Below, piece by piece: positions 1-64,000 of a stretch of DNA of 64,000 nucleotides (position 1 is its first letter; the number at the start of each line of letters is the position of its first letter). The translations under genes were made by a program, and so were the position numbers. Below the pieces are notes generated by a model. It had not been told where the DNA came from. It ran no database searches and saw only the letters and a list, made by a program, of their open reading frames with translations. The DNA lies in the IMG/VR virus record IMGVR_UViG_3300042301_002383, positions 3,322 through 67,321 of that record; one strand, given 5' to 3'. This stretch comes from a virus. Taxonomy: Duplodnaviria; Heunggongvirae; Uroviricota; Caudoviricetes.

Positions 1-20
1 AACCAATAGACCTACACACT

Positions 21-341
21 ATGGACACTTTGTTCACTTCCCAAATCGAAAAAACTCTAAATTCCAATGTGGAGTTTGAGTTCTCCTTGGACTTCCAAGG
101 TCAAGTTGAATACATTGAGTCGGAGAACACCGACCAATTTTTGGAGTACGAACTCGTACTTCTATTCCTTGTTGAAAAGGATTTGATTCCTATCAACGAG
201 AGAACCGAAGGAGTTGTCACCATCGAGAATGGTGTTGTTGAAATTTTCTACAAGACTTGTACCCAAGTCGGTGAGGATTGGAATGATGATGTGTGGGATG
301 AAAAAACTTCCGAACATTCAGTACAAGATTTGTTGGTGTAA
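21..341 (+). CDS. hypothetical acidic early protein
   Basis: 106-aa ORF with ATG at 21; terminator-like hairpin+T-run follows at ~364-392; no recognisable motif. Confidence 0.5.
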   Translation: MDTLFTSQIEKTLNSNVEFEFSLDFQGQVEYIESENTDQFLEYELVLLFLVEKDLIPINERTEGVVTIENGVVEIFYKTCTQVGEDWNDDVWDEKTSEHSVQDLLV

Positions 342-363
342 TAAAACCACCTACTTTAATAAG

Positions 364-392
364 ACCTCCGATTCTGTCGGGGGTTTTTTTTA
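364..392 (+). terminator. rho-independent terminator (weak stem)
   Basis: CTCCGA-ttctg-TCGGGG hairpin followed by a run of 8 T. Confidence 0.45.
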
Positions 393-420
393 TGTCCAAG
401 AATTTTTCTCGACCTGATCG

Positions 421-512
421 TCCGGTAAGTTTACTGGGGTGTTTACCCAGTATTAATTCTCGGCAGGTCCCTGAACCGGTGTTCTTGTATTACCCAGTAA
501 TGTATTTGGATA
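421..512. repeat. intergenic TTACTGGGG/CCCCAGTAA palindrome module (copy in IG 342-590)
   Basis: AAGTTTACTGGGGTGTTTACCCAGTA ... GTATTACCCAGTAATG. Confidence 0.6.
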
Positions 513-529
513 CCAGGGTCAGATTTAAA

Positions 530-570
530 AAATAAATTTGGTGTATAACAATTATTGTTGTATATTTGTA
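530..570 (+). promoter_or_regulatory. Bacteroidetes-type promoter (-33 TTTGG, -7 TATATTTG)
   Basis: AAAAATAAATTTGG, then 19 nt, then TATATTTG, ending 23 nt before ATG 591; same architecture repeats before at least 7 other plus-strand genes. Confidence 0.6.
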
Positions 571-590
571 GACACTAAAAAATAAAATGT

Positions 591-860
591 ATGACACAAG
601 AAGAAATTGAAATTGTAAAGAAAACTATCTATTCAGTTGTTGAAGGACACGTTGATAGTGAAATTAATTATGAGTGGGTTGGTAGTGATTTTACCGAAAG
701 GATAATGGATAACCTACCGATTGATAAAAAAATGTCTTTCGTTAGGATTGTCCAAAATAGTGGTAGTGGTATTCAATTTGATAACGAATTGTATGTGAAG
801 TTCCTTAATCATATTACCGAATTTCTTTATAGTGGTTTGGAGTTTGAAACCAAAGAATAA
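591..860 (+). CDS. hypothetical protein
   Basis: 89-aa ORF bracketed by promoter (530-570) and terminator (877-903). Confidence 0.55.
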   Translation: MTQEEIEIVKKTIYSVVEGHVDSEINYEWVGSDFTERIMDNLPIDKKMSFVRIVQNSGSGIQFDNELYVKFLNHITEFLYSGLEFETKE

Positions 861-876
861 AATTTTTTAGATTTTA

Positions 877-903
877 ACCCTCACAGAAATGTGGGGGTTT
901 TTT
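877..903 (+). terminator. rho-independent terminator
   Basis: CCCTCACA-gaaa-TGTGGGGG hairpin + TTTTTT. Confidence 0.65.
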
Positions 904-904
904 A

Positions 905-1030
905 TGTCCACAGATTTCCCGTCCCTGATCATCCCATAAAATTACTGGGGTGTATCCGTATATATCTGTAAACGTATTCGATTCCCCAGTAATATTGGGA
1001 GCTCTGATCACAGGTGGATCCTCACCAAAA
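905..1030. repeat. intergenic module: conserved spacer GTCCACAGATTTCCCGTCCCTGATCATCCCATAA + TTACTGGGG ... CCCCAGTAAT palindrome + TGATCACAGGTGGATCC
   Basis: spacer sequence nearly identical at 2880-2915; diverged at 395-425. Confidence 0.6.
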
Positions 1031-1049
1031 AAATTAATTAGTTTTTTTT

Positions 1050-1092
1050 AAAAATAAATTTGGATTATACTCCAGATTAATTTATCTTTGTC
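1050..1092 (+). promoter_or_regulatory. Bacteroidetes-type promoter (-33 TTTGG, -7 TATCTTTG)
   Basis: AAAAATAAATTTGG ... TATCTTTG upstream of ATG 1129. Confidence 0.6.
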
Positions 1093-1128
1093 ATACAATC
1101 ATTTATTAAACCATAAAAAATTAAACAG

Positions 1129-1989
1129 ATGGAAATCGTAGAAAACAATCGGGTTAGTCAGTTCTTGGATAGAACTGGTTTAAATTGGAAAGTCCGTACC
1201 GAAGGACTTCAAACTTCGTCAGGAATTATTATCCCTGATAAAATTGGTATCGTTCGTGAGGATGATAGTACAATCTTGGGTATTCACTCTAATGGTTATG
1301 TACCATATCAGAATGACCAAATGATGGAACTATTGTTCAAAGTGTCCCAACAAACTGGACTTGATGTTCATAGGGGTGGTTTGTTCGGTGGTGGACGAAA
1401 AGTATTCGTTCAGTTAAAATCTAATGACTTAACTTTGGGGACGGATAGAATCGAGGGTTATGTTACTGGGATTAATTCTTTCGATGGTTCGACTTCATTA
1501 TCGTTCGGTCCTAGTTCGAAAACTATCAGTTGTCAAAACACATTCTTCGGTGTGTACAAAGATTTAGATTCAAAGGTACGTCATACAAAGAATATGGAAT
1601 TAAAGATAGAAGATATCTGTCGACAAATTGAGGGTGTAGTACAAGAAGAAAAGAATGTGTTCGGTTCTATCGTTAAAATGAGTGAAACTCGTTTCGATGA
1701 TATTATCAAGGATAGAGTAATCAAATCGTTATTCAATATCGAAAAGAATGTTGATATTAAGGATGTTGATTCATTATCTACCGTGACACAAAATAAATTA
1801 AGTAGATTCTATGTTGACCTTAATGGTGAAATTCAAGAAAAGGGTGATAACATTTGGGGTTTATTTAGTGGTGTAACAAAATACACAACTCATAGTATGG
1901 GTAAGGGTGACAATTCTGAAAATAAGATGTTCGGAACTTACGGAAATCGTGAGAGACAAATCTTCAAGGAACTTGTACATTTGGTGTAA
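1129..1989 (+). CDS. DUF932-like phage/plasmid protein (tentative)
   Basis: 286-aa ORF; segment GINSFDGSTSLSFG resembles the NSHDGSS core of the DUF932/TIGR03299 family, from memory only. Confidence 0.55.
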   Translation: MEIVENNRVSQFLDRTGLNWKVRTEGLQTSSGIIIPDKIGIVREDDSTILGIHSNGYVPYQNDQMMELLFKVSQQTGLDVHRGGLFGGGRKVFVQLKSNDLTLGTDRIEGYVTGINSFDGSTSLSFGPSSKTISCQNTFFGVYKDLDSKVRHTKNMELKIEDICRQIEGVVQEEKNVFGSIVKMSETRFDDIIKDRVIKSLFNIEKNVDIKDVDSLSTVTQNKLSRFYVDLNGEIQEKGDNIWGLFSGVTKYTTHSMGKGDNSENKMFGTYGNRERQIFKELVHLV

Positions 1990-2016
1990 GACATAGGTTA
2001 AAGATTATTTGTTAAA

Positions 2017-2046
2017 CCCTCGGACTTTTAGTTCGGGGGTTTTTTG
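2017..2046 (+). terminator. rho-independent terminator
   Basis: CCCTCGGAC-tttta-GTTCGGGGG (wobble pairs) + TTTTTT. Confidence 0.55.
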
Positions 2047-2084
2047 TTTGATGACCCCGTCACACTGTGGACCGGGTCGGAACT

Positions 2085-2310
2085 TTACTGGGATGTATTA
2101 CCTGTGCACTGTATCTGCACAGCACCGGTGATCAAGTTTACTGGGGTGTCCCAGTAATGTTCACCTGCGCACAGCGCCAATGTTCCTCTTGTACCCGAAG
2201 TACCACAAGTTCCTCAAAAGATGTACCACAAGTACCCGAAGTACCACATGTTCCGACAGAGTGATAAGTTTACTGGGTTATTTGTATTACCCCAGTAATG
2301 TTCCCCCTGT
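2085..2310. repeat. intergenic module with three TTACTGGG units (2087, 2136 perfect hairpin GTTTACTGGGGTGTCCCAGTAATG, 2268) flanking the 9-bp array
   Basis: seen directly. Confidence 0.6.
2192..2256 (+). repeat. tandem 9-bp array (GTACCnnAA, about 7 units)
   Basis: GTACCCGAA GTACCACAA GTTCCTCAA ... GTACCACAA GTACCCGAA GTACCACAT GTTCCGACA seen directly; gives the periodic VPQVPEVPHVP translations of spurious ORFs 2067..2264 and 2180..2362. Confidence 0.6.
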
Positions 2311-2347
2311 GATCACAGGTGAAAAAAAATTCTTAAAAAAAAGTAAA

Positions 2348-2387
2348 ATAATATTTGGATAATAAAGTTTTATGATGTATATTTGTG
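2348..2387 (+). promoter_or_regulatory. Bacteroidetes-type promoter
   Basis: TTTGG at ~2355 and TATATTTG at ~2378-2385, 24 nt before ATG 2409. Confidence 0.6.
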
Positions 2388-2408
2388 TTCACTAAAAATA
2401 TAAATGAT

Positions 2409-2831
2409 ATGAGTATGTTACAAAACATCGGAACCTATAAGGAGTTCTTGAAAAAACAAAAAGAAGAAAGAGAAACTTTCTCGGAAATTGTATCAACTAA
2501 AATCGTAGATGGTTTGACTGACTACATTAAAGATTTTGGTTGGGTTCGTAAAGGTAAAAGTGGTGGACTTCAAGGAGATAAAATCAAAGGAGTTAAGTTC
2601 ACTAAAAACTTCAATGGTAAAGATGTTACTATCGAGTATCGTAACAATTTACGAATTGACAATGACGGGTTACATTACTCGGGTGGTTATAATGAGTTCG
2701 TACATAGTAAGGAACTTGGAAATTCGTTAGAGGTAATTAGAATGAATCACTTCTATTGGAATGGGGAAACTGAAAGTGGTTGTAACTTGGATAGGGTACT
2801 TCAACGAATGGATGATTTCTATTCTAAATAG
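2409..2831 (+). CDS. hypothetical protein
   Basis: ORF-track ORF 2385..2831 starts on GTG inside the -7 box; first ATG (MSMLQNIG...) at 2409 fits the 22-24 nt promoter-to-ATG spacing seen elsewhere. Confidence 0.55.
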   Translation: MSMLQNIGTYKEFLKKQKEERETFSEIVSTKIVDGLTDYIKDFGWVRKGKSGGLQGDKIKGVKFTKNFNGKDVTIEYRNNLRIDNDGLHYSGGYNEFVHSKELGNSLEVIRMNHFYWNGETESGCNLDRVLQRMDDFYSK

Positions 2832-2853
2832 AAAACACACACCGAATTAAAGG

Positions 2854-2882
2854 GTGGGACGAAAGTCTCACCTTTTTTTATG
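2854..2882 (+). terminator. rho-independent terminator
   Basis: GGTGGGAC-gaaa-GTCTCACC + TTTTTTT. Confidence 0.65.
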
Positions 2883-3020
2883 TCCACAGATTTCTCGTCC
2901 CTGATCATCCCATAAGTTTACTGGGTTATGTTGTATTACCCCAGTAATCATTAGCCAGTTTTGCGCGCGCTGATCAGGAAATTTGCGCTGGTTAACAATT
3001 CAACCCAGTAATGTTTAGGA
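2880..3020. repeat. intergenic module (spacer + AAGTTTACTGGGTTATGTTGTATTACCCCAGTAAT + GCGCGCGCTGATCAGG + ACCCAGTAATGTTTAGG)
   Basis: seen directly. Confidence 0.6.
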
Positions 3021-3039
3021 ATGATAGTGCAGGAAAAAA

Positions 3040-3098
3040 TTCTTAAATGTGCACAGTAAAAAGTCTTAAATGTGCGCAGTAAAAAATTCTTAAAAATA
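3040..3098 (+). repeat. 2.5 direct repeats of a 24-bp unit (TCTTAAATGTGCRCAGTAAAAA) abutting the -33 element
   Basis: seen directly; candidate operator or UP element. Confidence 0.55.
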
Positions 3099-3133
3099 AA
3101 TTTGTATAATGAAATAAAAGTTATATCTTTGTC
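3094..3133 (+). promoter_or_regulatory. Bacteroidetes-type promoter
   Basis: AAAAATAAATTTG ... TATCTTTG before ATG 3154. Confidence 0.6.
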
Positions 3134-3153
3134 ATACACTAAAACAAAAAGAT

Positions 3154-3351
3154 ATGGAGTACAAAGTATTAACAAGTTCATCCCCCGAAGGATTGACCGA
3201 AAAAGTAAACAAGTACATTAACGAAGGGTTTATTCCCGTCGGTTCTCATCAAGTTGTAACCCAACGAGAAGTAAATCGTTATAGTGGTTCACAACACATG
3301 GACACACTTATTACACAAGAGTATTCTCAAACTTTAATTAAACAAGATTAA
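3154..3351 (+). CDS. hypothetical small protein
   Basis: 65-aa ORF directly after promoter. Confidence 0.5.
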   Translation: MEYKVLTSSSPEGLTEKVNKYINEGFIPVGSHQVVTQREVNRYSGSQHMDTLITQEYSQTLIKQD

Positions 3352-3352
3352 T

Positions 3353-3550
3353 ATGACAAGGTACGAAGTTTTATCCCCCGACGGGTTTACGATTGAATTC
3401 GATAGACCTTACTACACTTCAAAGGAAAAAGCATTTGAGGCTTTTGACAAATGGAAGGAACGATATAAAGTTCAAGGGTATTATAGTTCAAATAATGGAA
3501 GAATACCTTTGGAAGATTTGGAAGATTATATGTATATTCGTGAAATTTAA
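3353..3550 (+). CDS. hypothetical small protein
   Basis: 65-aa ORF, stop/start coupled (TAATATG) to previous gene. Confidence 0.5.
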   Translation: MTRYEVLSPDGFTIEFDRPYYTSKEKAFEAFDKWKERYKVQGYYSSNNGRIPLEDLEDYMYIREI

Positions 3551-3556
3551 AATTTA

Positions 3557-3658
3557 TGGAAATGAATATTTTATATTATTTATCATTGGGATTTGGGGTT
3601 ATAGTAACCTTCCTGATAATGATTGTATTACTTATTTTATCAATTAAAAAATCAATAG
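3557..3658 (+). CDS. possible 33-aa hydrophobic peptide (MEMNILYYLSLGFGVIVTFLIMIVLLILQLKNQ)
   Basis: hand-translated; single predicted TM helix; below the ORF-track cutoff; coordinates approximate. Confidence 0.25.
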
Positions 3659-3661
3659 AAA

Positions 3662-3934
3662 ATGGCACAGACCCAAACGACATTTAACTTTCATTTAGAC
3701 ACAAAGGTAACGACATGGTATCGTACCGAATTTGAAATTGAAGCTGAAACATTGGAAGAGGCTCATAAGTTAGCAATTGCTTTTCGTGAGAGAGGTGATA
3801 ACACGGAATTGCCGTGGGAACATATTGACGAAACTCTTGAAGGTTTAATACCCGAAGAAAATGGTGGAGAACCTACGGAGGAGTTGTATGACGAGAATGG
3901 TAATATAATTTGGGATAACACTAAATCAATTTAA
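3662..3934 (+). CDS. hypothetical acidic protein
   Basis: 90-aa ORF. Confidence 0.55.
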   Translation: MAQTQTTFNFHLDTKVTTWYRTEFEIEAETLEEAHKLAIAFRERGDNTELPWEHIDETLEGLIPEENGGEPTEELYDENGNIIWDNTKSI

Positions 3935-3935
3935 A

Positions 3936-4250
3936 ATGGAAAATTCAGAAATCATTAATCGTATTACGGACATCTTAAAAGTTAATGGATGTTTTAGTAT
4001 TGGAGAATTAGAAGGTGAGAATAGTATTCTTGTTGGTACATTGGGTAACTATGTAGGACTTGGGGAATATTTTACCGAAGATTATGTAGAAGTAAATGTG
4101 TACGAACCTCGTTCAAGTAGTTCGGACGCTATCGACACCTATGAAGAAAGTTATTGGGAGTTGAATGAGAATGTGTTGGGAGATGTATTACTTTTATGTG
4201 AGCAGTGGGAAGCTGAGTGTATTAGAACAGAAAAGAGAATATCGAATTAA
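3936..4250 (+). CDS. hypothetical acidic protein
   Basis: 104-aa ORF, 1-nt spacing from previous gene; terminator follows. Confidence 0.55.
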   Translation: MENSEIINRITDILKVNGCFSIGELEGENSILVGTLGNYVGLGEYFTEDYVEVNVYEPRSSSSDAIDTYEESYWELNENVLGDVLLLCEQWEAECIRTEKRISN

Positions 4251-4280
4251 TAGTTTTTAGTGTGTGGTTAGTGAATAAGA

Positions 4281-4308
4281 AGGTGGACAGAAATGTTCAC
4301 CTTTTTTT
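4281..4308 (+). terminator. rho-independent terminator
   Basis: GGTGGACA-gaaa-TGTTCACC + TTTTTTT. Confidence 0.65.
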
Positions 4309-4329
4309 ATGTATTACCCTCAGCGCAAA

Positions 4330-4450
4330 CACAGCCCGGACCAGCGCTGAAGTTTACTGGGGTGTCCCAGTAATTATTGGAGATATGATCTGCAGCGTGA
4401 TCTGCTGTTGTATTACCCCAGTAAACATGAGCATTGTTGCGCGCATGCGC
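4330..4450. repeat. intergenic module (CAGCGCTG + GAAGTTTACTGGGGTGTCCCAGTAAT + GTATTACCCCAGTAAACATG + GCGCGCATGCGC)
   Basis: seen directly. Confidence 0.6.
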
Positions 4451-4469
4451 TAACTCAAAAAAATATTTA

Positions 4470-4511
4470 AAAATAAATTTGGATTATAAAAGTATTAGTT
4501 GTATATTTGTG
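4470..4511 (+). promoter_or_regulatory. Bacteroidetes-type promoter
   Basis: AAAAATAAATTTGG ... TATATTTG before ATG 4532. Confidence 0.6.
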
Positions 4512-4531
4512 TACACTAAAAAAACAACACT

Positions 4532-4735
4532 ATGGTAAAAGTTTATTTCGAATTGGATAACGGCAAATATGCTGAACTGGTAGCAATCTTCGATGATGAA
4601 GAAACCTACGATGCGTGTCTACCCGCATTGGAAAAATTGTGTAAAAAAAACAATTTTGATTTGGTAACAGAATCGGTGGACGAAGAAACAATTACTCACT
4701 ACACTAAAAAATCAACAAATGATTTACACTACTAA
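4532..4735 (+). CDS. hypothetical small protein
   Basis: 67-aa ORF. Confidence 0.5.
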   Translation: MVKVYFELDNGKYAELVAIFDDEETYDACLPALEKLCKKNNFDLVTESVDEETITHYTKKSTNDLHY

Positions 4736-5477
4736 AGCTCAAGCAAAAAGATTAACTGGGATATCTTATTTAGGTTCCGTTAATATGACGACCAAACATC
4801 AGAAGGCATTCAAGTACGATGAACTAACATATAGTTTGTACTTAGCACCTGCAAAAATGAGTGGCTACGAGGTTTGTCCTATGAGAACGAAAGAATGTAC
4901 AAAGTTATGTTTGAACGAATCAGGGATGAACACGATGAACATGGAGGACGATAAAATTAATCGTTCACGAATTGCAAAAACTAAATTGTTTTTTGAACAC
5001 AGGGAATTTTTTGTCAATTGGTTGTTTGATGAAATTAAATCAACAGAATTGAAAGCTAAAAAACTGGGGTATAAATTTTCGGTTCGTTTGAATAACACAT
5101 CAGATATAACACCTGAATCATTTTATATTCATGTAAATGATAAACCCGTTAATATTTTACAATACTTTCAACACATTCAATTCTACGATTATACAAAGGT
5201 TCCTAAAAGAACTGAACTACTTAAAAAATATAAGAACTACGATTTAACTTTTTCTTATAGCGGTCACAATTTAAATGAGTGTCATACAATGTTAAATAAT
5301 AACATAAGGGTGGCGGTTGTTTTTAATAAAGTACCTAAAACATTTTGGGATAGGAAAGTAATCGACGGGGATCTTTACGATATGAGGTATAAAGATAAAA
5401 AGAATGTAATCGTTGGACTCAAATATAAACGAGTTCGAAATAAGTTAACAAAGAATAAATTTGTTATTGAACTTTAA
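4719..5477 (+). CDS. hypothetical protein
   Basis: 252-aa ORF overlapping previous gene by 17 nt; Cys-containing, basic C-terminus. Confidence 0.55.
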   Translation: MIYTTKAQAKRLTGISYLGSVNMTTKHQKAFKYDELTYSLYLAPAKMSGYEVCPMRTKECTKLCLNESGMNTMNMEDDKINRSRIAKTKLFFEHREFFVNWLFDEIKSTELKAKKLGYKFSVRLNNTSDITPESFYIHVNDKPVNILQYFQHIQFYDYTKVPKRTELLKKYKNYDLTFSYSGHNLNECHTMLNNNIRVAVVFNKVPKTFWDRKVIDGDLYDMRYKDKKNVIVGLKYKRVRNKLTKNKFVIEL

Positions 5478-5484
5478 TAAATGT

Positions 5485-5511
5485 CCTCACCGAAAGGTGG
5501 GGATTTTTTTT
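5485..5511 (+). terminator. rho-independent terminator
   Basis: CCTCACC-gaaa-GGTGGGG + TTTTTTTT. Confidence 0.65.
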
Positions 5512-5519
5512 GCACATTC

Positions 5520-5650
5520 TTCCGACGCAGCGCGCAACAGCGCTGAAGTTTACTGGGGTAATCCCAGTAATGTTTAGCCAGTTTTGCAGATCATGCGCCG
5601 ATCAGATCCGTATTACACCCCAGTAATGTTTAGGATTATGCATGTCGCCG
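5520..5650. repeat. intergenic module (CAGCGCTG + GAAGTTTACTGGGGTAATCCCAGTAATGTTTAG + GTATTACACCCCAGTAATGTTTAGG)
   Basis: seen directly. Confidence 0.6.
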
Positions 5651-5675
5651 GCAAATATTTTTAAAAAAAGTTTAA

Positions 5676-5714
5676 AATAAATTTGGTGGGTAATAAAAAA
5701 GTATTATCTTTGTA
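5676..5714 (+). promoter_or_regulatory. Bacteroidetes-type promoter
   Basis: TTTAAAATAAATTTGG ... TATCTTTG before ATG 5745. Confidence 0.6.
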
Positions 5715-5744
5715 CTATAATATTAATCACAAAAAAAATCTATT

Positions 5745-6197
5745 ATGGGAACTCGTTCAACTTACCGCATCATTGAGGAATACTCAACAGGTAAAAAAGT
5801 AAAAAAAGTAAAACAGAATGAAATCTGTTTAATCTATCGTCAGTACGACGGATACCCAACAGGTCATCCACTTGAAACCGCTGAATGGTTATCAACAGGG
5901 AAAGTCGTTAATGGGTATGGTGCTAATGAAAAGAAATTAGTATTCAACGGGGCTGGTTGTTTAGCGGCTCAACTCATTTGGAAATTAAAAGCTGGTGAAA
6001 CAGGAAACACCTATGTACAATCTTTGTCAAGTCGTGGAAATTCTTGGGAAGATTATCTTTATGACATTATTGTCAAAGAAGATTATTCGATTGAGTTTGT
6101 TTGTTATGAGAACGATACAACTAAAACTGAATTGTTTCGTGGTACTCCAAGCGCATTTGTTAAAAAATATAAAAAAGAAGAAGTTGAGAAAGCATAA
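5745..6197 (+). CDS. hypothetical protein
   Basis: 150-aa ORF. Confidence 0.55.
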   Translation: MGTRSTYRIIEEYSTGKKVKKVKQNEICLIYRQYDGYPTGHPLETAEWLSTGKVVNGYGANEKKLVFNGAGCLAAQLIWKLKAGETGNTYVQSLSSRGNSWEDYLYDIIVKEDYSIEFVCYENDTTKTELFRGTPSAFVKKYKKEEVEKA

Positions 6198-6231
6198 AGT
6201 TAGATTCAATCTCGGAAAGGGAGAGAATTAT

Positions 6232-6555
6232 ATGAAATGGAAAATAGAATATAACAACGGCTGGGTGAAATATTTTCATCCAGCTGAAGTTCAGTTAATA
6301 CTAACTGATTGCGTTCTGAAAAACAACAGGACAGCAGCGCAGAAGATATTTACTGGGGAAACCACCAAAGTCGTTTGTGCTTATGTTCTTTGTGAGGGAA
6401 TTGAAATCCTTACAGAAGATTTTATTCCTGAAACAACTGCACATTTAAAATACAATCCAAGAGTATTACCCTTTTGGAATTTAAACGGACAGAATGCTGA
6501 CGGAAGCGAGTACAAAGAATTGTTTACGATTGATAGTAAACTTTTCATAAAATAA
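6232..6555 (+). CDS. hypothetical protein
   Basis: in-frame ATG (MKWKIEYNNGW...) inside track ORF 5995..6555, whose 5' part overlaps 5745..6197 out of frame; purine-rich stretch just upstream. Confidence 0.5.
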   Translation: MKWKIEYNNGWVKYFHPAEVQLILTDCVLKNNRTAAQKIFTGETTKVVCAYVLCEGIEILTEDFIPETTAHLKYNPRVLPFWNLNGQNADGSEYKELFTIDSKLFIK

Positions 6556-6589
6556 TTTGGTAAAATAAAATTAAAGTTATATCTTTGTA
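6550..6589 (+). promoter_or_regulatory. Bacteroidetes-type promoter
   Basis: AATAATTTGG ... TATCTTTG before ATG 6618. Confidence 0.55.
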
Positions 6590-6617
6590 TTATTAATTCA
6601 CACTTAAATTTAAAATC

Positions 6618-7100
6618 ATGGGATTAGACATGTATCTGTACAAAAAAACTTATGTACAAAATTGGGAACACAACCCACCTGAACAACATCACCAAATCGA
6701 AATCAAACGAGGGGGTGTATTACGAACCGACATCAAACCAAATCGTATTTGTTACATTACCGAACAGGTAGCATATTGGAGAAAGTTCAATGCGCTTCAC
6801 GGATGGTTTATTAATAATTGTGGTGGTGGGGTTGATGAGTGTCAAGACATTTCTGTTGATGAAGAAAAATTGAAGGAGTTGTTGGAAACTCTAAAAGAAG
6901 TTAGTTCTAATTTCACTAAAGCTGATGAGCTTCTTCCACCAACACAGGGTTTCTTCTTTGGTAGTGATGAGGTTGATGAGTATTACAAAGAAGAAGTAAA
7001 CTCAACTATCAAAATCATTGAGGACTTGTTAGAGGAAAACGAACAATCTAAAGAATATGGATTGTACTCTGGTGAGTTTGAATACAGAGCTTCTTGGTAA
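6618..7100 (+). CDS. hypothetical protein
   Basis: 160-aa ORF, acidic C-terminus. Confidence 0.55.
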   Translation: MGLDMYLYKKTYVQNWEHNPPEQHHQIEIKRGGVLRTDIKPNRICYITEQVAYWRKFNALHGWFINNCGGGVDECQDISVDEEKLKELLETLKEVSSNFTKADELLPPTQGFFFGSDEVDEYYKEEVNSTIKIIEDLLEENEQSKEYGLYSGEFEYRASW

Positions 7101-7117
7101 AATAAAATAACGGGGAT

Positions 7118-7155
7118 ATTATTTGGAATAATAGTATCCCTGTTATATCTTTGTC
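7118..7155 (+). promoter_or_regulatory. Bacteroidetes-type promoter
   Basis: ATTTGG at ~7122, TATCTTTG at ~7146-7153. Confidence 0.55.
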
Positions 7156-7174
7156 AAATATAAATCATACTACT

Positions 7175-7825
7175 ATGCCAAATTGGTGCTACAATCACCT
7201 TACTATAAAAGGTGAAAAAGAAAACTTGGACAGAATTAAATTTCATCTTGAAGATATTGAAAAGAAGGATGATTCGTCCCCTGGTGTTTTTATGGCTCTC
7301 GTCGGTCGTGACCACGCTATTGAGTTAAATGAATACGAACACGGAGGATGGTACGACGCCAACATTAATTACTGGGGCTGTAAGTGGGATGTGTCATACA
7401 ATGAGTCGGGTGTCGAGTATAGTGACGATTCAATAACAATGTCACTCCAAACAGCTTGGTCACCACCAATAAAGTTCATTCAACACTTGGGTAGGTTATT
7501 CAATGTGGAGTGTGAGTTATATTATGAAGAACCAGGTTGTGACTTCTGTGGTAAATCCTACTTCAATAATGAGGATGGATTAACGGAGGAGGATTATTCA
7601 TATGATGAAGGTAGATTTGTTTTCGACAAGGATAATTTCTTTGAGAGCTGTGATGGTGACATTGACTATCTGTTCGAGTGTGATGAAGAAGTAACATTCG
7701 AGTCGGTGAAGGAGAGGTTTCCATTTATTACTGGGGAAGAAGACCTTGAGACATTAGAAGAAATTTTTAACGAAGTAAAAGAAAATTATGGAGAAGAAGC
7801 TGAAAGTAACAACGAGCAAATTTAA
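7175..7825 (+). CDS. highly acidic Cys-containing protein (DNA-mimic / anti-defence candidate)
   Basis: track ORF 7151..7825 starts on TTG inside the -7 box; first ATG (MPNWCYNHL...) at 7175; long D/E-rich C-terminal half. Confidence 0.55.
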   Translation: MPNWCYNHLTIKGEKENLDRIKFHLEDIEKKDDSSPGVFMALVGRDHAIELNEYEHGGWYDANINYWGCKWDVSYNESGVEYSDDSITMSLQTAWSPPIKFIQHLGRLFNVECELYYEEPGCDFCGKSYFNNEDGLTEEDYSYDEGRFVFDKDNFFESCDGDIDYLFECDEEVTFESVKERFPFITGEEDLETLEEIFNEVKENYGEEAESNNEQI

Positions 7826-8045
7826 AAATCCACTTACATTTAATGAGTGGGTAGAGAAGTATAAGGTGTCAAGCCAATATGTAGAACCAACTAAATACTT
7901 TCAAGGTAATGCTGGTTCCCCAAGAATTACTATGGACACCAAGATGGAATTCGATTCGAGTTTCCACAGACGGGATGGTAACAAATTTACTGGGATTTTA
8001 AACAAATTAAAAACAAAAATAAAATGGGTAGAGAAAATCGTTTAA
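7788..8045 (+). CDS. hypothetical protein
   Basis: 85-aa ORF overlapping previous gene by 38 nt. Confidence 0.4.
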   Translation: MEKKLKVTTSKFKNPLTFNEWVEKYKVSSQYVEPTKYFQGNAGSPRITMDTKMEFDSSFHRRDGNKFTGILNKLKTKIKWVEKIV

Positions 8046-8506
8046 CAGGGGGAGTATTCACTGAGATTGTGGGTACCCGAGATAGAATCAGTTCGTATGA
8101 TCGTTTCCTTAATGTGGACATCGATTTAAGTATTCCTCACACCGATGAGCTGGTGAAGTACTGTAATCAGTATAAGAACAGCATCCGTATGATGAAGACC
8201 AACTTCGAGATGTTAGCCAAGTTAGAAGAAATCATTATGCAACTCCGTTCTAAGGAATCAGTGGCTGATGAAATCAAACTGTCTTTGGTTCGTGAGTACA
8301 TCTACGCTCGAGCTCTATTCTATAGAGAGGGTAAAGGTACTAAGGACATTCGAGTTATCGTCGGGAAGACAGATGTGCACGGGACGGACATAGATTTACT
8401 GGGTAACAGTGTGGAGTTTATGGACTTAGCAAAGGAGAAGTTGTTAAAGGCTATGGACCTTGAGATTGATGAGAATGTTAAAGTTCTAAAAAATATTCTA
8501 GCATAA
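8024..8506 (+). CDS. hypothetical protein
   Basis: 160-aa ORF. Confidence 0.55.
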   Translation: MGRENRLTGGVFTEIVGTRDRISSYDRFLNVDIDLSIPHTDELVKYCNQYKNSIRMMKTNFEMLAKLEEIIMQLRSKESVADEIKLSLVREYIYARALFYREGKGTKDIRVIVGKTDVHGTDIDLLGNSVEFMDLAKEKLLKAMDLEIDENVKVLKNILA

Positions 8507-8562
8507 TTTGGAATATTCGAACATAAGTATTAATTTCGTATTACACTTAAACTATTAATCAT

Positions 8563-8886
8563 ATGAATTACTCTCAAGAGTTATCAAAGCTCCGTGATAT
8601 CATTCACCGAGATATCGTCCACAGAACCGTTAGGCTTAATCAAGGGGATGATTTTGAATTAGAATTAACCAGCCCGTTTTCGGTGTGGTTTACCCAAAAC
8701 TTCGACGATGACTACCAAGTCAAAGTTGCTGTTATAGGAATATGTGGTACCACAGGTGAGTTAATCACTCGAGGTATTACAGAGGATGGTTATGGTGACC
8801 TATACTATAACGATCTTACAATGGAACAGTTAGTATTCCTCCACAGACAAATCGAAACAGAATCATACACAATAAAAGTAATTTAA
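8563..8886 (+). CDS. hypothetical protein
   Basis: 107-aa ORF. Confidence 0.55.
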   Translation: MNYSQELSKLRDIIHRDIVHRTVRLNQGDDFELELTSPFSVWFTQNFDDDYQVKVAVIGICGTTGELITRGITEDGYGDLYYNDLTMEQLVFLHRQIETESYTIKVI

Positions 8887-8887
8887 A

Positions 8888-9454
8888 ATGGAAAAGATTT
8901 ATTTAGGATCAGAAGTTATGGTATCGGACCCTTATTACAGTGTCCCTACCTGGTGTCAGCATAAGTTGACAAATGTATTACCTGGTGAGTACTCCTCCAC
9001 AGCATTCAAATCGGATGACACAGGTGGTTGGGGTATGAGATGCGCAGCACTCGTTGCTGTCCATAAAGATTATGTTGAGGATGAATTAGCTTGGAGGACC
9101 GTTACATCATCAACAATTGGTGTTGACTCGGGTCAATGTGGGATATTCGATGTGGAGTCCTACAGGAATGATACCATTGCTGATGAGATAACAGCTCCTG
9201 AGTTGGGCTTTATGTTACCGTGTGATAGTGAGGGAGATAAGTGGTATGAGAAGATGTGCAGATTAACCTCAGCAGATCAACAGTGGGGATCATACAATAC
9301 TGGGGTGGTATCATCTTCAGGTTGTGGAGATGGTTCCTATCGACTTTTAGTAGCAAAACATAAGGGAAAGATAGTAGGAATCGCAATCGATTACCTAATG
9401 TTTAACCTGAAATCCATTCACTTCAATATGATTAAAACTGAAGAATTTGTTTAA
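8888..9454 (+). CDS. hypothetical Cys-rich protein
   Basis: 188-aa ORF, 1-nt spacing from previous gene. Confidence 0.55.
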   Translation: MEKIYLGSEVMVSDPYYSVPTWCQHKLTNVLPGEYSSTAFKSDDTGGWGMRCAALVAVHKDYVEDELAWRTVTSSTIGVDSGQCGIFDVESYRNDTIADEITAPELGFMLPCDSEGDKWYEKMCRLTSADQQWGSYNTGVVSSSGCGDGSYRLLVAKHKGKIVGIAIDYLMFNLKSIHFNMIKTEEFV

Positions 9455-9512
9455 GGGCTTGTTATTAGTCCTTAAACACCGTACCTTTGCGGAATTAACA
9501 AATAAAAAACAG

Positions 9513-9701
9513 ATGAAAAAGATTCACAGTAGAATTCAGCTCTCACCCAATGGTAAGTATTGGGAACGATGGGAGTCGACCGACAGAATCAATTGGAAGA
9601 TTACTCACGGACGAATGTCCTTAGAGGAGGCTCTTAAGAAACAGCAAGCCGTACTCATCCAAAATCACAGAAATCTTCTATCCGACATCCTCAGGAGGTA
9701 G
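9513..9701 (+). CDS. small AP2-like DNA-binding protein (tentative)
   Basis: internal ATG (MKKIHSRIQLSPNGKYWERWES...RMSLEEALKK) of track ORF 9447..9701; the NGK-W...LEEA pattern resembles AP2/integrase-type DNA-binding domains. Confidence 0.4.
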   Translation: MKKIHSRIQLSPNGKYWERWESTDRINWKITHGRMSLEEALKKQQAVLIQNHRNLLSDILRR

Positions 9702-9704
9702 AAG

Positions 9705-9960
9705 GTGGTACAAGTTTACTGGGGAATAAACAACAGCATATGAAAAAGTTCTTAAAAGAATTAGATTGGGTGTGGGATTACTACTTTGCAATATTCCTCT
9801 ACAACGGGAATAAGGTTTATAGGTACCATGAGTATATGACCAAGAAGTGGGGAGAACGGTATACCAACAGTGGGACCTGATCAAGGACTCGGAACATTAC
9901 TGGGGTGATTCACCTCAGGACGGGCAAAGATGGTACATGTTTACTGGGGTAAAATAGTTT
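9705..9960. repeat. three direct TTTACTGGGG copies (~9712, ~9897, ~9941) around a small ORF and between two AP2-like genes
   Basis: seen directly. Confidence 0.5.
9740..9883 (+). CDS. possible 47-aa protein (MKKFLKELDWVWDYYFAIFLYNGNKVY...)
   Basis: hand-translated, below ORF-track cutoff; flanked by TTTACTGGGG repeat copies; coordinates approximate. Confidence 0.3.
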
Positions 9961-10027
9961 GTGTAATATTTTTTTATTTGAATTTATTTTGTTATATTTT
10001 TATATAAACATTTAAATTTAAACACAA

Positions 10028-10213
10028 ATGAAAAAAACAACATCCCGTCGCACCACAGTTACTACATATGTTCCTGTGTCTGACAACATCTATCATGATG
10101 GTTCATCTTACCGTGTACGTGTAAGTGTTAATGGTACTAAGTACTCTAAGAATTTCTCTAGCAAGAGAAAGGCAGTACAGTTCCGTAACGAATTATTCTC
10201 TAAACAAGGATAA
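10028..10213 (+). CDS. small basic AP2/Arm-like DNA-binding protein (tentative)
   Basis: 61 aa; SSYRVRVSVNGTKYSKNFSSKRKAVQF resembles AP2 / integrase Arm-type beta-sheet DNA-binding domains. Confidence 0.5.
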   Translation: MKKTTSRRTTVTTYVPVSDNIYHDGSSYRVRVSVNGTKYSKNFSSKRKAVQFRNELFSKQG

Positions 10214-10237
10214 TTCCACACTTAGACTTGCATTAAG

Positions 10238-10270
10238 AGGTTCCACCACAATGGAACCTTTTTTTTTTAT
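10238..10270 (+). terminator. rho-independent terminator / attenuator
   Basis: AGGTTCCA-ccacaa-TGGAACCT hairpin + TTTTTTTTTT, between 10028..10213 and the next gene. Confidence 0.65.
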
Positions 10271-10280
10271 ATTTATTTGT

Positions 10281-11171
10281 ATGGGAAAATTTGTAAACAA
10301 ACTAGACTACGAGAGATTCGTGAAGAGTCTGAAGGGACCTTTGAAGTCATTAAATGGTGAAATATATTATGTTGCATCGGATACTCTTAGTAGTTTTGGA
10401 TGTTTCTTGAATATTGTAATACGTGAGACTCAGGTCCAACCTGATATAATATTTAAGTTGATGACCGAGCTTGCTGAGAAGTTCAAGCCTATGTATGACG
10501 AGTACATGGATCAATATGGTAGTGGGATGGGTGGAACCATGGTGAGGATCAAGGACCTATTACTTACTGGGGGATTAGATGAATTCATTGGAATTAATTT
10601 AAATAGTTCTATGGACAGTGTATTACCCGTGGAAAAACTTCAATGGGTTAAAGAAGTTCGTCAAGTAAAAACTATAATGACTTTTCTTGAAGACCCCGTG
10701 GGATTTAGATCAGTAATGGAACTTGACGACACCACCTTGGAAAGGGTTAATAGGAGTCTGAAGCAACTACAGTCTCAGAAGAACGTTCCACATAACCTTC
10801 AGGTTCATCTTGACTTCATTGAAGAGGGAACCTTTGATTTAGATATTTCCAATGGAACCAATATTTCAAACAACTTTATTAAAAATATTTACTATAAACT
10901 CCCCGAGAATATTAAACTTAAGTTTGTATGTGTTCCAGGGAACCACAACAAGATTACTGGGATGCTCGACTTCGATTGGAAATCAATCTATGTAGAATTT
11001 CCTTTATCACCTGAAGTAGGTAGAATCGTGAGAGATACCATTAGTTCAGTTTTATCAGATAAGATTAAAGAAATTCTTAAATCAAACGATTTAACCCCCG
11101 TTAACTTTTCGAGTAACTCAACCCATTATGATAAAGCCTATTTCAACTTTAGTTTTAAATGGGTAGGGTAG
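10281..11171 (+). CDS. hypothetical protein
   Basis: track ORF 10125..11171 overlaps previous gene and runs through the terminator; first ATG after the T-run (MGKFVNKLDYERF...) at 10281. An ATG at 10251 inside the hairpin is the alternative. Confidence 0.5.
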   Translation: MGKFVNKLDYERFVKSLKGPLKSLNGEIYYVASDTLSSFGCFLNIVIRETQVQPDIIFKLMTELAEKFKPMYDEYMDQYGSGMGGTMVRIKDLLLTGGLDEFIGINLNSSMDSVLPVEKLQWVKEVRQVKTIMTFLEDPVGFRSVMELDDTTLERVNRSLKQLQSQKNVPHNLQVHLDFIEEGTFDLDISNGTNISNNFIKNIYYKLPENIKLKFVCVPGNHNKITGMLDFDWKSIYVEFPLSPEVGRIVRDTISSVLSDKIKEILKSNDLTPVNFSSNSTHYDKAYFNFSFKWVG

Positions 11172-11230
11172 ACTATATTACGGGGTTCCTACGGAACCCC
11201 TTCATCCCGTACTTATTGTACTATACTAAG

Positions 11231-11261
11231 AACCCTTCGGAAAATCCCTAAGGGTTTTTTT
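11231..11261 (+). terminator. rho-independent terminator
   Basis: ACCCTT-cggaaaatccct-AAGGGT + TTTTTTT; preceded by perfect hairpin GGGGTTCC-tac-GGAACCCC at ~11181-11200. Confidence 0.55.
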
Positions 11262-11369
11262 AATTCCCATAGGATTATTCTAAGATTATCCTGAAGGGGA
11301 CCGAAGGTCCCCGTATAATAATCTGTAAAGTAAATCCCTTACAATATGTAAAGTGCCAAACAAAATGTA

Positions 11370-11450
11370 TCACCCCAGTAATATTAAAGTTGTTTGGCAA
11401 ACTATTTCCCATAGGTGGGTCACCCCAGTAATGTTTGTATTACGGTTCAG
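11370..11450. repeat. two inverted-orientation CACCCCAGTAATRTT copies inside the non-coding hairpin region
   Basis: TATCACCCCAGTAATATTAAAG ... GGTCACCCCAGTAATGTTTG. Confidence 0.5.
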
Positions 11451-12042
11451 GGATTATAGACGTATCACATTAGGACCGTATAAAAGTATTATGAGTATAC
11501 TCGGGGACCTTCGGTCCCCTTCATCCTGTATTACGAGTATTCTATTATACGGGGACACTTCGTGTCCCCTTCAGGGGGAACCTTAGGGACCGATGTATGA
11601 CACATTAATATAATATATAAAGGGTTATACTAAGACACTTGTATGACAGGGATGAAGGGAGGACTCGAAGAGTCCGACCGTAATATATAATGATATTAGG
11701 GGTATATTCTGGTAGAAAAAATAAAATGGTCTGTGATTCGCTCACGGGTCAATCCCCAGGGATATTCCTAGTAAGTGGGAAAAAGTGTTATTTTGTGGAT
11801 AAAATATACCAGAACCCAAAAATGGGATAAAAAAAGATAGTTTTAGATATATTAATTGATCACGATAACCGAACGGTAAAAAACACCGAAAAATATACGG
11901 ATATTACCGTTATAAACAGGAAAAAATTCGGGGTAAAATAAAACCCCTATGGAGGGGTTCTTAGGGGTAATTTTATAGGGGGTAATTGTACGGTCGTGAC
12001 TCCTGTCGGAGACCACGACCTTCAGAGACCTTCATGAATAAT

Positions 12043-12597
12043 CTACTTATTAACTTCTTTATCTAATACTATTCTTATTTCATCTCTTGTTTTATCCTTT
12101 AGGTAACTGTTAATCTTCCTATGTAAAAACTTATGTTCTTTCCTTGTAACCTCCATTAGATTATTAATACTATCATTATAATGATTATGATCTATGTGGT
12201 GAATTTCATTTCCTTTTGTTATCTTTCCAAAATAACTCTCAAATATCTTCCTATGATTCTGTCTTAATGATTCTTCACTATTACCTTTAACTCTTCCTTT
12301 CATTGTGGACCACATTAGATTATCCTTATGATTATTAGTTGTGTCACCATCAACATTTATTACTATAAGTTTACCTTCAAGGTGAGTTGGTTTTGGTAGG
12401 AAGTGTTCTGCTACCAATCTATGTTTATAATCTCTTATCCATTTCCCCTCATATCTAAATTTAAATCTTTCCCTTATCTTTGAACCTGATTTAGTTTTAT
12501 AGGGAATCATGTAGATATTCTCATTTATATTGAAAACATTTCCATATTCATCTATGGTATAATTTGAGAGATATACTCCTCTACATGTTACATTCAT
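12043..12597 (-). CDS. HNH homing endonuclease
   Basis: 184 aa; HNH motif GNEIHHIDHNHYNDSINNLMEVTRKEHKFLH with N-terminal NUMOD-like region; free-standing, not inside another ORF. Confidence 0.8.
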   Translation of the reverse strand: MNVTCRGVYLSNYTIDEYGNVFNINENIYMIPYKTKSGSKIRERFKFRYEGKWIRDYKHRLVAEHFLPKPTHLEGKLIVINVDGDTTNNHKDNLMWSTMKGRVKGNSEESLRQNHRKIFESYFGKITKGNEIHHIDHNHYNDSINNLMEVTRKEHKFLHRKINSYLKDKTRDEIRIVLDKEVNK

Positions 12598-12637
12598 AAC
12601 ACATAATATAAAATATTACCCCCGAAATGTAAAGATA

Positions 12638-12856
12638 TTAAAAGAATGAATCTGGGTACCAATCGTCCAATTGATGTTTATTATCTGTAACTTGTATGTG
12701 GTTTCTAATCATATCTTCTGTTATATCACCCTCATTCATTACCCTTAATGGTTTACCATTGAATATAGGTGAGATTACCTTATGGTATATTATTTCTCCT
12801 TCTGAGTCAAGGATAGTTTCTATCCTTACTTTATAGTTCCCTATTATTTTCTCCAT
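12638..12856 (-). CDS. hypothetical protein
   Basis: 72-aa ORF. Confidence 0.5.
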   Translation of the reverse strand: MEKIIGNYKVRIETILDSEGEIIYHKVISPIFNGKPLRVMNEGDITEDMIRNHIQVTDNKHQLDDWYPDSFF

Positions 12857-12866
12857 ATGTATATTG

Positions 12867-13127
12867 TTATTTTAGTATTCTATCTATGAAGTTCTTGATT
12901 GGATTCTTTTTTCTATTGATTTCCCCCGCTAATTGGACAATGTAGTCCTGATAGAGTTGTTCATCAAAGACATTCACCACCATGGACCGATTTAGTTCCA
13001 TTAAGTCCCTGATTGTTAAATCATATACATCTCTCTTCATTATCACCGTATCATTGTAGAACTTATAGGTGATTGTCACAGGTGTGGTCTTATGGATATC
13101 ATCCATGTAGGGTTTCTTTCTTCTCAT
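12867..13127 (-). CDS. hypothetical protein
   Basis: 86-aa ORF; minus-strand promoter (TTTGGAATATAC ... TATATTTG) about 20 nt upstream at ~13130-13170. Confidence 0.55.
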   Translation of the reverse strand: MRRKKPYMDDIHKTTPVTITYKFYNDTVIMKRDVYDLTIRDLMELNRSMVVNVFDEQLYQDYIVQLAGEINRKKNPIKNFIDRILK

Positions 13128-13129
13128 AC

Positions 13130-13170
13130 CACAAATATACGAAATGTTTTTGTATATTCCAAATATATGG
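13130..13170 (-). promoter_or_regulatory. minus-strand promoter (extended -33 GGAATAT(A/T)C + -7 TATATTTG)
   Basis: minus reads ..CATATATTTGGAATATACAAAAACATTTCGTATATTTGTGGTATG. Confidence 0.55.
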
Positions 13171-13173
13171 GCA

Positions 13174-13199
13174 TAAAAAAAGGGACCGTTAAGTCCCTT
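13174..13199 (-). terminator. rho-independent terminator (minus strand)
   Basis: minus reads AAGGGAC-ttaacg-GTCCCTT + TTTTTTT after stop of 13209..13583. Confidence 0.65.
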
Positions 13200-13208
13200 G
13201 TAATTTGT

Positions 13209-13583
13209 TTAGTTAAAATCAAACGGTTCGTTTTTCTGAATATCATATGACATAAAGGTTGGTAGGTTATTAAAATAACCCTCTTTTGCCATCTGAGTCA
13301 CAAAATTTATTGCTTGTTCGTCAGATATATCCTCCTCGTCGTAATTATAATCTAATTCAACACCAACCACTTTACCATCATCCATTTTAATAATCACGTC
13401 AACGCCATCTACGTTATCATCTTTTATTCCAACCGAAATCTTATATTCACTTATACTGGCAAATGCTAAGCTGCCAATTTCCAGTTCCATATTCCCTGAT
13501 TCATTATTGTTTGGTTCCTCTTGTTCATATAGTTTCTTTATATGTTTTCTATCGGATTCTGTAATTGTGAATTTCTGTCTCAT
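13209..13583 (-). CDS. hypothetical acidic protein
   Basis: 124-aa ORF. Confidence 0.55.
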   Translation of the reverse strand: MRQKFTITESDRKHIKKLYEQEEPNNNESGNMELEIGSLAFASISEYKISVGIKDDNVDGVDVIIKMDDGKVVGVELDYNYDEEDISDEQAINFVTQMAKEGYFNNLPTFMSYDIQKNEPFDFN

Positions 13584-13660
13584 TTTTATATTATTTATTT
13601 ATAAATATCTCTTAGTTGGGTAAATGTTATTTCTGTCCTCCGGAATCCCCGTTCGCAGAT

Positions 13661-15418
13661 TTATTGGGGTACGTAATCCCTGTCGATTGTATGGTCGGTT
13701 CTGTAATAAACGTATGTATTTTGACTTGTGAATCCAACCTCTTCGTGACTCCACTCTAATACTCTTGTTAAAAACTCCTCCTCACCCCCGTGTCTTTCAA
13801 CTATCTCATCCATTTCTATGTTCCCTGAGAACCATTGTTGTGCATTGACCTTATTCTTCTTTAGGATATCTTCCATATCATATACGGTATCAACACCATA
13901 TACCTCACTTAAGAAATCAGGAATATTGGATTCATCCTCCTCTTCGTGTTTTTTGTTAACATAATCATAGTACTCCTCCTCTATATCCAATACTTGAAGG
14001 AAATCCCACCCGTCAACAATACCACTTAATACTTCAATAACTTCGTGACCACCATAAATCTCAATAAAGTCATCTCTCATTATATCTGATGATCTTTCAA
14101 CCGCCTCGTCAAATGTTATAACCACATAGTCCTCCACAATATACCTTGAATTATCGAATCTTCTGTTCCTTACATTGATTCTTTCATCATCAATCACATC
14201 AATATTATTACGGTCAACATTTAATGCTGCCATTAATGCATTAATCTTACCCTCATTATTTATACCCGTACTCTTTAATTTATACTTATCCATGTAAGGT
14301 GTCGGTAATCCATCCACATTCTCATAATCATATGTGTCATCATCCTTACCCACGTTTTCTATTCCAGTACTCTCTGTAATAATATTATAAAATACGTTTT
14401 GTAGATTGGTTGGATATACCTTATCAAACATTACACCACCGTCTTTATTAACCCTTAATATACACCTCGCAATTGAAGTGTACGGATGTTCATTCCCCTT
14501 AGTGTCCTTATACGGTTTATTATATATAAGATAGGCAACCTTGGAGTTCTTATCAAATACATTCGATAACAACTTCTTATTCCATTGTGTACCCGGTTCA
14601 CCACCAGTGTATATGTTCTGACATGAATCGTAGAACTGAGATACCGACATCCTTAACTTATCGTCAGGTTTGTCCGTGATGTATAGATATAATGGGTACT
14701 GACCAATCTTATTAATGTTTTGTTGGTAATTTATAATCGGTTCCCTTAACCCAACGTAGTGTTTATCCCTGGTTATCTTATCCACATCCAAATAACCAAA
14801 TGTCTTTGGGAATACCTTTTTAATTGCAGCAATAAATCCCGGTAGACCCGTCGTGTTGTTTGACCATTTGATTTTATCCGCATTAATTGAATAATCCCAT
14901 CCTTTACCATCCTCAGGGTTACCCTGCAATGTGGAATCATTATTTAATCTGCTATCAGGTAATCTAAACGCCTTTGAATAAAACCAAGTATACTTTACCA
15001 ATGTACCAACACTTGAAGTATCTTCACTCATATACGGTAATCGTTTCTCCAAACTTGGAATCGATGCCCTCATAATAACTTTAAGAGGACCATCAACAAA
15101 TGAATAACCTGTCGGATTGTTATTATACTCCTTCCATATCTCGGACTTTCTTAGTTGTTCCACCAACTTATCGGTAACCGATCTAATCAATAGATTTGAA
15201 GCAAAGTCCACAACCTCATCATTCTTTATCTCCATATTCACATTTGGAATCTTGTCGGTGTGTTTTGGAACTTCCCTGTTTAAGTAATCACCTTTATATC
15301 TTTTCTGTATAATATCCTTCATGTAGTCAGGTATATCATCGGCAAGTACTTCCTGAAGATTTTTTGATTCATCAATTAATGACTTGTATTGATGTTCGGA
15401 TATTAATATTCTCATCAT
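13661..15418 (-). CDS. large hypothetical protein, member of N-terminal I-x-I-S-E-x-Q-Y motif group
   Basis: 585 aa; N-terminus MMRILISEHQYKSLIDES shares motif with 21674(+), 24848(-), 27280(-). Confidence 0.65.
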   Translation of the reverse strand: MMRILISEHQYKSLIDESKNLQEVLADDIPDYMKDIIQKRYKGDYLNREVPKHTDKIPNVNMEIKNDEVVDFASNLLIRSVTDKLVEQLRKSEIWKEYNNNPTGYSFVDGPLKVIMRASIPSLEKRLPYMSEDTSSVGTLVKYTWFYSKAFRLPDSRLNNDSTLQGNPEDGKGWDYSINADKIKWSNNTTGLPGFIAAIKKVFPKTFGYLDVDKITRDKHYVGLREPIINYQQNINKIGQYPLYLYITDKPDDKLRMSVSQFYDSCQNIYTGGEPGTQWNKKLLSNVFDKNSKVAYLIYNKPYKDTKGNEHPYTSIARCILRVNKDGGVMFDKVYPTNLQNVFYNIITESTGIENVGKDDDTYDYENVDGLPTPYMDKYKLKSTGINNEGKINALMAALNVDRNNIDVIDDERINVRNRRFDNSRYIVEDYVVITFDEAVERSSDIMRDDFIEIYGGHEVIEVLSGIVDGWDFLQVLDIEEEYYDYVNKKHEEEDESNIPDFLSEVYGVDTVYDMEDILKKNKVNAQQWFSGNIEMDEIVERHGGEEEFLTRVLEWSHEEVGFTSQNTYVYYRTDHTIDRDYVPQ

Positions 15419-15437
15419 AAATAAATATTAAACCATA

Positions 15438-15650
15438 TTAAATAATTTTACTATCAGGATATGCCAATAGTAGAAATCTTTTGTTGTATACACAATCCCA
15501 CGCTCTTCCATCCAAAGTGGATACCGCGGCGTAGTGTGCAGATTTAAGGGCTTCACTCGCGTGCATCTTGGCGAACTCAATCATCAACACTTCCGTTGTG
15601 ACACTTTCATTTTCAGATGTCATTTTTTCAATAAATTCTTTTGCCGTCAT
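15438..15650 (-). CDS. hypothetical protein
   Basis: internal ATG (MTAKEFIEK...) of track ORF 15438..15737, chosen to avoid 77-nt overlap with 15661..15969. Confidence 0.4.
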   Translation of the reverse strand: MTAKEFIEKMTSENESVTTEVLMIEFAKMHASEALKSAHYAAVSTLDGRAWDCVYNKRFLLLAYPDSKII

Positions 15651-15660
15651 GTTTTTGTGG

Positions 15661-15969
15661 TTAAAGGAAACTCTGTAGTATATAAGATAACTTGTACCCT
15701 GCGAAGGCACCAAGTGCCGATGGAATTGGGAATACAATAAGTTTACCCAAGTCAGTTACATATTTTGGTCGATTCACAATCCTTCCCATAAAGAAATAGT
15801 ATGTGAGGTAACCAAGAATGACCATTAAATCCGTTTTGGTACTAATGAATACCACAATGGTTGCACCAAGAAATCCAAAGATAAAGTTATCTCTTGTACC
15901 TTCCCACACCTCTTTGGGTGTTGCTTCATTCCATTCCTTAATTATTTTCTGAAATTGTCTCTTTGCCAT
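15661..15969 (-). CDS. small membrane protein
   Basis: 102 aa with two hydrophobic helices. Confidence 0.5.
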   Translation of the reverse strand: MAKRQFQKIIKEWNEATPKEVWEGTRDNFIFGFLGATIVVFISTKTDLMVILGYLTYYFFMGRIVNRPKYVTDLGKLIVFPIPSALGAFAGYKLSYILQSFL

Positions 15970-16003
15970 AATGAATATATTATATTAATAATAATTGACA
16001 AAG

Positions 16004-16723
16004 TCAATCCCAATATCCATGAGACTTCTTAAAAAATTCAGGATTGTTTCGGTTGAAGTAAGATTTCAACATTATACGGAACATCCATAACACACCCTTG
16101 TTCTTGAAGCGTCTGGATGATGTATATGCACCTTTAATCTTATGTACTTTAAATTCCTTTGGGTTAACCTTCTGAGATATAGAATAATCCTCGGCGAATA
16201 GTTCCTCAGGATTATATCCTCCCACTGACCAGTATGTGTCTGTATTCCATAGTTGAAATCCTCCTACTGCGAACGGAGTTCCAATCATTGTGGATAGGGT
16301 TTGGAATAGGTCGAACATTCTGAATACCCATCTGTATGGATAATCTGTATAGAATGGTACCGTGACCAAGTCCTTCTTATACCTTACACATTCAACTAAC
16401 GTATTCGGATTGGTTAGAAATACATCCGAGTCCAAGAATAACATATAAGGTGTTGTTACCAATTTGGATCCGTTTAATCTTCCGACACTTGGGTAACCAC
16501 CCTCAATTACATCAATCTTTAATGTATGTTTAAAATCTTTCTTTAACTTTATAATATACAATAACGATTTCATGTTATCCGAAACATCCGCAATAATAAC
16601 CCTTACCCCCCTTATATTATTTTGATTCGATAAATATTTTATGCAGGTGTATAGTGTTACCCCCTCGTTCTTGGATGGAATGACAATTGTAAGTTGATTA
16701 CTTAATGACCTTGTATTCTCCAT
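16004..16723 (-). CDS. family-2 glycosyltransferase-like protein
   Basis: track start 16765 is GTG; first ATG gives MENTRSLSNQLTIVIPSKNEG...; LFLDSDVF DxD-type motif. Confidence 0.6.
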   Translation of the reverse strand: MENTRSLSNQLTIVIPSKNEGVTLYTCIKYLSNQNNIRGVRVIIADVSDNMKSLLYIIKLKKDFKHTLKIDVIEGGYPSVGRLNGSKLVTTPYMLFLDSDVFLTNPNTLVECVRYKKDLVTVPFYTDYPYRWVFRMFDLFQTLSTMIGTPFAVGGFQLWNTDTYWSVGGYNPEELFAEDYSISQKVNPKEFKVHKIKGAYTSSRRFKNKGVLWMFRIMLKSYFNRNNPEFFKKSHGYWD

Positions 16724-17381
16724 CGTTGTATATGATATAACTATTATTCTCAATCCAATCCCCACAGTTTAGATATCTAACACCATTGATGCTCTTGTCA
16801 TCAGGATGATGAATATGACCACACATTACGGTGTTACAGTTATGTTTGATACCTTGTCTCACAATTTCCTCCTCGAAACTGGTCATGAACTTCACCGCCT
16901 CCTTTACCTTATCCTTTAGATACTTGGATAATGATCTCTTATAACCCCACGATTTAAGGGTTCTGTCGATGGATATGGCTATATCATAACCAATTGAACC
17001 AAGAACACCAAGCCATTTAAGTTTTACCACACCGTCATATAAATCACCATGGGTGATGTATGTGTTCTTGAAGATATATTCATTATGAATCTCTATGTTC
17101 CCGAAGTGAAGGTCAAGGTAGTCCCTCATGAACTCGTCATGATTACCCGGTATGTAGATAACCTTGGTCCCGTTCTTTGAATAGGACATTATCTTCCTTA
17201 TAACATTGGTGTGTGATTGTGGCCAACGGAACTTCCTCTTTAATAACCATCCGTCTATGATATCCCCCACAAGGAATAGATACTCGGGTTGGAATTGTTT
17301 AAGGACCTCTAAGACCTGTGTTGCATTTGAACCCTTGGAACCAAGGTGAACATCTGAAATGAATAATGCTTCTATCTTCAT
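16698..17381 (-). CDS. calcineurin-like metallophosphoesterase (LpxH-like)
   Basis: 227 aa; phosphoesterase motifs DVHLG, GDIIDGW, GNHDE, GHIHH. Confidence 0.75.
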   Translation of the reverse strand: MKIEALFISDVHLGSKGSNATQVLEVLKQFQPEYLFLVGDIIDGWLLKRKFRWPQSHTNVIRKIMSYSKNGTKVIYIPGNHDEFMRDYLDLHFGNIEIHNEYIFKNTYITHGDLYDGVVKLKWLGVLGSIGYDIAISIDRTLKSWGYKRSLSKYLKDKVKEAVKFMTSFEEEIVRQGIKHNCNTVMCGHIHHPDDKSINGVRYLNCGDWIENNSYIIYNDGEYKVIK

Positions 17382-17426
17382 TCACATAAATAGTACTCCG
17401 AAACTGGGACTGACATTATGGAATTA

Positions 17427-17915
17427 TTATTTAACAACACTTAAAAACACCGTATAAACTAACCTTCCATTGTTTATATTGTCCCCGAATGATTCCTTTA
17501 TTCTGTGCAACGTGGTTGATGGGTATATGGTTAATCTATTATATACATTCTCCACGTAGTCGATTTCCTCATTCTTATCATTATAGAAGATGGTCCCCGA
17601 GTTTGGTGGTGGGTTTGGTGTTAGGTATAGTACACCCGCGTAATCGAATATACCATCCGTATGTACAGTATTCGACATATCTTCATTCAAAGTATAATGA
17701 AAGAAACATCTTAAATTTGAACCAACGAACTTCGGGTCCAATTCATTAAGTTTGTTTTGTATCAATTCATTTAACTCTAAGTCAACCATATTGGTATATA
17801 AACATCTAAATCCTTTCCAACCAGGTGAGTTGGGTTGTGCTTTGGTGTAGTCCAATTCTAAACCTTCTTCCCTGATTCTATCAGGGTCTTCCAAAAAATT
17901 GTCAATTATTATCAT
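17427..17915 (-). CDS. hypothetical protein, possible small 2OG-Fe(II)/PhyH-like oxygenase
   Basis: 162 aa; N-terminus MIIIDNFLEDPDRIREEG and H-x-D (VHTDG) plus downstream His (TLHRIKE); fold assignment from memory, weak. Confidence 0.5.
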   Translation of the reverse strand: MIIIDNFLEDPDRIREEGLELDYTKAQPNSPGWKGFRCLYTNMVDLELNELIQNKLNELDPKFVGSNLRCFFHYTLNEDMSNTVHTDGIFDYAGVLYLTPNPPPNSGTIFYNDKNEEIDYVENVYNRLTIYPSTTLHRIKESFGDNINNGRLVYTVFLSVVK

Positions 17916-17928
17916 ATATTTTATTTAT

Positions 17929-17995
17929 AACTTCCGACTTTGTCACGTTTTTACTTCCGAGTTTGGACGTGTTTTACTTCCGACTTTGGCATTTA
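17929..17995. repeat. three tandem 23-bp direct repeats (ACTTCCGAsTTTGkmAyGT) in the 77-bp gap upstream of 17427..17915
   Basis: seen directly: ACTTCCGACTTTGTCACGTTTT / ACTTCCGAGTTTGGACGTGTTTT / ACTTCCGACTTTGGCATTT. Confidence 0.6.
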
Positions 17996-18214
17996 AATCC
18001 TTCTTCTTTCTATTTCGTTGTGGAATATATTAACCCATTCATCATGAGTTCTTCCCTCATATGGATTTGGAATCCTCATATTACCATCCCCATCCATACA
18101 CCTAATGATACTCACAATATGGTCGATGGATATGGTATGAATTGGATGTGTTAACCCATTGGCCGTTCTCCATCGAATTGTTTGTTCGGATTGAAAAAAT
18201 TTAAATGGTATCAT
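17993..18214 (-). CDS. FKFF-N-terminal family protein 1
   Basis: 73 aa, starts MIPFKFFQSEQ. Confidence 0.5.
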   Translation of the reverse strand: MIPFKFFQSEQTIRWRTANGLTHPIHTISIDHIVSIIRCMDGDGNMRIPNPYEGRTHDEWVNIFHNEIERRRI

Positions 18215-18650
18215 TTCTAAATGTTAAAGTTATGTCAGCGTTGGTGTGGAATAGTTCACCTACCATATCTTCTTCCCATTTACATTGTTCATAAATAATA
18301 TGATTAATTTCCGCTTCAACATCAATACTCATCCAAGCACCCGCTGCAAGTTCTTGTATATATCTTCTTATTGTTACACTATTTGTATGAACCGCGACCT
18401 CATCAATCTTCCTTCTAATATCATAATCACTATAAGAATTATATTTGTCCCTGTATAATTTGGTCATAACAATAATCAATATATTTTTAACCCTATCATT
18501 TTCCATTAGATTATTATCTACAATATATTTCCACGTGATGTCCAATACACCAATCAATAATGGAACATTTGTTGCATCATCTAATAAACCGGTTAGTTGC
18601 CAATTTATTCTTGTTTCGTTAGCTCTAAAAAATTTGAAATCTTTTATCAT
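18201..18650 (-). CDS. FKFF-N-terminal family protein 2
   Basis: 149 aa, starts MIKDFKFFRANE. Confidence 0.55.
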   Translation of the reverse strand: MIKDFKFFRANETRINWQLTGLLDDATNVPLLIGVLDITWKYIVDNNLMENDRVKNILIIVMTKLYRDKYNSYSDYDIRRKIDEVAVHTNSVTIRRYIQELAAGAWMSIDVEAEINHIIYEQCKWEEDMVGELFHTNADITLTFRNDTI

Positions 18651-18826
18651 ATTTTTATTTTAAAGAAATTAACTATTCTATCTGTGAAAGGTACTTTATT
18701 CTTCTTTAACATCTCTTGATATTCCACCACTTCAATCGCCTCACTCATTAAGATTGGGGTTCCTCTTCTTACCTTATCAGACAATTCTTCAAGACGTTTG
18801 TCTGTGAGTGTTTTTCTAAATTTCAT
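18647..18826 (-). CDS. possible 59-aa protein (MKFRKTLTDKRLEELSDK...NFFKIKI)
   Basis: hand-translated ORF filling the 186-bp gap; its stop overlaps the next start as ATGA; coordinates approximate. Confidence 0.35.
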   Translation of the reverse strand: MKFRKTLTDKRLEELSDKVRRGTPILMSEAIEVVEYQEMLKKNKVPFTDRIVNFFKIKI

Positions 18827-18836
18827 ATTATTTGTT

Positions 18837-19331
18837 TTATATTATATCAGGAAAATTATACATTGGATGTTCGGGATATATTGTATCTCCTTCTATTGTA
18901 TTTCCCTCTTCAATATGTCTGAACAACATAACTTTATATGGTTCACCGTCAAGCATACCTAATCTTTCTTCCGTTACATCAAAGAATATTAATTCATCTG
19001 TGTTATAGAACTCAGGATATGTTTCATCTATTGGTGGGTCGGGATTAACATTACCATAATTCATTTCTATTCTACCACGCCATCTTAAAAACCCTCTATT
19101 CCACAAACTACGTCTTATTCTATCGTGATATGGATTTGCTTCAACATTACTACGAGCATTTTCCCACCCTTGAATATAACATTCCATTTCTTGTAATGTT
19201 GAACCTCTTAAATCTTGTGGTAACAAATTCCAATGGCGATGTGATAAATTGAATGGTGGATTTTGTTGTGTTGGTAATGTATACTCATCACTATATGTGT
19301 ATCCGTTGAGTAGTTTAAATGGTTTTATCAT
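18837..19331 (-). CDS. FKFF-like (variant FKLL) family protein
   Basis: 164 aa, starts MIKPFKLLNGYTY. Confidence 0.5.
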   Translation of the reverse strand: MIKPFKLLNGYTYSDEYTLPTQQNPPFNLSHRHWNLLPQDLRGSTLQEMECYIQGWENARSNVEANPYHDRIRRSLWNRGFLRWRGRIEMNYGNVNPDPPIDETYPEFYNTDELIFFDVTEERLGMLDGEPYKVMLFRHIEEGNTIEGDTIYPEHPMYNFPDII

Positions 19332-19332
19332 A

Positions 19333-19596
19333 CTATTCTGGTTTACCGTCTTCTTCCCATTCTTTAATATCTTTCAAAATCTTATCTGTTAATTCCTTTG
19401 TTTTGTCATCAAGTATTCTCATTAATTCGATATCTCTAGGGTTTGATTCATTCCATGCCGACTCTTCTCTTGCACCTGAATCGTGAATCATATTATTTAA
19501 CACAAACCAACATGACATCTTAATTCTTGTTTCTAATGAAGTTTCTTTTAACAATTCATTTATTGTATTAGATAAAATCTTTCTTGCTTTTGTCAT
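19333..19596 (-). CDS. hypothetical protein
   Basis: 87-aa ORF. Confidence 0.5.
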   Translation of the reverse strand: MTKARKILSNTINELLKETSLETRIKMSCWFVLNNMIHDSGAREESAWNESNPRDIELMRILDDKTKELTDKILKDIKEWEEDGKPE

Positions 19597-19597
19597 A

Positions 19598-19822
19598 TTA
19601 TATTCGATTTAATTGTCTACCTGCGGCAGATGGTGTGTTTAAATAATCTTTATAACTCATTGCAATAGTGAATTCTGTTTCTTGCACCCAATATTCAAAA
19701 TGGTTTGGAAGCATTCTTGTTACACTACAATAGTATCCACGCAAAATAAACGAAGAACCTATTTGTAATCGACATCTATCTTTATATTTGTTCCGTTGAA
19801 AGAACTTGAACTTACTTACCAT
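19598..19822 (-). CDS. FKFF-N-terminal family protein 3
   Basis: 74 aa, starts MVSKFKFFQRNK; motif encoded TTC AAG TTC TTT, unlike TTT AAA TTT TTT in others, so conservation is at protein level. Confidence 0.5.
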   Translation of the reverse strand: MVSKFKFFQRNKYKDRCRLQIGSSFILRGYYCSVTRMLPNHFEYWVQETEFTIAMSYKDYLNTPSAAGRQLNRI

Positions 19823-20298
19823 ACATTTAATACTTTTGCAATCATTAAACCAAAAATAAATGTTACGGTGACAGCAATAAAAAATATACCTATCGCTTCG
19901 CTATGTGTTTCGATAACTGCATTAATCTTTATCTTTTGAAGGAACATCTTAATCTTCATCCACCACTTTGGATTAACGGTTGTTACTCTTGTTGCTTGAT
20001 ACAATTTAATTTGATTATCAGTTCCTCCACCGTTTATTCTTCTTGTAACTTCCTCTTGATTTAATGTTGGTCTAAATGTTTCAAAACGTCCTAACTGTCT
20101 ATCATAATAGTACCTTTCCATCTCATTATTATTAAATGGATTACGAAGTCTATTATATAATTCACTTTGTGCAGTGTGATATAAACGTCTTCTGGTATAA
20201 TAACCTTCAGGTGTGTCGGCATTGAATGAAGCAGTTGCTCGCACATCACCATCCATTATATCTAATGTCCCCTTTTGAAAAAATTTGAAGTCCTGCAT
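19816..20298 (-). CDS. FKFF-N-terminal family protein 4 (C-terminal TM helix)
   Basis: 160 aa, starts MQDFKFFQKG; EEVTRRINGGG matches EELTRRINGG in 59281(+); C-terminal hydrophobic helix. Confidence 0.55.
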   Translation of the reverse strand: MQDFKFFQKGTLDIMDGDVRATASFNADTPEGYYTRRRLYHTAQSELYNRLRNPFNNNEMERYYYDRQLGRFETFRPTLNQEEVTRRINGGGTDNQIKLYQATRVTTVNPKWWMKIKMFLQKIKINAVIETHSEAIGIFFIAVTVTFIFGLMIAKVLNVW

Positions 20299-20690
20299 TA
20301 CTTAATATTTGAAGTATAGAATGTATTTGTAGATATTGTTCCTGTTGTTGTAAACGCTCCACCAATACCTCCCGTAGTTGTTACCGTTCCGGTTGTATTT
20401 GATGTTGTTAAACTAAACCCTGTTGTTGCGGTATTGATTGTTCCACTAAATGGAATTGTGTAAGTACCAGTACCCGGTGTTGTTGTTATAGTATAATCAG
20501 GTATAGTATAGGTGGATGTTGCGTATTGAACTAACCCTGGATTAACTATCCAAGCTGGGTTGGTGGTTGTTGTGCCCCAATTTATTATTCCAGTTCCTGG
20601 CGTTGGTGGATAAGTTCTAAAAATATCCTCCCATTGTTCTGTTAATGTATTTTGTTTATACCCTCTGAAAAATTTGAATTCGCGTACCAT
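20298..20690 (-). CDS. FKFF-N-terminal family protein 5 (Thr/Gly-rich, fibre-like)
   Basis: 130 aa, starts MVREFKFFRGYK; C-terminal two-thirds low-complexity T/G/P-rich. Confidence 0.55.
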   Translation of the reverse strand: MVREFKFFRGYKQNTLTEQWEDIFRTYPPTPGTGIINWGTTTTNPAWIVNPGLVQYATSTYTIPDYTITTTPGTGTYTIPFSGTINTATTGFSLTTSNTTGTVTTTGGIGGAFTTTGTISTNTFYTSNIK

Positions 20691-20712
20691 AATTTCTTTT
20701 ACTATATATATT

Positions 20713-21159
20713 TTACATTTGGAATACTTCGTATTCTTTCATTCCATTTTCTTTTCTTTTATCTTCAATAACATCTTGGAAGTCTTCTAAGAATTCTTCA
20801 ACGTCATCAATACCATAGATTACAAAGTAACTAGTAAATTGGTCTGAACTTCTAACCATAATACTACCTACACCAAGAATTCTCATCCAAAACGGTCTTT
20901 CCATCATTACGGATTTAATTCTATGGAAATATATTTCTCTTGTTGTTACGGAAAACACACCACGACTTTCTACAATACGGTCGTCATAGATATCGTAGGT
21001 CCAACATGCATAATCTAAAATCTTATAGATTGGTATTAAAACTACAAGTGCAATCCAGTAAAATTCTGTTGACATTGCTGCGGATAGTGCAAATCCACCA
21101 ATGAATACCCAAAGAATGTTTATTAGTTGGGATGGTTTAACTGTGAAATCGGGAGTCAT
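20713..21159 (-). CDS. membrane-anchored bacterial PH-domain (bPH_2/DUF304-like) protein
   Basis: 148 aa; two N-terminal TM helices followed by a YdbT-like PH-domain pattern. Confidence 0.55.
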   Translation of the reverse strand: MTPDFTVKPSQLINILWVFIGGFALSAAMSTEFYWIALVVLIPIYKILDYACWTYDIYDDRIVESRGVFSVTTREIYFHRIKSVMMERPFWMRILGVGSIMVRSSDQFTSYFVIYGIDDVEEFLEDFQDVIEDKRKENGMKEYEVFQM

Positions 21160-21160
21160 G

Positions 21161-21601
21161 TTATTTAATTTTAGTGATTTTTACGTTTTTTATGGTGGTT
21201 TGTTTATCATCCTCACCAATTAAGATATCGATTCTATTTTTATATCTTTTGTTCATTACATCTTTAACGGTATAAACTCCGTTATATTTTCCAGCCATTT
21301 TAATTCTAACCTTGGTACCAAATGGCCACTTTTTCTTTAAATCTCTCGAAACGGCAATGATTCTGTGTCTTTCGGGGTTGTCCTTATCTATTTTGAACCC
21401 TGAGGCTGTCAAATGTGGGGTTGAATCTGTTTCCCCTTCCGTTGGTGAGTAGGTTGTAAGGGTAACTGTCTCATAACTAATTGGTTTTCTTACTTCTATG
21501 TATGAATTCGGTACATTCCCGATGTTGATTGACAGTGGGAATAATGACAATAAAATGGTTATTAGTAATGACAATAATATGGTTAATATTGATGTATTCA
21601 T
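21161..21601 (-). CDS. 3D-domain (MltA-like) cell-wall protein with N-terminal anchor
   Basis: 146 aa; hydrophobic N-terminus, then TTYSPTEGETDSTPHLTASG...RIIAVSRD...NRIDILIG typical of 3D domains. Confidence 0.65.
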   Translation of the reverse strand: MNTSILTILLSLLITILLSLFPLSINIGNVPNSYIEVRKPISYETVTLTTYSPTEGETDSTPHLTASGFKIDKDNPERHRIIAVSRDLKKKWPFGTKVRIKMAGKYNGVYTVKDVMNKRYKNRIDILIGEDDKQTTIKNVKITKIK

Positions 21602-21603
21602 AT

Positions 21604-21640
21604 CACAAATATACGAATAGTATTTTGAATATCCAAAAAT
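21604..21640 (-). promoter_or_regulatory. minus-strand promoter (TTTTTGGATATTC ... cgTATATTTG)
   Basis: minus reads TTTTTGGATATTCAAAATACTATTCGTATATTTGTGATATG (ATG = 21601). Confidence 0.55.
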
Positions 21641-21673
21641 ATTATTATTATTTTTAGAAAGTATTTATATACT

Positions 21674-22819
21674 ATGAGGATATCGATTACGGAAGCACAA
21701 TATGAGAAACTAATCCAAGCAAATGAGGTTGTTGGGGTTCCAGAAGGAATTTACGATACTGCAAAATCCATATACAGAAAGTATATTGATAGTTTAGTTG
21801 AAGAAGTGGGTCTACAATTCGGTAATATGAAATTGGGTGGATCTACCGATGTTGGTTTTTCAATTATGGGTGATTATCATGTTGGTGATTTATCTTTTAA
21901 TAGTGTTGATTTTATGGTTACATTTGATTTTGACAAATATAGAAATGTTGAAATTGAACAAATGAGTATTGGTGTTGGTGATAAATTAACAAACGATTAC
22001 AAACTAACATACAAAAAAACTGGTGGTCGTCTTGCTATGGGTGCAACATATCAAGTACCTGAAGATACATCTGAAGAAGATTTAATTAATAGTATTTTAA
22101 AATTTCAAACTAAAACAATATCGGCCATTGCTCACGAGTTGAAACATGCATATGATTTTGATAAGAAACCAACAAGGAATGCGGGTGAAAAAGTTAAGTA
22201 TCATTCTATCGAGAGTCTTATGGTTAGTGTTCGTCCGTTGATGAAATTTAAAAGTATGTTATATTATTCACACGTTGTTGAGGAGAGTGTTAGAAACAGT
22301 GAAATATATACACTAATGAGACTAAAAGGAATCACTAAAAAACAATTTAAAAGTTTCTTAACTAAAACAACTACATACGATTTCTTAAAATATATGATGG
22401 ATTATGATTATGAAAAATTCATTAAGGAGATGTACAATAGTATTCAGGGTATCGAATCTTTTTTAAGTTATGTTAAAATTGATTATGATAATATGACTGA
22501 TGAAGAAAAAGTAAACGCCGCACTGAAAAAGTTTTATGAAATAGTTTCAAGAAGACGTAAAGATTTTCTTAACGATGTGATGATGGATTCACAATCAGAT
22601 TTAATGTTGTTGTTAGCATCTGCACTTGGTATTGCTGATAATATTGTCAAGATGGGTGACAATGAGGCGAAAATTAAAGCAATGAAAAAAATCAACAAAC
22701 ACATTAATAGTTATAATGATTATATTGATTTTTATCAAAAAGAATTATCAGATATTAAAATTTCAACAACAAACACACTTAAAAAACTAGGTAAGTTATA
22801 TAGTTTAGCAGAAGACTAA
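21674..22819 (+). CDS. putative HExxH zinc metallopeptidase with I-x-I-T-E-x-Q-Y N-terminus
   Basis: 381 aa on the opposite strand inside the minus block; AHELKHAYD (HExxH); N-terminus MRISITEAQYEKLI. Confidence 0.6.
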   Translation: MRISITEAQYEKLIQANEVVGVPEGIYDTAKSIYRKYIDSLVEEVGLQFGNMKLGGSTDVGFSIMGDYHVGDLSFNSVDFMVTFDFDKYRNVEIEQMSIGVGDKLTNDYKLTYKKTGGRLAMGATYQVPEDTSEEDLINSILKFQTKTISAIAHELKHAYDFDKKPTRNAGEKVKYHSIESLMVSVRPLMKFKSMLYYSHVVEESVRNSEIYTLMRLKGITKKQFKSFLTKTTTYDFLKYMMDYDYEKFIKEMYNSIQGIESFLSYVKIDYDNMTDEEKVNAALKKFYEIVSRRRKDFLNDVMMDSQSDLMLLLASALGIADNIVKMGDNEAKIKAMKKINKHINSYNDYIDFYQKELSDIKISTTNTLKKLGKLYSLAED

Positions 22820-23145
22820 GGCTCAAATCTCAAAAACCTTATTGTTAGTAAATCGGATGTAATGTCGAATCCCCAACCATCTTCATATTGTGTATTGGCA
22901 TCATGAAATCTTCCGTTTGGTCCTGTTATTGATAATACGGGAACAATAAATCTATTGGGGAATCTATATAAGAATTCGTGTATACCGTCACTTTGAGTTT
23001 CAACAATATCGTATGTGTAATTAGTTAATGGTAATAGACTTGTCCATGACCAAGAAGCACTATCATCGTCCAACGCTTCGATTAAATGTTCTTCAACCTC
23101 ATCTTCATCTTCGTTACCAGAAAAAAATTTAAATGATTTTACCAT
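22816..23145 (-). CDS. FKFF-N-terminal family protein 6 (acidic)
   Basis: 109 aa, starts MVKSFKFFSGNEDEDE. Confidence 0.5.
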   Translation of the reverse strand: MVKSFKFFSGNEDEDEVEEHLIEALDDDSASWSWTSLLPLTNYTYDIVETQSDGIHEFLYRFPNRFIVPVLSITGPNGRFHDANTQYEDGWGFDITSDLLTIRFLRFEP

Positions 23146-23151
23146 ATTATT

Positions 23152-23829
23152 TTATAATCTATAAACAATAGTATCTGAAAAATCTTTTTCGTTTTTTGTT
23201 TCAACTTCTTTTTCAAATCTATGTATGTGTTCTTTCATATCGTCATCGATATCAATATCAATAACCTCACCTCCATTATTAACAAACTTATCAATTTCTT
23301 TTACAATAATATTAATTAAGTCTTCGTTATAATCACTGTACCATTCACCCTCAACCCATCTTTCTTCTAATAAACTATGCATGTATCTTTCAAATCTAAA
23401 GCAATCCGATTGTGATATTTTCCAACATCTTTGTGCTACGATTCTGATTGGTGTGTGAGTCTTGGTTCCTTTTCTTCCTGAACTAATTTCTCTTTGTAGT
23501 TGCTTCATTCTATCCTCAACATCAAATGCAATTCCTATTTTTTTATCAGGAAAAACCCATTTAAAATTTTCAGGTCTTTTGTTATCATGTTTATCAACAT
23601 ACGTTGCAACATATAGAAATGTTAGAATATCATTTCTAAAAAATTCACTGTCTCTTGGTGTTGGGATGCATCCCTTTTCAAAATCTCTTTTTTCTGATAC
23701 TCCACTATAGTGGTCTTTTTTGTGTCTGTAAAATTTTTTATTTATTTCTTTTTCTAACTCTTCTAAGTTTTCTTCTTTGATGATAAATTGTTTAGTTAAA
23801 TCTAATTCATTAGTTTCATTTTGATTCAT
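23152..23829 (-). CDS. hypothetical protein
   Basis: 225-aa ORF. Confidence 0.55.
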   Translation of the reverse strand: MNQNETNELDLTKQFIIKEENLEELEKEINKKFYRHKKDHYSGVSEKRDFEKGCIPTPRDSEFFRNDILTFLYVATYVDKHDNKRPENFKWVFPDKKIGIAFDVEDRMKQLQREISSGRKGTKTHTPIRIVAQRCWKISQSDCFRFERYMHSLLEERWVEGEWYSDYNEDLINIIVKEIDKFVNNGGEVIDIDIDDDMKEHIHRFEKEVETKNEKDFSDTIVYRL

Positions 23830-23888
23830 AAAAATATATAATGTTTAATTGTTAAAATATAAACAATAATTTTTAATTATCAAATAGA

Positions 23889-24071
23889 TTAACTACCAAT
23901 TAAATAAATTTCTTTTATAGATTTACCTTTTAACTCTGTACGGTAAAGATAACATTCGGATTCAGATGATCTTAAATTTTTCATCTTTTTCTCCGCTTGT
24001 TCCAAAGTTTCACACTCAATAATTTCTTCACCAACTTCGATGTGGTACTTTATTTTAATTTTGATTTCCAT
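23889..24071 (-). CDS. hypothetical small protein
   Basis: 60-aa ORF. Confidence 0.4.
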   Translation of the reverse strand: MEIKIKIKYHIEVGEEIIECETLEQAEKKMKNLRSSESECYLYRTELKGKSIKEIYLIGS

Positions 24072-24074
24072 TTT

Positions 24075-24299
24075 TTATAATGTTTGTTTTATTAATTTCT
24101 CCCATTTAGAATAGTCTATTTGGATGTCAATTGGTTCCTCATCGTAATTGTCCCAAGATGTTAAATGCCAATGGTTACAATCTGAACAATGGTAGTAGCG
24201 CACCTCTTTTCTCCATCGTTTACTTTGTTTAAAACGAATGTAGTTTAAGACAGTCTTTACTTCCTTTTTTCCAAATTTTACTTTTTGACACTGTTCCAT
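24075..24299 (-). CDS. small Cys/His-containing protein (possible zinc ribbon)
   Basis: 74 aa; YYHCSDCNHWHL. Confidence 0.45.
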   Translation of the reverse strand: MEQCQKVKFGKKEVKTVLNYIRFKQSKRWRKEVRYYHCSDCNHWHLTSWDNYDEEPIDIQIDYSKWEKLIKQTL

Positions 24300-24304
24300 T
24301 TAAA

Positions 24305-24778
24305 TTACTTTGAGATATGCTCTTCGTATTGTTCCCTCAACCATTGGAGGTAAATACATTTTTCATATTGTTCATCCTCAACATAATACTCAAGAAGATA
24401 ATTAACGTTATTGATAAATGTTTCATCAAATTCCAATTGTTCAACATTAACATAGTGTTCGTAGACCTCGTCAATATTCTCATGATAAGTTTTACCTGGT
24501 CTTCTAGGAATTGAAAAGAAACTTTGGATTCCATTTTTTATCATGAATTCAGTAATGTTCATTACCTCCTCAAATAAACCAAACGTTCTTGTTCCACGAG
24601 TACTGTTAATTTCAAACATCTCAGTTTTAAATTTACTTTTCCTCATAAAATTATCTAAATCTTTTTTTCTATCGTCACTCAACCCTTCTTTCATATCTTT
24701 TAACATAGCCCTAAACTTCTTCATGAACTTTTTAGGGTCGTTAAAATCCTCATCACTAAATTCGAAATTTTTGTTCAT
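24305..24778 (-). CDS. hypothetical protein
   Basis: 157-aa ORF; promoter-like TATATTTG about 27 nt upstream on minus strand. Confidence 0.55.
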   Translation of the reverse strand: MNKNFEFSDEDFNDPKKFMKKFRAMLKDMKEGLSDDRKKDLDNFMRKSKFKTEMFEINSTRGTRTFGLFEEVMNITEFMIKNGIQSFFSIPRRPGKTYHENIDEVYEHYVNVEQLEFDETFINNVNYLLEYYVEDEQYEKCIYLQWLREQYEEHISK

Positions 24779-24828
24779 CTTTTATTATTTGTTTACATGC
24801 AAATATACAATTATATTTTGTATATACC

Positions 24829-24859
24829 AAAAAAAAAACCCTGAAATTTATTCAGGGTT
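24829..24859 (-). terminator. rho-independent terminator (palindromic, could act in both directions)
   Basis: AACCCTGAA-ttta-TTCAGGGTT perfect 9-bp stem; minus strand then reads TTTTTTTTTT. Confidence 0.7.
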
Positions 24860-25372
24860 GTTGTCTATTGGTGTGATGTTAATTGTTTCTGGCGGATATT
24901 CTTTTTCAAAATATGACATTCTTTCGGACACTTTCCCATATTCAACAAATGGTTCAATAATGTCATTATACATGTCATGTAGGTTATCTAAATCTGTTTG
25001 TAAATTATCCATATCACTTACTAAGTGGTCAAACTTGTTAAATTCATCACTATAACGTCCATCATTGTTATATTCTTGTTGTTCATATGAATCTCTAATA
25101 TCATAATATTTGTTAAATTTAGTTCTATAAACTTCATGTAGTTTGGAACAATCTTGAACAATTTTAGAGTACTTAACAGGTTCTTCAAGAACATTACCAA
25201 TATTAATTGATTTTAAATAGGTAAGTAATTTACCCATTGCTTTTTTGCCCTCAATAACATCTTTCGTTATAGACTCAAGATGAGATGGTAGTTCACTCAA
25301 AGCGTAAAATACGGTTTGTTCAACCAATTTATTGAACTGTACTTCTGTTAAAATAACCTTTTTCATATCCAT
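24848..25372 (-). CDS. hypothetical protein with V-I-L-T-E-V-Q-F N-terminus
   Basis: 174 aa; MDMKKVILTEVQFNKLVEQ. Confidence 0.55.
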   Translation of the reverse strand: MDMKKVILTEVQFNKLVEQTVFYALSELPSHLESITKDVIEGKKAMGKLLTYLKSINIGNVLEEPVKYSKIVQDCSKLHEVYRTKFNKYYDIRDSYEQQEYNNDGRYSDEFNKFDHLVSDMDNLQTDLDNLHDMYNDIIEPFVEYGKVSERMSYFEKEYPPETINITPIDNNPE

Positions 25373-25377
25373 AAATA

Positions 25378-25599
25378 TTACTCATTAGGTAAATCTTCAA
25401 TAGATTCAATAACCAATCTGTCCGATGGGTATTGTGCAGTCAATTCAAAATGGGTTTCATATGAACCATACTCACCGATTACCTTAACTTTCTTATGAAA
25501 TCTAGTTGCACATACTGAGTCGGGATGTACGGTGTCAGCATCGATTGTTACTTCCCTTAGTTCACTACCAACAATTAAAAAACAATTATATCTTTTCAT
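25378..25599 (-). CDS. hypothetical protein
   Basis: internal ATG (MKRYNCFLIVG...) of track ORF 25378..25707, which otherwise overlaps the next gene. Confidence 0.4.
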   Translation of the reverse strand: MKRYNCFLIVGSELREVTIDADTVHPDSVCATRFHKKVKVIGEYGSYETHFELTAQYPSDRLVIESIEDLPNE

Positions 25600-25600
25600 A

Positions 25601-25774
25601 TTAATCTTTTGAATTTCCGTGAATATAAAACATAGCACCGAACAAAAACGTTGAACAATATCGATAAAAATCAACTGGTTGGTCGAATTTATATTCTTGG
25701 GTAACATATGCCCCTAAAATAAACGCTGATAATATCGAAAGTAACCTTGATAAACCTTTTGGGAAATTTTTCAT
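25601..25774 (-). CDS. small membrane protein
   Basis: internal ATG (MKNFPKGLSRLLSILSAFILGAY...) of track ORF 25601..25804. Confidence 0.35.
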   Translation of the reverse strand: MKNFPKGLSRLLSILSAFILGAYVTQEYKFDQPVDFYRYCSTFLFGAMFYIHGNSKD

Positions 25775-25778
25775 AAGA

Positions 25779-26291
25779 TTAGATTTTAATATAACTAATC
25801 CCACCTTGGGTCCCCTTCAAAGAGTTACTATATCTTTGTTCTGCGTTTTCTCTTTTAACTAACTTACCATTCTTATGATAGATAGCCCACTTCCATTCTT
25901 TGGTTGGTTTATATCCAGGTCCTTTCCAATGTGGATGTGCACCTTTTTCGTACTTCTCTAACTTATCGATTACCGCTTCTAACACATAATCATCCGACAC
26001 CTCCAAGTATCTCATACCAGGATATATCTTATCTCTTTTTGGACAATTATACATTACAGCATAACTACAATCTAAAGATATATCTAAGTCTTCATTACTT
26101 CTTGCACTAATCAATATTGCAAGTTGATCACCGGTTGTGTCGATTACCTTTTTAGTTTCCCTTGGGAGGTACTCAATTAATTTACTAATGTTTCCACGGT
26201 ATTCTCTAACCGCCTCTTGTCTTGTTTCGAATATCTTATCAGGTATTCTACCATCTAAGAGTTCTACTTTGTATTGTTTGTTTACTATCAT
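25779..26291 (-). CDS. hypothetical protein
   Basis: 170-aa ORF. Confidence 0.55.
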   Translation of the reverse strand: MIVNKQYKVELLDGRIPDKIFETRQEAVREYRGNISKLIEYLPRETKKVIDTTGDQLAILISARSNEDLDISLDCSYAVMYNCPKRDKIYPGMRYLEVSDDYVLEAVIDKLEKYEKGAHPHWKGPGYKPTKEWKWAIYHKNGKLVKRENAEQRYSNSLKGTQGGISYIKI

Positions 26292-26845
26292 GATTTATAA
26301 AGTCTATTGTGATTGTACAATGCGACAGGATTTTCCTCCGCAATAATTCCGTATTCTTTCATCACATTTTCATATATGACGTTTTTATCTTCATTAATGT
26401 ACTTACCAATAATGTTAACAAACCCATAGTTTGACTCATCAACTTCACCTTGTTGAGTTCCTGGTAATCCACAGTACAATGCCTCCCCAACCTCGCTGAT
26501 GAACATCCCAGAATAGAACCCAAGTAGTCCAAAGACATCAACAAACTTATCAGCATTACACCAAATAAAGACACTGTTGTCCTTTTCTTTTAAAAGTGGT
26601 ACCATTGATTGGTCGATGATATAACCTCCGTATTTTGCACCACAATTATCAAATTGACCTATTGAGAATAGACCACCTGGACTGCCATGACCCATCATCA
26701 TTACACGGTCGTGTTCTTTAATTAAGTTCATAACATCCATCTTACTACAACCACCTTTGACAACGGTTTTATTTGGAATGTTTTTATAAACTATATCAAG
26801 AAACGTAGTCGACTCATCCGCCGGATGTATTATTAAAGTTTTCAT
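26288..26845 (-). CDS. hypothetical protein
   Basis: 185-aa ORF. Confidence 0.55.
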   Translation of the reverse strand: MKTLIIHPADESTTFLDIVYKNIPNKTVVKGGCSKMDVMNLIKEHDRVMMMGHGSPGGLFSIGQFDNCGAKYGGYIIDQSMVPLLKEKDNSVFIWCNADKFVDVFGLLGFYSGMFISEVGEALYCGLPGTQQGEVDESNYGFVNIIGKYINEDKNVIYENVMKEYGIIAEENPVALYNHNRLYKS

Positions 26846-27222
26846 TATTCTATTTTTGATTTGATTTCTTGGAATACTCCATCAGCCACCTCTCTATATT
26901 CATCATACTGTTGGTACCTATCTTGAAATGTTTCCAATGAGTGGATAATAGTTGTATGGTCTCTATTTAAAATTTTACCGATGTGTTTTAAAGTGTGACC
27001 AAACTCTCTTTTCATAACCGCAACGAAAATAAATCTAGCATCGATTACTTCTCTATCTCTAACTCTTGATAATATTTGGGAAGCGGTGACACAGCAGTTC
27101 TTAGCAACTATATCGAGTATTTCGTCTTTTGTTATTCTATCTCTTTTAAACCTTTTTAATTTTTTATATTCATCGGTATTTTTCATACCGGGGTAAACAT
27201 AGGGACTGATGTTCTCTATCAT
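26845..27222 (-). CDS. DnaA domain IV-like (DnaA C-terminal HTH) protein
   Basis: 125 aa; VIDARFIFVAVMKREFGHTLKHIGKILNRDHTTIIHSLETFQDR matches the DnaA C-terminal DNA-binding signature (...IAMYL.REL...SL..IG..FG.RDHTTV.HA); no AAA+ domain. Confidence 0.7.
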   Translation of the reverse strand: MIENISPYVYPGMKNTDEYKKLKRFKRDRITKDEILDIVAKNCCVTASQILSRVRDREVIDARFIFVAVMKREFGHTLKHIGKILNRDHTTIIHSLETFQDRYQQYDEYREVADGVFQEIKSKIE

Positions 27223-27239
27223 GTTTTATTGTTTTAGAG

Positions 27240-27276
27240 TACAAATATATATGGTTTTTTAGAATATTCCAAAAAT
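27240..27276 (-). promoter_or_regulatory. minus-strand promoter (TTTTGGAATATTC ... TATATTTG)
   Basis: minus reads TTTTTGGAATATTCTAAAAAACCATATATATTTGTACTCTAAAACAATAAAACATG (ATG = 27222). Confidence 0.6.
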
Positions 27277-27279
27277 ATT

Positions 27280-27516
27280 TTAGAAATTCCCAAATAAAAA
27301 TTGGTAAACCACCTCGGGTATTTGGGTACAGATTGATTGTGCACCCTGATTGTCAGTACATTCAATATGTGGTAAATTCTTAATATAACCCCTCATATAT
27401 TTTGGAGCTCTGTTTAATCTACCAACAATATAGTCTCTTGGGTATAGTTTATCAGCTTCATAAAATCCTTCTGATATAACTCTTTGGTACTGAGACTCAC
27501 TTACAATTACTTTCAT
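27280..27516 (-). CDS. hypothetical protein with V-I-V-S-E-S-Q-Y N-terminus
   Basis: 78 aa; MKVIVSESQYQRVISEG. Confidence 0.5.
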   Translation of the reverse strand: MKVIVSESQYQRVISEGFYEADKLYPRDYIVGRLNRAPKYMRGYIKNLPHIECTDNQGAQSICTQIPEVVYQFLFGNF

Positions 27517-27527
27517 ACCTATAAATA

Positions 27528-28655
27528 TTACCCTCTTGGCGTTTCTGCACTTGGACCTCCGTTTCTAATATAATAACTTTCTCTATTATGTTCGATAGTT
27601 TCTGGAATTGAGTTGATTTCACCTGAATTCCACATCATTCTATCTATTATTGTATCTGATTGAGGGTCCGCAGCATTTTCGCTGTCTTCGTATTCCCTTT
27701 CTTCGGATCTTTCCTCTAACATCTCTTCCGTAGGGTCATTTTCTCTTCTAATGGCTGCACCGATTCTATTACTTAATCGTCTTTCAACTGGTTGCTCAAC
27801 TGGTGTTGGTTCGTATAGTCCACCACTCTTAAATAACCCACTATGTTTTAAAAGAATATCCTCTTTAGTTCTTTGGTCATCGTCTAACAGATATCTATTT
27901 GTTTTGGCATTTTTAGCCATCGATGTTTCACCAATTACTTTTCTTAACTCATCGTTTAATTCAGTTTGTAATGAATCAACACGAGTATCTTTTTGATTCC
28001 AAAATGAAAACTCTTGGTCGTTTTTATCTAATGAATAAAAACTTGCAACTTTATAACCTGTCTTTTTATTAATACAATAAATTAAAACACCTTTAGAACT
28101 ATACTTAATAAAGTATTCAGGATTGTTTGATTGAGTTGTACACCATTTAGTGTTAGAACCATATTTTTTAGATGCCAAATATGTTAATGGTCTAACTAAT
28201 AACCATTCATCATCTTCATAAACTTTAATGATTTGGTTCTCCATGTCCTTAGTTTCTACCTTCATGTCGGCAACACTAACGGAATTAACAACATCTTCAA
28301 AATTCTTATATCTACTTAAATCATTTTGTTCAATAAGATTTCTCTCATTGTAATCGCAAAATTTCTTAAAGTTTATTAAATCTTGAACATTAAAAAAACC
28401 ATCAACAAATTTATACAACAACATTAATTGGATTTCACTAAATTGATTTAGTTTTTCCACGCTAATGAATGTAAATTCAGTAGTTAATGTATCCTTAATT
28501 TCTTTAATATGTTCTTTTATATTTGGTGTACCTTTCATTAGTTTAAGTAACAAATCGGTATACTTAGATTTTCCTTCTGGACTAAACAATTCAAGTACAG
28601 TAACCAAATTTAAACTGTTGTCAGGATTGGTTTTTAATTCCTTAATTTTCGACAT
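27528..28655 (-). CDS. hypothetical protein
   Basis: 375 aa; acidic C-terminal third. Confidence 0.55.
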   Translation of the reverse strand: MSKIKELKTNPDNSLNLVTVLELFSPEGKSKYTDLLLKLMKGTPNIKEHIKEIKDTLTTEFTFISVEKLNQFSEIQLMLLYKFVDGFFNVQDLINFKKFCDYNERNLIEQNDLSRYKNFEDVVNSVSVADMKVETKDMENQIIKVYEDDEWLLVRPLTYLASKKYGSNTKWCTTQSNNPEYFIKYSSKGVLIYCINKKTGYKVASFYSLDKNDQEFSFWNQKDTRVDSLQTELNDELRKVIGETSMAKNAKTNRYLLDDDQRTKEDILLKHSGLFKSGGLYEPTPVEQPVERRLSNRIGAAIRRENDPTEEMLEERSEEREYEDSENAADPQSDTIIDRMMWNSGEINSIPETIEHNRESYYIRNGGPSAETPRG

Positions 28656-28668
28656 TTTTTTTTATTTT

Positions 28669-28953
28669 TTAATTTATATAAATAAATTCTGATTTTTTAT
28701 ATTTTTTTTTCAATTGGTAATCATATTCCCAATTTTCAATAATTTGTTCCGCTAATTCTTTTTGTTGAAACGGATAATCACCTGATACCCACACTTTAAA
28801 GGGTAATGTACCCATACTCGTCCTAAACCAAACTTTTTGCTGTGGTTGATACATTTTGGTACCATTTATAACATAAGTTTCAATTCGATACTTTGGTTTT
28901 GCTTCTAATGTCACCACTCCCAATAACATTAAAAATATAGTTAACTTTTTCAT
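28669..28953 (-). CDS. small secreted protein
   Basis: 94 aa with N-terminal signal peptide (MKKLTIFLMLLGVVTLEA). Confidence 0.5.
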   Translation of the reverse strand: MKKLTIFLMLLGVVTLEAKPKYRIETYVINGTKMYQPQQKVWFRTSMGTLPFKVWVSGDYPFQQKELAEQIIENWEYDYQLKKKYKKSEFIYIN

Positions 28954-28954
28954 A

Positions 28955-29611
28955 CTAATAAAATTTTCTTAACACCTCAATAACGTCCCAAGCATCTTCA
29001 AGTGCATTGTGGGTAACGATACCGTTAACCCCTGCACGTTCTTTACATTGTGTTAAGTTTGGTAATGACTTATCATTCTTCCAATCAACCACTAAAATTG
29101 ATGGGTCCAATACTCTTTGACGGGTACGAATTAACTTTTGCCACCAAGGAAGTTCTTGTAAGAATAACTTATCGAATGTTCCAAAGTTTTTACCTGCAAC
29201 ATTCAATGTAATTGCTTTAGTCTTGCTATCAATAACAGGTGTTAATTTTCCATTCACATGAGTTGATGGTGAATCTAAATGTGAAAATCCGTTACACCAA
29301 AGAAACTTATAGAACTCTTTAATGATATCATCTTTCTCATGGAAACTATAATCAGAATGTGTATTCATTATATTTCTCTCGAAATCAGTACCTTCAAGAT
29401 AATCACCAATCATTTCAATGATTTCTTTATTCATTGTGAGTGCTCGAGGTGAACCCGTGATTTCATTTTGAAGAATGATTGCGTTGAACTTAGGACATTC
29501 TTCGTATGGTAATTTCTTTTCAGTATCTTCAATGATTGCACCGATAGATAATGTTTTGTGTTTCTCGTGGTCAAGACCACTGGTTTCAATATCAATGCTG
29601 ACGTACACCAT
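28955..29611 (-). CDS. DEDDh 3'-5' exonuclease (DnaQ/RNase T-like)
   Basis: 218 aa; Exo I VSIDIETSGLD and Exo III H-x4-D (THNALEDAWD). Confidence 0.75.
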   Translation of the reverse strand: MVYVSIDIETSGLDHEKHKTLSIGAIIEDTEKKLPYEECPKFNAIILQNEITGSPRALTMNKEIIEMIGDYLEGTDFERNIMNTHSDYSFHEKDDIIKEFYKFLWCNGFSHLDSPSTHVNGKLTPVIDSKTKAITLNVAGKNFGTFDKLFLQELPWWQKLIRTRQRVLDPSILVVDWKNDKSLPNLTQCKERAGVNGIVTHNALEDAWDVIEVLRKFY

Positions 29612-29618
29612 AATTTTT

Positions 29619-29888
29619 TTATTTAATGTTAATTAAATTATTTATCTCAGACTCAATTTTAAACATCAAAGCAGCTTCTAACCCTTTATCTTTCCAATTA
29701 GTTTCGAAATAGAATCTTGCCATATTAAATTTCAACTTAATCTGGTGAAGTTCGAACCCCGGTATTAAAATTAATTCTTCCATTACTTTATCCAAGTAAT
29801 CGGTTACATCTGTAATATCAAATTCCAATCCATACCAACCTTTGGGTATGTACGGTTTATACTTTTCGTTGAATTCATTTGCTGTCAT
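29619..29888 (-). CDS. hypothetical protein
   Basis: 89-aa ORF. Confidence 0.5.
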   Translation of the reverse strand: MTANEFNEKYKPYIPKGWYGLEFDITDVTDYLDKVMEELILIPGFELHQIKLKFNMARFYFETNWKDKGLEAALMFKIESEINNLINIK

Positions 29889-30130
29889 TAGTATTTGTTT
29901 TTATCTGATTTACCTAAATGTGCACGACCTTTAATTGTTCCATTAAAGTTATCCTCTTCAATATTTCTATCAATAATCAATGATGTACTATTAAGACTTA
30001 TCATTTCTTGAAGTGCCTTCTTTGCAATTAATCCACCATACTTTCTTTTGTGTTTGGTGTTGTCTGCACCTAACAACGGTGCCTCAAATTCAACCTCAAC
30101 TTCCAAACTAATTGTATATTTGAATAACAT
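29888..30130 (-). CDS. hypothetical protein
   Basis: 80-aa ORF. Confidence 0.45.
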   Translation of the reverse strand: MLFKYTISLEVEVEFEAPLLGADNTKHKRKYGGLIAKKALQEMISLNSTSLIIDRNIEEDNFNGTIKGRAHLGKSDKNKY

Positions 30131-30140
30131 AATAATTGTT

Positions 30141-30617
30141 TTATAATCCTAAAACTTTTAGTTGATCGATAGTGTGCTTTGCACTTACATGATGAATACC
30201 GATACCTCCAGCATCTCTCCATCCTTGAATGTTATCCAATCTATCGTCAATTAATATTGAGGTTGGTGTTGCAAAATCTTTCTTGTGTTTTGCACTTCTA
30301 AGAATTAAATGTGTACCAGGTAATTCCCTCTCAACCCAATCGTGTTTTGCAACTATTGAGTCGTTTTGTCTTGATGGTGCTGATAGTATTTCTGGTGTAT
30401 ATTTTTCAATGTACTTCCATAATCTTTTACCATCTCCCGTCCATTCTAACTTAATCCAAAAATCGTAACCAGCTTTGTTGATGGGGTCCCAAAAATCTGT
30501 ATCATTTCTATGTACACCAGCAATTAAGTCTTCACCAGTTAATTCTTTGTAACCTTTGTCAAAGTCAACCAGGACTCCGTCCATGTCACAATATATCTTG
30601 TACTCTGTGTTTTTCAT
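30141..30617 (-). CDS. HAD-family 5'(3')-deoxyribonucleotidase-like protein
   Basis: start moved to ATG 30617 (MKNTEYKIYCDMDGVLVDF...) because the minus-strand promoter (TATCTTTG) lies between 30617 and the track start 30662; DMDGVL motif I. Confidence 0.6.
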   Translation of the reverse strand: MKNTEYKIYCDMDGVLVDFDKGYKELTGEDLIAGVHRNDTDFWDPINKAGYDFWIKLEWTGDGKRLWKYIEKYTPEILSAPSRQNDSIVAKHDWVERELPGTHLILRSAKHKKDFATPTSILIDDRLDNIQGWRDAGGIGIHHVSAKHTIDQLKVLGL

Positions 30618-30619
30618 AT

Positions 30620-30660
30620 AACAAAGATATATAAAATTTTTGAATATTCCAAAAAATAGC
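30620..30660 (-). promoter_or_regulatory. minus-strand promoter (TTTTTGGAATATTCAAAAA ... TATCTTTG)
   Basis: minus reads GCTATTTTTTGGAATATTCAAAAATTTTATATATCTTTGTTATATG. Confidence 0.6.
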
Positions 30661-30662
30661 AT

Positions 30663-30690
30663 AAAAAACCCTCACATTTTTTGTGAGGGT
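30663..30690 (-). terminator. rho-independent terminator (minus strand)
   Basis: CCCTCACA-tttttt-TGTGAGGG perfect 8-bp stem; minus strand then TTTTTTAT. Confidence 0.7.
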
Positions 30691-30699
30691 TAGAATATA

Positions 30700-30924
30700 T
30701 TAATCTTTAGCCACAATCTGACCAGTTCTTGCGTTGACTAAAAATAAGTTACCTTTTGCATCTTTAGCGGGATAAACGTCGATGTCACCACCGTCCATTT
30801 GCTCATCCACCTCTTCTTCGTGAGCAATACTATCGGGATTCATATCCTCTGTTTCTTGCTCGTTAACTATATTTGAAACAATTCTTTCAATATCGGATTG
30901 TTTTAATTTAATAACTTTTGACAT
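30700..30924 (-). CDS. hypothetical acidic protein
   Basis: 74-aa ORF. Confidence 0.45.
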   Translation of the reverse strand: MSKVIKLKQSDIERIVSNIVNEQETEDMNPDSIAHEEEVDEQMDGGDIDVYPAKDAKGNLFLVNARTGQIVAKD

Positions 30925-30977
30925 AATTCTATTTTATATATAAATACTCGTTATTAGGTTTTCTTTTTATAAATACA

Positions 30978-31517
30978 TTATAAAGATAGGAAAGTTGGGA
31001 GTTCTAGGTCCTTTTCTGAGACTCTTATGAAGTAATCACTTACCCCCCAATCTATGTTCAAGGTTGGGTCATTATAAATAATCCCACCTTCACTTTCCTT
31101 ATTATATGGATTATCAACCTTATATTGAAATATTGCATTATCACTTAACGCTGAGAATCCGTGAGCACATCCCCTTGGTATGAACACTTGTTTGTTTAGT
31201 GTCTGACCTAATTCCACCTCGACAACCTTACCGTAGCTTGGGGAATCCTTTCTAATATCAACAATAACGTCCAATACACGTCCACTGGTACATGTAACAA
31301 GTTTAGCCTGTTCATACTTACCTGTTTGGAAATGAAGTCCTCTAATGGTCCCTAAATGAGAATATGACATATTATCCTGAACGAACTCCACATCATAACC
31401 CACGTTACTATTGAAAACTTCTTTGTTATATGGTACCGCGAAGTATCCCCTACTATCTACAAACGTATCGTAATTTATTATATAACAACCACCAATGTCT
31501 GTTTTGGTAAATTTCAT
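30978..31517 (-). CDS. rmlC: dTDP-4-dehydrorhamnose 3,5-epimerase (RmlC-type cupin)
   Basis: 179 aa; RGYFAV..., VQDNMSYSHLGTIRGLHFQ, KLVTCTSGRVLDVIVDIRKDSPSYGK, IPRGCAHGF align with RmlC/RfbC. Confidence 0.8.
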   Translation of the reverse strand: MKFTKTDIGGCYIINYDTFVDSRGYFAVPYNKEVFNSNVGYDVEFVQDNMSYSHLGTIRGLHFQTGKYEQAKLVTCTSGRVLDVIVDIRKDSPSYGKVVEVELGQTLNKQVFIPRGCAHGFSALSDNAIFQYKVDNPYNKESEGGIIYNDPTLNIDWGVSDYFIRVSEKDLELPTFLSL

Positions 31518-32461
31518 TATTGTATATTCTTAAACATTTGAGGCACTTGACCATATACTGGTAACTTACCATCCCATTTATTAATGTACTCTAATTGTAA
31601 TAACAATGGTGTCAATGTTACTTGTTTCATTCTATTTGATTCAGCCTCAGCTTTTGCTGATGTTAACATTGCTTGGGCGTTACCTTCCGCAGTTGCCACT
31701 TTAATTTTAGCTTGAGCCTCTGCAGTTTTAACCTCATTCTCAGCTCTCAATGCTGCCTGAACCGCGTTGTTCTTAGCCTCAATAGACTTCTTAAACGTCT
31801 CAGGATAAATCAAATTAGATGTGAACTGATTGATAATAAATCCCTCTTTCAATAGTTGTCCATCTAACAATCTACGAACCTCCACCTCAAACACTGCTCT
31901 ATTTGAAATCAACTCATCCGCTGTGTATTTGTTAGTTGCCAATCTGAACGCATCGTACACCGCAGTCTTTAAGAAACCTTCTTCGATGTCCTCCAATGGT
32001 CTACGATACTTACTAAAAATCGAAGGTACTTTATCTCTTTGAACCGAGTAATTCATAATAGGTGACACACTAAACTCAGATCCATCTTTACTATTTACCA
32101 CGAATGAATTTTCTCCTTTATATTCTTTGTGTTGGATGAATGTTGGGAACTCATAAATGGCAGTTGTAAATGGGTTATAGAATACCATACCAGTGACTGC
32201 CACTACATCATCCACACCTTTATTATCTCCATATTGATTTACTTTAACTCCCACATGTCCTGCGTCGATTCTCTCACATGAGAAGAATAAAAAGGTTAAT
32301 GTAAAAAATGTTGCTACCCCAATTAAAATGTTTCTCATAATTTGTTTTTGTTTTATTTTTTGTTCTTGATAAAATTCTGATTCCATTCGGTCTAATTCTT
32401 CATTTGACCTTTGTCTACCATAACTGTCCCATCGGTTATCGTACCTATTAAATGCTTTCAT
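31517..32461 (-). CDS. SPFH/band-7 (prohibitin/HflC-like) membrane protein
   Basis: 314 aa; N-terminal TM helix; coiled-coil A/E/K-rich tail (AEAQAKIKVATAEGNAQAMLTSAKAEAE). Confidence 0.7.
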   Translation of the reverse strand: MKAFNRYDNRWDSYGRQRSNEELDRMESEFYQEQKIKQKQIMRNILIGVATFFTLTFLFFSCERIDAGHVGVKVNQYGDNKGVDDVVAVTGMVFYNPFTTAIYEFPTFIQHKEYKGENSFVVNSKDGSEFSVSPIMNYSVQRDKVPSIFSKYRRPLEDIEEGFLKTAVYDAFRLATNKYTADELISNRAVFEVEVRRLLDGQLLKEGFIINQFTSNLIYPETFKKSIEAKNNAVQAALRAENEVKTAEAQAKIKVATAEGNAQAMLTSAKAEAESNRMKQVTLTPLLLQLEYINKWDGKLPVYGQVPQMFKNIQ

Positions 32462-32474
32462 ATTATTTTTGTTA

Positions 32475-32741
32475 TTAATTTTCTACCATTTCATATGTCA
32501 TTTCAAAAATATCAGGTTTACATGGATAGTACTCACCTTGTACACCTCTAATGATATAATCACCAATTGAAGCAATCATCTCACCTTCCAATGTTGGTAT
32601 CTTAATGCATTGATTACCTTCTGAATCTTTTGAAACAATAAAATGTGACACTTCACTAATTGAGAAGCAATCTAAACATCTAAAATTACCATCGTACTGT
32701 ACCGCAGTTATCACTACGGGTTTCTTTCTAAATCTTGCCAT
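32475..32741 (-). CDS. hypothetical protein
   Basis: 88-aa ORF. Confidence 0.5.
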   Translation of the reverse strand: MARFRKKPVVITAVQYDGNFRCLDCFSISEVSHFIVSKDSEGNQCIKIPTLEGEMIASIGDYIIRGVQGEYYPCKPDIFEMTYEMVEN

Positions 32742-32742
32742 A

Positions 32743-33111
32743 TTATTTCTTATTAATTTTTTTTCTTGTTTTTACAAATGGTTCTTCACTTTTAATTTCA
32801 GAAAATTGTTTAGTGTTTCTTTTCTTTTTAAGAATCTCTTCTTTTGGAATGTAATCTAATTCGGTTTCGCCCAACTTAATTTCATCAAGAGATGATTCAA
32901 AAATGTTTTTAAAGTGGGCAAAATAACCTGGAGCTAAATAAATGAATAGCAACGTTGTTACAATACCGATTAACGCTGAAATTATATTTAATATTGTATT
33001 TGGTTCCGTTAATCCAGGAAACACAATGAATTCAAATACTAATACAATCCCAATAACCATTCCAACAAGATCTAACATGCCAGAATTAAAAAATGTTTTT
33101 ATCTTTTTCAT
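32743..33111 (-). CDS. membrane protein
   Basis: 122 aa, two TM helices. Confidence 0.5.
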   Translation of the reverse strand: MKKIKTFFNSGMLDLVGMVIGIVLVFEFIVFPGLTEPNTILNIISALIGIVTTLLFIYLAPGYFAHFKNIFESSLDEIKLGETELDYIPKEEILKKKRNTKQFSEIKSEEPFVKTRKKINKK

Positions 33112-33124
33112 AACTTATTTTTTT

Positions 33125-33436
33125 TTAATATAAATCTTCAGAATATAATTCCTTAAATGTTGTGTCTGATATAATTTGGTTAGCCTCTCTTGCTATTTTC
33201 ATACCCTCATATCTATCCACAAATCTATTGGTATTTGTAACAAATCCCTGAACCGATTCTCCGGAACAATCTTCACCATTTGTACAAGTCCTTTTACCTA
33301 ATAAAATCACCATAGTACGGATAATATCAGCATGTCTATGTCCTTCTACAACTAAACCTGTTTCAATGTTTATAGGTTTGTATTTGGGAGTTGGTATATC
33401 CTTATACCAAATTGCTGCACAATATATTCTTTCCAT
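33125..33436 (-). CDS. hypothetical protein
   Basis: 103-aa ORF. Confidence 0.5.
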   Translation of the reverse strand: MERIYCAAIWYKDIPTPKYKPINIETGLVVEGHRHADIIRTMVILLGKRTCTNGEDCSGESVQGFVTNTNRFVDRYEGMKIAREANQIISDTTFKELYSEDLY

Positions 33437-33594
33437 AACTTATTTTTTCATTTTCTAAAATTTACCCCATTGGGATTTATCTCGGTTTTGTTCGGCAATT
33501 TTAATACCTAACCAAATCTCGTTAAAGAATTGTTTAACCTTGTTAATTATTAATTTCATAATCTAATATAACTAAAATAATCCGAAATAAAAAA

Positions 33595-34248
33595 TTATCT
33601 ATCAACATTTAACATTTCATCCATATGATGATCATCAACACCTAATTCAGAACCAATTGGTCGTTTCTTCATATCGTTTAATAATCTTTTTAAATCGTAT
33701 GGTGCAAACTCGGGGTTACCATCCATTCCTACATCCATTCTACGTCCATTACCGAACTTTTTATGGTTAGGTAGGTGACAATGACCATGAAGGTGAACAC
33801 GTCCCTTACGAAGTCCATTCCACGATGCAATTGGGTAATGACACATCTCAATTGTTTCTCCTTGGTATGAGAACTGCTCAAACCAATTAACACTTAAAAA
33901 CTTACTTCTAATGTTTTCTCTATTCCTATCAATGTGATGGTCATGGTTACCTAATACCAAATGTATATTCTTACAGATTAATCTATTATAAAATTCTTCA
34001 ATAGTTTCAAACCCACCGAATGACCAGTCACCCAAATGTATCAACACATCATCTTGACCAACAAGTTCATTGATATTATTAACAATTGCAGAATTCATTT
34101 TATCAAGAGTATCAAAATTTCTTGTTTGTGATTCGGGTATTGATCCGTCGGGCATTCTCCAATTGGTCACACCTCTACATATGTTGGTGTGACTATAATG
34201 TGTGTCAGATGTTATCCAAACTTTTATATTGTTATCTATCTTTATCAT
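33595..34248 (-). CDS. calcineurin-like metallophosphoesterase
   Basis: 217 aa; motifs WITSDTHY, GDWSFGG, GNHDHH, GHCH. Confidence 0.75.
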   Translation of the reverse strand: MIKIDNNIKVWITSDTHYSHTNICRGVTNWRMPDGSIPESQTRNFDTLDKMNSAIVNNINELVGQDDVLIHLGDWSFGGFETIEEFYNRLICKNIHLVLGNHDHHIDRNRENIRSKFLSVNWFEQFSYQGETIEMCHYPIASWNGLRKGRVHLHGHCHLPNHKKFGNGRRMDVGMDGNPEFAPYDLKRLLNDMKKRPIGSELGVDDHHMDEMLNVDR

Positions 34249-34249
34249 A

Positions 34250-34750
34250 TTAACAAAAATCTGTTGATGAACTCACACGAAGCCCATCAATTATTTTATC
34301 ATCATATTCTGGTTTATCAAAAAATGAACCCATACCATTTGTTCTTTCTTTTCTACGATACTCTTCGTTAACCACTAATCCATCAGGTTCACCCCAACTA
34401 AGTGCCATGTCAATGAATTCTTCCAAAAACCACTCAGTACCATATTCATCAACAATCCTACCCGAACGAATAAACTCAAGTAACTCCTCTTTATTTGAAT
34501 AATATTTGTTGTCATGAAAATTCCAACAGAACTTCCAACCCGAACTTCTTTTACCCAAATGTATATTCGAATCTTTAATGAACATATCCCAAGGTGAATA
34601 CCATGACCAATCTTTGGTTGGACTAATGTACTTCATATCTCTTTCGAGGTTTTCAACACTCATATCCATTGATGTAACTTGTTGAATTAGAGTCTGTTGT
34701 CTCTTCAACATCTCTTCATTCGACGCAATTCTGTAATAATTTGTTCCCAT
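34250..34750 (-). CDS. hypothetical protein
   Basis: 166-aa ORF, ATGA-coupled to upstream gene. Confidence 0.55.
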   Translation of the reverse strand: MGTNYYRIASNEEMLKRQQTLIQQVTSMDMSVENLERDMKYISPTKDWSWYSPWDMFIKDSNIHLGKRSSGWKFCWNFHDNKYYSNKEELLEFIRSGRIVDEYGTEWFLEEFIDMALSWGEPDGLVVNEEYRRKERTNGMGSFFDKPEYDDKIIDGLRVSSSTDFC

Positions 34751-34806
34751 TGTGTGTTAGTTTATACACAAAAATATAAATTTTTTTTGATATTCCAAAA
34801 TATTGC

Positions 34807-34838
34807 AAAAAAAATCCCTCAAATTTCTTTGAGGGGAT
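34807..34838 (-). terminator. rho-independent terminator (copy 1 of a repeated ~55-nt terminator module)
   Basis: TCCCTCAAA-tttc-TTTGAGGGGA; minus strand followed by TTTTTTTT; near-identical module at 35552-35611. Confidence 0.7.
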
Positions 34839-34874
34839 AACTGAAACTCTACGTAGATTAGTCAATGGAGAATC

Positions 34875-35507
34875 TCAATTTTTTTTAAAATTCATATCGT
34901 ATCTAATACCCAATGCGGGTTCGAACTTGGTAACTCGACTATTTCCGTGCATTACTGAATATTTTACCACATTTCTAAACTTACCATTCGTTTCTAAATG
35001 GAATCGTTCTGTAATGCGAACTTCTTTTGTAAACCCAAAAATAAAATACCAAGATGCACTTGACTTTACATTGATATTATCAGTTAAATCGACTAACGAT
35101 TTTTGTAAATAATAACGTAAAAAACCAGCACCAGCAGAAAAATCAAACCCATATTTTAAAGGTGTTATATAATACATACCCATACCAAATCTTTTATTTG
35201 AATTTAATATGAATCTATCCGTTTCATTATAATACTTATTCTGAAAATCATCTGGATAAATTACTTTATCCCTATATATATCAACTCCAAATCCATCTCC
35301 CTTTGGTTCGTTTCTTCTTTCATAATAAGCATTACCATATGGAGAAACTCCTAAACTAATACTATTCCAACGTTCATATTCTGATGTGTTATCGTTATAC
35401 TCTTTAACATAAGAAACGGTTTTAATTTTTTTTAATTTATACTCTTGTGCGTAAGAAACAAGCGACAATAATATCATCAATAAAACTAATAATTTTTTCA
35501 TAATCAT
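34875..35507 (-). CDS. outer-membrane beta-barrel-like protein with signal peptide
   Basis: 210 aa; signal peptide ...LVSYAQE; alternating aromatic/hydrophobic pattern throughout. Confidence 0.55.
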   Translation of the reverse strand: MIMKKLLVLLMILLSLVSYAQEYKLKKIKTVSYVKEYNDNTSEYERWNSISLGVSPYGNAYYERRNEPKGDGFGVDIYRDKVIYPDDFQNKYYNETDRFILNSNKRFGMGMYYITPLKYGFDFSAGAGFLRYYLQKSLVDLTDNINVKSSASWYFIFGFTKEVRITERFHLETNGKFRNVVKYSVMHGNSRVTKFEPALGIRYDMNFKKN

Positions 35508-35551
35508 TTATATTTTATGCAGAAAGATAAATTTTCGTTTTGATATTGTAA

Positions 35552-35582
35552 AGTACCACAAAAAAAATCCCCCAAATTTCTT
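35552..35582 (-). terminator. rho-independent terminator (copy 2 of repeated module)
   Basis: TCCCCCAAA-tttc-TTTGGGGGA; minus strand followed by TTTTTTTT. Confidence 0.7.
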
Positions 35583-35638
35583 TGGGGGACTAACTGAAAC
35601 CCTACGTAGGTCAGACCTTGGAAATTACCAAGGAGAGG

Positions 35639-36973
35639 TTATTTTCTTTTTATTTCTTTCATGATGGTTGATACTAATTTAGTTATTGTATCTTCATTCA
35701 TTCTTTGTGTGATATCACTTCTATCCACAACACTTCTTGATTCTAATTCTTCGGTAACATCCATTGATAAAATATCTCCCTTAACTTTGTTTAAACATTT
35801 AACCAATGCTTCCACACATTCACTATATTGTAATGGATTACCCGCACATAAAAATGGTTCGGAGGCTTCGGTACATGTAAAATTCTTATCTTTTTGTCTA
35901 TCGTTACCAGAAATTCTCATTTGGTCTTTTAATTTCTTACCAATTAAAGTACTGAAATCAACTGTCCACTCATATTTTGAATTACCATCATTTAATATTC
36001 TTTCAACTCCTCTAATAGAAATACTACTTGAAACCGCAACATCTCTATCTTCAGGACGATATCCTCTTTTTGCCAATTTTAGTAATGGTGTTAACGGATC
36101 ATTTTTATAATTTAAATCCATATTCTCTGTCGGTCTTAGTGCGTCCCAGTTAGCACCATGATTGTATTGGCGAGGCATGTGAGTTGTTAATATATCCACA
36201 GTTGGTGCATCACCATATAATCTATCTTCATTTGCTTGTGCAAAATCTGCAATGTTCAAATAAAAATCATAGTTGTGACCACCAAAATGAATTATATTAT
36301 TAGAGACTGTACTGTGTCTATCGATTGCCGCCTTTTGTCCTTTAAACATTTGGTCAGGCATTTTTAGTGGAGGAAATCCAGATTCAATTAACTTATCATT
36401 TACTTCTTGGTTAATTAAAATTTTACTAACTATTGGATTAAAACTTCTTAATATCTTTTCTCTATCACTCGTTGGTCCAGAATCTTTAGTTTCAAAACTT
36501 AAATTAGTTTTTTGTCTAAGACTAAGTGCTTTAGGTGAAGGTTTAGCTTTACCTGGTTCAAGAGGGTCATGATGAACTTTATTCATTTGAATAATATGTA
36601 CCCTATCTCCCATTTCTTTTTGAGCCCACTCAAAAAATTTAGGATTAGCCGCCCTTAGTTCTTCTTCAGTAATTGGTACTAACCCTGTTGGGATTACCGC
36701 AGTCCTTTCACCTTGTGGGTCCTTTGTTGGACTATAAATCCAAACATCAACCGGTGGCATATCTTTAGGTTGTGTACCAATTGGGGGTTTTTGGAAACGA
36801 TAAGACTTTGTAACAGATCTTTTCTCAAATCTTTGTCTTTCTGCTCTCTCTTCGGGTGTTTCGTCCCAAGGATTCTTTTCCTCTCTACCCGGATTATATT
36901 TTGACATTTCATCCATTTCAAGGGATGATTCGTTTAATTTAGCCAATAAATCTTTCTTTAATATTTCTTTCAT
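35639..36973 (-). CDS. hypothetical protein
   Basis: 444-aa ORF, charged N-terminal third. Confidence 0.6.
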   Translation of the reverse strand: MKEILKKDLLAKLNESSLEMDEMSKYNPGREEKNPWDETPEERAERQRFEKRSVTKSYRFQKPPIGTQPKDMPPVDVWIYSPTKDPQGERTAVIPTGLVPITEEELRAANPKFFEWAQKEMGDRVHIIQMNKVHHDPLEPGKAKPSPKALSLRQKTNLSFETKDSGPTSDREKILRSFNPIVSKILINQEVNDKLIESGFPPLKMPDQMFKGQKAAIDRHSTVSNNIIHFGGHNYDFYLNIADFAQANEDRLYGDAPTVDILTTHMPRQYNHGANWDALRPTENMDLNYKNDPLTPLLKLAKRGYRPEDRDVAVSSSISIRGVERILNDGNSKYEWTVDFSTLIGKKLKDQMRISGNDRQKDKNFTCTEASEPFLCAGNPLQYSECVEALVKCLNKVKGDILSMDVTEELESRSVVDRSDITQRMNEDTITKLVSTIMKEIKRK

Positions 36974-37014
36974 TTGATTGTAGATTTCTTATATGTATAT
37001 AAATACTCGGATTA

Positions 37015-37482
37015 TTACAATTGGAACCACTCTGGAGTATTTCTACCTTTCCATACACAGAATCCTTTTTTGTCCCCAATGTAATAATTGCGATAAGATT
37101 GGATTGTGTCTCCATAAACCTTAAATTCTTCAGGCATTGCAAGTGCGGGTGGTGTAAACTCTAAGTCTTTTATTTTGGGTCTATGATAAGCACACCATTC
37201 AATTATGTCTTGGGTTTTGTGACGTTTTCCATAACGGTAAGTGTATTCCTGACATAGGTTAAATCCTAAATCAACTAACCAAATATAGTTTTGTAAATCT
37301 TCTCTAACCCATTTAGAACATGGGTGATTCTTGTGTGATAGTTTATATGGTGCCTCTCCATTGGTTGCCCAATGTGCTCCACAAAGTAATTGGGCGGTTT
37401 CCAATATCATTTTAACAACGTGTTTATCGTTATGATATTGTGCACATAACTTGGGGTTCCAATCTAAAAAGAAAATGTTCAT
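37015..37482 (-). CDS. hypothetical protein
   Basis: 155 aa; conserved-looking N-terminus FLDWNPKLCAQYHNDKHVVKMILETAQLL, not assignable. Confidence 0.55.
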   Translation of the reverse strand: MNIFFLDWNPKLCAQYHNDKHVVKMILETAQLLCGAHWATNGEAPYKLSHKNHPCSKWVREDLQNYIWLVDLGFNLCQEYTYRYGKRHKTQDIIEWCAYHRPKIKDLEFTPPALAMPEEFKVYGDTIQSYRNYYIGDKKGFCVWKGRNTPEWFQL

Positions 37483-37483
37483 A

Positions 37484-37717
37484 TTATTCGTATGTATCGT
37501 GAAAGAATTTTCTAACCTTTGAACCTAACTCCATATCGTTGGGGTATTCATTAATGAAACGTTTTGGTATTGTGATGTGTTCTCTGTCAGTACCTTTTAA
37601 ATAACATTCGGCACATAATTGTCCAGCACCTTCAATATAACCTGTTCTGTAATCAACGTGAGTGTTAATATCTACCGTGGTTTCTTTACCACACAATATA
37701 CAAATTTCGTTTGGCAT
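37484..37717 (-). CDS. small Cys-rich (zinc-ribbon-like) protein
   Basis: 77 aa; CILCGKE...CAECY. Confidence 0.5.
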   Translation of the reverse strand: MPNEICILCGKETTVDINTHVDYRTGYIEGAGQLCAECYLKGTDREHITIPKRFINEYPNDMELGSKVRKFFHDTYE

Positions 37718-37786
37718 ATAATAGTTTTATATACTAAATATATAAAACTTATTTGATAAATCCAAGAAAATAATGGAATAATCTTA

Positions 37787-39253
37787 TTAACTAACCGTTG
37801 ACGCAATTCGATTAACTTCACCCGCAATTTTATTAATTACAGGTTCATAGTTTGCAGTTGCATATCTATTACCGTCCTTGTTAACAAAGTTTTGAACTAA
37901 GTCATTTGCGGTTTTACCACCAGTTAGGTAATTCTTAGCAATTAAATTGTAATAAGTGTTAATACCACTTTGTACGTCGTTATGTTGAACATTTGCCCCA
38001 CTGTCGGTATTTCCAACGTTGAATGGGTTTCTCGTTCTAATAGGTCTACTCTGTGGGTCTTTATTACCAATTCCACCTTCAGCGGCTAATTGAGCTAATG
38101 CTAATTCGGGTGGGACATACTTTCTAAACTTAACAAAGGCTCCCTTAGCCCCTTCCGCCATCATTTCACCTGTAATATTTAAAAGGTTCGGTTGTCTACT
38201 ATCAATAAATTTTTGAGATATTTGAGCGTATTTCCTATAACCATCATCTGTGTTTAAATCTAAATCGGTAAACGATGCACCACCTCCAGTAAGAACCGCA
38301 GCGTCGATATATTTTTTAAGTTCTTCTGACTTAACACCCCTTTCTTTTAACAACTCAATTAGTTTAGTTAACATTTCGGGGGTTGCTTTAACCATTGTTT
38401 CAGATGGTGCAGAACCTGAAACTCCTTCTTTATTAGATACGTGTAAATGATTGTAGTGGTTACCTCCGGTGTCTGTTTGCCATAATACTGCTTTTTGATT
38501 ACCGCCCTCAGCATTTAATGAATAACCTATTTTAACTAACTCGTTCTTCACTCTTTCACCTAACTCCCTAAATCTTGGGTTACCATTAGATTTGTTTGAT
38601 GCACCACCCGCACCGATACCATCTAATATCGCAATATCAACGGCAGTATTTGTAGCGTGTCTACTCGGTTTTCCATTTATGGTTAGATTTCCATGTCCGG
38701 ATTTTGCAGTTGTTATTGTGACAACCACACCAGCATTGGATGCCGCTGTCTGTAAATCATCTAATAGTGGTTGATTTATTTGATCATTTTGAGTTGCGTC
38801 ATTATCAATTTTTACGTTAGAATAATTAGTATTTCCCAATCTAACGAACGCCTCAGAAATTGGGGTTTTAGTACCACCACTTACTTTTTCATTTATAAAC
38901 TTACCAACTGCATTTGCAGTTTCGGGTCCAAATAAACCATCAACACCATGTCTTGGTAATTCATACCCTAATAACATTAAACCTATTTGCATAGACTCAA
39001 CTTCTTTTTGGAATGACATTCCACCACTTTGTTGTTGACTTAATCCATTTTGTGATGCCTTTTCTAATGATAAAAAGAAATCATTCACATCAGTACTAAC
39101 CAAATCGGCTTTCTTTGGGTCATCAACCTTTTTTTCGTCCTTATTTAACCCAACTGATTTTAATATATTATCTAAAAATCCCTCTTCAATTAAGGTTTTA
39201 CCATAAGTAAGGGTATGAATTCTTTTTAAATCTTCTTGTAACGACTTCTTCAT
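37787..39253 (-). CDS. peptidoglycan hydrolase: PG-binding domain + LAS/M15 peptidase domain
   Basis: 488 aa; PG_binding_1-like LMLLGYELPRHGVDGLFGPETANAV; M15/VanY-type motifs SRHATNTAVD and HYNHLHVS (H-x-H). Confidence 0.65.
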   Translation of the reverse strand: MKKSLQEDLKRIHTLTYGKTLIEEGFLDNILKSVGLNKDEKKVDDPKKADLVSTDVNDFFLSLEKASQNGLSQQQSGGMSFQKEVESMQIGLMLLGYELPRHGVDGLFGPETANAVGKFINEKVSGGTKTPISEAFVRLGNTNYSNVKIDNDATQNDQINQPLLDDLQTAASNAGVVVTITTAKSGHGNLTINGKPSRHATNTAVDIAILDGIGAGGASNKSNGNPRFRELGERVKNELVKIGYSLNAEGGNQKAVLWQTDTGGNHYNHLHVSNKEGVSGSAPSETMVKATPEMLTKLIELLKERGVKSEELKKYIDAAVLTGGGASFTDLDLNTDDGYRKYAQISQKFIDSRQPNLLNITGEMMAEGAKGAFVKFRKYVPPELALAQLAAEGGIGNKDPQSRPIRTRNPFNVGNTDSGANVQHNDVQSGINTYYNLIAKNYLTGGKTANDLVQNFVNKDGNRYATANYEPVINKIAGEVNRIASTVS

Positions 39254-39274
39254 ATCATTATAAATATAACAAAA

Positions 39275-39670
39275 CTATACTTTTATCCATTTTTGTGTTG
39301 AATCTAACTTAAAGGACCCAACATATTTTTTATTCCATTGATTGGGGTTAATCAATGATAAAAATGTACTATCATTTTCTCTCACATATAAGTGATATAT
39401 TTCCCCCATTACTGGTATAAATGAGTATGTGGACTGATAGACTAATTCGTTCCAATTAACCTCATCGATTAACTTTTGGAACTCCTCTTTTAACTCATCG
39501 TACCTTGATTTAAATTGTTTGTTGGCCACACCTGCTTGCATTTGTTTCCAACCACCAACATCCTCTAATTTAATTGCAGGAGCACCCTGATTACTACCAT
39601 AAGTTAATTCTCTTTGGTAGTACCCCTTCTCTTCATCCCATACAACTAAGTCAGGTTTCTTTTTAGCCAT
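39275..39670 (-). CDS. hypothetical protein
   Basis: 131-aa ORF. Confidence 0.5.
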   Translation of the reverse strand: MAKKKPDLVVWDEEKGYYQRELTYGSNQGAPAIKLEDVGGWKQMQAGVANKQFKSRYDELKEEFQKLIDEVNWNELVYQSTYSFIPVMGEIYHLYVRENDSTFLSLINPNQWNKKYVGSFKLDSTQKWIKV

Positions 39671-39837
39671 TACATGATTTGATTTTTATCATCTTCGTGG
39701 TCATCACCCCAATTAAGAAAATCATCACCCTTATAATCCGGATGGTTATTTTTCATGTAATCGATACCAACAACCCATCTCCAAGAAATCAACCCAACAA
39801 TAAAAAATATTATTCCAAAAATCGGTAAGTGTTCCAT
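39670..39837 (-). CDS. small membrane protein
   Basis: internal ATG (MEHLPIFGIIFFIVGLISW...) of track ORF 39670..39882, avoiding 44-nt overlap. Confidence 0.4.
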   Translation of the reverse strand: MEHLPIFGIIFFIVGLISWRWVVGIDYMKNNHPDYKGDDFLNWGDDHEDDKNQIM

Positions 39838-39838
39838 G

Positions 39839-40201
39839 TTATTTATTCTTTTTGTTATGTGCTTTAGGTTTACCATCTTCATCTAACAAAACAAAGATAA
39901 TTTTTTCTATTTTAATTATCGACTGTTTGGTGTTTTTATTTCTAACGTCACAACATAACGTTACTGATGTTGTTCCAAATTTAACCAAGTCCATACCAAA
40001 TTCAATTACATCACCAACCTTTGCAGTTGTTACGAAATCAATCTCAGACATTGCTTTGGTAACAATGTTTGGACTACCCAATTGACAGATTGCAAATATT
40101 GCTGCCTCTTCATCTATCCATTTCAATAGTTGTCCACCAAATAATGTTCCCCTCGGGTTTAAATCACCTGGTTTAATCAACTTTCGTGTCCTGTATATCA
40201 T
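39839..40201 (-). CDS. hotdog-fold acyl-CoA thioesterase (YciA-like)
   Basis: 120 aa; LNPRGTLFGGQLLKWIDEEAAIFA...SEIDFVTTAKVGDVIEF aligns with the YciA/4HBT signature. Confidence 0.7.
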   Translation of the reverse strand: MIYRTRKLIKPGDLNPRGTLFGGQLLKWIDEEAAIFAICQLGSPNIVTKAMSEIDFVTTAKVGDVIEFGMDLVKFGTTSVTLCCDVRNKNTKQSIIKIEKIIFVLLDEDGKPKAHNKKNK

Positions 40202-40793
40202 CAGTTAAAAACTTTAAAATTTTCTCTTTAATACCACTCTGCTTAATTCCCTCCGAATCTAACGGAGTCTCCACAAAATTATCTAATCCCCATTCATGTT
40301 CGTATGGTACACTATAGTCCAAACCAGATTTCCCCATTCTCAAATCATCGATAGATACCCAATGAGTTATTTCGGGATGGTCAACAAGATACTGTTTGAT
40401 TTCAATAGTTCTGGTTTGTTCTAACTCCCAAGATCGGGACCAAATAAAACCAGCAGGATATGCATCAATATACCAAGTACATTGACTTAAGTTTGGGGTG
40501 AGAGCTATAGGTTTCTTTTTGATTCCTTGTGACTCATAATACTCACCCATCTCCTCAACAGTGGCCCATCTTTTCCAATCAGATGAGACAACAATTTCAG
40601 CATCAGTTTTTTCCAATATTTCATTTAACAACTTAATAGCTTTCTTATTAAAATTATCAAATCTCATCTCAACAGGCATCTCTAAAATACCTTGACTCAT
40701 CTTACGTCCAAACTCTTTTTGTTTCTTGTGTCTACCTCCCCATTCGGTGGATAAACATATCACCCCATCGTGATCTAAAAATATTACTTTCAT
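40173..40793 (-). CDS. HAD-superfamily phosphatase (HAD-IIIA / GmhB-like?)
   Basis: 206 aa; N-terminal VIFLDHDGVI (motif I DxDG); subfamily tentative. Confidence 0.5.
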   Translation of the reverse strand: MKVIFLDHDGVICLSTEWGGRHKKQKEFGRKMSQGILEMPVEMRFDNFNKKAIKLLNEILEKTDAEIVVSSDWKRWATVEEMGEYYESQGIKKKPIALTPNLSQCTWYIDAYPAGFIWSRSWELEQTRTIEIKQYLVDHPEITHWVSIDDLRMGKSGLDYSVPYEHEWGLDNFVETPLDSEGIKQSGIKEKILKFLTDDIQDTKVD

Positions 40794-40839
40794 ATAATGT
40801 TATTAACCTATACAAATATACGAAATATTTTTAATTATA

Positions 40840-41265
40840 TTAAGAGTTTTCGTTAATATATTGCAATTGTGGAGACCAAGTACCTTCAGATATTACCGTT
40901 GGTTTACTGTTCCTATCAATCATTACCCACTCCACATTAACAATACCCCAAGGTTCAAATTGTTCTAAAACATCTGACAATGTGAAACATTTACAACTAT
41001 AAATGTCAAATTGAGCCATTGCCGGTTGACCTTGATCCCAAATATGTATTGATGAGTGTGATGTTGCGAGAGTTACAGTTCCCGTTAATCCTTCATTACC
41101 CGGATAATCCACGTAGACACTCGTCGGTCCACCAACCACTTCCATCTTAACTTTATGAACTAAATCAATGAACCATTTATTGAGAACATCCACCTCTTTT
41201 GGTGGGTTTGTAATCCAAATCTTCATTAGAAGATGTTGGTGATACGGTACGAATTCTTCCTGCAT
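40840..41265 (-). CDS. pyruvoyl-dependent decarboxylase, S-adenosylmethionine decarboxylase (SpeH/class 1)-like
   Basis: 141 aa; VTLATSHSSIHIWDQG aligns with the SpeH autoprocessing region VVISESHLTIHTWPE (serine retained); substrate cannot be inferred. Confidence 0.6.
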   Translation of the reverse strand: MQEEFVPYHQHLLMKIWITNPPKEVDVLNKWFIDLVHKVKMEVVGGPTSVYVDYPGNEGLTGTVTLATSHSSIHIWDQGQPAMAQFDIYSCKCFTLSDVLEQFEPWGIVNVEWVMIDRNSKPTVISEGTWSPQLQYINENS

Positions 41266-41323
41266 TAATGTATTTTTTACTACACATATATATCAGGAAA
41301 ATTGTATTTTTCTAAGTTCTATT

Positions 41324-41737
41324 TTATTTAATTAACCAAGATGATGATTGAATTTTATCCCCTAAACCGTCAATCAATTTTATACCTAACCAATCACATA
41401 CTTGTCTCTCAGGGATAGCATCATTAAGTTGGTCCCCACCATTTGCAAACATTAGTTCGTTTGTTGAATCTTCTAAAGAATGAATGATTCCGATTGTTTG
41501 AGAAACAGTTCTATCCGTATCTACAGATAAGAATACCCTGTCAACCATTTTTAGATTTTGAATGATGAACATTCTCTCGTCTTCATCCTGAAACTCTTTA
41601 CTACCCTTTAACTCTCTCTGCTTGTCATTGTTAACAATGACGTAGAGTTTATCACCAAGTTCTTTGGACTTATTGAAATAATCAATGTGTCCTTTATGAA
41701 GAGGGTTAAAGTATCCACTTACAATCACAATTTTCAT
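41324..41737 (-). CDS. cytidylyl-/adenylyl-transferase (TagD / RfaE domain-II-like)
   Basis: 137 aa; (H/T)xGH motif in IVIVSGYFNPLHKGHIDYF plus ANGGDQ. Confidence 0.7.
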   Translation of the reverse strand: MKIVIVSGYFNPLHKGHIDYFNKSKELGDKLYVIVNNDKQRELKGSKEFQDEDERMFIIQNLKMVDRVFLSVDTDRTVSQTIGIIHSLEDSTNELMFANGGDQLNDAIPERQVCDWLGIKLIDGLGDKIQSSSWLIK

Positions 41738-42417
41738 TTATTAAACTTTTTAAAGTTTTTGATAAATTCTTTTTCGTACTTCTTGAGTTCCTTTGTGTCT
41801 AACCCATTATATAAACCAGTTGACATGAAAGCGTTAATTTCATCATCAATAATCTTCTTATCATTAACATAACCCATTTTAATAAGTTTCTTTTTTAACT
41901 TCTCATAATGGGTTGGTTTAATATTGTTAATTAAACTATTAACTATTTTTCTGTATTCCTTATTGGTAAAGTATAAACCATGTGCAATTTCATGATCCAT
42001 AGTTTTCAAATCTTTAGAACTCGCACCAATCAAATACCAATCACATCTTGTTCCATCATTTTTATTTTGTGAATCAATTGCGCAATAAAAATAAATGTCG
42101 TTCATAATTTGATCGTACTCTGTGTCTTTACAGAATATATGATTTGCTCTCTGCATAATATTACTTGGGATATTATAACCAGACCAATCGTCAGGATATG
42201 TGAACGTTCTTTTCTTCCATGCTAATTTATAATGTCTCATGTATTCCATCCATGTGAATGGTTTACCTCTGAACTTCTTATATGGTGATTCGTAGAATTC
42301 TTGATATCTACAAAATAACATGGCTCTATCATAATCATCATCAACAGTTACACAATATATTCTTGGTTTAACTTCTTTAATTACACCTTTAACTAATGGG
42401 TGCTTTATTTTTTTCAT
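41734..42417 (-). CDS. hypothetical protein with HExxH motif
   Basis: 227 aa; MDHEIAHGLY. Confidence 0.5.
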   Translation of the reverse strand: MKKIKHPLVKGVIKEVKPRIYCVTVDDDYDRAMLFCRYQEFYESPYKKFRGKPFTWMEYMRHYKLAWKKRTFTYPDDWSGYNIPSNIMQRANHIFCKDTEYDQIMNDIYFYCAIDSQNKNDGTRCDWYLIGASSKDLKTMDHEIAHGLYFTNKEYRKIVNSLINNIKPTHYEKLKKKLIKMGYVNDKKIIDDEINAFMSTGLYNGLDTKELKKYEKEFIKNFKKFNK

Positions 42418-42622
42418 AAATTTTGTTTTTACTAAACCAAATCATATGTGTTATTAATATTGCCAAATTAACAAACATAGTTGGGTTATTTTGTATTAGA
42501 TATCCGTAGTATAACCACATAACACAAGCGATTGCATTTACCAATCTTAGTTTCCACATTGTTTTAAATGTCATTGACAATAACACAACCGCAGACGATG
42601 CCCAACCCAGTAATTCAATCAT
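42389..42622 (-). CDS. small membrane protein
   Basis: 77 aa, 2-3 TM helices. Confidence 0.45.
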   Translation of the reverse strand: MIELLGWASSAVVLLSMTFKTMWKLRLVNAIACVMWLYYGYLIQNNPTMFVNLAILITHMIWFSKNKIYEKNKAPIS

Positions 42623-42706
42623 CTTTAATTTTATTAATTTGTCTAATCATATCGATTGTTCCAAATACGGATATAACCGCAAGAAACACAAATCCTAAAA
42701 TCACTA

Positions 42707-43321
42707 TCATATACAACTTTTTAATATTTCTAAACATAAGTCCGCCGGTATCTTACTTCTTTCGTAAGCATTGGCTCGACCCTGAGTTCCTGTTCTACTA
42801 CCTCTTGGTGCAGCAACGTGACAAGGATCACCGTTCTTACACATTGGTTTTGGTGTCCACATAATACTGTTCGTCCATATGTCAGTTGGTTTCATTCTTT
42901 CATCACCATATTGACAATAGGTTACCGATTGTTTATTTAACCCTTTAACAACATCCAATTTACGTAGAACTCCTCTTGGATTTTCCATGAACCAAAATGT
43001 TGGTTGGAAGTGATTAATTATTTCTAATGTCTTCTTAACTAACTCAATACCCAACTTCGCAGTTTCTGTTTTAGGTATGTAAGCACCTTTGCCACCAGAC
43101 CAATGATGTCCGATTGCGGCAACACTAAATCCGGTACACGGCGGTGATGCCCAAATTATATCTGGTTGAAACGGAACTTTGGTAACATCAAAATCTAATA
43201 TACTAATTGGGTAATGAATACCTTCAAACTCAATTAAATCGGATGAGAATACCTCCATCCCTAAACTTTCAGCAATCTTTCCAACAGAACGACTACCAGC
43301 AAATAATTCTAACACTTTCAT
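42707..43321 (-). CDS. small C5-cytosine methyltransferase-like protein (no obvious target-recognition domain)
   Basis: 204 aa; motif I LELFAGSRSVG, motif IV ASPPCTGFS, motif VI FMENPRGV. Confidence 0.6.
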   Translation of the reverse strand: MKVLELFAGSRSVGKIAESLGMEVFSSDLIEFEGIHYPISILDFDVTKVPFQPDIIWASPPCTGFSVAAIGHHWSGGKGAYIPKTETAKLGIELVKKTLEIINHFQPTFWFMENPRGVLRKLDVVKGLNKQSVTYCQYGDERMKPTDIWTNSIMWTPKPMCKNGDPCHVAAPRGSRTGTQGRANAYERSKIPADLCLEILKSCI

Positions 43322-43602
43322 TAACGTAAGTGTTTAAATTTGTTCGCAAGGTTGTTGATGAAATTTTCTTCTTCAATTGATAACAAATCTCTACACTTTG
43401 CAAGACGTTCTAAATTCTCCCAAAATATTTGATCATTGATGTTTGGTCGACGAACACCGTTGTTCTTACTTGTGGTTTCTTCTGAAGGTTGAATATGTCC
43501 ATCTTCTTCTAAAATCTCAACTAATCTTTTTAATTCTCTTTGATTACATGAGTCAATAAACTCACTTGGGTCGATGTCAACCTCAGCTGTAAATTCCGGC
43601 AT
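43321..43602 (-). CDS. hypothetical protein
   Basis: 93-aa ORF. Confidence 0.5.
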   Translation of the reverse strand: MPEFTAEVDIDPSEFIDSCNQRELKRLVEILEEDGHIQPSEETTSKNNGVRRPNINDQIFWENLERLAKCRDLLSIEEENFINNLANKFKHLR

Positions 43603-43658
43603 AATATTATGTTTTATTGTTTAATAAAAATATACGAAAAATTTTTGAAATAAAAAAA

Positions 43659-43982
43659 TTAAAGAGCGAAACTCTCACCACAACCACAAGTACGTGATGC
43701 GTTAGGATTTATAAATTGAAAACCCTTTCCGTTTAATCCATCTGAAAATTCTAATTCGGTACCAAAAAGATAAAGTAATGATTTATTGTCTATTAAAATT
43801 TGTACCCCTTTATCTTCCGAAAGTGTGTCCGATGGTTGTTGTTCCGTATCAAATGAAAGATCATATGACAACCCACTACATCCACCTCCTTTAACCGCCA
43901 CTCTTACAAATGGGGTTTGGAATCCACTTTCTTCAATTAGTGACTTTAATTTCTTCGCCGCTGTTTCTGATACTGTTACCAT
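43659..43982 (-). CDS. iscA: A-type Fe-S cluster carrier (IscA/SufA/HesB family)
   Basis: 107 aa; VKGGGCSGLSY and C-terminal CGCGESF. Confidence 0.8.
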   Translation of the reverse strand: MVTVSETAAKKLKSLIEESGFQTPFVRVAVKGGGCSGLSYDLSFDTEQQPSDTLSEDKGVQILIDNKSLLYLFGTELEFSDGLNGKGFQFINPNASRTCGCGESFAL

Positions 43983-44392
43983 TAAATGTGAGTTTCCCCA
44001 AAGATTAGTTGTTCTAATCCTTGTTTTTGTCTATAATCGTTTATTGCTGATTTAATTGCATCTTCCGCCAATACCGAACAATGTATTTTTACCGGTGGTA
44101 AATTTAATTCTTCAACCAAATCCATATTATCAATGGTTACCGCCTCATCTAAACTCTTACCTTTTAACCATTCTGTTGCTACGGAAGAAGATGCAATTGC
44201 TGAACCACAACCAAAGGTTTTGAATTTGGCGTCGGTTATAATATTGTCAACCACTTCAATTTGTAATCTCATTACATCACCACACTCAGGAGCACCGACT
44301 AACCCAGTACCAACGTTTGATTTAGACTTGTCTAATGTTCCTACGTTTTTAGGGTTTGAGTAGTGGTCCAAGACCTTATCTGAATATGCCAT
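43982..44392 (-). CDS. iscU: Fe-S cluster assembly scaffold IscU/NifU
   Basis: 136 aa; HYSNPKNVG, GAPECGDVM, FKTFGCGSAIASSS, HCSVLAEDAIKSAINDY; stop/start overlap with iscA (TAATG). Confidence 0.85.
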   Translation of the reverse strand: MAYSDKVLDHYSNPKNVGTLDKSKSNVGTGLVGAPECGDVMRLQIEVVDNIITDAKFKTFGCGSAIASSSVATEWLKGKSLDEAVTIDNMDLVEELNLPPVKIHCSVLAEDAIKSAINDYRQKQGLEQLIFGETHI

Positions 44393-44415
44393 AGTATTTG
44401 TTTATATGATAAATA

Positions 44416-44661
44416 TCAGTTAATTAGTTCATCAGTATTGATGTTATGGTCATCTAATATTTCGTGTATCTTTTCATACACCAATTCCAAAGCGTCATAT
44501 TTGTCAATTTCTTTACCCTCCATTGACCATTCTAAACCTTTTTTAGTGTTATGCACAATGTCCCATAAAGCCATTGCCATATCTAAAGATTTAACGGCTC
44601 TTTTGTGTGCCATAACATCATCCGGATCACTCAAATCGTATTCTAACGTTGCTTTCGCCAT
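44416..44661 (-). CDS. hypothetical protein
   Basis: 81-aa ORF. Confidence 0.5.
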   Translation of the reverse strand: MAKATLEYDLSDPDDVMAHKRAVKSLDMAMALWDIVHNTKKGLEWSMEGKEIDKYDALELVYEKIHEILDDHNINTDELIN

Positions 44662-44795
44662 AAGTCACTTAGTTTTTTAGTTGGTCGTTTAGTTCTATAT
44701 CCACCATCTTCCATTTCTTCTAAAAGTGGCGCTCTCCAAATCTCATATGCAATCCATACACCTGAAACAATTAATAATAATGCAAAATACTTCAT
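44643..44795 (-). CDS. possible 50-aa membrane peptide (MKYFALLLIVSGVWIAYEIW...)
   Basis: hand-translated, below ORF cutoff; approximate coordinates. Confidence 0.25.
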   Translation of the reverse strand: MKYFALLLIVSGVWIAYEIWRAPLLEEMEDGGYRTKRPTKKLSDLWRKQR

Positions 44796-44805
44796 ATGTT
44801 AATTT

Positions 44806-45129
44806 TTATATTGTGAAATATTGTGTCTTCCAAAACTGCCACCATTTCTTTTTTTGAACTGGTTTACATTCCGAAAATGGATTGTTCCCAAATGAAACTG
44901 AGTTGGAGTATTTTGATGTCAATACATTTAAAAATACTTCATGATATTTTTTTGGTATTTCGTCAAAATCCGCACTTATGTTAACATTTAAATACTTTGG
45001 TCCATCTTCAGTATAAACTGTAAATTGTTCATTCATACTAATCATAGTACTAGCCTTAATATTCAAGTACTTTGTTCCACCTAAATTTAGGTCACCGCTA
45101 ATATGTTTTTTAAAATCCTCGTCCGACAT
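44806..45129 (-). CDS. hypothetical protein
   Basis: 107-aa ORF. Confidence 0.5.
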   Translation of the reverse strand: MSDEDFKKHISGDLNLGGTKYLNIKASTMISMNEQFTVYTEDGPKYLNVNISADFDEIPKKYHEVFLNVLTSKYSNSVSFGNNPFSECKPVQKKKWWQFWKTQYFTI

Positions 45130-45130
45130 T

Positions 45131-45433
45131 TTACTCTGTTTGTGTGGTTAATATTAATTCAAATTCTTCTGCTCCATTTTTATTTTTCTCTTTAAACATT
45201 TCGAAGGCAACTTCATAACGACCTAATTGAACCGCAGTAACAAATAGTTCCGATTTTAAACTATCTCTTTCATCAATTAACATTTGTTTTTCAATGTCAC
45301 CACCTTGTATGAAATCATTACCTTCCTTACATTTCTGCAACTCATCTTGTTGTTGAAAATAAAAGAACGTCATAATTACCAAACCCAACAAGGACATTGC
45401 GATTCCTCCTCTAAATTTTGTTTCTCTTGTCAT
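45131..45433 (-). CDS. hypothetical membrane-anchored protein
   Basis: 100 aa; one TM helix. Confidence 0.5.
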   Translation of the reverse strand: MTRETKFRGGIAMSLLGLVIMTFFYFQQQDELQKCKEGNDFIQGGDIEKQMLIDERDSLKSELFVTAVQLGRYEVAFEMFKEKNKNGAEEFELILTTQTE

Positions 45434-45434
45434 C

Positions 45435-45734
45435 TTAGTCTAAGTTTTTAATATCCGATAATGTTTTTTCAACTTCTTGTTCCGATAGGTACCCAAGTAC
45501 ATCGTCTGTAATTGGAGTACTATATGTAATATGACCATCTTTACCGAAGACTGCTAATTCATACAACCCATCTTTTCCACCGTAGGTGTGTGGTCCTTGT
45601 ACAATACTAGCCCCATATCCATTTGAGAATTGAACTATACACTGTTGTCCCATTCCCGCTGGGTGTGGTTGGAAGTTCAGTTCTTCGAACACTACTGTGT
45701 TGAGATTGTTTGTTGGTCTTTCTTTTGTTTTCAT
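45435..45734 (-). CDS. hypothetical protein
   Basis: 99-aa ORF. Confidence 0.5.
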   Translation of the reverse strand: MKTKERPTNNLNTVVFEELNFQPHPAGMGQQCIVQFSNGYGASIVQGPHTYGGKDGLYELAVFGKDGHITYSTPITDDVLGYLSEQEVEKTLSDIKNLD

Positions 45735-45789
45735 CTTTTAATTTTTTTACGAATGCTCGTGTTAAATAAAAATTCATAGTTAAAATATT

Positions 45790-45954
45790 TCTTCAGCAAT
45801 ACCTAAGACTTCTGCTAGTCCAAATAATACTGCCGCAATTTTTACATCACCTTGGAAGAGGAAAAAACAAGCACCAAATCTGATGCCTGATTTTACAATA
45901 CTTATCCAAAAATGACTATTTGATTTTGATTCTTTCGGTTCCATATATCTAATA
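45790..45954 (-). CDS. possible 54-aa protein (MEPKESKSNSHFWISIVKSG...)
   Basis: hand-translated; fills the gap between 45734 and 45958; approximate coordinates. Confidence 0.3.
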
Positions 45955-45957
45955 TAG

Positions 45958-46932
45958 TTAATTTTTATGAGATTTCAAAACTTTTTGTGATTCAATATAA
46001 TTGTCAATAAAGTTTATTCGTTGACCAATCCAATACATCACATTGACTGTCATAGAGTTACCAATTGCACCTTTAACACTTGAATACGATGGTTTCTTAC
46101 CAGCAACTTCAAAGTCTAAATAACCGTCTGGAAATCCTTGGAGTCTCTCCAATTCTCTTTCTGTGAAGGTTCTAATACTATCATTATCAATCCAATAGTT
46201 AGATGTGGATACTTTACCAAATCCATCAACTAATGTTTGTGCATATGATTTGGTTACTGTACCTGCGAGTTTAATTTCTCCAAGAATATTTCTGGCGTAC
46301 TCATCCCTCTTGATTCTATTCTTTTCTTTAACGCTTTCAAAACATCCTTCTTCAAATAATACGGAGAATGGGACTTTCCAATTGTTTCCACGATATCCAA
46401 CAATGAAGATTCTTTTGCGTCGTTGGGGAACTCCGAAGTATTGGCTGTCGAAAACCCGATAAGCGATTGAGTATTCTTCTCCTTGGACAACTCCTTGTTT
46501 GTCGAGGTTTTCGACTTGGAAGTTAGTACCGGTGAAAGAGGAGATGATTTCACACAACGCTCTTCTGTGTTTTTTCTTAAAAACGCCTTCGACATTTTCC
46601 CAAACGAACCATCTTGGTCGTTTGTCTTTAAGAATTTCTCCATACTTAAGGGAGAGTTGACCACGGATATCATCCATTCCTTCGTTGAGTCCTGCATCGG
46701 AAAAAGATTGACAAGGCGTTCCTCCGACCAATACGTCGAAGTTGATGTTTTTGTAGACTGCATAGTCGTTTAGTTTAGTTAAATCTGAAAATAAGGGAAC
46801 GTTGGGGTAGTGATGTGATAAGACTTTTTGTGGGAAAGAGGCGAAGTCACATAAACCTTCACACTCCCAACCTAATGGTGACCAAGCCACGGTTGCGGCC
46901 TCGATTCCACTACATACTGAGAAATATTTCAT
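45958..46932 (-). CDS. DNA (cytosine-5)-methyltransferase (Dcm-like)
   Basis: 324 aa; motif I FSVCSGIEA, motif IV GGTPCQSFSDAG, motif VI FVWENVEG. Confidence 0.8.
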   Translation of the reverse strand: MKYFSVCSGIEAATVAWSPLGWECEGLCDFASFPQKVLSHHYPNVPLFSDLTKLNDYAVYKNINFDVLVGGTPCQSFSDAGLNEGMDDIRGQLSLKYGEILKDKRPRWFVWENVEGVFKKKHRRALCEIISSFTGTNFQVENLDKQGVVQGEEYSIAYRVFDSQYFGVPQRRKRIFIVGYRGNNWKVPFSVLFEEGCFESVKEKNRIKRDEYARNILGEIKLAGTVTKSYAQTLVDGFGKVSTSNYWIDNDSIRTFTERELERLQGFPDGYLDFEVAGKKPSYSSVKGAIGNSMTVNVMYWIGQRINFIDNYIESQKVLKSHKN

Positions 46933-47015
46933 AACTGTTTTGTTTAATGATGAAACAAAGTTATGTATATTTTATGAAATACAAAAAAAAATTTAGAATA
47001 TTTTTTAAATTATTC

Positions 47016-48428
47016 TTAAGATATTGAAAATGAATTAGTTAGGAAGTCATATTTTTCCTTTTTCCATTCAAGATATGTGTATTTTTTAAACCTTTGGGTT
47101 AGTACGGTAATCGCATCGTTGAACATTTCCAAAGTCGGGGTGTTAGCCTTACCATATGATTGTACCAAACCGCCTTTACGATATTGTAGATTAATTCTTT
47201 TTCGTTTACACTGTAAACCAACATAAATGTATATTGATCCGTGGGGAAACTGCTTAGACATACAGTTTTTCATATTAAACCCTTCAATTCTAAAGTCCTC
47301 TTCAGTTACTAAAACTTTCGGTTTAAAAGATTCCCCACCAACTATGATGTCCTCCTCGATTTCATCTATAAATTCTTTTGGTAAATCATATCTAACTTTG
47401 TAACCTCGAGCAAAATGAAATTTAATTCCCGACCACATTTCTAATAAATTATCAAAGTCGTTATCATTCTTGGCTTTAAATTTTAATTCCACATTTCTAA
47501 CCTCAAGTAACTCTCTAATTGATAATAACTTATTAACTAAATAAACTAAAGAATCTGTTTTTAAAGAATCACTCTCCCATTTATTGATTACACTAACCAT
47601 ACAGTTTTTTTCTGTATCGTTTTTTAATACGTGTAATTTTTTATTTGGTGCATAATCAAAACAATGCTTCTCCCACTTTATCTTCTTTAGATAATCTATA
47701 TAGTTGTCACCAAATAATTTACAGATGTAGTTTAGAGAATCTAACTTAACACTCTTATTAGTATTTTGTTTATTCAATTCACCAATAAGATATTTCGATT
47801 TTATCCCATAATGGTCTAACACTGATGGTAAAAATTTATAATCGTTTTTCTCCAACCATTTCTTTTTAGGATAGTCGTGTTGGATGTCATAATAGACGCT
47901 GTTATGTCCCTTAATACCCTTCATTTCTAAATGATAGTCTACTATCATATCATATAAATAATTGACCTCACATTCACCTTTATTGATTTTATTAACAATG
48001 TAATCTGATTTTAATTTATCTTTAATCAAACTATATATTAAATCTATAATTTTACCTGTCGCCCTTGCATATTTCACACCCCAAAACCCCACTCTCTTTT
48101 CCCCTCTCTCAAAACCATTTTCAGTTAAATCCAATAACAAACTAAAATTATTCTTTTTTTGTTTGGTGGTGGTTCTAAACATTTTCATATCTGTTAAACC
48201 ATCATTTATGATTTTGTAGGTTATAAAGATATCCCCCGTTTTTTTATTTATAACTAATTCATGTTCAAATAGAACTCTTTTATTTTTACCATATCTCTGG
48301 TAATCAAAATCAAATGCAGATTTATAAACAATATCGTCATCATTATTGTATAATTTTAAATCACATGTTGATAATGATTTAATTTTCTTGTCTCTCTTTT
48401 CTTGATTGTGTGTAAATAATAAATCCAT
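47016..48428 (-). CDS. large hypothetical protein (paralogue A)
   Basis: 470 aa; shares ...(L/V)LD.(F/Y)GIKSK...FGDNY and a C-terminal M.N/HC..S...G..N segment with 48465..50360. Confidence 0.6.
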   Translation of the reverse strand: MDLLFTHNQEKRDKKIKSLSTCDLKLYNNDDDIVYKSAFDFDYQRYGKNKRVLFEHELVINKKTGDIFITYKIINDGLTDMKMFRTTTKQKKNNFSLLLDLTENGFERGEKRVGFWGVKYARATGKIIDLIYSLIKDKLKSDYIVNKINKGECEVNYLYDMIVDYHLEMKGIKGHNSVYYDIQHDYPKKKWLEKNDYKFLPSVLDHYGIKSKYLIGELNKQNTNKSVKLDSLNYICKLFGDNYIDYLKKIKWEKHCFDYAPNKKLHVLKNDTEKNCMVSVINKWESDSLKTDSLVYLVNKLLSIRELLEVRNVELKFKAKNDNDFDNLLEMWSGIKFHFARGYKVRYDLPKEFIDEIEEDIIVGGESFKPKVLVTEEDFRIEGFNMKNCMSKQFPHGSIYIYVGLQCKRKRINLQYRKGGLVQSYGKANTPTLEMFNDAITVLTQRFKKYTYLEWKKEKYDFLTNSFSIS

Positions 48429-48464
48429 ATATAAAATATATATGGATTTATTTGAATTGTGTAG

Positions 48465-50360
48465 TTAAAATGGAAGTGGTCTTCTCACCTCTTCTTGAAT
48501 CAATTCATCGATTCTTCTTGGTTCCCTATGTTCAGACATCACCTCAATACCATTTATTTTAATTGGTACCTTTTTCTTATCTAATGAATGTAGAATACCC
48601 ATCCTCGCATAGATTTTAGTTTTTTCCTTTAACTTATTAACCGCCATTTCAATATCTGCGGGTGGTTGGTTATTACAAAAATGTCTAGCTTGGATTAGAT
48701 TACCTGTTTGACAATCAAATTCACAGGTAACTCTATCTTGTTTATTTTCAGTTCTTATGGAAATAATTATTGATTTTTCTTTATCAGAATACGACGCAAC
48801 ACAATGGTGCATGAACCTACCTTCTTCATCATAATCCACTTCACGTTTCAATATGTATGGATAGAATGTAATGTCCCCAAATTCATCATCACCTAAATTT
48901 ATTTTTAAATCAATAGGTAATTCAATATCTGATATCATTTTATTTGAAAATTGATATTCAACTTCCCAACCCTTTTTAATCAATTTCATCATCTTAGATA
49001 CCTCATGATGTTCATCGTTAAACTCATTAATGTGTTTTGATTTTAAATGTAAATCAGGTATATACTCACGTAATTTCCCAATCATTCTAAAATGATCGTG
49101 TAAATCACCAATAAATCTCTCATTAATAATTGTTTCCTTTTCACTAGTTAATCTTACATATCCTTTATTTTCTATTTTTAAACTATTAATAATTTTCACA
49201 ATATTTTCTTTTTCAATATTGGTTATTAGAAATTTTTCTTTTTTAAATTCTTTCTCAAAGTTAAATTTAGAAACTCCAAAATTATTTGAATTCTCATATC
49301 TTGAATTCATAAAATGAATAGGGTCGATACTACCAATATATTTTGAATAGTTGTCACCAAAATAATAACATAATCTAGCCAATGACTGTATATCAATTTT
49401 ACTATTTTCATGCATTATTTTAATTGTGATTTTAGACTTAATCCCGAACATATCTAAAATGGACGCTATAAGTTTTCTATCGTTTTTCTTTAGAAACTTT
49501 TCCGTTGGGTAAAATATCTTAATCCAATAACTGTAATCGTTACAAATTTTAATCTTTTTTAATTCAACAAAACGTTCTAACATTAATTGTGCAAACCATA
49601 TTCCGTTGAATGTTATATTTTGTTGATTTAAATTAAAAACATCATTTAAAACTGACACAAATTTTTTATTATCGAACGTTTGATTGTGTTCATCCAAAAG
49701 AACCGAATTCTTATCCAATGGTTTACGCATCTCAATAATTCCACCATCCCTAAATGATTGTTCTAAATAATTGAAGTTGTTGGTCCTAAAAGTTTTGGTG
49801 GTTTTTTTACCAACCTTAGTCATATTAAGTGTTGTGAAATTACCCGTAACCAGGTTAAAGGTAACCGAAGTAACACTCATTGATTTTTTAAAATAGATAC
49901 TATTAAATTGTCTATGTTTATGTTGACGATAGATTTTAATTGTAACTTTATCACCATGTCGTCTGATGGAACGTTCGATTGCATTTACTGTAATCTCACT
50001 AAATGGATTACCGTAATGTCTTTTGATATGTCTATCGTTTCTTGTTTCAAAATTGTAGATTGCATAATTCATACTGACTCTTTCACCAATATCAGAATCA
50101 CCATAAAAATATCTTGTCTTTCTTTTATCTATCTGTTTATGAAAGTCAACCATTCGACCAACTTTAGGTCTTCTTAATTCCCCAAGACGAATAGTAAGTT
50201 TCTTTGTTGGGGTGGTTACTTGAGTTAAATCCTCCTCAAAGTCAAAAAAATCTAAATCATCGTTAAAATTGGTGACTTCTTTCTTGTCCCCAATTTTACA
50301 ATAATCCTTAAAAAGGGTAATGGTGGCATAGTTGAATTTTTGGGTTATTACGTCTTCCAT
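48465..50360 (-). CDS. large hypothetical protein (paralogue B)
   Basis: 631 aa; LASILDMFGIKSKITIKIMHENSKIDIQSLARLCYYFGDNY vs LPSVLDHYGIKSKYLIGELNKQNTNKSVKLDSLNYICKLFGDNY in paralogue A; C-terminal FMHHCVASYSDKEKSII...CEFDCQTGNLIQARHF. Confidence 0.6.
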   Translation of the reverse strand: MEDVITQKFNYATITLFKDYCKIGDKKEVTNFNDDLDFFDFEEDLTQVTTPTKKLTIRLGELRRPKVGRMVDFHKQIDKRKTRYFYGDSDIGERVSMNYAIYNFETRNDRHIKRHYGNPFSEITVNAIERSIRRHGDKVTIKIYRQHKHRQFNSIYFKKSMSVTSVTFNLVTGNFTTLNMTKVGKKTTKTFRTNNFNYLEQSFRDGGIIEMRKPLDKNSVLLDEHNQTFDNKKFVSVLNDVFNLNQQNITFNGIWFAQLMLERFVELKKIKICNDYSYWIKIFYPTEKFLKKNDRKLIASILDMFGIKSKITIKIMHENSKIDIQSLARLCYYFGDNYSKYIGSIDPIHFMNSRYENSNNFGVSKFNFEKEFKKEKFLITNIEKENIVKIINSLKIENKGYVRLTSEKETIINERFIGDLHDHFRMIGKLREYIPDLHLKSKHINEFNDEHHEVSKMMKLIKKGWEVEYQFSNKMISDIELPIDLKINLGDDEFGDITFYPYILKREVDYDEEGRFMHHCVASYSDKEKSIIISIRTENKQDRVTCEFDCQTGNLIQARHFCNNQPPADIEMAVNKLKEKTKIYARMGILHSLDKKKVPIKINGIEVMSEHREPRRIDELIQEEVRRPLPF

Positions 50361-50430
50361 CGCTTAATAGTTTATAGGACAAATATACAAAAAATATTTA
50401 AGAAATACTTATTAATATAAAATATATATT

Positions 50431-50559
50431 ATGGCAAAAGCGAAAGGAAGTTCTTCAGCAATGAAGGTGTCATTTGGTAAAAAGACCACGGGTAAAGCTC
50501 GTAAATCTTACGGTCCTAAGGACCAAAAACCGAAGAAATATAGGGGTCAAGGTCGTTAA
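50431..50559 (+). CDS. possible 42-aa very basic protein (MAKAKGSSSAMKVSFGKKTTGKARKSYGPKDQKPKKYRGQGR)
   Basis: hand-translated plus-strand ORF; its TAA overlaps the converging stop of the NlpC/P60 gene, with a perfect hairpin GGTCGTT-aatcta-AACGACC over both stops; approximate. Confidence 0.3.
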   Translation: MAKAKGSSSAMKVSFGKKTTGKARKSYGPKDQKPKKYRGQGR

Positions 50560-51095
50560 TCTAAACGACCAGCACCTTTATATGAACTAAGATAACGGGG
50601 TTCGGATAAGCTACTTATCTTGACCCCTTCCTTCTTATTTGCCGCATGTACAAAGGTATCCTTACCTAAATACACCCCACAATGCCATCCACTTGGACTT
50701 TGTGTACTCCTAAAGAATACAATATCTCCGACCGCTAAACTATCTTTTTTAATTCTAGTTGTTTGTTTCCATTGTTCCGCACAAGTGTTATTTAGTTTCT
50801 TACCATATACATCCCAATAAAGTTTTTTAGCAAATTGGGAACAATCAATACCGTTTTTTGTGTTTCCACCTAATTGATATTTGGCTCCATACCAATCCAT
50901 AACAAATGTTGATAATGGAGTTAGTTGTTTATCGTTTAACCTTATTAACAATGGTTTATTGTCGACCAAAACATACATATAATCACCGTCCGCCGATAAT
51001 TTGTTTTGATTTGCGTGGTCTATAATTTGGTTTTGAGCTAAACAGGTTATATTCGTTATGAATATTAATATAAGTAAAATTTTAATCTTTTTCAT
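50556..51095 (-). CDS. NlpC/P60 (C40) cell-wall peptidase with signal peptide
   Basis: 179 aa; signal peptide; catalytic Cys GIDCSQFA, GDIVFF, His in GWHCGVYLG. Confidence 0.75.
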   Translation of the reverse strand: MKKIKILLILIFITNITCLAQNQIIDHANQNKLSADGDYMYVLVDNKPLLIRLNDKQLTPLSTFVMDWYGAKYQLGGNTKNGIDCSQFAKKLYWDVYGKKLNNTCAEQWKQTTRIKKDSLAVGDIVFFRSTQSPSGWHCGVYLGKDTFVHAANKKEGVKISSLSEPRYLSSYKGAGRLD

Positions 51096-51330
51096 TTTTT
51101 ATTATGTTAATTGTTATTCCTGCAGAACCTGCACTTACTTTGTATGTGTTATGTCGATTATCATTTATCCACCCATACTTCTTAAATCTGAATATTGTAA
51201 CCAACTTACCTTCAAAAACGGCATAAATTGCATTATCCGCATAATCAATTGATGGGTGTATAATGTGTCCTAATTTCCAGGACTCTATAAATTCTTCTTC
51301 TAATTCGTCAGGGGTAATATGAATAAACAT
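51082..51330 (-). CDS. hypothetical protein
   Basis: 82-aa ORF. Confidence 0.45.
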   Translation of the reverse strand: MFIHITPDELEEEFIESWKLGHIIHPSIDYADNAIYAVFEGKLVTIFRFKKYGWINDNRHNTYKVSAGSAGITINIIKNEKD

Positions 51331-51331
51331 A

Positions 51332-52495
51332 CTAGTTCGATAGTTTTGCCTTTATAGATGGATGTGATTCATACCCATCGATTATGAATTGATGGGGTTG
51401 TAAATTGTTTATAAACCCATCAAATGTATCTTTATGGTGTTCAAAGTGTGCCAACACTAAGGGACTAAAATTTAATGTTGGTAAATTTTTAAATGGTTCT
51501 CTACCGATTTGTTCTTTAGCTTGTTCGATGTGATTCGAATACAGATGAACATCACCTAAGTTACCAATTAATTCATCGGGTATCATATTAACTTCCATAG
51601 CTAGAATTTCTAATAACAAACCATATGATGCAATATTAAATGGTAACCCTAAGAATGTATCTACACTTCGTTGATTCCACATTAGAGATATTGCTCGTTT
51701 AGGTATATTATATGATTCTAACTCTTCGCTCAAACCACCACCAAATGGTACAATATCATCTACCATTGATTTAAATCTTTCCTCACCAACTTTCTTTTTT
51801 AATAGCTCCCACATCTCTTCTCCTGTTAACTTTCTAGTGTACACTTGAAATCCATAATGACAAGGTGGTAAGACCATTTCATCCAATTGACCAACATTCC
51901 AAGCGTTTACAAGTAATCGTCTACTATCTGGATTTGTTTTCAACTCATCAATTAAGTTTTGAATTTGATCAATCCATTTATCACCTTCAACGTATGTATC
52001 ATGTCCGGTTAATGGGTCTTTTATTGTTGTCTTAATTAATGTTTTAGTGTGCCACTCTCTCCATTGTGCACCGTAGATTGGTCCTAACTCACCAAAAATA
52101 TTACAAAATCTTTCATCCGTTTTAATTAAACGAATAAAATTTTCTTTATCCCATGGTTCTCCGTTATTAGACCATAATGAATTTCCTACCCAAGCAGCAT
52201 AACTATTCTCATATCTTTTATAAGCATCACCATCCCAAATGTGACAATCATTATCAACAAGGTATTTGATGTTAGTGTCACCACGGAGGAACCATAACAA
52301 TTCAGTTACCATTGTCTTCCATGCCATTTTCTTCGTTGTCAACAATGGAAATCCCTGTGACATTTTATGTCTAATCTGACGACCAAATACCGATATGGTA
52401 CCAGTGCCAGTCCTATCAGTTTTAATAACTCCATTATCTAAAATGTCTTGTAATAATTCTTGATATTTTGAATCCAATCTATTCATACTTACCAT
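51332..52495 (-). CDS. thyA: thymidylate synthase ThyA homologue with two large insertions
   Basis: 387 aa (ThyA is usually ~264-320); DRTGTGT, ELLWFL.GDTN, catalytic PCH, DVFLGLPFNIASY (Asn retained), GDVHLYSNH; about 50-aa insert after DGDAY and about 45-aa insert after PCHYGFQ. Confidence 0.8.
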   Translation of the reverse strand: MVSMNRLDSKYQELLQDILDNGVIKTDRTGTGTISVFGRQIRHKMSQGFPLLTTKKMAWKTMVTELLWFLRGDTNIKYLVDNDCHIWDGDAYKRYENSYAAWVGNSLWSNNGEPWDKENFIRLIKTDERFCNIFGELGPIYGAQWREWHTKTLIKTTIKDPLTGHDTYVEGDKWIDQIQNLIDELKTNPDSRRLLVNAWNVGQLDEMVLPPCHYGFQVYTRKLTGEEMWELLKKKVGEERFKSMVDDIVPFGGGLSEELESYNIPKRAISLMWNQRSVDTFLGLPFNIASYGLLLEILAMEVNMIPDELIGNLGDVHLYSNHIEQAKEQIGREPFKNLPTLNFSPLVLAHFEHHKDTFDGFINNLQPHQFIIDGYESHPSIKAKLSN

Positions 52496-52857
52496 TTTGG
52501 TGTCTCCAATCTTTTTATATTTTCTTGTTCGTCTTGTCTATTGAAATTTTCTTTGTGAGACAAAATTCTATGAAACTCTCTATATGCTTGTGGTTGATAA
52601 TTTTTTAAGTGGTCAATTCCATATTCATATTCAAATATGACATCTTCATATCTTCTTTCTTTAGAATCAAAACCATCCGATTGCATTTTCAAATCCATTT
52701 GTAACTCATTGATTACATTTTGTAACGAATCTTGTTTACATGTTTCAATTGGTGGAGGTATCATATCATGTGGTTGTCTAATAGCAATTATTGTTAACAA
52801 GACAATGATAATCACTCCACCAAATACTCTAATCAAAAAATCTTTTTTATTTTCCAT
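52489..52857 (-). CDS. membrane-anchored hypothetical protein
   Basis: 122 aa, N-terminal TM helix. Confidence 0.5.
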   Translation of the reverse strand: MENKKDFLIRVFGGVIIIVLLTIIAIRQPHDMIPPPIETCKQDSLQNVINELQMDLKMQSDGFDSKERRYEDVIFEYEYGIDHLKNYQPQAYREFHRILSHKENFNRQDEQENIKRLETPKW

Positions 52858-53041
52858 ATCCTTGTTGTATTTGTATTCCCATCATATATGTTAACCACCT
52901 AACAGTTATTCCCCAAGATGGTGATGTTACGCCCGACTCGAGAAATTCAGTTTTATTGTAAAAAAAAACAATTGTTGGTATTAAAAACCAATGATGTCTC
53001 TTTTTATAGATAAAAAAATCTTTATAATATTTCTTTTTCAT
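52847..53041 (-). CDS. small membrane protein
   Basis: 64-aa ORF. Confidence 0.4.
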   Translation of the reverse strand: MKKKYYKDFFIYKKRHHWFLIPTIVFFYNKTEFLESGVTSPSWGITVRWLTYMMGIQIQQGYGK

Positions 53042-53324
53042 TTCTTTTAAAGAATGGTTTAAATTTATCTTTTATTTTTTCGTAATGAACCATTGCGAAC
53101 CATTTCCCAATAATACTTCCAGCAATATAAAATACAACCCCTAAGTAATCTCCTTTGAATAATCCATCTAGTGAGTAGTATGTTGCCCCCAATGAGACAA
53201 GACTTATCCAAAAACTATTAACCAATAAACTTTTAATATTATTCTCATATGTAAATTTTATCTCCATGACTTTGAAGATATTAAACATAATTTGAAACAC
53301 TAAAATTAATAAATAATTACTCAT
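53022..53324 (-). CDS. membrane protein
   Basis: 100 aa, 3 TM helices. Confidence 0.45.
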   Translation of the reverse strand: MSNYLLILVFQIMFNIFKVMEIKFTYENNIKSLLVNSFWISLVSLGATYYSLDGLFKGDYLGVVFYIAGSIIGKWFAMVHYEKIKDKFKPFFKRNEKEIL

Positions 53325-53607
53325 CGTAGTTGCCGGTCGTTCTTCTTAATAATTTATCAACATCATCTTCTCTTTCTTTCATTTCAATTATACGAATGTA
53401 ATAACCATTAGGATTTGCATTAGTGTCTTCTGATTTAACATTTTTATCAAACCATTTACTAAACCATTTACCTTTGTAAGTTAAGACCTGACATCTTTCA
53501 GAAAATTCTTCCGAATCGGTTTTGTCTAATAGACCCTCACTTACTAATTTGTTCAGTACAATGTCTTTAACCTTGTTGTAATTCTCCATTTCTACTGTTA
53601 AGTCCAT
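53317..53607 (-). CDS. hypothetical protein
   Basis: 96-aa ORF. Confidence 0.5.
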   Translation of the reverse strand: MDLTVEMENYNKVKDIVLNKLVSEGLLDKTDSEEFSERCQVLTYKGKWFSKWFDKNVKSEDTNANPNGYYIRIIEMKEREDDVDKLLRRTTGNYDE

Positions 53608-53619
53608 ATTATTTCTTTT

Positions 53620-54192
53620 TTAGATTGCTTCATATTCAATGTCACCGTAGTCATAATACTCATTGTCGTCATTATGTTCCACACCATCTTCTTCACCATC
53701 TTCGATTTTCTTAATTGCGGCACATGCACTTTTTGCCATAACTCTATAGGTCCATGACTGTGTTAATGGTTGCTCAGCTTTAATCTCCCACTCGGTTTCT
53801 TCTACATCCTCTTCGTCATCACAATCATCCAAGTCACTACTTGTAACCTTAGTAACTTTTGGTTCCCTTTTGAATGAATCAATTGATTTCATTAACTCAT
53901 CTCTGAATCTAATCAAATCTTTTAAATCACTAAATGTGAAATTGAAACTTCCATTTGAACTTGATAGTTGAATATCCACATGTGGAGTTTCATCATTACC
54001 AAAATCATAAACCATAAAACCATTTTGTTCCCCCAACTCAATGTTGGATGTTTCGGGATAAATCGAAATCCATGTATCAGGATTTGATTCGACCATTTCT
54101 TTAAATTCTTTCTCCATTGATTCCAATTGAGATAGGCAATCGGAATATTTTTTAGTGAACTCTTTGTCCCACTTTTTGGTGTATTTTGCCAT
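53620..54192 (-). CDS. highly acidic protein
   Basis: 190 aa; D/E-rich runs (DDCDDEEDVEETEWE..., GEEDGVEHNDDNEYYDYGD). Confidence 0.55.
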   Translation of the reverse strand: MAKYTKKWDKEFTKKYSDCLSQLESMEKEFKEMVESNPDTWISIYPETSNIELGEQNGFMVYDFGNDETPHVDIQLSSSNGSFNFTFSDLKDLIRFRDELMKSIDSFKREPKVTKVTSSDLDDCDDEEDVEETEWEIKAEQPLTQSWTYRVMAKSACAAIKKIEDGEEDGVEHNDDNEYYDYGDIEYEAI

Positions 54193-54296
54193 ATTATTTC
54201 TTTTTAGGTTTTCTAAAATAATCTAACACCAGGTTAAATGAACCTAATGATATACTACCCCATCCAAAATACTTCACTAATTCAGGGTCAGCACCT

Positions 54297-54563
54297 TTAA
54301 GACCGTACTTCTGAACTAATATCCCCGTCACTATCATCATTATGTAGATGATTTCTTTTAATCTGATTTGCATCTTCTTTTAATTTAATTAAACATTTAT
54401 ATAACGTATTGGCCTCCATTAAGTTAAACATTCTGTTTTGATTACAGAAGTCCAACGCCTTACCGATTATTGTTAAAGCGGACTCTTTATCTATATCATA
54501 TACAAATTGGTCGAATTCATCTATGTTTTCAAATTCGATTAGACCACCAAATATTTTTTCCAT
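54297..54563 (-). CDS. hypothetical protein
   Basis: 88-aa ORF; -7-like box only ~4 nt upstream, so the start is uncertain. Confidence 0.4.
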   Translation of the reverse strand: MEKIFGGLIEFENIDEFDQFVYDIDKESALTIIGKALDFCNQNRMFNLMEANTLYKCLIKLKEDANQIKRNHLHNDDSDGDISSEVRS

Positions 54564-54610
54564 AAAACAAATATATAAAATTCTTTTGATAATTCCAAAT
54601 AATTATTGTT

Positions 54611-54976
54611 ATGTCAGTACACATCAACAACAAAACATTTCAAGCCGAATACCTATCAAATCCAGAAGACATTAGTCGAGGTATGATGGGTAGAAACTCA
54701 TTGGACGGTTGTATGGTATTCAAGATGGGTAAGGGTCATCATTCATTTTGGATGAAGAATTGCCTCATCCCACTTGACATCGTATTTGTTTTAAATAATC
54801 GTATCAATCGTATCCATCCCAATTGTCCCGTTGAAGATTCCCATAGAATGACTCTACCTCGTTACACCGGTATTGGTGACCACGTGATAGAGTTTCCTGC
54901 AGGAACTACAGAGGGTTGGAAAGTAGGGGATCGTGTTGCAATGTATCTAGGGTCTCCTCAGAATCCTGTTCGATAG
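54611..54976 (+). CDS. DUF192-family protein
   Basis: 121 aa; GMMGRNSLDGCMVFKM...FWMKNCLIPLDIVFV matches the DUF192 (COG1430) core; plus-strand gene inside the minus block. Confidence 0.6.
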   Translation: MSVHINNKTFQAEYLSNPEDISRGMMGRNSLDGCMVFKMGKGHHSFWMKNCLIPLDIVFVLNNRINRIHPNCPVEDSHRMTLPRYTGIGDHVIEFPAGTTEGWKVGDRVAMYLGSPQNPVR

Positions 54977-55619
54977 GACTATCATATTTCACTCTTGGTT
55001 TAACCTTCTCAAATACCCAAAAATAACTATGGTACTTACGAGCATGTTCTTGTTTAGTCCATTTAGTCCCAAAACTATTGATACGAACGTTTGATGTTAG
55101 GATAAATAAATCTCTCGGATAGAACCCTAACTCTTGGGCCATATTCATAACCATAACGTGAGAGAAGTGGTTCTTACCTCCAGATACCGTATCTTGACAT
55201 TTAAAGACTACGTAACCACCTTTATCACAAACTCGGTACAATTCCTTCAATGTGTTATAATAATGGGTTTTTAGGTGGTTATATGACTCATAACCCTCGA
55301 ATCTCTTTGCAATAATAGAACTCCCTTCTTTATTATCACGATATGACTTACCAGCAATAACAAATGGAGGATCAAACATTATACTTTTCATTGAACCGTC
55401 CTCAAATGATAAGTTTTCGGAACTACACTCAACCACTGTATCATTATAAGGATACAAATCTGATTTGTTAGTAGGTTCTGGTAAATCTTTCCAAAAAGCA
55501 CCTTTAGAATAGGTACAATCTAAATCAAATCTTTCAATGTTGTAAAGAAACATGATGCTCTTTATAGCCTCGTAGTTAGAGGTGTAGACACTTTTTACGG
55601 GTTTAAAATCTTTTTCCAT
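54906..55619 (-). CDS. DNA amino-methyltransferase (N6-adenine or N4-cytosine; DPPF motif)
   Basis: 237 aa; motif IV SIMFDPPFVIAG; its 3' end overlaps the converging DUF192 gene by about 70 nt. Confidence 0.7.
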   Translation of the reverse strand: MEKDFKPVKSVYTSNYEAIKSIMFLYNIERFDLDCTYSKGAFWKDLPEPTNKSDLYPYNDTVVECSSENLSFEDGSMKSIMFDPPFVIAGKSYRDNKEGSSIIAKRFEGYESYNHLKTHYYNTLKELYRVCDKGGYVVFKCQDTVSGGKNHFSHVMVMNMAQELGFYPRDLFILTSNVRINSFGTKWTKQEHARKYHSYFWVFEKVKPRVKYDSPIEQDSEETLDTLQHDPLLSNPL

Positions 55620-55707
55620 TTGTTTTTTAATATTTTTTTTGTATACTTTAGTAAAATATAAGAAATAAAAAACAATAAACCAAAATATTTATAAAAAAAG
55701 AAATACT

Positions 55708-55872
55708 ATGGGCTGCGGATGCAAAAAAAACAATTCTAACTCACAACCGGTTCAACCAACGAACATTACATTAACCGAAACAGGAACGCCTGTGGTTACA
55801 CAACCAGCACCGGCACCAACAACTAATCAAACGGAAGTTAATGACATCATTGACCGTTTAAATAATCAATAA
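55708..55872 (+). CDS. 54-aa protein starting MGCGCKK, Thr/Pro/Gln-rich
   Basis: hand-translated ORF with its own terminator (55901-55926); below the ORF-track cutoff. Confidence 0.4.
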   Translation: MGCGCKKNNSNSQPVQPTNITLTETGTPVVTQPAPAPTTNQTEVNDIIDRLNNQ

Positions 55873-55900
55873 TATCGTATATATTAACGATTAAATGAAG

Positions 55901-55926
55901 TATCGTCTTAATTGACGATATTTTTT
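55901..55926 (+). terminator. rho-independent terminator
   Basis: TATCGTC-ttaat-tGACGATA + TTTTTT. Confidence 0.6.
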
Positions 55927-55962
55927 AATCATTTAAGTATATACTAATATATATAAAACAAT

Positions 55963-56160
55963 ATGAAAGCAGATACAAAATTAACTAGTGTTAACATTTT
56001 AGATGATGTTTACAAAAGGTTTAAAATTAAATCGATTGAAGGTTCAATGAATCTACAAAAATTAGTAAATCGTTCTTTAGATTTATATTCTAAAGATGAA
56101 AACTTTAGAAATTTAATAAACAACCACAATGGTTTAGCAACAACAGGGTCTAAATTTTAA
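55963..56160 (+). CDS. small ribbon-helix-helix-like regulator (tentative)
   Basis: 65 aa; predicted beta-strand (TSVNILDD) followed by two short helices; sits directly upstream of the glycosyltransferase operon. Confidence 0.45.
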   Translation: MKADTKLTSVNILDDVYKRFKIKSIEGSMNLQKLVNRSLDLYSKDENFRNLINNHNGLATTGSKF

Positions 56161-56161
56161 T

Positions 56162-57511
56162 ATGAAGAAAAAAATACTTTTATTATCAGATGATTTAAGA
56201 ATGACAAGTGGTATTGCCACTATGTCCAAAGAATTCGTTTTAGGAACCATTCACAAATATGATTGGATTCAATTAGGTGCGGCAATTAAACATCCAGAAC
56301 TTGGTAAGATAGTTGACATCAATGATGATGTTAGAAAAAGAACCGGTATTAAAGATGCCAATTTAAAAATTATACCATATAATGGTTATGGTGATATTGG
56401 TATATTAAGAAAATTAATCGCTGAAGAGAAACCAGATGCAATTTTACATTTCACGGACCCGCACTATTGGCAATGGTTATATGATAACGAACATGAGATT
56501 AGACAACAAGTCCCAATTTTATTTTATCATATTTGGGATAACTTACCTGACCCATATTACAATAGAGATTACTATGAATGTTGTGATTGGTTAGGTTGTA
56601 TCTCTAAACAAACCTATGGTATCGTTCATCGTGTTGGTAAAACCACAAGGGAAGTTACACATAAACCATTGGAAGATTGGCAAATTAGTTACGTTCCTCA
56701 TGGAATCAATCCTGATGTGTTTAAACCAGTTAAGAAAGTGGATGAAGAATTATCTAAACTTATTCATGGTGATAAGAAATATGATTTCATTCTATTCTAT
56801 AACAATAGAAACATTAGAAGAAAACAACCATCTGATGTGATTTATTCATTTAAATTATTCTGTGACAGTTTACCTAAAAAAGAATCTGATAAATGTTTGT
56901 TATTGATGCACACCAATCCCGTGGATGAGAATGGTACAGATTTAAATGCAGTAATTAATGAGTTATGTCCTAACTACGATGTTAAATTTACCAACGCTAA
57001 ATTAGAACAAGACAAATTAAATGATTTATATAACATTGTTGATTGTACAATCAACATTGCAAATAATGAGGGGTTTGGATTAACGACCGCAGAATCATTA
57101 ATGGCAGGTACACCAATTATTGTTAGCGTGACAGGAGGTCTACAAGATCAATGTGGATTTAATTTTAGTGCTGATGATTATATTGAGGTTGGGACGTTGC
57201 ACAAATCTAAAGGGACACCACATGGTGATTGGGTTATACCTGTTTGGGCCGCAGCAACTAATTTAAATGGATCGGTACCAACACCTTATATCTTTGATGA
57301 TAGGGTTAATGACGATGATGTTGCAGATGCAATTATGACAGTATATAAATGGGGACGTAAAGAAAGAAAAGAAAGAGGAAAGAAAGGTAGAGAATTTATG
57401 AAGAAGAACTTATCTTCTAAAGTAATGTCAGATACTTTTATTGAGGGAATAGAAAAAACATTAAATAACTTTAAACCGAGAAAAAGATTCGATTTATATA
57501 AGATAGTATAA
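56162..57511 (+). CDS. GT4-family (GT-B) glycosyltransferase
   Basis: 449 aa; C-terminal NEGFGLTTAESLMAGTPIIVSVTGG (E-x7-E region). Confidence 0.8.
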   Translation: MKKKILLLSDDLRMTSGIATMSKEFVLGTIHKYDWIQLGAAIKHPELGKIVDINDDVRKRTGIKDANLKIIPYNGYGDIGILRKLIAEEKPDAILHFTDPHYWQWLYDNEHEIRQQVPILFYHIWDNLPDPYYNRDYYECCDWLGCISKQTYGIVHRVGKTTREVTHKPLEDWQISYVPHGINPDVFKPVKKVDEELSKLIHGDKKYDFILFYNNRNIRRKQPSDVIYSFKLFCDSLPKKESDKCLLLMHTNPVDENGTDLNAVINELCPNYDVKFTNAKLEQDKLNDLYNIVDCTINIANNEGFGLTTAESLMAGTPIIVSVTGGLQDQCGFNFSADDYIEVGTLHKSKGTPHGDWVIPVWAAATNLNGSVPTPYIFDDRVNDDDVADAIMTVYKWGRKERKERGKKGREFMKKNLSSKVMSDTFIEGIEKTLNNFKPRKRFDLYKIV

Positions 57512-57512
57512 T

Positions 57513-58763
57513 ATGAGCAAACCAAGTTTATTATTTAGAGGGCCGGTAAAAACAAGAAGTGGGTACGGCGCACACTCAAGAGATTTATTACAAGCACTGT
57601 ATGAAATGAATCTATTCGATATTAATGTTGATAGTTGTATGTGGGGATCAACTCCATTAACGGCATTAGAAGAAGAAAATACATTTCACAAATGGATTGA
57701 AAGCGTAATTGTAACAAGAATAGAACATAGACCAGACATCTATGTTCAAGTTACAGTACCAAATGAATTTCAAACATTAGGTAAATTCAACGTAGGGATA
57801 ACTGCTGGAATTGAAACTACCGTTGCACCTAAAGAATGGATTGATGGGTGCAATAAAATGGATTTAATTGTTACAACATCCACATTTTCGAAAGATGTAT
57901 TGTTATCTACCGTTTACAATGAAACGGAAAACAACACGGGTAAATTAATTAAACAACATAAGATTGAAAAACCAATTAAGGTTTTGTTTGAAGGTGTTGA
58001 TTTGTCAATTTACAATAACGAGTACAAAGGTTTAGATATTGATATTAAAGAGGAGTTCGCATTTCTTTTCGTTGGTCATTGGTTAAAAGGTAATCTTGGT
58101 CAAGATAGAAAAGACATCGGTATGTTAATTAAATGTTTTAGTAAATCATTTGAGGACGTTGAAAATCCACCGGCTTTAGTTCTTAAAACATCTTCAGCAA
58201 CATTTTCAGTTAAGGAAAGAGAATCTTTCAGAAAACGTATTAGTGATTTAGTTAAAGACATTAAAAATCCACCTCCAATTTATTTGTTGTTTGGTGAATT
58301 AACTAACGATGAAATGAATCAATTATATAATCATCCAAAGATTAAAGCAATGATATCATTAACTAAAGGTGAAGGGTTTGGTAGACCTCTATTAGAATTC
58401 ACTATGTCAGGTAAACCTGTGATAGCATCTAATTGGTCAGGTCATAAAGATTTCTTACCTATGGATAAGGCAATCATGGTCGGTGGGTCATTAACTGAAG
58501 TTGATAATAGTGCGGTTGATACGTTTATTATTAAAGGTTCTAAGTGGTTTACCGCAAATTATAATGAGGCTTCGGAGGTGATGAAATTAGTGCATGAAGA
58601 TTATAATAAATTCTTAGAAAAATCAGAAACTTTAAGGATTGAAAATAAAGAAAAGTTTTCGTTAGATAAAATGAGAGAAACATTTAAAGATATGTTTCAA
58701 TTATTCCAAACTAAACCACAGGAACAAAAATTAGTTCTACCTAAATTAACAAAAACTAAATAA
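57513..58763 (+). CDS. GT-B fold glycosyltransferase (GT4-like)
   Basis: 416 aa; GEGFGRPLLEFTMSGKPVIAS; 1-nt spacing from previous gene. Confidence 0.7.
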   Translation: MSKPSLLFRGPVKTRSGYGAHSRDLLQALYEMNLFDINVDSCMWGSTPLTALEEENTFHKWIESVIVTRIEHRPDIYVQVTVPNEFQTLGKFNVGITAGIETTVAPKEWIDGCNKMDLIVTTSTFSKDVLLSTVYNETENNTGKLIKQHKIEKPIKVLFEGVDLSIYNNEYKGLDIDIKEEFAFLFVGHWLKGNLGQDRKDIGMLIKCFSKSFEDVENPPALVLKTSSATFSVKERESFRKRISDLVKDIKNPPPIYLLFGELTNDEMNQLYNHPKIKAMISLTKGEGFGRPLLEFTMSGKPVIASNWSGHKDFLPMDKAIMVGGSLTEVDNSAVDTFIIKGSKWFTANYNEASEVMKLVHEDYNKFLEKSETLRIENKEKFSLDKMRETFKDMFQLFQTKPQEQKLVLPKLTKTK

Positions 58764-58764
58764 T

Positions 58765-59040
58765 ATGGCAAGAGGTAGAAAAAAAATAAAGGATGAATTA
58801 TTACAATCTGTTATTGATAAATTAACAATCGACGACACACCAAAAATTGAAACATACATGCCATGTGAATGGGTGATTCAATTTGATAATGATGAACCAC
58901 AATTATTTACAACCGCAGATGAAACTGTAGAATCACCAGAAGTTATTATTAGAATACAAAATACTAACGAAGGTTATATTAAGTTTACAGACCCAACATC
59001 GGGTAAAACATTTAAATTATTTGCAAGACCAAAAAAATAG
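58765..59040 (+). CDS. hypothetical protein, tandem paralogue of 59043..59288
   Basis: 91 aa; C-terminal GKTFKLFARPKK vs NKVFKLFAREIQ, and VIQFDNDEPQLFT vs FCFQFGDEEPIVFAT. Confidence 0.5.
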   Translation: MARGRKKIKDELLQSVIDKLTIDDTPKIETYMPCEWVIQFDNDEPQLFTTADETVESPEVIIRIQNTNEGYIKFTDPTSGKTFKLFARPKK

Positions 59041-59042
59041 TA

Positions 59043-59288
59043 ATGAACTTTAAATTTTTTCAAAAGGAGGAATTAAAACATAATAATTTTATTGTGTTAG
59101 AACCTACAAGATTTAATCCACAAAATGTTGAGTTTTGTTTTCAATTTGGTGATGAGGAACCAATTGTATTTGCAACTGGTCCTAATGAATGTAGTATTCA
59201 TTTAAGTCCAACAACCAACACCAACATGACGTTCAATGATAATAATAAAGTTTTTAAATTATTCGCAAGAGAAATACAAAATGGTTAA
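59043..59288 (+). CDS. FKFF-N-terminal family protein 7
   Basis: 81 aa; starts MNFKFFQKEELK. Confidence 0.5.
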   Translation: MNFKFFQKEELKHNNFIVLEPTRFNPQNVEFCFQFGDEEPIVFATGPNECSIHLSPTTNTNMTFNDNNKVFKLFAREIQNG

Positions 59289-59523
59289 AAATTTTAAATT
59301 TTTTCATGGGGTAATTAGGAGTAGTTTAACTGCGACATGGACTCATCAAGAGGGAGAGTTGTTTGGTATCGACGCAGAAGAAGAATTAACAAGATTGATG
59401 TCTAATGAAATTGCTAGAGAAATTGACAATAACATTATTGAGGAATTAACAAGAAGAATTAATGGTGGGAATCCATCGATATTTGGGGGTCCGATTATCG
59501 GTTTTAACAATAATGTAGCATGA
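59281..59523 (+). CDS. FKFF-N-terminal family protein 8
   Basis: ATG at ~59281 (MVKNFKFFHGVIRS...) inside track ORF 59236..59523, overlapping the previous stop (ATGGTTAA); EELTRRINGG matches 19816..20298. Confidence 0.5.
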   Translation: MVKNFKFFHGVIRSSLTATWTHQEGELFGIDAEEELTRLMSNEIAREIDNNIIEELTRRINGGNPSIFGGPIIGFNNNVA

Positions 59524-59610
59524 GATGTGAAAGACATAATTGGGACACGGAAGATAGGGAGTGGTGTTGGAAATGTGAAGAATTAACATTAAAAGAAAAT
59601 AAACAAAAAT

Positions 59611-60234
59611 ATGAAGATAAGTTTCGCCATAACAGTTTGCAACGAGTTGGAGGAAATCAAGAGATTAGTTCCGTTCTTATTGAAACACAAAAGGTCTCAG
59701 GACGAGATTGTGATTCTATATGATGACAAGAATGGTAACAAAGAAATATTAGATTTCTTATTACCATACAATAAATTACCTAACGTTCAAACATGGAGAG
59801 GTTTTGATTGGAATAACAATTTCGCAGATTGGAAAAATACTTTAAACGAATATTGTGCTGGTGATTACATTTACCAAATTGATGCTGATGAAATGATTAG
59901 TGAATATATGGTTAAAAATTTGCACGATATATTAGGAATGAATCCTGATGTGGATTTAATATTTGTCCCAAGAATAAACACTGTTGAGGGTTTAACCGAT
60001 AATCATATTAGAAAATGGGGGTGGCATGTAAACGATAAGGGGTGGGTTAACTTTCCGGATGCTCAGGGAAGAATTTACAAAAAGGGAATGACTTGGTATG
60101 GTCGTGTACATGAAAGAATAATTGGCGGTCAAAAATTCGCATCGTTACCAACAGATGACGATGATTATTTTATTCAACACCATAAAACAATAGAACGTCA
60201 AGAAAAACAAAATAATTTTTATCAATCAATTTAA
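59611..60234 (+). CDS. GT2-like glycosyltransferase
   Basis: 207 aa; ISFAITVCNE N-terminus and IYQIDADE (DxD). Confidence 0.6.
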   Translation: MKISFAITVCNELEEIKRLVPFLLKHKRSQDEIVILYDDKNGNKEILDFLLPYNKLPNVQTWRGFDWNNNFADWKNTLNEYCAGDYIYQIDADEMISEYMVKNLHDILGMNPDVDLIFVPRINTVEGLTDNHIRKWGWHVNDKGWVNFPDAQGRIYKKGMTWYGRVHERIIGGQKFASLPTDDDDYFIQHHKTIERQEKQNNFYQSI

Positions 60235-60242
60235 GATATTAT

Positions 60243-60824
60243 ATGAGTAAAATAGAATTTATTATACCAACATACAATAGACCACACCATTTGATGTGTC
60301 TTCTTAATTCACTTTGTGCACAAAGAAGTGACAAGTGGTGTGCACATGTTATTGCCGATTGTCCTCCTGAAGGTTCATTGGATAAAGTTATGGATTATTT
60401 TAAGGATAATGAAAAGATAAAATTTACAATTTTACCTGAACGTTATAATGATTGGGGTCACACCCCTAGAAATTATGGTGTAGAACATTCAACGGAAGAT
60501 TGGATTGTTATGACAGGTGAAGATAATTACTATGTTCCAGTATTCGTTGATACTTTTTTATCTGTTGTTAGTGAAAAAGTGGGATTTGTATTTTGTAATA
60601 TGGTTCATAATTGGAAAAATTTTGAGTATATTGGTATAGATTGTGAACCTTCGTGGGGTAAAATCGATATTGGAAATTTTATGATTAAAAGAAAATTTGC
60701 TAAACAAATGAGATTAAATCCGTCAATTGAACAAGCAGATGGGGTTTATGTTGAAGAATTTAAGGTAAAATTTCCTTATATACAAATAATTAAAATACAT
60801 AAAGTATTATATATACACAATTAA
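60243..60824 (+). CDS. GT2 glycosyltransferase
   Basis: 193 aa; IEFIIPTYNRPHHL, MTGEDNYY. Confidence 0.65.
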   Translation: MSKIEFIIPTYNRPHHLMCLLNSLCAQRSDKWCAHVIADCPPEGSLDKVMDYFKDNEKIKFTILPERYNDWGHTPRNYGVEHSTEDWIVMTGEDNYYVPVFVDTFLSVVSEKVGFVFCNMVHNWKNFEYIGIDCEPSWGKIDIGNFMIKRKFAKQMRLNPSIEQADGVYVEEFKVKFPYIQIIKIHKVLYIHN

Positions 60825-60825
60825 T

Positions 60826-61443
60826 ATGCACGCTACAGCAGAACAAAACGCAAGAAGATTTTTTAACACTTATGTTAATAATAAAAACGGTAATTTTTTA
60901 GAAATAGGATCATATCTAAGTAGTTTTAACATACGGTCATTAGCACCGAATGGTTCTAACTATGTGGGTGTTGATTTAGGTGCCGGCCCCGGTGTTGATA
61001 TTGTTTTAACTGACCCATATGTTTTGCCATTTGGTGATAATTCATTTGACTTTGTTGTTAGTTCATCTTGTTTTGAACATAGTGAATTTTTTTGGTTAAC
61101 ATATATGGAAGTTATGAGAGTATTGAAACCTTCTGGACTGTTTTATTTAAACGCTCCATCAAATGGTGATTTTCATAGATTTCCAGTCGATTGTTGGAGA
61201 TTCTTTCCTGATAGTGGTAATGCATTATCTAATTGGTCAAGACGTAATGGAATGAATACTGCAGTACTTGAACAATATACAAGTGGTGGGGGTACCGACA
61301 TATGGTGCGATTACGTGTCAATATTTATAAAAGATATAGATATGATTAACAATTACCCAAATAGAATAATAACAAATTTTAATGATTATACAAATGGTTC
61401 GGTATTTCCACACGAAACATTATTAAATAAGAAATTATGGTAG
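60826..61443 (+). CDS. class I SAM-dependent methyltransferase
   Basis: 205 aa; FLEIGSY...VGVDLGAGPGVD glycine-rich motif I; FDFVVSSSCFEH. Confidence 0.6.
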   Translation: MHATAEQNARRFFNTYVNNKNGNFLEIGSYLSSFNIRSLAPNGSNYVGVDLGAGPGVDIVLTDPYVLPFGDNSFDFVVSSSCFEHSEFFWLTYMEVMRVLKPSGLFYLNAPSNGDFHRFPVDCWRFFPDSGNALSNWSRRNGMNTAVLEQYTSGGGTDIWCDYVSIFIKDIDMINNYPNRIITNFNDYTNGSVFPHETLLNKKLW

Positions 61444-61985
61444 ATAGATTATATACAATGCGTGATGAAACATACGCAAAAGGTTTGGAGGATTTAATTC
61501 AATATGTTAAACAACATGGAGATACTAAAAAAATGACTATGATTGAGATTGGTTCATATGCTGGAGAATCTACACAAATGTTCTCTAATGAATTTGAGAC
61601 AGTTATTTCAATTGACCCCTACATTAATGATTATGACCCAAATGATATAACTTGTAGTTATATGAAATTAGAAAAAGTTTATGATACATTTAAAGAGGTA
61701 GTTGACCGAAATAATAATATCAAACATATCAGAATGACGTCTGATGATGCAATAGAATCATTAATAGGTATGTCGGTTGATTTTATTTATATTGATGGAT
61801 TACATACCTATGAACAAATAAAAAAAGATATAACGAATTATCTTCCTTTACTTAAACCTAACTGTTTAATTGGTGGTCATGATTACCACGTAAACTGGGG
61901 TGGTGTAGTAAAAGGTGTTAATGAATTGTTAGGTGAACCAGACACAACGTTCTCTGACACTAGTTGGATTAAACTTATAAAATAA
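61437..61985 (+). CDS. class I SAM-dependent O-methyltransferase (Methyltransf_24 / TylF-MycF-like sugar O-MTase)
   Basis: 182 aa; MIEIGSYAGEST ... IYIDGLHTYEQIKKDI ... GGHDY. Confidence 0.65.
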   Translation: MVDRLYTMRDETYAKGLEDLIQYVKQHGDTKKMTMIEIGSYAGESTQMFSNEFETVISIDPYINDYDPNDITCSYMKLEKVYDTFKEVVDRNNNIKHIRMTSDDAIESLIGMSVDFIYIDGLHTYEQIKKDITNYLPLLKPNCLIGGHDYHVNWGGVVKGVNELLGEPDTTFSDTSWIKLIK

Positions 61986-61986
61986 T

Positions 61987-62529
61987 ATGTTTTTAAATAT
62001 AATAACTCCCTGTAGTCGACCTAAAAATCTACTAGAAATTTCTAAAAGTATAAACATACCGAGAGAAAACTATCGATGGATTGTTGTTTTTGATATGGAT
62101 GCATTACCACCATCCGAATTAATACCTTTAAATTGTGAAACACATCTACATCGTAACAAATTAAGTATTGCGGGGCATTCACAAAGAAATTATGCCTTAA
62201 GTTTAATAAATGATGGACACATCTATTCTAATGATGATGATACAATTATACACCCAAATTTATGGGATAATATAAAAGACTTGGATGATGATTTCATATC
62301 ATTTGAACAAGAGGATAAAAATCATAATTTAAGATTAAAGGGAAATGTAATAAGATTATATAATATCGATAGTCATAATTTTATAGTTAAAAGGTCAATA
62401 ATAGGTGAGACTTCTTTTATAGTAGGTGATTATAATGCCGATGGTTATTTTGCTGAAGAATGTTATTCTAAATCATCATCAACCATTTTTATACCCAAAG
62501 TTCTCTCAACATATAATTCATTAAGATGA
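61987..62529 (+). CDS. hypothetical protein (possible glycosyltransferase-like)
   Basis: 180 aa; IITPCSRPKNL N-terminus and NDDD acidic motif; weak. Confidence 0.45.
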   Translation: MFLNIITPCSRPKNLLEISKSINIPRENYRWIVVFDMDALPPSELIPLNCETHLHRNKLSIAGHSQRNYALSLINDGHIYSNDDDTIIHPNLWDNIKDLDDDFISFEQEDKNHNLRLKGNVIRLYNIDSHNFIVKRSIIGETSFIVGDYNADGYFAEECYSKSSSTIFIPKVLSTYNSLR

Positions 62530-63632
62530 ACATAACATTTGTAATGGCAGTGTATAATAAGCTAGAGTTAACAAAAGAATGTTATCGTTACTTACGCGAC
62601 TTATATCCCGAAGCCCCATTAGTAATTAGTAGCGGTGGTTCAAGTGATGGTACAAAGGAATGGTTGGAATCATTAGAAGATGATGACTACCTATCTTATC
62701 TTCACGATGATGATAGATTAACATTCTCTGACACATACAATGCTGGTATTAAATTAGTCGATACTGAAAAATTAGTATTGATACATAACGATATGGTTAT
62801 TGGTGAAGGATTCTTAGAGGCAATCGAAAGATTATTAACACCTAATATGTTGTTATCATATACAACAATTGAACCCCCAATATTCAAAGGTCATAAAAGA
62901 CCGGGTAAAGTATTGCTAGAATTAGGTTCGTCATTTTTAAATTTTGATAACTATCACTTCAACAACTACGTTAAACAATGGAAGGATAGTGATAACCTAT
63001 ATGATGGTGCAGTATTCTTCATGAGTGGATATAAAAAAATGTTTGAAGATGTTGGTGGATTTGACGGGTTTAGTTTTGTTCCGTGTTTCTGTGAGGATGA
63101 TGATTTCTTAATTCGTGCGAAACTAAAAGGGTATGAATTAAAAACTTGTGATTCAGCAATAACTTATCATTTTGTTTCGCAGACATCCAGATTTAGTGAT
63201 GAAATGAAGACCGATAGATTTAGAATAGAAATTTGTTCAAACAGAAACTTTGTAAGAAAGTGGGGTATATCAATTGCTTCATTCAACGAATTAAGATATT
63301 GGGAAGATAAAGATTTTAAATATAAAACGTTTTCAATGGGTTTAACAACTCGTAACAAATCAAGATTGGGTGAAGTGGAACCATACTTCGATAAAATCGA
63401 TTTAGGGGAGATTCCTGAGGACTACATAGAGAATGAACAAAAGAATACACGTTATGATTTAAGGTCGAAATTTACCCTACAGGACACCGTTGATGTGATG
63501 GTATACGAGATGAATCCATTCACGGATGAAGACATGTATATATTGAATAAAATAAGATTATCGTTACCATATTATGAGCCGGACGAATACGAGGTTGGAA
63601 ATATGAAGATAGTTATTAAAAAAATTATTTAA
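62526..63632 (+). CDS. GT2 glycosyltransferase with C-terminal extension
   Basis: 368 aa; ITFVMAVYNK, LIHNDMVI. Confidence 0.7.
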   Translation: MNITFVMAVYNKLELTKECYRYLRDLYPEAPLVISSGGSSDGTKEWLESLEDDDYLSYLHDDDRLTFSDTYNAGIKLVDTEKLVLIHNDMVIGEGFLEAIERLLTPNMLLSYTTIEPPIFKGHKRPGKVLLELGSSFLNFDNYHFNNYVKQWKDSDNLYDGAVFFMSGYKKMFEDVGGFDGFSFVPCFCEDDDFLIRAKLKGYELKTCDSAITYHFVSQTSRFSDEMKTDRFRIEICSNRNFVRKWGISIASFNELRYWEDKDFKYKTFSMGLTTRNKSRLGEVEPYFDKIDLGEIPEDYIENEQKNTRYDLRSKFTLQDTVDVMVYEMNPFTDEDMYILNKIRLSLPYYEPDEYEVGNMKIVIKKII

Positions 63633-64000
63633 TGAATGTACTTGTAACTGGAGGTGCTGGATTTGTCGGTACCAATTTAATTAAAAGGTTATTAAAAGAT
63701 GGTCACGATGTAACATCCTTAGATAACTACTTAAGTGGTTTTAGTTCTAACCACCAAGATGGAGCAAATTACATATATGGTGATGTTAGAAATTTAACAA
63801 TACTAGATAATCTGAAATACGATATTGTATTTCATTTAGCGGCAATTGCAAGAATACAACCATCATTTAAACATCCGGTTGAGTATTTTGAAACAAATAC
63901 AAATGGTACATTGAATATGGTACAATATTGTATTAAGAACGATATACCATTAGTTTATGCAGGAAGTAGTTCACACCATAGCGGTAAGTTTAAAAATCCA
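63632..64000 (+). CDS. NAD-dependent sugar epimerase/dehydratase (SDR), 3'-truncated by window edge
   Basis: VLVTGGAGFVGTNL Rossmann motif; ATG at ~63632 overlapping the previous stop; runs past the window end. Confidence 0.75.
   Translation, partial: MNVLVTGGAGFVGTNLIKRLLKDGHDVTSLDNYLSGFSSNHQDGANYIYGDVRNLTILDNLKYDIVFHLAAIARIQPSFKHPVEYFETNTNGTLNMVQYCIKNDIPLVYAGSSSHHSGKFKNP

Follow-up and report, generated by a model that had tools for sequence, protein, structure and literature searches.

Tagged genes in the window

The window, i.e., the whole 64,000-nt stretch of phage DNA analysed here, contains nine small ORFs that begin with a common peptide (the FKFF tag), and all are present at the coordinates and on the strands reported in a first-pass annotation. 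A six-frame scan for ORFs of at least 45 aa beginning M-x(1-3)-FK[FL][FL] returned these nine and no more, eight with FKFF and one with FKLL, where 0.21 are expected from 528 candidate starts and the six-frame motif frequency (Poisson P≈2e-12).

Seven of the ORFs lie on the minus strand. ORF 17993 (17993..18214, 73 aa, MIPFKFFQSE…, motif codons 18205..18194) starts within the last 14 nt of its upstream gene, whose stop is the TAA within TTT-AAA; it matches phrog_21416 weakly and has orthologues on contigs L008, L017, and L202. ORF 18201 (18201..18650, 149 aa, MIKDFKFFRANE…, motif 18638..18627) has a helical-looking body with the C-terminal end …NADITLTF…, and the tag is retained in its orthologues on L008, L017, L041, L183, and L206. 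The FKLL variant, ORF 18837 (18837..19331, 164 aa, MIKPFKLLNGY…, motif 19319..19308), bears an RMF-like G-W…NPY…W..G motif and is mosaic: one relative pairs the same first 20 aa with a different body, and a second begins with FKFF but is identical over the C-terminal half. Orthologues of ORF 19598 (19598..19822, 74 aa, MVSKFKFFQRN…, motif 19810..19799) are found on L006, L021, L027, L035, L041, L183, and L185. ORF 19816 (19816..20298, 160 aa, MQDFKFFQKG…, motif 20289..20278), present on 14 metagenome contigs, ends in a hydrophobic, transmembrane-like helix. The body of ORF 20298 (20298..20690, 130 aa, MVREFKFFRGY…, motif 20678..20667) is Thr/Gly-rich and repetitive. ORF 22816 (22816..23145, 109 aa, MVKSFKFFSGNEDEDE…, motif 23133..23122) is acidic, the tag being followed by a hypervariable acidic linker and a compact beta domain. 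The initial descriptions of these last three proteins are correct.

The two plus-strand genes lie far away from these. ORF 59043 (59043..59288, 81 aa, MNFKFFQKEE…, motif 59049..59060), ending in …KVFKLFAREIQNG, sits within a glycosyltransferase cluster and is syntenic on L012, L015, L018, L028, L030, and L170. Its 91-aa paralogue (58765..59040, plus strand, E 1e-6) has the same C-terminal …FKLFAR… strand but is untagged, so the body of that family is possible without an N-terminal tag. ORF 59281 (59281..59523, 80 aa, MVKNFKFFHG…, motif 59293..59304) encodes the mini capsid protein described below; a longer ORF from 59236 encloses its start, and the downstream Met matches the family pattern. 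The bodies had been called otherwise unrelated except for EE(V/L)TRRINGG in ORFs 19816 and 59281, and BLASTP agrees, with this 10-residue segment as the sole match among the nine bodies (E 0.006).

Peptide-level selection and terminal position of the tag

Judging from the collected sequences, the consensus is [KR]-x-F-K-F-[FL]-x-G with an invariant core F-x-F-[FL], and the motif logo is basic-aromatic. Selection acts on the peptide and not on the DNA, as originally proposed. Codons vary between copies (TTT/TTC and AAA/AAG, with CTA CTC also seen), the choice within the first two pairs follows background rates, and within orthologous clusters synonymous motif changes occur, with F to L as the only type of replacement. 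The motif has 179 occurrences at the DNA level, comprising 150 N-terminal tags, 9 C-terminal tags, 2 internal in-frame copies, and 18 others outside the FKFF frame or the termini, for which a rough chance estimate in that AT-rich sequence is 8-10. A DNA or RNA regulatory element at gene starts was rejected because third positions vary at background rates and 159/179 matches fall at a protein terminus and read in the FKFF frame.

Orthologues retrieved without use of the motif keep it, as would be expected of the recognition-type motif first suggested. In the 22816 family, FK[FL][FL] is present in all 16 aligned proteins (the window protein and 15 others, from 21 homologues), and in the 59281 family FKFF is present in 117/118 homologues. 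The linker after the tag varies freely among orthologues. In the AF2 model of ORF 22816, residues 1-26 (tag and linker) are disordered (pLDDT<50) and precede a folded domain with a pLDDT of about 90, for which structure comparison returned no fold match. Cluster-weighted hydropathy after the tag drops to -2.6 to -1.2 over six residues. A Sec, Tat, or lipoprotein signal peptide was rejected, as the tag offers three hydrophobic residues only (~7 or more are needed) and is followed by six strongly polar positions.

The tag had been described as a shared N-terminal peptide, which holds for the nine window ORFs but not in general: it is also C-terminal in at least 10 other proteins and stands at both ends of the mini capsid protein. 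The motif occurs within the last ~10 residues of 17 ORFs, where about 0.5 are expected, and 10 of these close with …FKFF[RKN]G-stop; the tag status of the following gene has no effect on this. Internal copies (6 in 113,848 residues) are at about chance level. Transmembrane-like helices are found in one tagged family and in several C-terminally tagged proteins.

No SD-like sequence was found upstream of tagged starts. The starts reach 1-17 nt into the upstream gene, which in roughly one case in three terminates at the TAA within TTT-AAA. These features, and the N-terminal stretches common to mosaic genes, would suit a cassette of the first ~8 codons, spread by recombination or duplication for coupled initiation in an SD-less overlapping operon, with the peptide itself having no targeting role. 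We regard this as distinctly improbable, since it leaves unexplained both the C-terminal copies and the conservation of the tag in ORFs 22816 and 59043, which start without overlap. Moreover, Phe and Leu codons alone are tolerated though other A/T-rich codons would be equally suitable, and a DNA or RNA element would be expected also in the other open frame (L-N-F-F), which is not so, with 18/179 copies outside.

Tagged proteins across related phages

Tandem arrays of 8-18 tagged genes occur on related AT-rich IMG/VR contigs of 100-335 kb. We collected 156 distinct tagged proteins of 52-176 aa, whose bodies form 37-41 unrelated BLAST clusters with helical, beta, Thr/Gly-rich, membrane-anchored, and capsid-derived architectures. 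Acidic proteins make up 62% of the set, and pI values are mixed. Replication, repair, transcription, or other DNA-metabolism domains were not found in the tagged bodies, FKFF arrays were absent among the at least 120 bacterial and archaeal genome stretches listed, and no cultured relative was found. The arrays, with 10-20 co-oriented, overlapping small genes, look more like early or accessory regions than structural modules.

Some clusters share additional short segments, namely …NADITLTF…, the RMF-like motif, and RRINGG. Such segments, like the paralogy of 58765 and 59043, could be remnants of a single paralogous family whose bodies have diverged past recognition, so that of a common fold just the N-terminal strand is still conserved. 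The first-pass annotation had named common descent among the findings that would overturn its reading, and we consider such descent highly improbable: the BLAST clusters have clearly different architectures, in the sole confident model the folded domain does not include the tag, and the motif also occurs at C-termini.

A permuted mini capsid protein with a tag at both ends

The most conserved tagged gene, 59281, encodes by homology a mini capsid protein that derives from fragments and is circularly permuted. The window ORF matches the Pfam Gp23 profile (PF07068) at 25.2 bits (cut-off 24.4) and T4 gp23 263-310 at E 1e-4. In gp23-type major capsid proteins (MCPs), the region homologous to its residues ~13-61 is made up of the second strand of the E-loop and the spine helix; AF2 gives one helix only. 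Fuller orthologues have an added N-arm segment and a second, C-terminal FKFFRG. In one of them, P0195, the order is tag, MCP 389-452, MCP 85-120, and tag, the two segments matching the full MCP P0266 at E 2e-21 and 5e-11. A complete, shell-forming HK97 fold with A-domain and P-domain sheet was rejected for this family, whose members, at 80-140 aa, have the E-loop and spine helix (with the N-arm in the fuller orthologues) in permuted order. The protein is unusual in that the contact-making elements of an HK97-fold protein have been excised and rearranged.

Another tagged family aligns with the N-terminal portion of the Gp23 profile at E 4e-4 to 1e-3, below the Pfam cut-off, and T4 gp23 was missed for it in a PDB search. 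Two tagged families originate from pieces of capsid protein. The mini capsid gene lies inside the glycosyltransferase cluster and does not adjoin a capsid gene; no full-length capsid gene was found in the ~0.9 Mb searched, about 0.4 Mb of which is lineage DNA around the arrays.

Double-tagged relatives of the mini capsid protein number in the dozens, and their N- and C-terminal motif variants tend to agree, FKLL occurring with FKLL and FKFG with FKFG. Such matching, on a protein with the motif at both ends, is what one would expect if F-x-F-F strands paired mutually and the tagged proteins co-assembled into a matrix, condensate, or inner body without a receptor, cross-linked by the mini capsid protein. 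Short F/K-rich peptides are strongly prone to beta-aggregation, and the monomer model shows a disordered tag, both of which favour such pairing. Nevertheless, we judge it improbable: the co-variation comes from few, phylogenetically related sequences and could equally arise by gene conversion within the gene, and four residues are very short for specific self-recognition.

Comparison with known targeting and docking motifs

In phage T4, the capsid-targeting sequence (CTS) is the only part that the internal proteins share (PMC3012670; PMC5694885). The FKFF tag resembles it: in IPI-III and Alt, as here, a short N-terminal peptide alone is common to diverse, rapidly evolving small proteins of phages with gp23-type capsids, and the carrier loci are hypervariable between relatives (PMC3012670; PMC5694885). 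However, the two peptides have no sequence similarity, FKFF is not strictly N-terminal but also occurs at C-termini, and its carriers number dozens per genome against a handful in T4. The earlier suggestion of a capsid-targeting or prohead-protease signal fares unevenly. That two tagged families derive from gp23-type MCP pieces speaks, circumstantially, for its capsid part, whereas T4-like processing is not supported: the 20 aa that follow the tag show no enrichment of [LI]-x-E (19/136 versus 36/136 in a control stretch).

Encapsulin cargo is recruited by short targeting peptides at a chain terminus, whose binding site is the N-helix/P-domain of an HK97-fold shell (PMC11664910). There, too, unrelated cargo carries a conserved short peptide at either terminus, tethered through a flexible linker; in our case, a tagged protein is itself assembled from parts of an HK97-fold capsid protein (N-arm, E-loop, and spine helix). 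Unlike the Gly/Leu-rich encapsulin peptide, FKFF is aromatic and basic, its binding to a shell is putative, and the phage cargo genes do not adjoin a shell gene.

A third parallel leads away from the capsid. T4 gp43, gp33, and gp55 each carry a very short hydrophobic motif at the extreme C-terminus, on a divergent unstructured linker, by which they reach one shared hub (PMC2988020). FKFF, likewise short, hydrophobic, terminal, and borne on a divergent linker, might by the same build recruit takeover or anti-defence proteins to a cytoplasmic host or phage hub (a chaperone, an AAA+ protease adaptor, the ribosome, the sliding clamp, or the inner membrane surface). The early or accessory look of the arrays and the mixed pI values would fit such a partner, the RMF-like body family suggests a ribosome target, and tagged membrane proteins bear the tag opposite the membrane helix, presumably on the cytoplasmic side. 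Yet the motif pairs hydrophobic with basic residues, and is neither acidic-hydrophobic as in the T4 clamp ligands nor the bacterial QLxLF. Its carriers are far more numerous than the clamp ligands and, as noted, lack replication and transcription domains, or any DNA-metabolism domain, and the absence of motif arrays from the bacterial and archaeal stretches listed also weighs against such a hub. The double-ended motif on the capsid-derived, most conserved tagged gene would be left unexplained. We consider a non-capsid hub rather unlikely.

The RxLR and PEXEL motifs of eukaryotic pathogens are tiny near-N-terminal motifs, following a signal peptide, on hundreds of unrelated, fast-evolving, clustered effectors. 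The FKFF tag is similar in marking many unrelated, fast-evolving small proteins in clusters, but it differs in its extreme terminal position with no signal peptide before it, and RxLR and PEXEL belong to the secretory pathway and eukaryotic hosts.

A proposed terminal docking handle and its possible partner

The reading we prefer, tentatively and as plausible rather than probable, is that a terminal short linear motif serves to dock fast-evolving proteins on a single partner, for which the capsid-assembly system is the most plausible candidate. FKFF would be a lineage-specific motif that requires a free chain end, usually the N- and sometimes the C-terminus, and a polar, variable, probably flexible linker would connect it to small, unrelated, fast-evolving domains, so that the common handle brings all tagged proteins to the same partner. 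We infer that docking probably proceeds by addition of the exposed aromatic beta-strand onto the partner, most likely the capsid-assembly system of gp23-type giant phages. The tag may then act as the T4 CTS or the encapsulin targeting peptide does, and place a variable assortment of small proteins inside or on the prohead, possibly for packaging or injection. The double-tagged mini capsid protein is a concrete candidate for an adaptor or receptor, and could act as a bivalent adaptor or nucleus.

In a more specific version, which we rate as rather unlikely, FKFF docks dozens of interchangeable effectors onto the double-tagged mini capsid protein and thence into the prohead, and a strain-specific protein cocktail is delivered with the DNA. 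If true, this would be a phage counterpart of a secretion-system effector signal. No prior description of an FKFF signal was found, in agreement with the first-pass annotation, and if the tag serves capsid loading, it is possibly an undescribed phage protein-targeting signal. A targeting role would bring to light a large body of hitherto unseen effector candidates (about 40 families without assigned function, ~8% of window genes), and provide a one-line sequence rule for finding such proteins in metagenomes and a seven-residue handle that can be fused to reporters or cargo. If the capsid is not the partner, a strongly selected peptide on many unrelated proteins still points to some hub of central importance during infection by an abundant group of uncultured giant phages.

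Several observations bear on the choice of the capsid as partner. The capsid-protein origin of two tagged families (59281 and the family with the N-terminal Gp23 match) counts for it. Counted against it are the lack of a protease-site consensus after the tag, the 62% share of acidic proteins, the early or accessory look of the arrays, the position of the mini capsid gene away from capsid genes, and the transmembrane-like helices in some tagged proteins. Ejection proteins with transmembrane-like helices are known from giant phages (PMC5694885).

A terminal peptide shared by unrelated small proteins

The first-pass annotation had described seven ORFs on the minus strand, from 17993 to 23145 (17993, 18201, 18837, 19598, 19816, 20298 and 22816) and two plus-strand ORFs (59043 and 59281) whose products share an FKFF-type peptide close to the initiator methionine, hereafter the tag, and all nine are present as described. 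In a six-frame scan of the AT-rich window (33% GC), just nine ORFs of 45 aa or longer start with M-x(1-3)-FK[FL][FL], and a relaxed version of the tag is absent from every other window ORF; from the six-frame tetrapeptide frequency, 0.21 tagged ORFs are expected among 528 possible starts (Poisson P≈2e-12). With the tag removed, the nine bodies have nothing in common except the 10-residue EE(V/L)TRRINGG of 19816 and 59281, also as first annotated. An extended motif, FKFF…W, apparently recurs and is not enriched (27/110 vs about 22% expected). Untagged 58765..59040 is a paralogue of the adjacent tagged 59043..59288 (E 1e-6); one of the two has the N-terminal tag, the other a basic MARGRKK start, and …FKLFAR… closes both. 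The tagged ORF 20298..20690 has a Thr/Gly-rich repetitive body (TTTPGTGTYTIPFSG…), and its product might resemble a fibre or serve as a target of glycosylation.

One related IMG/VR contig carries six tagged genes, new bodies among them. Two degenerate DNA patterns of the tag, run through IMG/VR, hit 34 and 43 stretches, the low-GC ones belonging mostly to this clade. Tagged genes stand in tandem arrays: 18 genes in 8.5 kb of the 335,630-bp contig L017, 15 in L206, 12 each in L016 and L041, and 11 each in L008 and L186. The 156 distinct tagged proteins collected (52-176 aa except for one 229-aa chance match, median 110) fall into 37-41 BLAST clusters, with the tag logo M-[IV]-[KR]-[PED]-F-K-F-[FL]-[QRKS]-[GK]. 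The tag carriers are about 40 unrelated small proteins, mosaic among relatives and rapidly swapped. Homing-endonuclease-type genes (T5orf172/MUG113, LAGLIDADG) lie within or adjoin the arrays (window 23152..23829; L008 17609..18925 and 12990..13727) and could drive cassette turnover and mosaicism among relatives. Several tagged bodies contain an RMF-like motif, G-[YFW]..G……NPY……W..G-[WYF] (window 18837..19331; L017 9336..9758; L006 6911..6609; L021 1996..1763), and one relative matches Pfam RMF (ribosome modulation factor) below the cut-off (E 7e-4).

Identical window proteins are present on JGI, ENA and Logan metagenome contigs, and homologue-bearing contigs reach 235-335 kb, identifying the clade as giant phages that are uncultured and AT-rich (30-34% GC). 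At neither DNA nor protein level does a cultured phage match the region: 50,697 phage records gave nothing in megablast with the region or in tblastn with three window proteins. PHROGs and Pfam give almost no matches for the nine tagged proteins and 43 representatives, and the majority of window proteins at large match neither; the window also encodes an unusually long thymidylate synthase homologue (51332..52495, 387 aa) with an insertion that the PHROG profile lacks. Among the 120 stretches listed for bacterial and archaeal genomes, the tag pattern gives scattered single matches, with no arrays and no host clue.

Selection on the peptide

The first reading, that the constraint acts on the peptide and not on the DNA, is borne out by several comparisons. 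Codon choice in the tag varies from copy to copy, as had been noted, and follows the background: TTT:TTC is 75:25 in the motif vs 76:24 elsewhere in the same genes, and AAA:AAG is 75:25 vs 67:33. Within orthologous clusters the tag has undergone many synonymous changes, the sole replacement being Phe to Leu, CTN codons included. A nucleic-acid signal would be independent of frame and would therefore also appear in the other open frame as L-N-F-F; clade DNA (0.4 Mb) matches TTYAARTTYTTY at 179 sites, which sort otherwise, into 150 N-terminal tags, 9 C-terminal, 2 internal in-frame and 18 other. In homologue searches driven by the body, FK[FL][FL] is kept in 16/16 aligned sequences of the 22816 family, at identities down to 45% and next to a hypervariable acidic linker, and the 59281 family has FKFF in 117/118 sequences and YKFF in one. 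The codon, frame and homologue data therefore place the constraint on the peptide, which is under purifying selection.

No Shine-Dalgarno-like sequence precedes any of the nine gene starts within 45 nt, and the leaders are A-rich, which may reflect a host with SD-independent initiation. Tagged starts overlap the preceding gene by 1, 4, 8, 11, 14 or 17 nt (window 18201..18214; arrays in L017, L008 and L206); in about one-third of the overlaps the upstream stop is the TAA within the tag's TTT-AAA, and the upstream proteins therefore end …ETI or …DTI. A scan for promoters and terminators at 16.5-24.5 kb of the window was no better than shuffle level.

A tag at free chain ends

The tag had been annotated as an N-terminal peptide of mixed small proteins; this holds for most copies, and the restriction to the N-terminus does not. 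Across 807 distinct clade ORFs (113,848 residues), FK[FL][FLG] occurs 17 times in the last ten residues vs about 0.5 expected, with internal copies (6) at about chance level. Ten of the 17 C-terminal carriers end …[DTES]FKFF[RKN]G-stop, including a conserved membrane protein present in three genomes, and the gene that follows a C-terminal copy is tagged in some cases and untagged in others. The C-terminal copies argue strongly against explanations that depend on the N-terminus, namely start context, nascent-peptide effects, an N-degron or a signal peptide; tagged N-termini also have no signal-peptide-like hydrophobic core. AlphaFold2 predicts a confident beta domain for residues 30-109 of the 22816 family (pLDDT about 90), for which Foldseek finds no structural neighbour in PDB or BFVD, and assigns the tag and linker (residues 1-26) pLDDT below 50. 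On cluster average, the tag is followed by six strongly hydrophilic positions. Carriers have the tag at a free chain end, followed by a polar variable linker, disordered in the model of one family, and then the body.

…NKL[TD]FKFFRG-stop closes a conserved protein that has a membrane helix at its N-terminus (L017 1173..1640; L019 2879, minus strand; L032 11524..), where the next tagged start (MI[IK]PFKFF.G) overlaps by 4 nt and the two tag-coding copies lie 21 nt apart. For frameshifting, recombination or ribosome hopping between these tandem FKFF…GGA copies we found no positive evidence; each downstream gene starts at an ATG of its own, and untagged genes follow other C-terminal copies.

A double-tagged mini capsid protein

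The first-pass annotation had proposed a capsid-targeting or prohead-protease signal among its candidates, and one carrier family is related to a capsid protein. ORF 59281 matches Pfam Gp23 just over the cut-off, and its family profile aligns to residues 263-310 of the T4 major capsid protein gp23, the second E-loop strand and spine helix (E 1e-4). A library-wide HMM search recovers 989 relatives, about 100 of which are small proteins matching from the tag on, many with the motif at both start and end. The fuller orthologue P0195, a complete gene that occupies the position of 59281 in the glycosyltransferase cluster, reads MKN-FKLFVGY, residues 12-75, residues 75-110, and KTNI-FKFFRGYNL-stop. 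In residues 12-75, P0195 shares 48% identity with positions 389-452 of a full-length capsid protein (E 2e-21); its residues 75-110 share 47% with positions 85-120 of that protein (E 5e-11). Hence P0195 is a mini capsid protein in circularly permuted form, with the tag on both flanks. It consists of the N-arm, E-loop and spine helix, which are contact-forming elements. The monomer is predicted as a single helix with floppy ends. A search of all collected loci gave no full-length capsid gene.

A second tagged family may also be capsid-like (L016 1197..1685; L017 5576..6049; L041 5456..5923; L206 4634..4173). Three members match the N-terminal ~60-90 positions of the Gp23 profile below the cut-off (E 4e-4 to 1e-3). 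Only these sub-threshold Pfam matches support the relation; searched against PDB, the family profile missed T4 gp23. Its segment …RRMAGRTIAQDLVPVQPLGPP..FHILRNSLYG resembles the gp23 N-arm region, which in T4 overlaps the Gol peptide.

ORF 59281 and its tagged neighbour 59043 sit in a conserved glycosyltransferase/epimerase/methyltransferase cluster (window 56162..63632; L048, L170, L211), whose synteny is the same in distant relatives, an indication that capsid-like proteins may be connected with glycan synthesis.

Candidate partners of the tag

We infer a candidate targeting or docking role, in which the tag would be a handle bringing its carriers to one common partner. The principle of a common terminal targeting peptide is already known from the T4 capsid-targeting sequence (CTS; PMC3012670; PMC5694885) and from the targeting peptides of encapsulins (PMC11664910), both of which bring cargo into HK97-fold shells. 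A full-text literature search for the 'FKFF' motif gave no relevant paper, and one for conserved N-termini in jumbo phages gave SPN3US/T4 CTS papers only; the tag sequence, its use at N- as well as C-termini, the carrier count per genome and the double-tagged permuted mini capsid protein appear to be new.

From sequence and analogy, the capsid-assembly system ranks first as the putative partner, because the clade has gp23-type capsid sequences, because the carrier conserved best derives from a capsid protein and bears two tags, and because both known systems of the same logic load cargo into HK97-fold shells. Against this count the lack of a T4-like protease site after the tag, which speaks against a T4-like processing signal, the acidity of most carriers, the membrane-type helices of some, the resemblance of the arrays to accessory or early blocks, and the placement of the mini capsid gene among glycosyltransferases. 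A non-capsid hub is a serious rival, and T4 clamp ligands resemble the FKFF proteins in having a motif at the terminus plus a linker (PMC2988020). Homotypic pairing of tag strands is a further possibility, in keeping with the matching N- and C-terminal tag variants within one protein. A chainmail-like isopeptide through the tag lysine was rejected, as distant family members have I, T, V, H, N or L in its place.

What the first reader, a model, noticed from the sequence alone, without database searches (positions are those of the whole stretch)
26845..27222. Stand-alone DnaA domain IV (DNA-binding HTH) protein
125-aa protein matching only the C-terminal DnaA-box-binding domain (...IFVAVMKREFGHTLKHIGKILNRDHTTIIHSLETF...) with no AAA+ domain, driven by its own promoter. 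Such a protein could occupy host DnaA boxes to shut off or redirect host replication initiation, or recruit host DnaA or helicase loading to a phage origin.
Basis: partly seen in the sequence, partly recalled or inferred. Interest (0 to 1): 0.6.

Follow-up and report, generated by a model that had tools for sequence, protein, structure and literature searches.

The report
Phage stand-alone DnaA-box-binding domain protein

Summary
ORF 26845-27222 (minus strand, 125 aa) matches Pfam Bac_DnaA_C well above threshold. Its predicted fold superposes on DNA-bound DnaA domain IV crystal structures (rmsd 1.3-1.4 A). It has no AAA+ part and has its own conserved Bacteroidota-type promoter. It belongs to a large, almost exclusively stand-alone family (3,327 clusters at 50% identity; typically 95-160 aa). 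Close relatives are found only on viral contigs, up to about 350 kb. Two things are conserved down to about 30% identity: the residues that read the DnaA box in E. coli DnaA (R399, R407, R432-T436, H439 equivalents), and a non-DnaA N-terminal peptide, I-S-P-Y-V-[YF]-P-G-[LI]-K. Canonical DnaA boxes are not enriched in the window, around 58 related phage genes, or as clusters. Local phage iterons differ between lineages while the reading head stays fixed. I therefore favour a "headless DnaA" that occupies host DnaA boxes (confidence 0.4). The rivals are an accessory phage-origin factor (small-phage relatives sit in replication modules) and a GafY-like transcription factor. The class is already annotated (Cellulophaga, Olleya and Pelagibacter phages), so novelty is modest. 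Side finding: the co-conserved, stop/start-overlapping 185-aa neighbour is a minimal caspase-like (clan CD) protease.

The parts
26845..27222 (-). ORF of the stand-alone DnaA domain IV protein (125 aa; the end coordinate includes the stop codon)
   Evidence: purifying selection
27181..27210 (-). N-terminal motif ISPYVYPGMK (residues 5-14). It is not part of DnaA, is disordered in the model, and is the hallmark of this subfamily.
   Evidence: Conserved in 153 diverse members (P7 120, Y8 122, G12 135 of about 146). The strict pattern is found only in DnaA_C ORFs (29/29). pLDDT is below 50 for residues 1-11. Coordinates checked.
26908..27135 (-). DnaA domain IV core (residues 30-105)
   Evidence: Pfam match 33-97; hhalign 30-100; Foldseek superposition
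27052..27066 (-). Basic loop R53-V-R55-D-R57. R55 is the equivalent of E. coli R399, the minor-groove arginine.
   Evidence: Alignment to 1j1v; R55 present in 147/153 members
26938..26964 (-). Recognition helix start RDHTTIIHS (residues 87-95), equivalent to E. coli R432-D433-H434-T435-T436...H439
27242..27273 (-). Bacteroidota-type promoter: TTTGGAATATTC (extended, near-palindromic -33), 20 nt spacer, TATATTTG (-7); 19 nt upstream of the ATG
   Evidence: (conserved in 5 loci)
26288..26845 (-). Co-conserved downstream gene (185 aa) whose ATG overlaps the DnaA_C stop (TAATG). Predicted minimal clan-CD (caspase-like) cysteine protease. Membership in the same functional unit is inferred from synteny only.
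   Evidence: Synteny; fold; junction sequence
27280..27516 (-). Conserved upstream 78-aa gene of unknown function (syntenic in the closer relatives); context only

Best explanation
The gene encodes a 'headless DnaA': a monomeric DnaA-domain-IV helix-turn-helix with an intact DnaA-box reading head, preceded by a basic helix and a flexible N-terminal peptide (ISPYVYPG[LIM]K). It is transcribed by host RNA polymerase from a host-type promoter and binds 9-bp DnaA boxes (TTATCCACA-like). It has no AAA+ and no domain I, so it cannot oligomerise into an initiation filament, melt DNA or load helicase. On the host chromosome (oriC, the dnaA promoter and other DnaA-regulated sites) it would therefore act as a competitive occupant that blocks or rewires host DnaA function during infection. 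The N-terminal peptide would serve as a docking or self-association element. Shown: the domain, the fold, the conservation of the reading head and of the N-terminal motif, the promoter, the viral-only distribution of close relatives, and the lack of DnaA boxes in sampled phage DNA. Inferred: actual DNA binding, box specificity, the host chromosome as the target, early timing, and the physiological consequence.
For: (1) Domain and fold. (2) The reading head is conserved. R55 (=R399) is present in 147/153 members, R63 (=R407) in 153/153, D88 in 135, H89 in 150, T90 in 104 (+33 Ser), T91 in 130 and H94 (=H439) in 104 of 153. In 16 lineages, R407, RDHT[TS] and H439 equivalents are present in all and R399 in 15. 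In GafA, which binds other DNA, the R399 and T435 positions have changed to E8 and S43 (PMC9638019). (3) The target is probably not nearby phage DNA. DnaA boxes are at chance level in the window, in related jumbo loci and in 58 non-redundant phage loci with no perfect box. There are no iterons at the gene. The iterons of small-phage relatives differ by lineage, are unlike DnaA boxes and in one case lie inside a separate initiator gene. An invariant reading head with variable local repeats fits an invariant target such as the bacterial DnaA box. (4) It has a host-type promoter of a recurrent class. (5) Outside the reading head it is the fastest-diverging gene of its syntenic block (32-74% identity vs 75-95% for the neighbour), as expected for a host-interaction gene. 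(6) Nothing above 40% identity was found in one genome per 185,579 bacterial and archaeal species; close relatives are on viral contigs only. (7) Precedent that mobile-element proteins interfere with DnaA-dependent initiation: prophage YfdR (PMC4776307).
Against: There is no experimental or direct computational evidence of DNA binding or of a host target, and the host genome is unknown. P423, a base-contacting residue in E. coli DnaA by my recollection of Fujikawa et al. 2003 (paper not held), is Lys here and variable, so specificity could be shifted. Distant relatives consistently lie in phage replication modules, which also fits a role in phage replication. The conserved N-terminal motif has no explained role in a pure decoy model.
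Confidence: 0.4

Rival explanations
1. Accessory origin-recognition factor for phage replication. The protein binds sites at the phage origin and, through its N-terminal peptide, recruits a phage or host replication protein (helicase, loader, primase), or marks the origin together with host DnaA.
For: In independent small-phage lineages the homologue lies within 1-5 genes of replication and recombination genes: Erf directly downstream in 27 loci, plus DnaB-like helicase, primase-helicase, primase and exonuclease. Cultured examples are similar: phi19:3 gp013 lies near a DnaC-like protein and RecT, and HTVC035P gp24 lies next to a nuclease and an annealing protein. Authors of the pelagiphage study proposed a role in initiation (PMC8477408). 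In the window a DnaQ-like exonuclease lies 1.7 kb upstream. A conserved disordered N-terminal motif suits a recruitment peptide.
Against: There is no DnaA-box enrichment or cluster near any of 58 non-redundant genes, in the window or in related jumbo loci. None of 229 viral loci with paired perfect DnaA boxes encodes a DnaA_C ORF. The iterons that do occur nearby vary by lineage while the reading head does not, and in L136 they lie inside a separate replication-initiation gene. In the jumbo lineage no helicase, primase or polymerase was found among the immediate neighbours or the large ORFs scanned, or among the called genes within +/-10 kb in relatives.
Confidence: 0.25
2. Phage transcription factor of the GafY/GafA type. 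The DnaA-like HTH is used as a promoter-binding module that activates or represses phage (or host) genes, possibly contacting sigma or RNA polymerase through the N-terminal peptide, and possibly recognising the near-palindromic extended -33 element TTTGGAATATTC of the phage promoter class.
For: GafA carries an N-terminal DnaA-like DBD needed for GTA promoter activation, and in Hyphomicrobiales this is a separate small gene (PMC9638019). GafY binds about 20 promoters and contacts RpoD domains 3-4 (PMC11150451). One family member is a sigma-70 fusion with two DnaA_C copies (P0170). The promoter class has a conserved near-palindromic extension beyond the generic -33 TTTG that some factor may read. 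In L014 a perfect DnaA box replaces that element in the neighbour's promoter. DnaA itself is also a transcription factor (my own knowledge).
Against: GafA has lost DnaA-box-reading residues (E8 for R399, S43 for T435) whereas this family keeps them. There is no GafZ or sigma-like partner; the conserved neighbour has a caspase-like fold. NCBIfam small DnaA_C-like families score only 17-22 bits against cutoffs of 136-181. The Sigma70_r4 similarity is insignificant (E=0.13). The extended -33 element matches the DnaA-box complement at only 6 of 9 positions (my comparison). The L014 box is a single case at chance frequency.
Confidence: 0.2
3. Non-specific or architectural DNA-binding protein, or a decaying remnant of a captured dnaA gene without a specific function.
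For: The protein is small and basic. Nothing in the sampled DNA identifies a target.
Against: There is strong purifying selection. The family comprises thousands of stand-alone clusters with a fixed length and two conserved motifs. The promoter and synteny are conserved. Base-specific contact residues are retained.
Confidence: 0.05

Closest known systems
Domain IV (DNA-binding domain) of bacterial DnaA, e.g. E. coli DnaA 374-467 (PDB 1J1V) and M. tuberculosis DnaA-DBD (3PVP/3PVV)
   Same: Same Pfam family (PF08299) and same helical fold with basic loop and HTH (rmsd 1.3-1.4 A on the model). The same residues occur at the R399, R407, R432-T436 and H439 positions.
   Different: Only about 18-30% identical. 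It is not attached to domains I-III, so there is no ATP binding, filament formation or helicase recruitment. The P423 equivalent is Lys. It carries an extra basic helix and the N-terminal ISPYVYPG[LIM]K peptide, which are absent from DnaA.
Annotated stand-alone DnaA_C proteins of cultured phages: Cellulophaga phage phi19:3 gp013 (131 aa), Olleya phage Harreka_1 gp24 (145 aa), Pelagibacter phage HTVC035P gp24 (173 aa) and other HTVC010P-type phages; PHROG 27829 'DnaA-like replication initiation protein'
   Same: Phage-encoded, short, PF08299 only, function untested.
   Different: About 30% identity. The cultured examples lack the N-terminal [ST]PYx[YF]PG motif and lie in replication and recombination modules of 34-76 kb genomes. 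This one is in a jumbo phage, next to a caspase-like protease. Its best PHROG is 16091 (unknown function).
GafA N-terminal domain and GafY, activators of gene transfer agents in Rhodobacter and Caulobacter
   Same: A DnaA-like HTH detached from the AAA+ machinery and used by a phage-derived element. GafY is a separate small protein encoded just upstream of its partner gene.
   Different: GafA and GafY have diverged at DnaA-box-reading positions and bind GTA promoters. Their partner is GafZ or a sigma-like domain. No significant sequence relationship was shown here.
Mobile-element inhibitors of host replication initiation: E. coli prophage YfdR (binds DnaA), phage 77 ORF104 (binds DnaI), lambda P (sequesters DnaB)
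   Same: Under the preferred model the outcome would be the same: interference with host initiation by a small phage protein, often encoded in or near replication modules.
   Different: Those act by protein-protein binding. This one would act by competing for the DNA sites, a mode for which I found no characterised phage example in the searchable literature.
Hda (my own knowledge)
   Same: A natural truncated DnaA homologue that regulates initiation.
   Different: Hda is the converse truncation: AAA+ only, with no domain IV.

Membership tests
Pfam PF08299 Bac_DnaA_C (DnaA domain IV) | Profile score at or above the curated gathering threshold | tested here: met
   56.2 bits vs 31.5, E=3.6e-15, profile positions 2-67 of 69; hhalign 98.2% to E. 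coli domain IV
Pfam PF08299 Bac_DnaA_C (DnaA domain IV) | Helical fold with basic loop and helix-turn-helix, superposable on solved DnaA DBDs | tested here: met
   AlphaFold model pLDDT 80.8; Foldseek 3pvp and 1j1v target-TM 0.90-0.92, rmsd 1.3-1.4 A. This rests on a predicted, not solved, structure.
Pfam PF08299 Bac_DnaA_C (DnaA domain IV) | DnaA-box contact residues (E. coli R399, R407, D433, H434, T435, H439; P423) | tested here: met
   R55, R63, D88, H89, T90 and H94 are present and conserved in the family. The P423 equivalent is K79 and is variable.
Pfam PF08299 Bac_DnaA_C (DnaA domain IV) | Sequence-specific binding to the 9-bp DnaA box | not testable with these tools
   Needs EMSA, DAP-seq or ChIP-seq
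Chromosomal replication initiator DnaA (TIGR00362) | AAA+ domain III with Walker A/B, and the N-terminal domain I | tested here: not met
   125 aa in total. TIGR00362 scores 54.2 bits vs cutoff 343.9 and covers only model positions 336-429. No credible P-loop ORF anywhere in the window. Not a DnaA.
GafY/GafA-type GTA activators | DnaA-like HTH encoded with, or fused to, a GafZ or sigma-like partner | tested here: not met
   The conserved downstream partner has a caspase-like fold. No sigma-like domain is present (Sigma70_r4 E=0.13).
GafY/GafA-type GTA activators | Interaction with RpoD or omega and binding to specific promoters | not testable with these tools
   Described in PMC11150451 and PMC9638019; no multimer prediction or binding assay was available here
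NCBIfam PRK06030-type small DnaA_C-like proteins | Score at or above the curated cutoff | tested here: not met
   22.0, 17.9 and 16.8 bits vs cutoffs 148, 181 and 136
Iteron-binding phage replication initiators (lambda O-like logic) | Repeated binding sites (iterons or DnaA boxes) in or next to the initiator gene | tested here: not met
   No repeat family at or near the gene. DnaA boxes are at chance level.
T4 AsiA anti-sigma factor (weak phmmer hit) | Homology to AsiA | tested here: not met
   phmmer E=0.008, but hhalign probability is 2.6%
Anti-phage defence system components (PADLOC) | Match to any defence-system model | tested here: not met
   No hit for the protein or 6 of 7 neighbours; one marginal PbeC hit at E=7e-4 on the 174-aa ORF

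The most novel reading that the evidence does not exclude
The DnaA_C protein and the overlapping, co-conserved 185-aa caspase-like protease form a two-gene host-takeover cassette. The headless DnaA homes to host DnaA boxes at oriC and, through its N-terminal ISPYVYPG peptide, docks or activates the protease so that the host initiator or orisome is cleaved on site. That would be DNA-site-targeted proteolytic shut-off of host replication.
Probability: 0.06. Interest if true: 0.85.

Novelty: new member of a known kind. Interest (0 to 1): 0.4.

Why it matters
Stand-alone DnaA DNA-binding domains are common in phages: thousands of sequence clusters, from about 35-kb pelagiphages to about 350-kb jumbo phages. 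They are routinely labelled 'DnaA' or 'replication initiation', yet none has been tested. If they are decoys for the universally conserved DnaA box, they would represent a widespread, host-range-independent way for phages to silence or rewire chromosomal initiation and the DnaA regulon. They would also provide a ready-made tool for blocking initiation in non-model bacteria such as Bacteroidota. If instead they are origin factors, they would define a minimal initiator architecture consisting of a DNA-binding domain plus a 10-residue recruitment peptide. The conserved N-terminal motif gives a concrete handle for finding the partner.

Tried and rejected
1. T4 AsiA homology suggested by phmmer was rejected by hhalign (2.6% probability).
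2. DnaA-box enrichment or clusters in the window, related jumbo loci and 58 phage loci: none found.
3. Iterons at the gene: none.
4. A split DnaA with an AAA+ partner nearby: no P-loop ORF and no Pfam hits on neighbours.
5. Defence or anti-defence membership: no PADLOC hits.
6. Near-identical DNA in cultured phages: none.
7. RNA families in the window: none; no tRNAs.
8. The search for related loci with the diverse alignment A3 failed because it had no conserved stretch; A1 was used instead.
10. Fujikawa et al. 2003 is not in the library. Contact residues are cited from Sherlock & Fogg 2022 and from my own knowledge.
11. Whether PRK06030 equals the GafY family could not be verified, so it is not claimed.
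12. The upstream copy of the TTTGGnAATTTCTAAA element is the coding sequence for the last residues of the 78-aa gene, so I do not interpret it as a second operator.
13. The third homologous-protein search was not spent, because one search already gave the architecture picture.

Full report
OBSERVATION. Pfam Bac_DnaA_C (PF08299) matches residues 33-97 at 56.2 bits against a gathering threshold of 31.5; nothing else passes. phmmer against PDB sequences finds E. coli DnaA domain IV (1j1v, E=4.5e-6) and the C-terminal ends of Thermotoga and Aquifex DnaA. Profile-profile comparison of the family with E. coli residues 374-467 gives 98.2% probability. An AlphaFold model built on 22 family members (pLDDT 80.8, pTM 0.70) has helices at 16-29, 32-43, 47-51, 57-72, 78-85, 89-105 and 107-124. 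It superposes on the DNA-bound DBDs of M. tuberculosis and E. coli DnaA with target-TM 0.90-0.92 and rmsd 1.3-1.4 A. There is no AAA+ module: the full-length DnaA model TIGR00362 reaches only 54 bits (cutoff 343.9), using model positions 336-429. No credible P-loop ORF exists in the 64 kb. The reading frame is under purifying selection: nucleotide differences by codon position are 5/3/29 and 20/12/53 against two orthologues.

PROMOTER AND HOST. The 57-nt spacer upstream of the ATG is better conserved than the flanking coding sequence in four related phage lineages. It reads TTTGGAATATTC-N20-TATATTTG, with 19 nt between the -7 box and the ATG. This is the -33 TTTG / -7 TAnnTTTG architecture of Bacteroidota sigma-A promoters (my own knowledge). 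The same pattern recurs about 16 times in the window, immediately upstream of start codons on the correct strand. The extended, near-palindromic -33 element is significantly over-represented: 17 matches against 4.2+-2.2 expected. So 'its own promoter' is supported. The host is probably a Bacteroidota, consistent with the nearest cultured-phage hits being Cellulophaga and Olleya phages. The sigma-70 consensus scan found nothing above chance.

GENOME CONTEXT. The window has no near-identical relative among cultured phages, no tRNAs and no Rfam hits. Its recognisable genes are thymidylate synthase, glycosyltransferases, NT5C nucleotidase, a dTDP-sugar epimerase, a DnaQ-like exonuclease, a T5orf172 nuclease, a C5 methylase, a PcfJ-like protein and DUF932; most ORFs are orphans. 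Orthologues of the protein lie on contigs of 213-351 kb and on IMG/VR viral contigs of up to 335 kb. The element is therefore a jumbo phage. A gene block is syntenic in the closer lineages: a 345-377-aa protein, a 77-78-aa protein, the promoter, DnaA_C, then a 181-186-aa protein. In this window and its closer relatives the last gene starts at or within a few bases of the DnaA_C stop codon; here the junction is TAATG. In more distant relatives it has its own copy of the same promoter type.

THE FAMILY. The word-indexed search finds 21 close clusters, all 118-132 aa and PF08299 only. The exhaustive HMMER search of 1.84 billion representatives finds 3,327 with E<=1e-3, and 137 of the 150 listed are 170 aa or shorter. 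Of the 13 that exceed 180 aa, most are tandem arrays of two or three DnaA_C domains (the rest carry N- or C-terminal extensions), and one is a sigma-70 with two C-terminal DnaA_C copies. Nothing above 40% identity was found in one genome for each of 185,579 bacterial and archaeal species; the close family is viral. In 153 aligned members, down to about 30% identity, two blocks stand out. The first comprises the equivalents of the E. coli residues that contact the DnaA box: R55 (=R399) 147/153, R63 (=R407) 153/153, R87-D88-H89-T90-T91 (=R432-T436) 128/135/150/104(+33 Ser)/130, and H94 (=H439) 104. The mapping comes from the HMMER alignment to 1j1v. The roles of R399/S400 (minor groove), T435 (base-specific) and R442/K443 (backbone) are as restated in PMC9638019; the rest is my own knowledge of Fujikawa et al. 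2003, which the library does not hold. The second block is an N-terminal peptide, I-S-P-Y-V-[YF]-P-G-[LI]-K, with no counterpart in DnaA. It is disordered in the model (pLDDT <50 for residues 1-11). In six-frame translations of all DNA fetched up to that point, it occurs only in DnaA_C ORFs (29 of 29). Relaxed forms (NPYIYPG, SYYVMPG, SYWTVPS) head the small-phage members. The three cultured-phage homologues lack it.

WHAT IS ALREADY KNOWN. Stand-alone DnaA_C genes are annotated as 'DnaA protein' in Cellulophaga phage phi19:3 (gp013, 131 aa) and Olleya phage Harreka_1 (gp24, 145 aa), and as 'DNA replication initiation' in HTVC010P-type pelagiphages. Du et al. [quoted passage not shown] PHROGs holds the family as phrog_16091 (unknown function, E=1.7e-9) and phrog_27829 ('DnaA-like replication initiation protein', E=7e-4). 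I found no experimental study of any phage member. The closest characterised relatives in concept are GafA and GafY. These have a DnaA-like HTH, separate from any AAA+ domain, that activates promoters of gene transfer agents. GafY is a small stand-alone protein that contacts RpoD.

TESTS THAT DISCRIMINATE BETWEEN MECHANISMS.
(a) DnaA boxes in phage DNA. With one mismatch allowed, TTATCCACA gives 40 sites against 31.6+-5.5 expected in the window. The relaxed consensus TTWTNCACA gives 8 against 13.2. Perfect boxes number 3 in 153.7 kb of window plus related jumbo loci, against 2.0 expected. In 58 non-redundant phage loci around DnaA_C genes there are 216 sites against 212.5 expected, no perfect box and no real cluster.
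(b) There are no iterons at or near the gene.
(c) Gene neighbourhood in distant relatives. An Erf-type annealing protein is directly downstream in 27 loci. DnaB-like helicases, a primase-helicase, a primase, exonucleases and a C5 methylase lie within 1-5 genes in at least four lineages. This is a replication-module signature.
(d) Those modules have their own iteron-like repeats 2-3 kb away: AAGCATATG x4 inside a separate 'replication initiation protein' gene in L136, CAAATGCA in L129 and L142, and TTGTCAAA after the primase-helicase in L140. The repeats differ between lineages and none resembles a DnaA box. Meanwhile the reading-head residues of the DnaA_C proteins are the same in all 16 lineages compared.
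(e) None of 229 viral loci (2.0 Mb) that carry paired perfect DnaA boxes encodes a DnaA_C-type ORF.
(f) In its syntenic block, DnaA_C is the fastest-diverging gene: 74, 62, 52, 54, 38 and 32% identity in six relatives, where the downstream gene keeps 75-95% and the upstream 375-aa gene 55-80%.

INTERPRETATION. An invariant DnaA-type reading head, in phages whose own repeats vary and whose sampled DNA lacks DnaA boxes, is best explained by a target that is itself invariant: the bacterial DnaA box. A domain-IV-only protein cannot build an initiation filament. On host DNA it would therefore act as a competitive occupant of oriC and of DnaA-regulated promoters. I put this 'headless DnaA decoy' first, at 0.4. 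The replication-module context of distant relatives keeps an accessory origin or recruitment role alive (0.25). That context is equally typical of phage genes that subvert host replication. The GafY precedent, the sigma fusion and the unexplained palindromic -33 extension keep a transcription-factor role alive (0.2). A functionless remnant is unlikely (0.05). The three active models are not mutually exclusive, because DnaA boxes also sit in promoters. What is shown: domain, fold, conserved motifs, promoter, distribution, and absence of boxes or iterons in the sampled DNA. What is inferred: DNA binding, specificity, the host as target, timing and consequence.

REJECTED LEADS. The phmmer hit to T4 AsiA (E=0.008) does not survive profile comparison (2.6% probability). 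No defence-system model matches.

VERDICT. This is a real gene with a correctly identified domain, and it is a member of an already annotated but functionally untested class. The subfamily-defining N-terminal motif and the invariant reading head are new, testable details. The mechanism is plausible but unproven. Interest 0.4.

Noticed in passing
[not shown]
   Followed up: partly
window 428-11426 (+ strand gene arm): The motif CCCCAGTAA/TTACTGGGG occurs 19 times against 0.31 expected. It forms 8-bp palindromes (TTACTGGG-N3-4-CCCAGTAA) in the intergenic regions just upstream of each promoter of the left arm and is essentially absent from the rest of the window. These could be terminators, processing sites or operators of one transcription class.
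   Followed up: partly
window 11172-12042: An 870-bp non-coding zone between convergent gene arms is packed with GC-rich hairpins, several with TTCG loops (e.g. GGGGACC-TTCG-GGTCCCC). It also contains one perfect DnaA box (TGTGGATAA at 11794). There is no Rfam match.
   Followed up: partly
window, e.g. 13163-13132(-), 21637-21606(-), 24831-24800(-), 27273-27242(-), 30653-30622(-), 34799-34769(-), 54599-54568(-); left arm 537-7153(+): A recurrent Bacteroidota-type promoter class has an extended, near-palindromic -33 element (TTTGGAATATTCAAAA; 17 matches vs 4.2 expected). The palindromic extension suggests a dimeric regulator.
   Followed up: partly
L014 5972-5980: In a 213-kb relative, a perfect DnaA box TTATCCACA replaces the usual GAATATTC part of the promoter between the DnaA_C gene and the protease gene. 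It is a single case, and box frequency overall is at chance.
   Followed up: partly
proteins P0086, P0091, P0092, P0101, P0107, P0119, P0143, P0145, P0160, P0168, P0170: Some relatives are tandem arrays of two or three DnaA_C domains without an AAA+ domain. One (P0170, 590 aa) is a sigma-70-like protein followed by two DnaA_C domains, which resembles the GafA domain logic.
   Followed up: no
L136 8888-9060 (also L135, L149): In small phages with DnaA_C followed by Erf, four AAGCATATG repeats lie inside a separate 229-aa 'primosomal/replication initiation' gene, a likely iteron origin within its initiator gene. Other lineages carry different repeats (CAAATGCA, TAAAGGAA, TTGTCAAA).
   Followed up: partly
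genome loci L032, L035, L036, L040 and many others: Dozens of Pelagibacterales genomes and single-cell assemblies carry a 30-37% identical match covering query residues 9-100 or 20-100. I did not determine whether this is dnaA itself, a prophage gene or a chromosomal stand-alone copy.
   Followed up: no
window 23152-23829 (-), 45958-46932 (-), 48465-50360 (-), 1129-1989 (+): A T5orf172/MUG113 nuclease-like gene, a C5 cytosine methylase, a 631-aa protein with a PcfJ-like domain and a DUF932 protein. These are typical mobile-element accessory genes in the same arm.
   Followed up: no

Follow-up and report, generated by a model that had tools for sequence, protein, structure and literature searches.

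The seven minus-strand genes at 39,839 to 43,321 of the window (the whole 64,000-nucleotide stretch of viral DNA analysed here) are probably independent single-gene accessory cassettes in a long minus-strand array, with no pathway in common. The genes are gained and lost one at a time in related phages, and for that reason look like independent accessory genes. Their adjacency would reflect the collinear layout of the phage family together with local gene turnover, with single-gene cassettes accumulating around conserved backbone genes in this part of the array. A sequence-only reading had joined the genes into a single route to an activated sugar, polyamine or nucleotide; the stand-alone homologues found in different phage groups and the turnover of single genes do not support this proposal. 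The block comes from an uncultured, probably freshwater jumbo phage, which is a distant relative of XacN1-type Xanthomonas phages.

Organization of the block

The open reading frames and motifs of the block and its flanks are as follows.

39275-39670, minus strand: DUF2452 protein, downstream flank of the block
39670-39882, minus strand: tm70, small hydrophobic protein in the downstream flank
39839..40201, minus strand: TE120, hotdog-fold (4HBT) acyl-CoA thioesterase, YciA/ACOT type
40173..40793, minus strand: HAD206, HAD-superfamily phosphatase, HAD_SAK_2 clade
40814..40825, minus strand: second copy of the promoter-like motif TTTCGTATATTT, 21 nt upstream of the HAD206 start
40840..41265, minus strand: AMDC141, pyruvoyl decarboxylase, AdoMetDC (SpeD class 1b) fold
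41324..41737, minus strand: NT137, small HxGH nucleotidyltransferase, cytidylyltransferase-like superfamily
41734..42417, minus strand: HEXXH227, HEIAH-bearing predicted zincin-like metallohydrolase
42389..42622, minus strand: TM77, small hydrophobic protein, weakly SemiSWEET-like
42615..42737, minus strand: sm40, 40-aa single-TM ORF
42707..43321, minus strand: MT204, compact DNA cytosine-C5 methyltransferase
43321..43602, minus strand: p93, 93-aa protein
43628..43639, minus strand: promoter-like motif TTTCGTATATTT, 26 nt upstream of p93

All seven minus-strand ORFs described earlier are present, and six of the seven family assignments hold (4HBT thioesterase, HAD phosphatase, AdoMetDC-fold decarboxylase, HxGH nucleotidyltransferase, HExxH protein and compact C5 methyltransferase). 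The genes are not seven consecutive ones, as an eighth, small and conserved ORF, sm40 (42615-42737), lies between TM77 and MT204. Gaps and overlaps between the block ORFs range from -44 to +58 nt. This arrangement shows no excess over the background: of the 37 ORFs that reach 150 aa between 12 and 55.6 kb of the window, 35 run on the minus strand, and over almost the whole of that span the GC skew stays negative. About 44 kb of the window forms a single minus-strand array, in which a shared direction and abutting ends are the norm.

The TTTCGTATATTT motif occurs six times in the window, always on the minus strand, against 1.95 sites expected by chance; the four sites with a checked neighbouring gene each lie 21-35 nt before its start codon. 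The copy upstream of p93 is conserved in 14 of 31 distinct relatives. That before HAD206 is kept by 4 of 44 relatives only, and divides the block into two or more putative transcription units. The stop codon of p93 overlaps the start of MT204 (ATGA), and p93, which matched no family in Pfam, PHROG and NCBIfam scans, is probably the first gene of a transcription unit entering the block.

Gene turnover in related phages

We compared the locus with more than 100 related IMG/VR contigs of 300-335 kb, in which gene order is kept while gene content is mosaic. Gene combinations were counted over 51 distinct complete related loci, read in flanks of up to 10 kb, so that a gene absent at the locus may sit elsewhere in the genome. 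These loci display 26 combinations, and none of the 51 carries all seven genes together. HEXXH227 is present in 48, HAD206 in 34, MT204 in 31, AMDC141 in 28, TE120 and TM77 in 13 each, and NT137 in 4. The full block recurs only in the same genotype, namely in L272, identical to it at 100% over 5300 nt, and in one 27 kb JGI contig of the same gene layout. Contigs L269-L271 encode an identical MT204 protein, yet lack NT137 and TM77; the deletions in L269 fit the edges of the coding sequences (12 bp stand in place of 412 bp, and 5 bp in place of 210 bp). Around the cassettes there is a conserved backbone of IscU/IscA, p93, HEXXH227, tm70 (in almost every related locus) and a PG-binding lysin-like protein of 488 aa. 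The flanking DUF2452 protein is variable (13/51 loci), and in L042 unrelated cargo occupies the slot between HEXXH227 and the lysin-like gene.

The block is therefore not kept as a unit; its genes come and go singly within the phage family. Their closest homologues belong to groups that differ gene by gene (pelagiphages, T4-like cyanophages, Xanthomonas jumbo phages, Bacillus Herelleviridae and Inoviridae, Vibrio phages), and the closest cultured homologue of each gene stands alone in its genome. Conserved order, single-gene presence or absence between close strains and CDS-precise indels are shared with the hypervariable accessory (moron or auxiliary metabolic gene) regions of large phages; unlike those regions, the examined cassette borders carry no homing endonuclease, integrase or repeat.

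The nucleotidyltransferase and a shared pathway

In a single pathway of all seven genes, a nucleotide-heptose or CDP-alcohol route would finish with NT137 and HAD206 in HldC/GmhB-like roles, and its product would go to the glycosyltransferase island at 56-64 kb or into a DNA hypermodification; the mosaic content has already largely refuted this scheme. In NT137 the predicted (H/T)xGH motif is borne out as HKGH, accompanied by a C-terminal SSS motif and a Pfam CTP_transf_like match (7.3e-14). The single-pathway idea has some footing: the best NCBIfam model for NT137 is RfaE domain II (rfaE_dom_II, 1e-16), an island of glycosyltransferases and methyltransferases does exist at 56-64 kb, and close by lie three DNA methyltransferases and a ThyA homologue into which ~110 aa are inserted. 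The RfaE score, however, is 61 bits against a cut-off of 181.5, and TagD, CoaD, NadR and RibF-type models are matched as well; PDB matches include 3glv, TagD and HldC (5x9q). NT137 shares superfamily, HxGH motif and a length of ~135 aa with the HldC/RfaE-II and TagD enzymes of ADP-heptose and CDP-glycerol synthesis, but lies far under every equivalog cut-off, and no partner enzyme of either pathway was found near it. Neither a SIS isomerase nor a sugar kinase occurs among the scanned neighbouring ORFs, which likewise gave no match to heptose, CDP-alcohol or hypermodification families. HAD206 matches no GmhB or HAD-IIIA model, MT204 is by fold a DNA methyltransferase, and both results count against the earlier suggestion that the block feeds the glycan island or a hypermodification. 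Furthermore, the island lies on the other strand at a distance of more than 13 kb, the ThyA homologue strongly matches ordinary thymidylate synthase (phrog_160, 9e-107), and NT137 is missing from most relatives, including the sister strain with identical MT204. We regard a single pathway as very improbable.

NT137 behaves as a single-gene cassette, cleanly deleted as a coding sequence in L269, and may be a small NMP-transferase that moves between genomic contexts. Its homologues in T4-like cyanophages (S-SSM7 gp186, P-TIM68) share 33-39% identity with it and are stand-alone genes, that of S-SSM7 adjoining DNA polymerase, and relatives with 81-87% identity occur in an unrelated context with neither AMDC nor HEXXH.

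Substrate of the decarboxylase

AMDC141 matches Pfam AdoMet_dc above the gathering score (2.8e-9) and retains the processing Ser, as the sequence-only reading had noticed (LAT|SHSSIHIW), along with the His and Cys. Self-cleavage is predicted at T68|S69, with His74 and Cys91 retained, and would generate the pyruvoyl cofactor. The best matches in cultured phages are pelagiphage homologues, including that of HTVC201P at 36% identity over ~80% of the protein. The HTVC201P SpeD homologue (AXH71538) decarboxylates L-arginine and is pyruvoyl-dependent (Li et al. PNAS 2023, PMC9992855; JBC 2023, PMC10407285). Both proteins have the AdoMetDC class 1b fold, the T|SH site, H-x-W-D in place of H-x-W-P, PAM-Q-x-D-x-Y-x-C, and the His and Cys, and each is encoded by a stand-alone phage auxiliary gene; in pelagiphages the gene lies between exonuclease and RNR. 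They differ in length (141 aa with N- and C-terminal extensions in AMDC141, 122 aa in the homologue), in position -5 (Val in AMDC141, Gln in HTVC201P and the SpeDC ornithine decarboxylases) and in carrier, a jumbo phage and a podovirus, respectively.

The predicted substrate is accordingly an amino acid of the arginine type, not SAM, in agreement with the earlier remark that phage AdoMetDC homologues can switch substrates. A plain S-adenosylmethionine decarboxylase, of the kind that many cyanophages carry to supply dcSAM for making spermidine, would equally keep the Pfam match and the Ser, His and Cys, and no polyamine gene is commoner in phages than AdoMetDC (PMC9992855). This alternative is nevertheless improbable: AMDC141 has Asp at the Pro position fully conserved in true AdoMetDCs and Thr for the Glu before the Ser, reaches only 28 bits against the TIGR03330 cut-off of 75.65, and in tblastn against cultured phages retrieved only pelagiphage-type homologues, among them the characterised arginine decarboxylase, and no cyanophage AdoMetDC. 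By homology, AMDC141 would most likely convert L-arginine to agmatine, which may lead to more polyamine in the infected cell.

Pairing of the decarboxylase with the phosphatase

HAD206 belongs to HAD_SAK_2 (PF18143, 3.9e-20), with DHDGV as motif I and SIDD as motif IV, and would be an Asp-nucleophile phosphatase of that clade; it corresponds to phrog_1818, of unknown function, and has no NCBIfam match and no PDB sequence match. Its former label as HAD-IIIA/GmhB-like has to be dropped, as the protein matches none of the NCBIfam models for HAD-IIIA, GmhB or histidinol-phosphatase at E<=0.01. In some of the loci without HAD206 a paralogue with 25-28% identity takes the same slot.

In 27 of the 28 distinct loci with AMDC141 the next gene is of the HAD206 type (Fisher p = 5e-7, without phylogenetic correction); in the remaining one it is a divergent HAD. 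This co-occurrence leaves room for a small sub-module, in which AMDC141 and HAD206, optionally joined by NT137, would process the same metabolite one after the other. For example, an amino acid linked to a phosphate or a nucleotide would be decarboxylated and then undergo dephosphorylation or nucleotidyl transfer, to yield an unusual amine or activated amino-alcohol. Some HAD accompanies AMDC in 28/28 loci, NT137 at the block locus always occurs with both (4/4), a HAD206 homologue lies 3-4.5 kb from NT137 in its alternative context, and AMDC141 carries neither the true AdoMetDC signature nor that of SpeDC ornithine decarboxylase, so that another substrate is conceivable. Against this, the two genes are adjacent, so that one indel removes both, and a HAD of either type fills the slot in most loci whether AMDC is present or not. 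HAD206 occurs without AMDC in 7 configurations, AMDC homologues occur without HAD in L127 and in all examined pelagiphages, and NT137 is absent from 24 of the 28 AMDC-bearing loci. HAD206 also has its own upstream promoter-like motif, and the HAD_SAK_2 clade, as Pfam describes it, is tied to nucleic-acid ends (RNA-end repair), not to small molecules. Taken together, we consider such a sub-module unlikely, if less so than the two alternatives above, and retain independent cassettes as the preferred explanation.

A compact cytosine methyltransferase

MT204 matches phrog_757 (3.6e-32) and, partially, over motifs IV-VI only, Pfam PF00145 DNA_methylase (6.9e-7). Motifs I (FAGSRS), IV (PPC), VI (ENP), VIII (QYGDERMKPT) and X (RSKIP) are all recognizable, and the earlier description of a compact enzyme with no normal target-recognition domain stands: a conserved loop of only ~40 residues, C..G..PCH.AAPRGS.TGTQG, replaces that domain, making MT204 ~120 residues shorter than M.HhaI. 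The AF2 model (pLDDT 91.3, lowest in the loop at 59-77) has M.HhaI, DNMT3A/B catalytic domains and M.HaeIII as top Foldseek matches (probability 1.0, TMq 0.5-0.58), and by this model MT204 would be an autonomous DNA C5-methyltransferase. All catalytic motifs and the loop are common to the phrog_757-type homologues, which include Bacillus phage Bcp1 gp133, Xoo-sp15 gp48 and Inoviridae UOF77800; identity is 43-51% to Bacillus phage and gut-phage proteins. Homologues in Bacillus Bastille-like phages adjoin full-size methyltransferases and those of Bcp1 and Xoo-sp15 sit among other methyltransferases, whereas the Inoviridae one (35% identity) is the sole methyltransferase of a 4.6-kb genome. We know of no characterised member of these compact phage enzymes. 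MT204 may methylate cytosine C5 in phage DNA as a shield against restriction, alongside the nearby 324-aa C5 and N6/N4 methyltransferases.

Remaining genes of the block

TE120 would hydrolyse acyl-CoA thioesters: it matches 4HBT (1.4e-13) and, in the PDB, acyl-CoA hydrolases and ACOT12 (1e-13 to 1e-16), and has a PGDxNxxGxxFGG motif, while scoring under the YciA equivalog cut-off. Hotdog-fold thioesterases of the same length, with 54-61% identity, occur in the Xanthomonas/Stenotrophomonas jumbo phages XacN1 (ORF409), Xoo-sp13 and RAS14, in other surroundings; the XacN1 neighbours are unrelated (PARP, vWA protein, ATPase, GMP reductase). The thioesterase and HEXXH genes of XacN1 and Xoo-sp13 are 5-10 kb apart, with ~20 unrelated genes between them in XacN1.

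HEXXH227, the conserved backbone gene, is probably a zincin-like hydrolase, with HEIAH at 142-146 and D192/E193 as candidate third ligand. Its family is large, but no Pfam, PHROG or NCBIfam model matched; among the closest known systems are ATLF-like/M34-type zincins (the Pro-Pro endopeptidases PPEP-2/3, anthrax lethal factor family).

The 77-aa TM77 is hydrophobic, with three transmembrane segments by eye, and its family likeness is weak. The resemblance to SemiSWEET covers the second and third segments (Pfam MtN3_slv 7.4e-4, 20 bits, under the gathering score of 23.7; PDB 4rng, E=0.035) and includes a W..YG motif without the PQ motif, so that TM77 may be a SemiSWEET-like mini membrane protein. 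In relatives it lies on either side of HEXXH227. Related loci contain tblastn matches to the small ORF sm40 at 47-68% identity, and the JGI contig of the same layout has it annotated as a gene.

Gene content and layout of the block

All seven minus-strand ORFs that the sequence-only reading had listed are found at window positions 39839-43321, and the names given to them are mostly correct. Pfam and PHROG assignments are consistent with each other. All block enzymes score far under the NCBIfam equivalog cut-offs. An eighth ORF, sm40, lies in the block as well; it has tblastn matches in related contigs, where the gene call is also present. Genes are named here by protein type and length in aa.

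Genes of the block (window coordinates, strand, product)
39839-40201, minus: TE120, 120 aa, Pfam 4HBT
40173-40793, minus: HAD206, 206 aa, Pfam HAD_SAK_2
40840-41265, minus: AMDC141, 141 aa, Pfam AdoMet_dc
41324-41737, minus: NT137, 137 aa, Pfam CTP_transf_like
41734-42417, minus: HEXXH227, 227 aa, no Pfam family
42389-42622, minus: TM77, 77 aa, sub-threshold match to MtN3_slv
42615-42737, minus: sm40, 40 aa, single TM, the eighth ORF
42707-43321, minus: MT204, 204 aa, partial match to Pfam DNA_methylase

The seven genes had been interpreted as one pathway for an activated sugar, polyamine or nucleotide, possibly feeding a glycan island or DNA hypermodification. Intergenic distances in the block range from -44 to +58 nt, and close gene spacing is normal in phage genomes. 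Of the 37 ORFs with 150 aa or more in the 12-56 kb span, 35 lie on the minus strand, and GC skew is negative over nearly the whole length, so the co-oriented arrangement of the block is nothing special: the block is a small portion of a co-directional array of ~44 kb. Co-oriented, abutting enzyme genes are the default layout in large phages and give no evidence of a pathway. GC content per gene varies between 0.24 and 0.38 (window mean 0.33), with no clear signal of foreign origin in the block. On its upstream side the block is flanked by p93 (a 93-aa protein gene), IscA, IscU, a number of small ORFs and a C5 methyltransferase of full size; on its downstream side come tm70, a DUF2452 protein and a PG-binding, lysin-like protein of 488 aa.

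The motif TTTCGTATATTT occurs at six sites in the window, all on the minus strand, with 1.95 expected by chance.

Matches to TTTCGTATATTT(G)T preceded by an A-rich stretch (window position, strand)
13133, minus: motif match
21607, minus: motif match
40814, minus: motif match, before HAD206
43628, minus: motif match, before p93
50381, minus: motif match
55654, minus: motif match

Start codons lie 21-35 nt downstream at four sites, those for which the neighbouring gene was checked, and the copy upstream of p93 is kept in 14 of 31 distinct relatives. The motif is a candidate promoter of the phage family. If it does act as one, the single copies before p93 and HAD206 imply that at least two transcription units span the block.

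Gene turnover in related phage contigs

Over 100 related contigs, the longest reaching 335 kb, are present in IMG/VR. We compared 17 window proteins with 131 loci by tblastn and collapsed the loci to 51 distinct complete configurations. The order of genes is kept among these, yet they display 26 gene combinations. The region's conserved backbone gene, HEXXH227, is the most frequent (48 of 51 loci), followed by HAD206 (34), MT204 (31), AMDC141 (28), TE120, TM77 and the DUF2452 gene (13 each) and NT137 (4). All seven block genes occur together in none of the 51 distinct complete configurations. The full block was found again only in the same genotype: contig locus L272 shows 100% identity across 5300 nt, and a single JGI contig of this genotype, 27 kb long, has a layout matching the full block. 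Loci L269-L271 encode an MT204 protein 100% identical to that of the window, but lack NT137 and TM77; the indels in L269 follow the CDS edges, with 12 bp in place of 412 bp and 5 bp in place of 210 bp. In L042, wholly different genes fill the slot after HEXXH227. The members of the proposed one-pathway cluster therefore do not keep their co-occurrence across related genomes, given 26 combinations in 51 loci and CDS-precise single-gene indels, and a seven-gene pathway is very unlikely. The block probably represents independent accessory genes, adjacent because the genomes are collinear and single genes are gained and lost locally. In the comparative data the genes come and go singly, and the value of the block rests on the individual proteins and not on the cluster. 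Three parts are of note on their own: the SpeD-fold clade of AMDC141, the compact C5-methyltransferase family of MT204 and the HExxH family of HEXXH227, which comprises 1905 clusters at 50% identity.

Megablast of the window DNA against cultured phages gave zero matches, and sensitive blastn against them recovered no more than IscU and one fragment each of a thioesterase and a methyltransferase. Nothing was found by tblastn with a 631-aa neighbour protein, used to place the phage; this protein (48465-50360, minus) carries a PcfJ-like domain at its C-terminus. A literature search covering HAD_SAK and the comparative genomics of jumbo phages yielded nothing specific to the block.

Clustering of the block genes is not retained in unrelated genomes either (pelagiphages, cyanophages, XacN1, Bcp1, Inoviridae). 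The closest cultured homologue comes from a different phage group for each gene and stands alone there, a gene-by-gene difference that the sequence-only reading had itself named as telling against its pathway. Homologues of AMDC141 are found in pelagiphage podoviruses, flanked by exonuclease and RNR, and those of NT137 in T4-like cyanophages, the S-SSM7 copy adjoining DNA polymerase. TE120 has homologues in the jumbo phages XacN1, Xoo-sp13 and RAS14, with unrelated flanking genes in XacN1; those of HEXXH227 in XacN1 and Xoo-sp13 lie 5-10 kb from the thioesterase, with ~20 intervening genes in XacN1. Homologues of MT204 occur in Bacillus Bastille-like phages amid other methyltransferases, and one is the sole methyltransferase of a 4.6-kb Inoviridae genome. 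HAD206 has weak matches only, some to Vibrio phages and others to uncultured and Prevotella Lak phages of very large size (0.5-0.6 Mb).

A smaller functional unit, a two- or three-gene module of AMDC141 and HAD206 with or without NT137, has to be weighed against this independence. AMDC141 and HAD206 are the only tightly linked gene pair of the block (27 of 28 loci, with a Fisher p of 5e-7 that takes no account of phylogeny or adjacency), and some HAD gene follows AMDC141 in all 28 distinct loci. Close relatives of NT137, at 81-87% identity, are found in other jumbo contigs, where the neighbourhood is unrelated and neither AMDC nor HEXXH lies nearby. We regard such a module as improbable.

The AMDC141 decarboxylase

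The Pfam AdoMet_dc match of AMDC141 reaches 37.7 bits (gathering score 25). Its residues S69, H74 and C91 align with the self-processing Ser, catalytic His and Cys of PDB entry 2iii and of the SpeD homologue from pelagiphage HTVC201P, the reference residues for the AdoMet_dc test being S63, H68 and C83 of T. maritima. AMDC141 has IHIWDQ and LAT-S where 2iii and the SpeD1 domains have SIHTWPE and LAE-S. Li et al. (PMC10407285) report that true AdoMetDCs are invariant at the Pro of HTWPE. The replacement of Pro by Asp and of Glu-Ser by Thr-Ser, together with a score under the cut-off of NCBIfam TIGR03330 (28.3 bits, cut-off 75.65), argue against AMDC141 being a true AdoMetDC.

Four residues, a Gln, a Thr, a Phe and a Tyr, are diagnostic for SpeDC ornithine decarboxylases (PMC10407285). 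The text of that paper gives them without positions, and we placed them from the SpeD2 domains of its Fig. S5 as Q(-5), T(-1), F after His and Y six before Cys. AMDC141 has V, T, I and Q at these positions, Thr being the only match. The HTVC201P homologue is an L-arginine decarboxylase (PMC9992855), a type defined by action on L-arginine rather than on SAM, ornithine or lysine, and AMDC141 shares with it the T-S, H-x-W-D and a Q six residues before Cys, at 36% identity. From these common features we predict that AMDC141 is an arginine-type amino-acid decarboxylase that would raise polyamine supply. None of the three published signatures is matched in full by AMDC141. This misfit, and the HAD gene that always follows, could also point to a new SpeD-fold substrate class, neither arginine nor ornithine decarboxylase, in which AMDC141 with HAD206, and with NT137 in some strains, would make an unusual amine or a nucleotide-activated amino-alcohol in the infected cell; we consider this distinctly improbable and favour the arginine-type prediction. 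AMDC141 represents a divergent SpeD-fold clade abundant in freshwater jumbo phages, and the substrate of this clade would add to the series of neofunctionalisations already documented from AdoMetDC to ADC/ODC.

Nucleotidyltransferase, phosphatase, thioesterase and membrane protein

NT137 is a complete, small HxGH nucleotidyltransferase. Its proposed role as a heptose-pathway adenylyltransferase (HldC/RfaE-II) does not reach equivalog level, with 61 bits against TIGR02199 (cut-off 181.5), and it scores 49 bits against PRK11316 (cut-off 521). HAD206 has the nucleophile motif D7-H-D9-G-V and a C-terminal S-I-D-D acidic motif, read from the translation, and with both DxDx(T/V) and acidic motifs present the HAD phosphatase call holds. 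The narrower label 'GmhB/HAD-IIIA-like' finds no backing: NCBIfam gave no match of any kind at E<=0.01, and the Pfam family is HAD_SAK_2 (PF18143, 73 bits, gathering score 27.5). GmhA isomerase and HldA kinase are absent from the ~45 window ORFs scanned; the host could supply both steps. No family matches to heptose, CDP-alcohol or base-hypermodification functions were seen among the scanned neighbours.

Around the NT137 relatives in the other jumbo contigs we recognized, by eye, DPPY-motif DNA methyltransferase-like, GIY-YIG-like, SGNH-like and M23-like peptidase ORFs and ORF-free gaps. In L257, from a second jumbo-phage lineage, ORF-free stretches (3700-5000 and 6050-6800) flank the NT137 homologue, and their spurious translations resemble tRNA T-arms, which suggests that the homologue sits within a tRNA gene array.

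TE120 is a hotdog thioesterase of YciA/ACOT type. TM77 matches MtN3_slv at 20 bits (gathering score 23.7) over its last two hydrophobic segments only, and PDB SemiSWEET 4rng at E=0.035; no PQ motif (PQ-loop, TM1) was seen in its sequence. Across these two segments TM77 may be weakly SemiSWEET-like.

The compact methyltransferase and DNA modification

MT204 belongs to phrog_757 (3.6e-32), and PADLOC returned methyltransferase models for MT204 and nothing else. F7, G9, P61, C62, E113, N114, P115 and R116 are invariant in the family alignment. An alignment of 48 sequences, its database homologues, served as input to an AF2 model with pLDDT 91.3. The set of catalytic motifs that defines C5-methyltransferases (I FxGxG, IV PC, VI ENV-like, VIII, X) is complete, and the best PDB matches of the model in Foldseek are M.HhaI, DNMT3A/B and M.HaeIII, all DNA C5-methyltransferases, at probability 1.0. 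Motifs and the class-I methyltransferase fold of M.HhaI/DNMT3 thus bear out the C5-methyltransferase call. So does the spacing bear out the proposed lack of room for a normal target-recognition domain: ~40 residues separate motifs VIII and X, and a separate domain would need about 80-110. The domain is shrunk to a conserved ~40-residue loop, modelled at lower confidence (residues 151-184 are coil, pLDDT 59-87). DNA C5-methyltransferases of ~200 aa without a separate recognition domain are a widespread family. Judged by its modelled fold, MT204 groups with the DNA-modification genes of the phage, not with small-molecule metabolism.

Three DNA methyltransferase genes, all on the minus strand, lie within 13 kb.

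45958-46932, minus: full-size C5 methyltransferase, 324 aa
42707-43321, minus: compact C5 methyltransferase, 204 aa
54906-55619, minus: N6/N4 methyltransferase, 237 aa

A thymidylate synthase homologue (51332-52495, minus) has 387 aa against a Pfam profile of 266 positions, which leaves an insertion of ~110 residues. It strongly matches ordinary thymidylate synthase (Pfam 9.5e-90, phrog_160 9e-107). DNA hypermodification was rejected, the ThyA homologue matching the ordinary type strongly and base-modification PHROG families having zero matches among the scanned neighbours.

The HEXXH227 family

Neither Pfam, PHROGs nor NCBIfam has a model for the very large HEXXH227 family, which jumbo phages share with CPR/DPANN genomes. 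Residues H142, E143, H146, D192 and E193 are invariant. HEXXH227 may be a zincin metallopeptidase, a class marked by HExxH, a third ligand and the zincin fold. Homologues are found in CPR bacteria, DPANN archaea and Methanosarcinales MAGs; in the genome-contig loci L204-L239 the family is mainly from CPR (Yanofskybacteria, Paceibacterota, Saccharibacteria), DPANN and Methanosarcinales MAGs, besides jumbo phages. An IMG/VR search with the alignment returned the same close relatives. We surveyed the neighbours in two further contexts, with 36 genome loci and a Pfam scan of 80 neighbours. The recurrent ones, all in CPR lineages, are GARS-type ATP-grasp (6 loci) and S30AE (4), and no recurrent partner drawn from the block was seen in CPR/DPANN MAGs.

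In L137, an unrelated 45-kb ENA contig, positions 3922-4455 and 5001-6527 encode a PvlArgDC-type decarboxylase and a HEXXH227 homologue of 508 aa that carries a fused zinc ribbon. The decarboxylase (PF01862, pyruvoyl arginine decarboxylase) is non-homologous to AMDC141 and lies two genes from this distant homologue, with ankyrin-repeat genes nearby. A HEXXH-decarboxylase link was discarded: L137 is a one-off, and the association is absent from 38 other loci.

The homologues in XacN1 (ORF432, AP018399.1 306771-307415) and Xoo-sp13 (MN047793.1 292348-292902) are labelled 'ABC transporter ATP-binding protein'. The label is probably wrong, because no ABC domain is present in the window HEXXH227 or in the 33 family members scanned.

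Other neighbours

A divergent glycan island (56162-63632, plus) encodes glycosyltransferases, two of the GT4 and three of the GT2 family, along with two SAM-dependent methyltransferases. It lies >13 kb from the block on the opposite strand, and no sugar-nucleotide synthesis gene was seen among the scanned ORFs. A 155-aa protein (37015-37482, minus) matches phrog_624, 'DNA binding protein' (1.4e-60); Pfam and NCBIfam models were not found for it in the scan made. IscU (NifU_N) and IscA (Fe-S_biosyn) form an overlapping Fe-S cluster assembly pair (43659-44392, minus). Five related loci (L269-L271, L273 and L275) have a 102-aa ferredoxin (Fer4) gene inserted between IscU and IscA, at 1937-2245 in L269.
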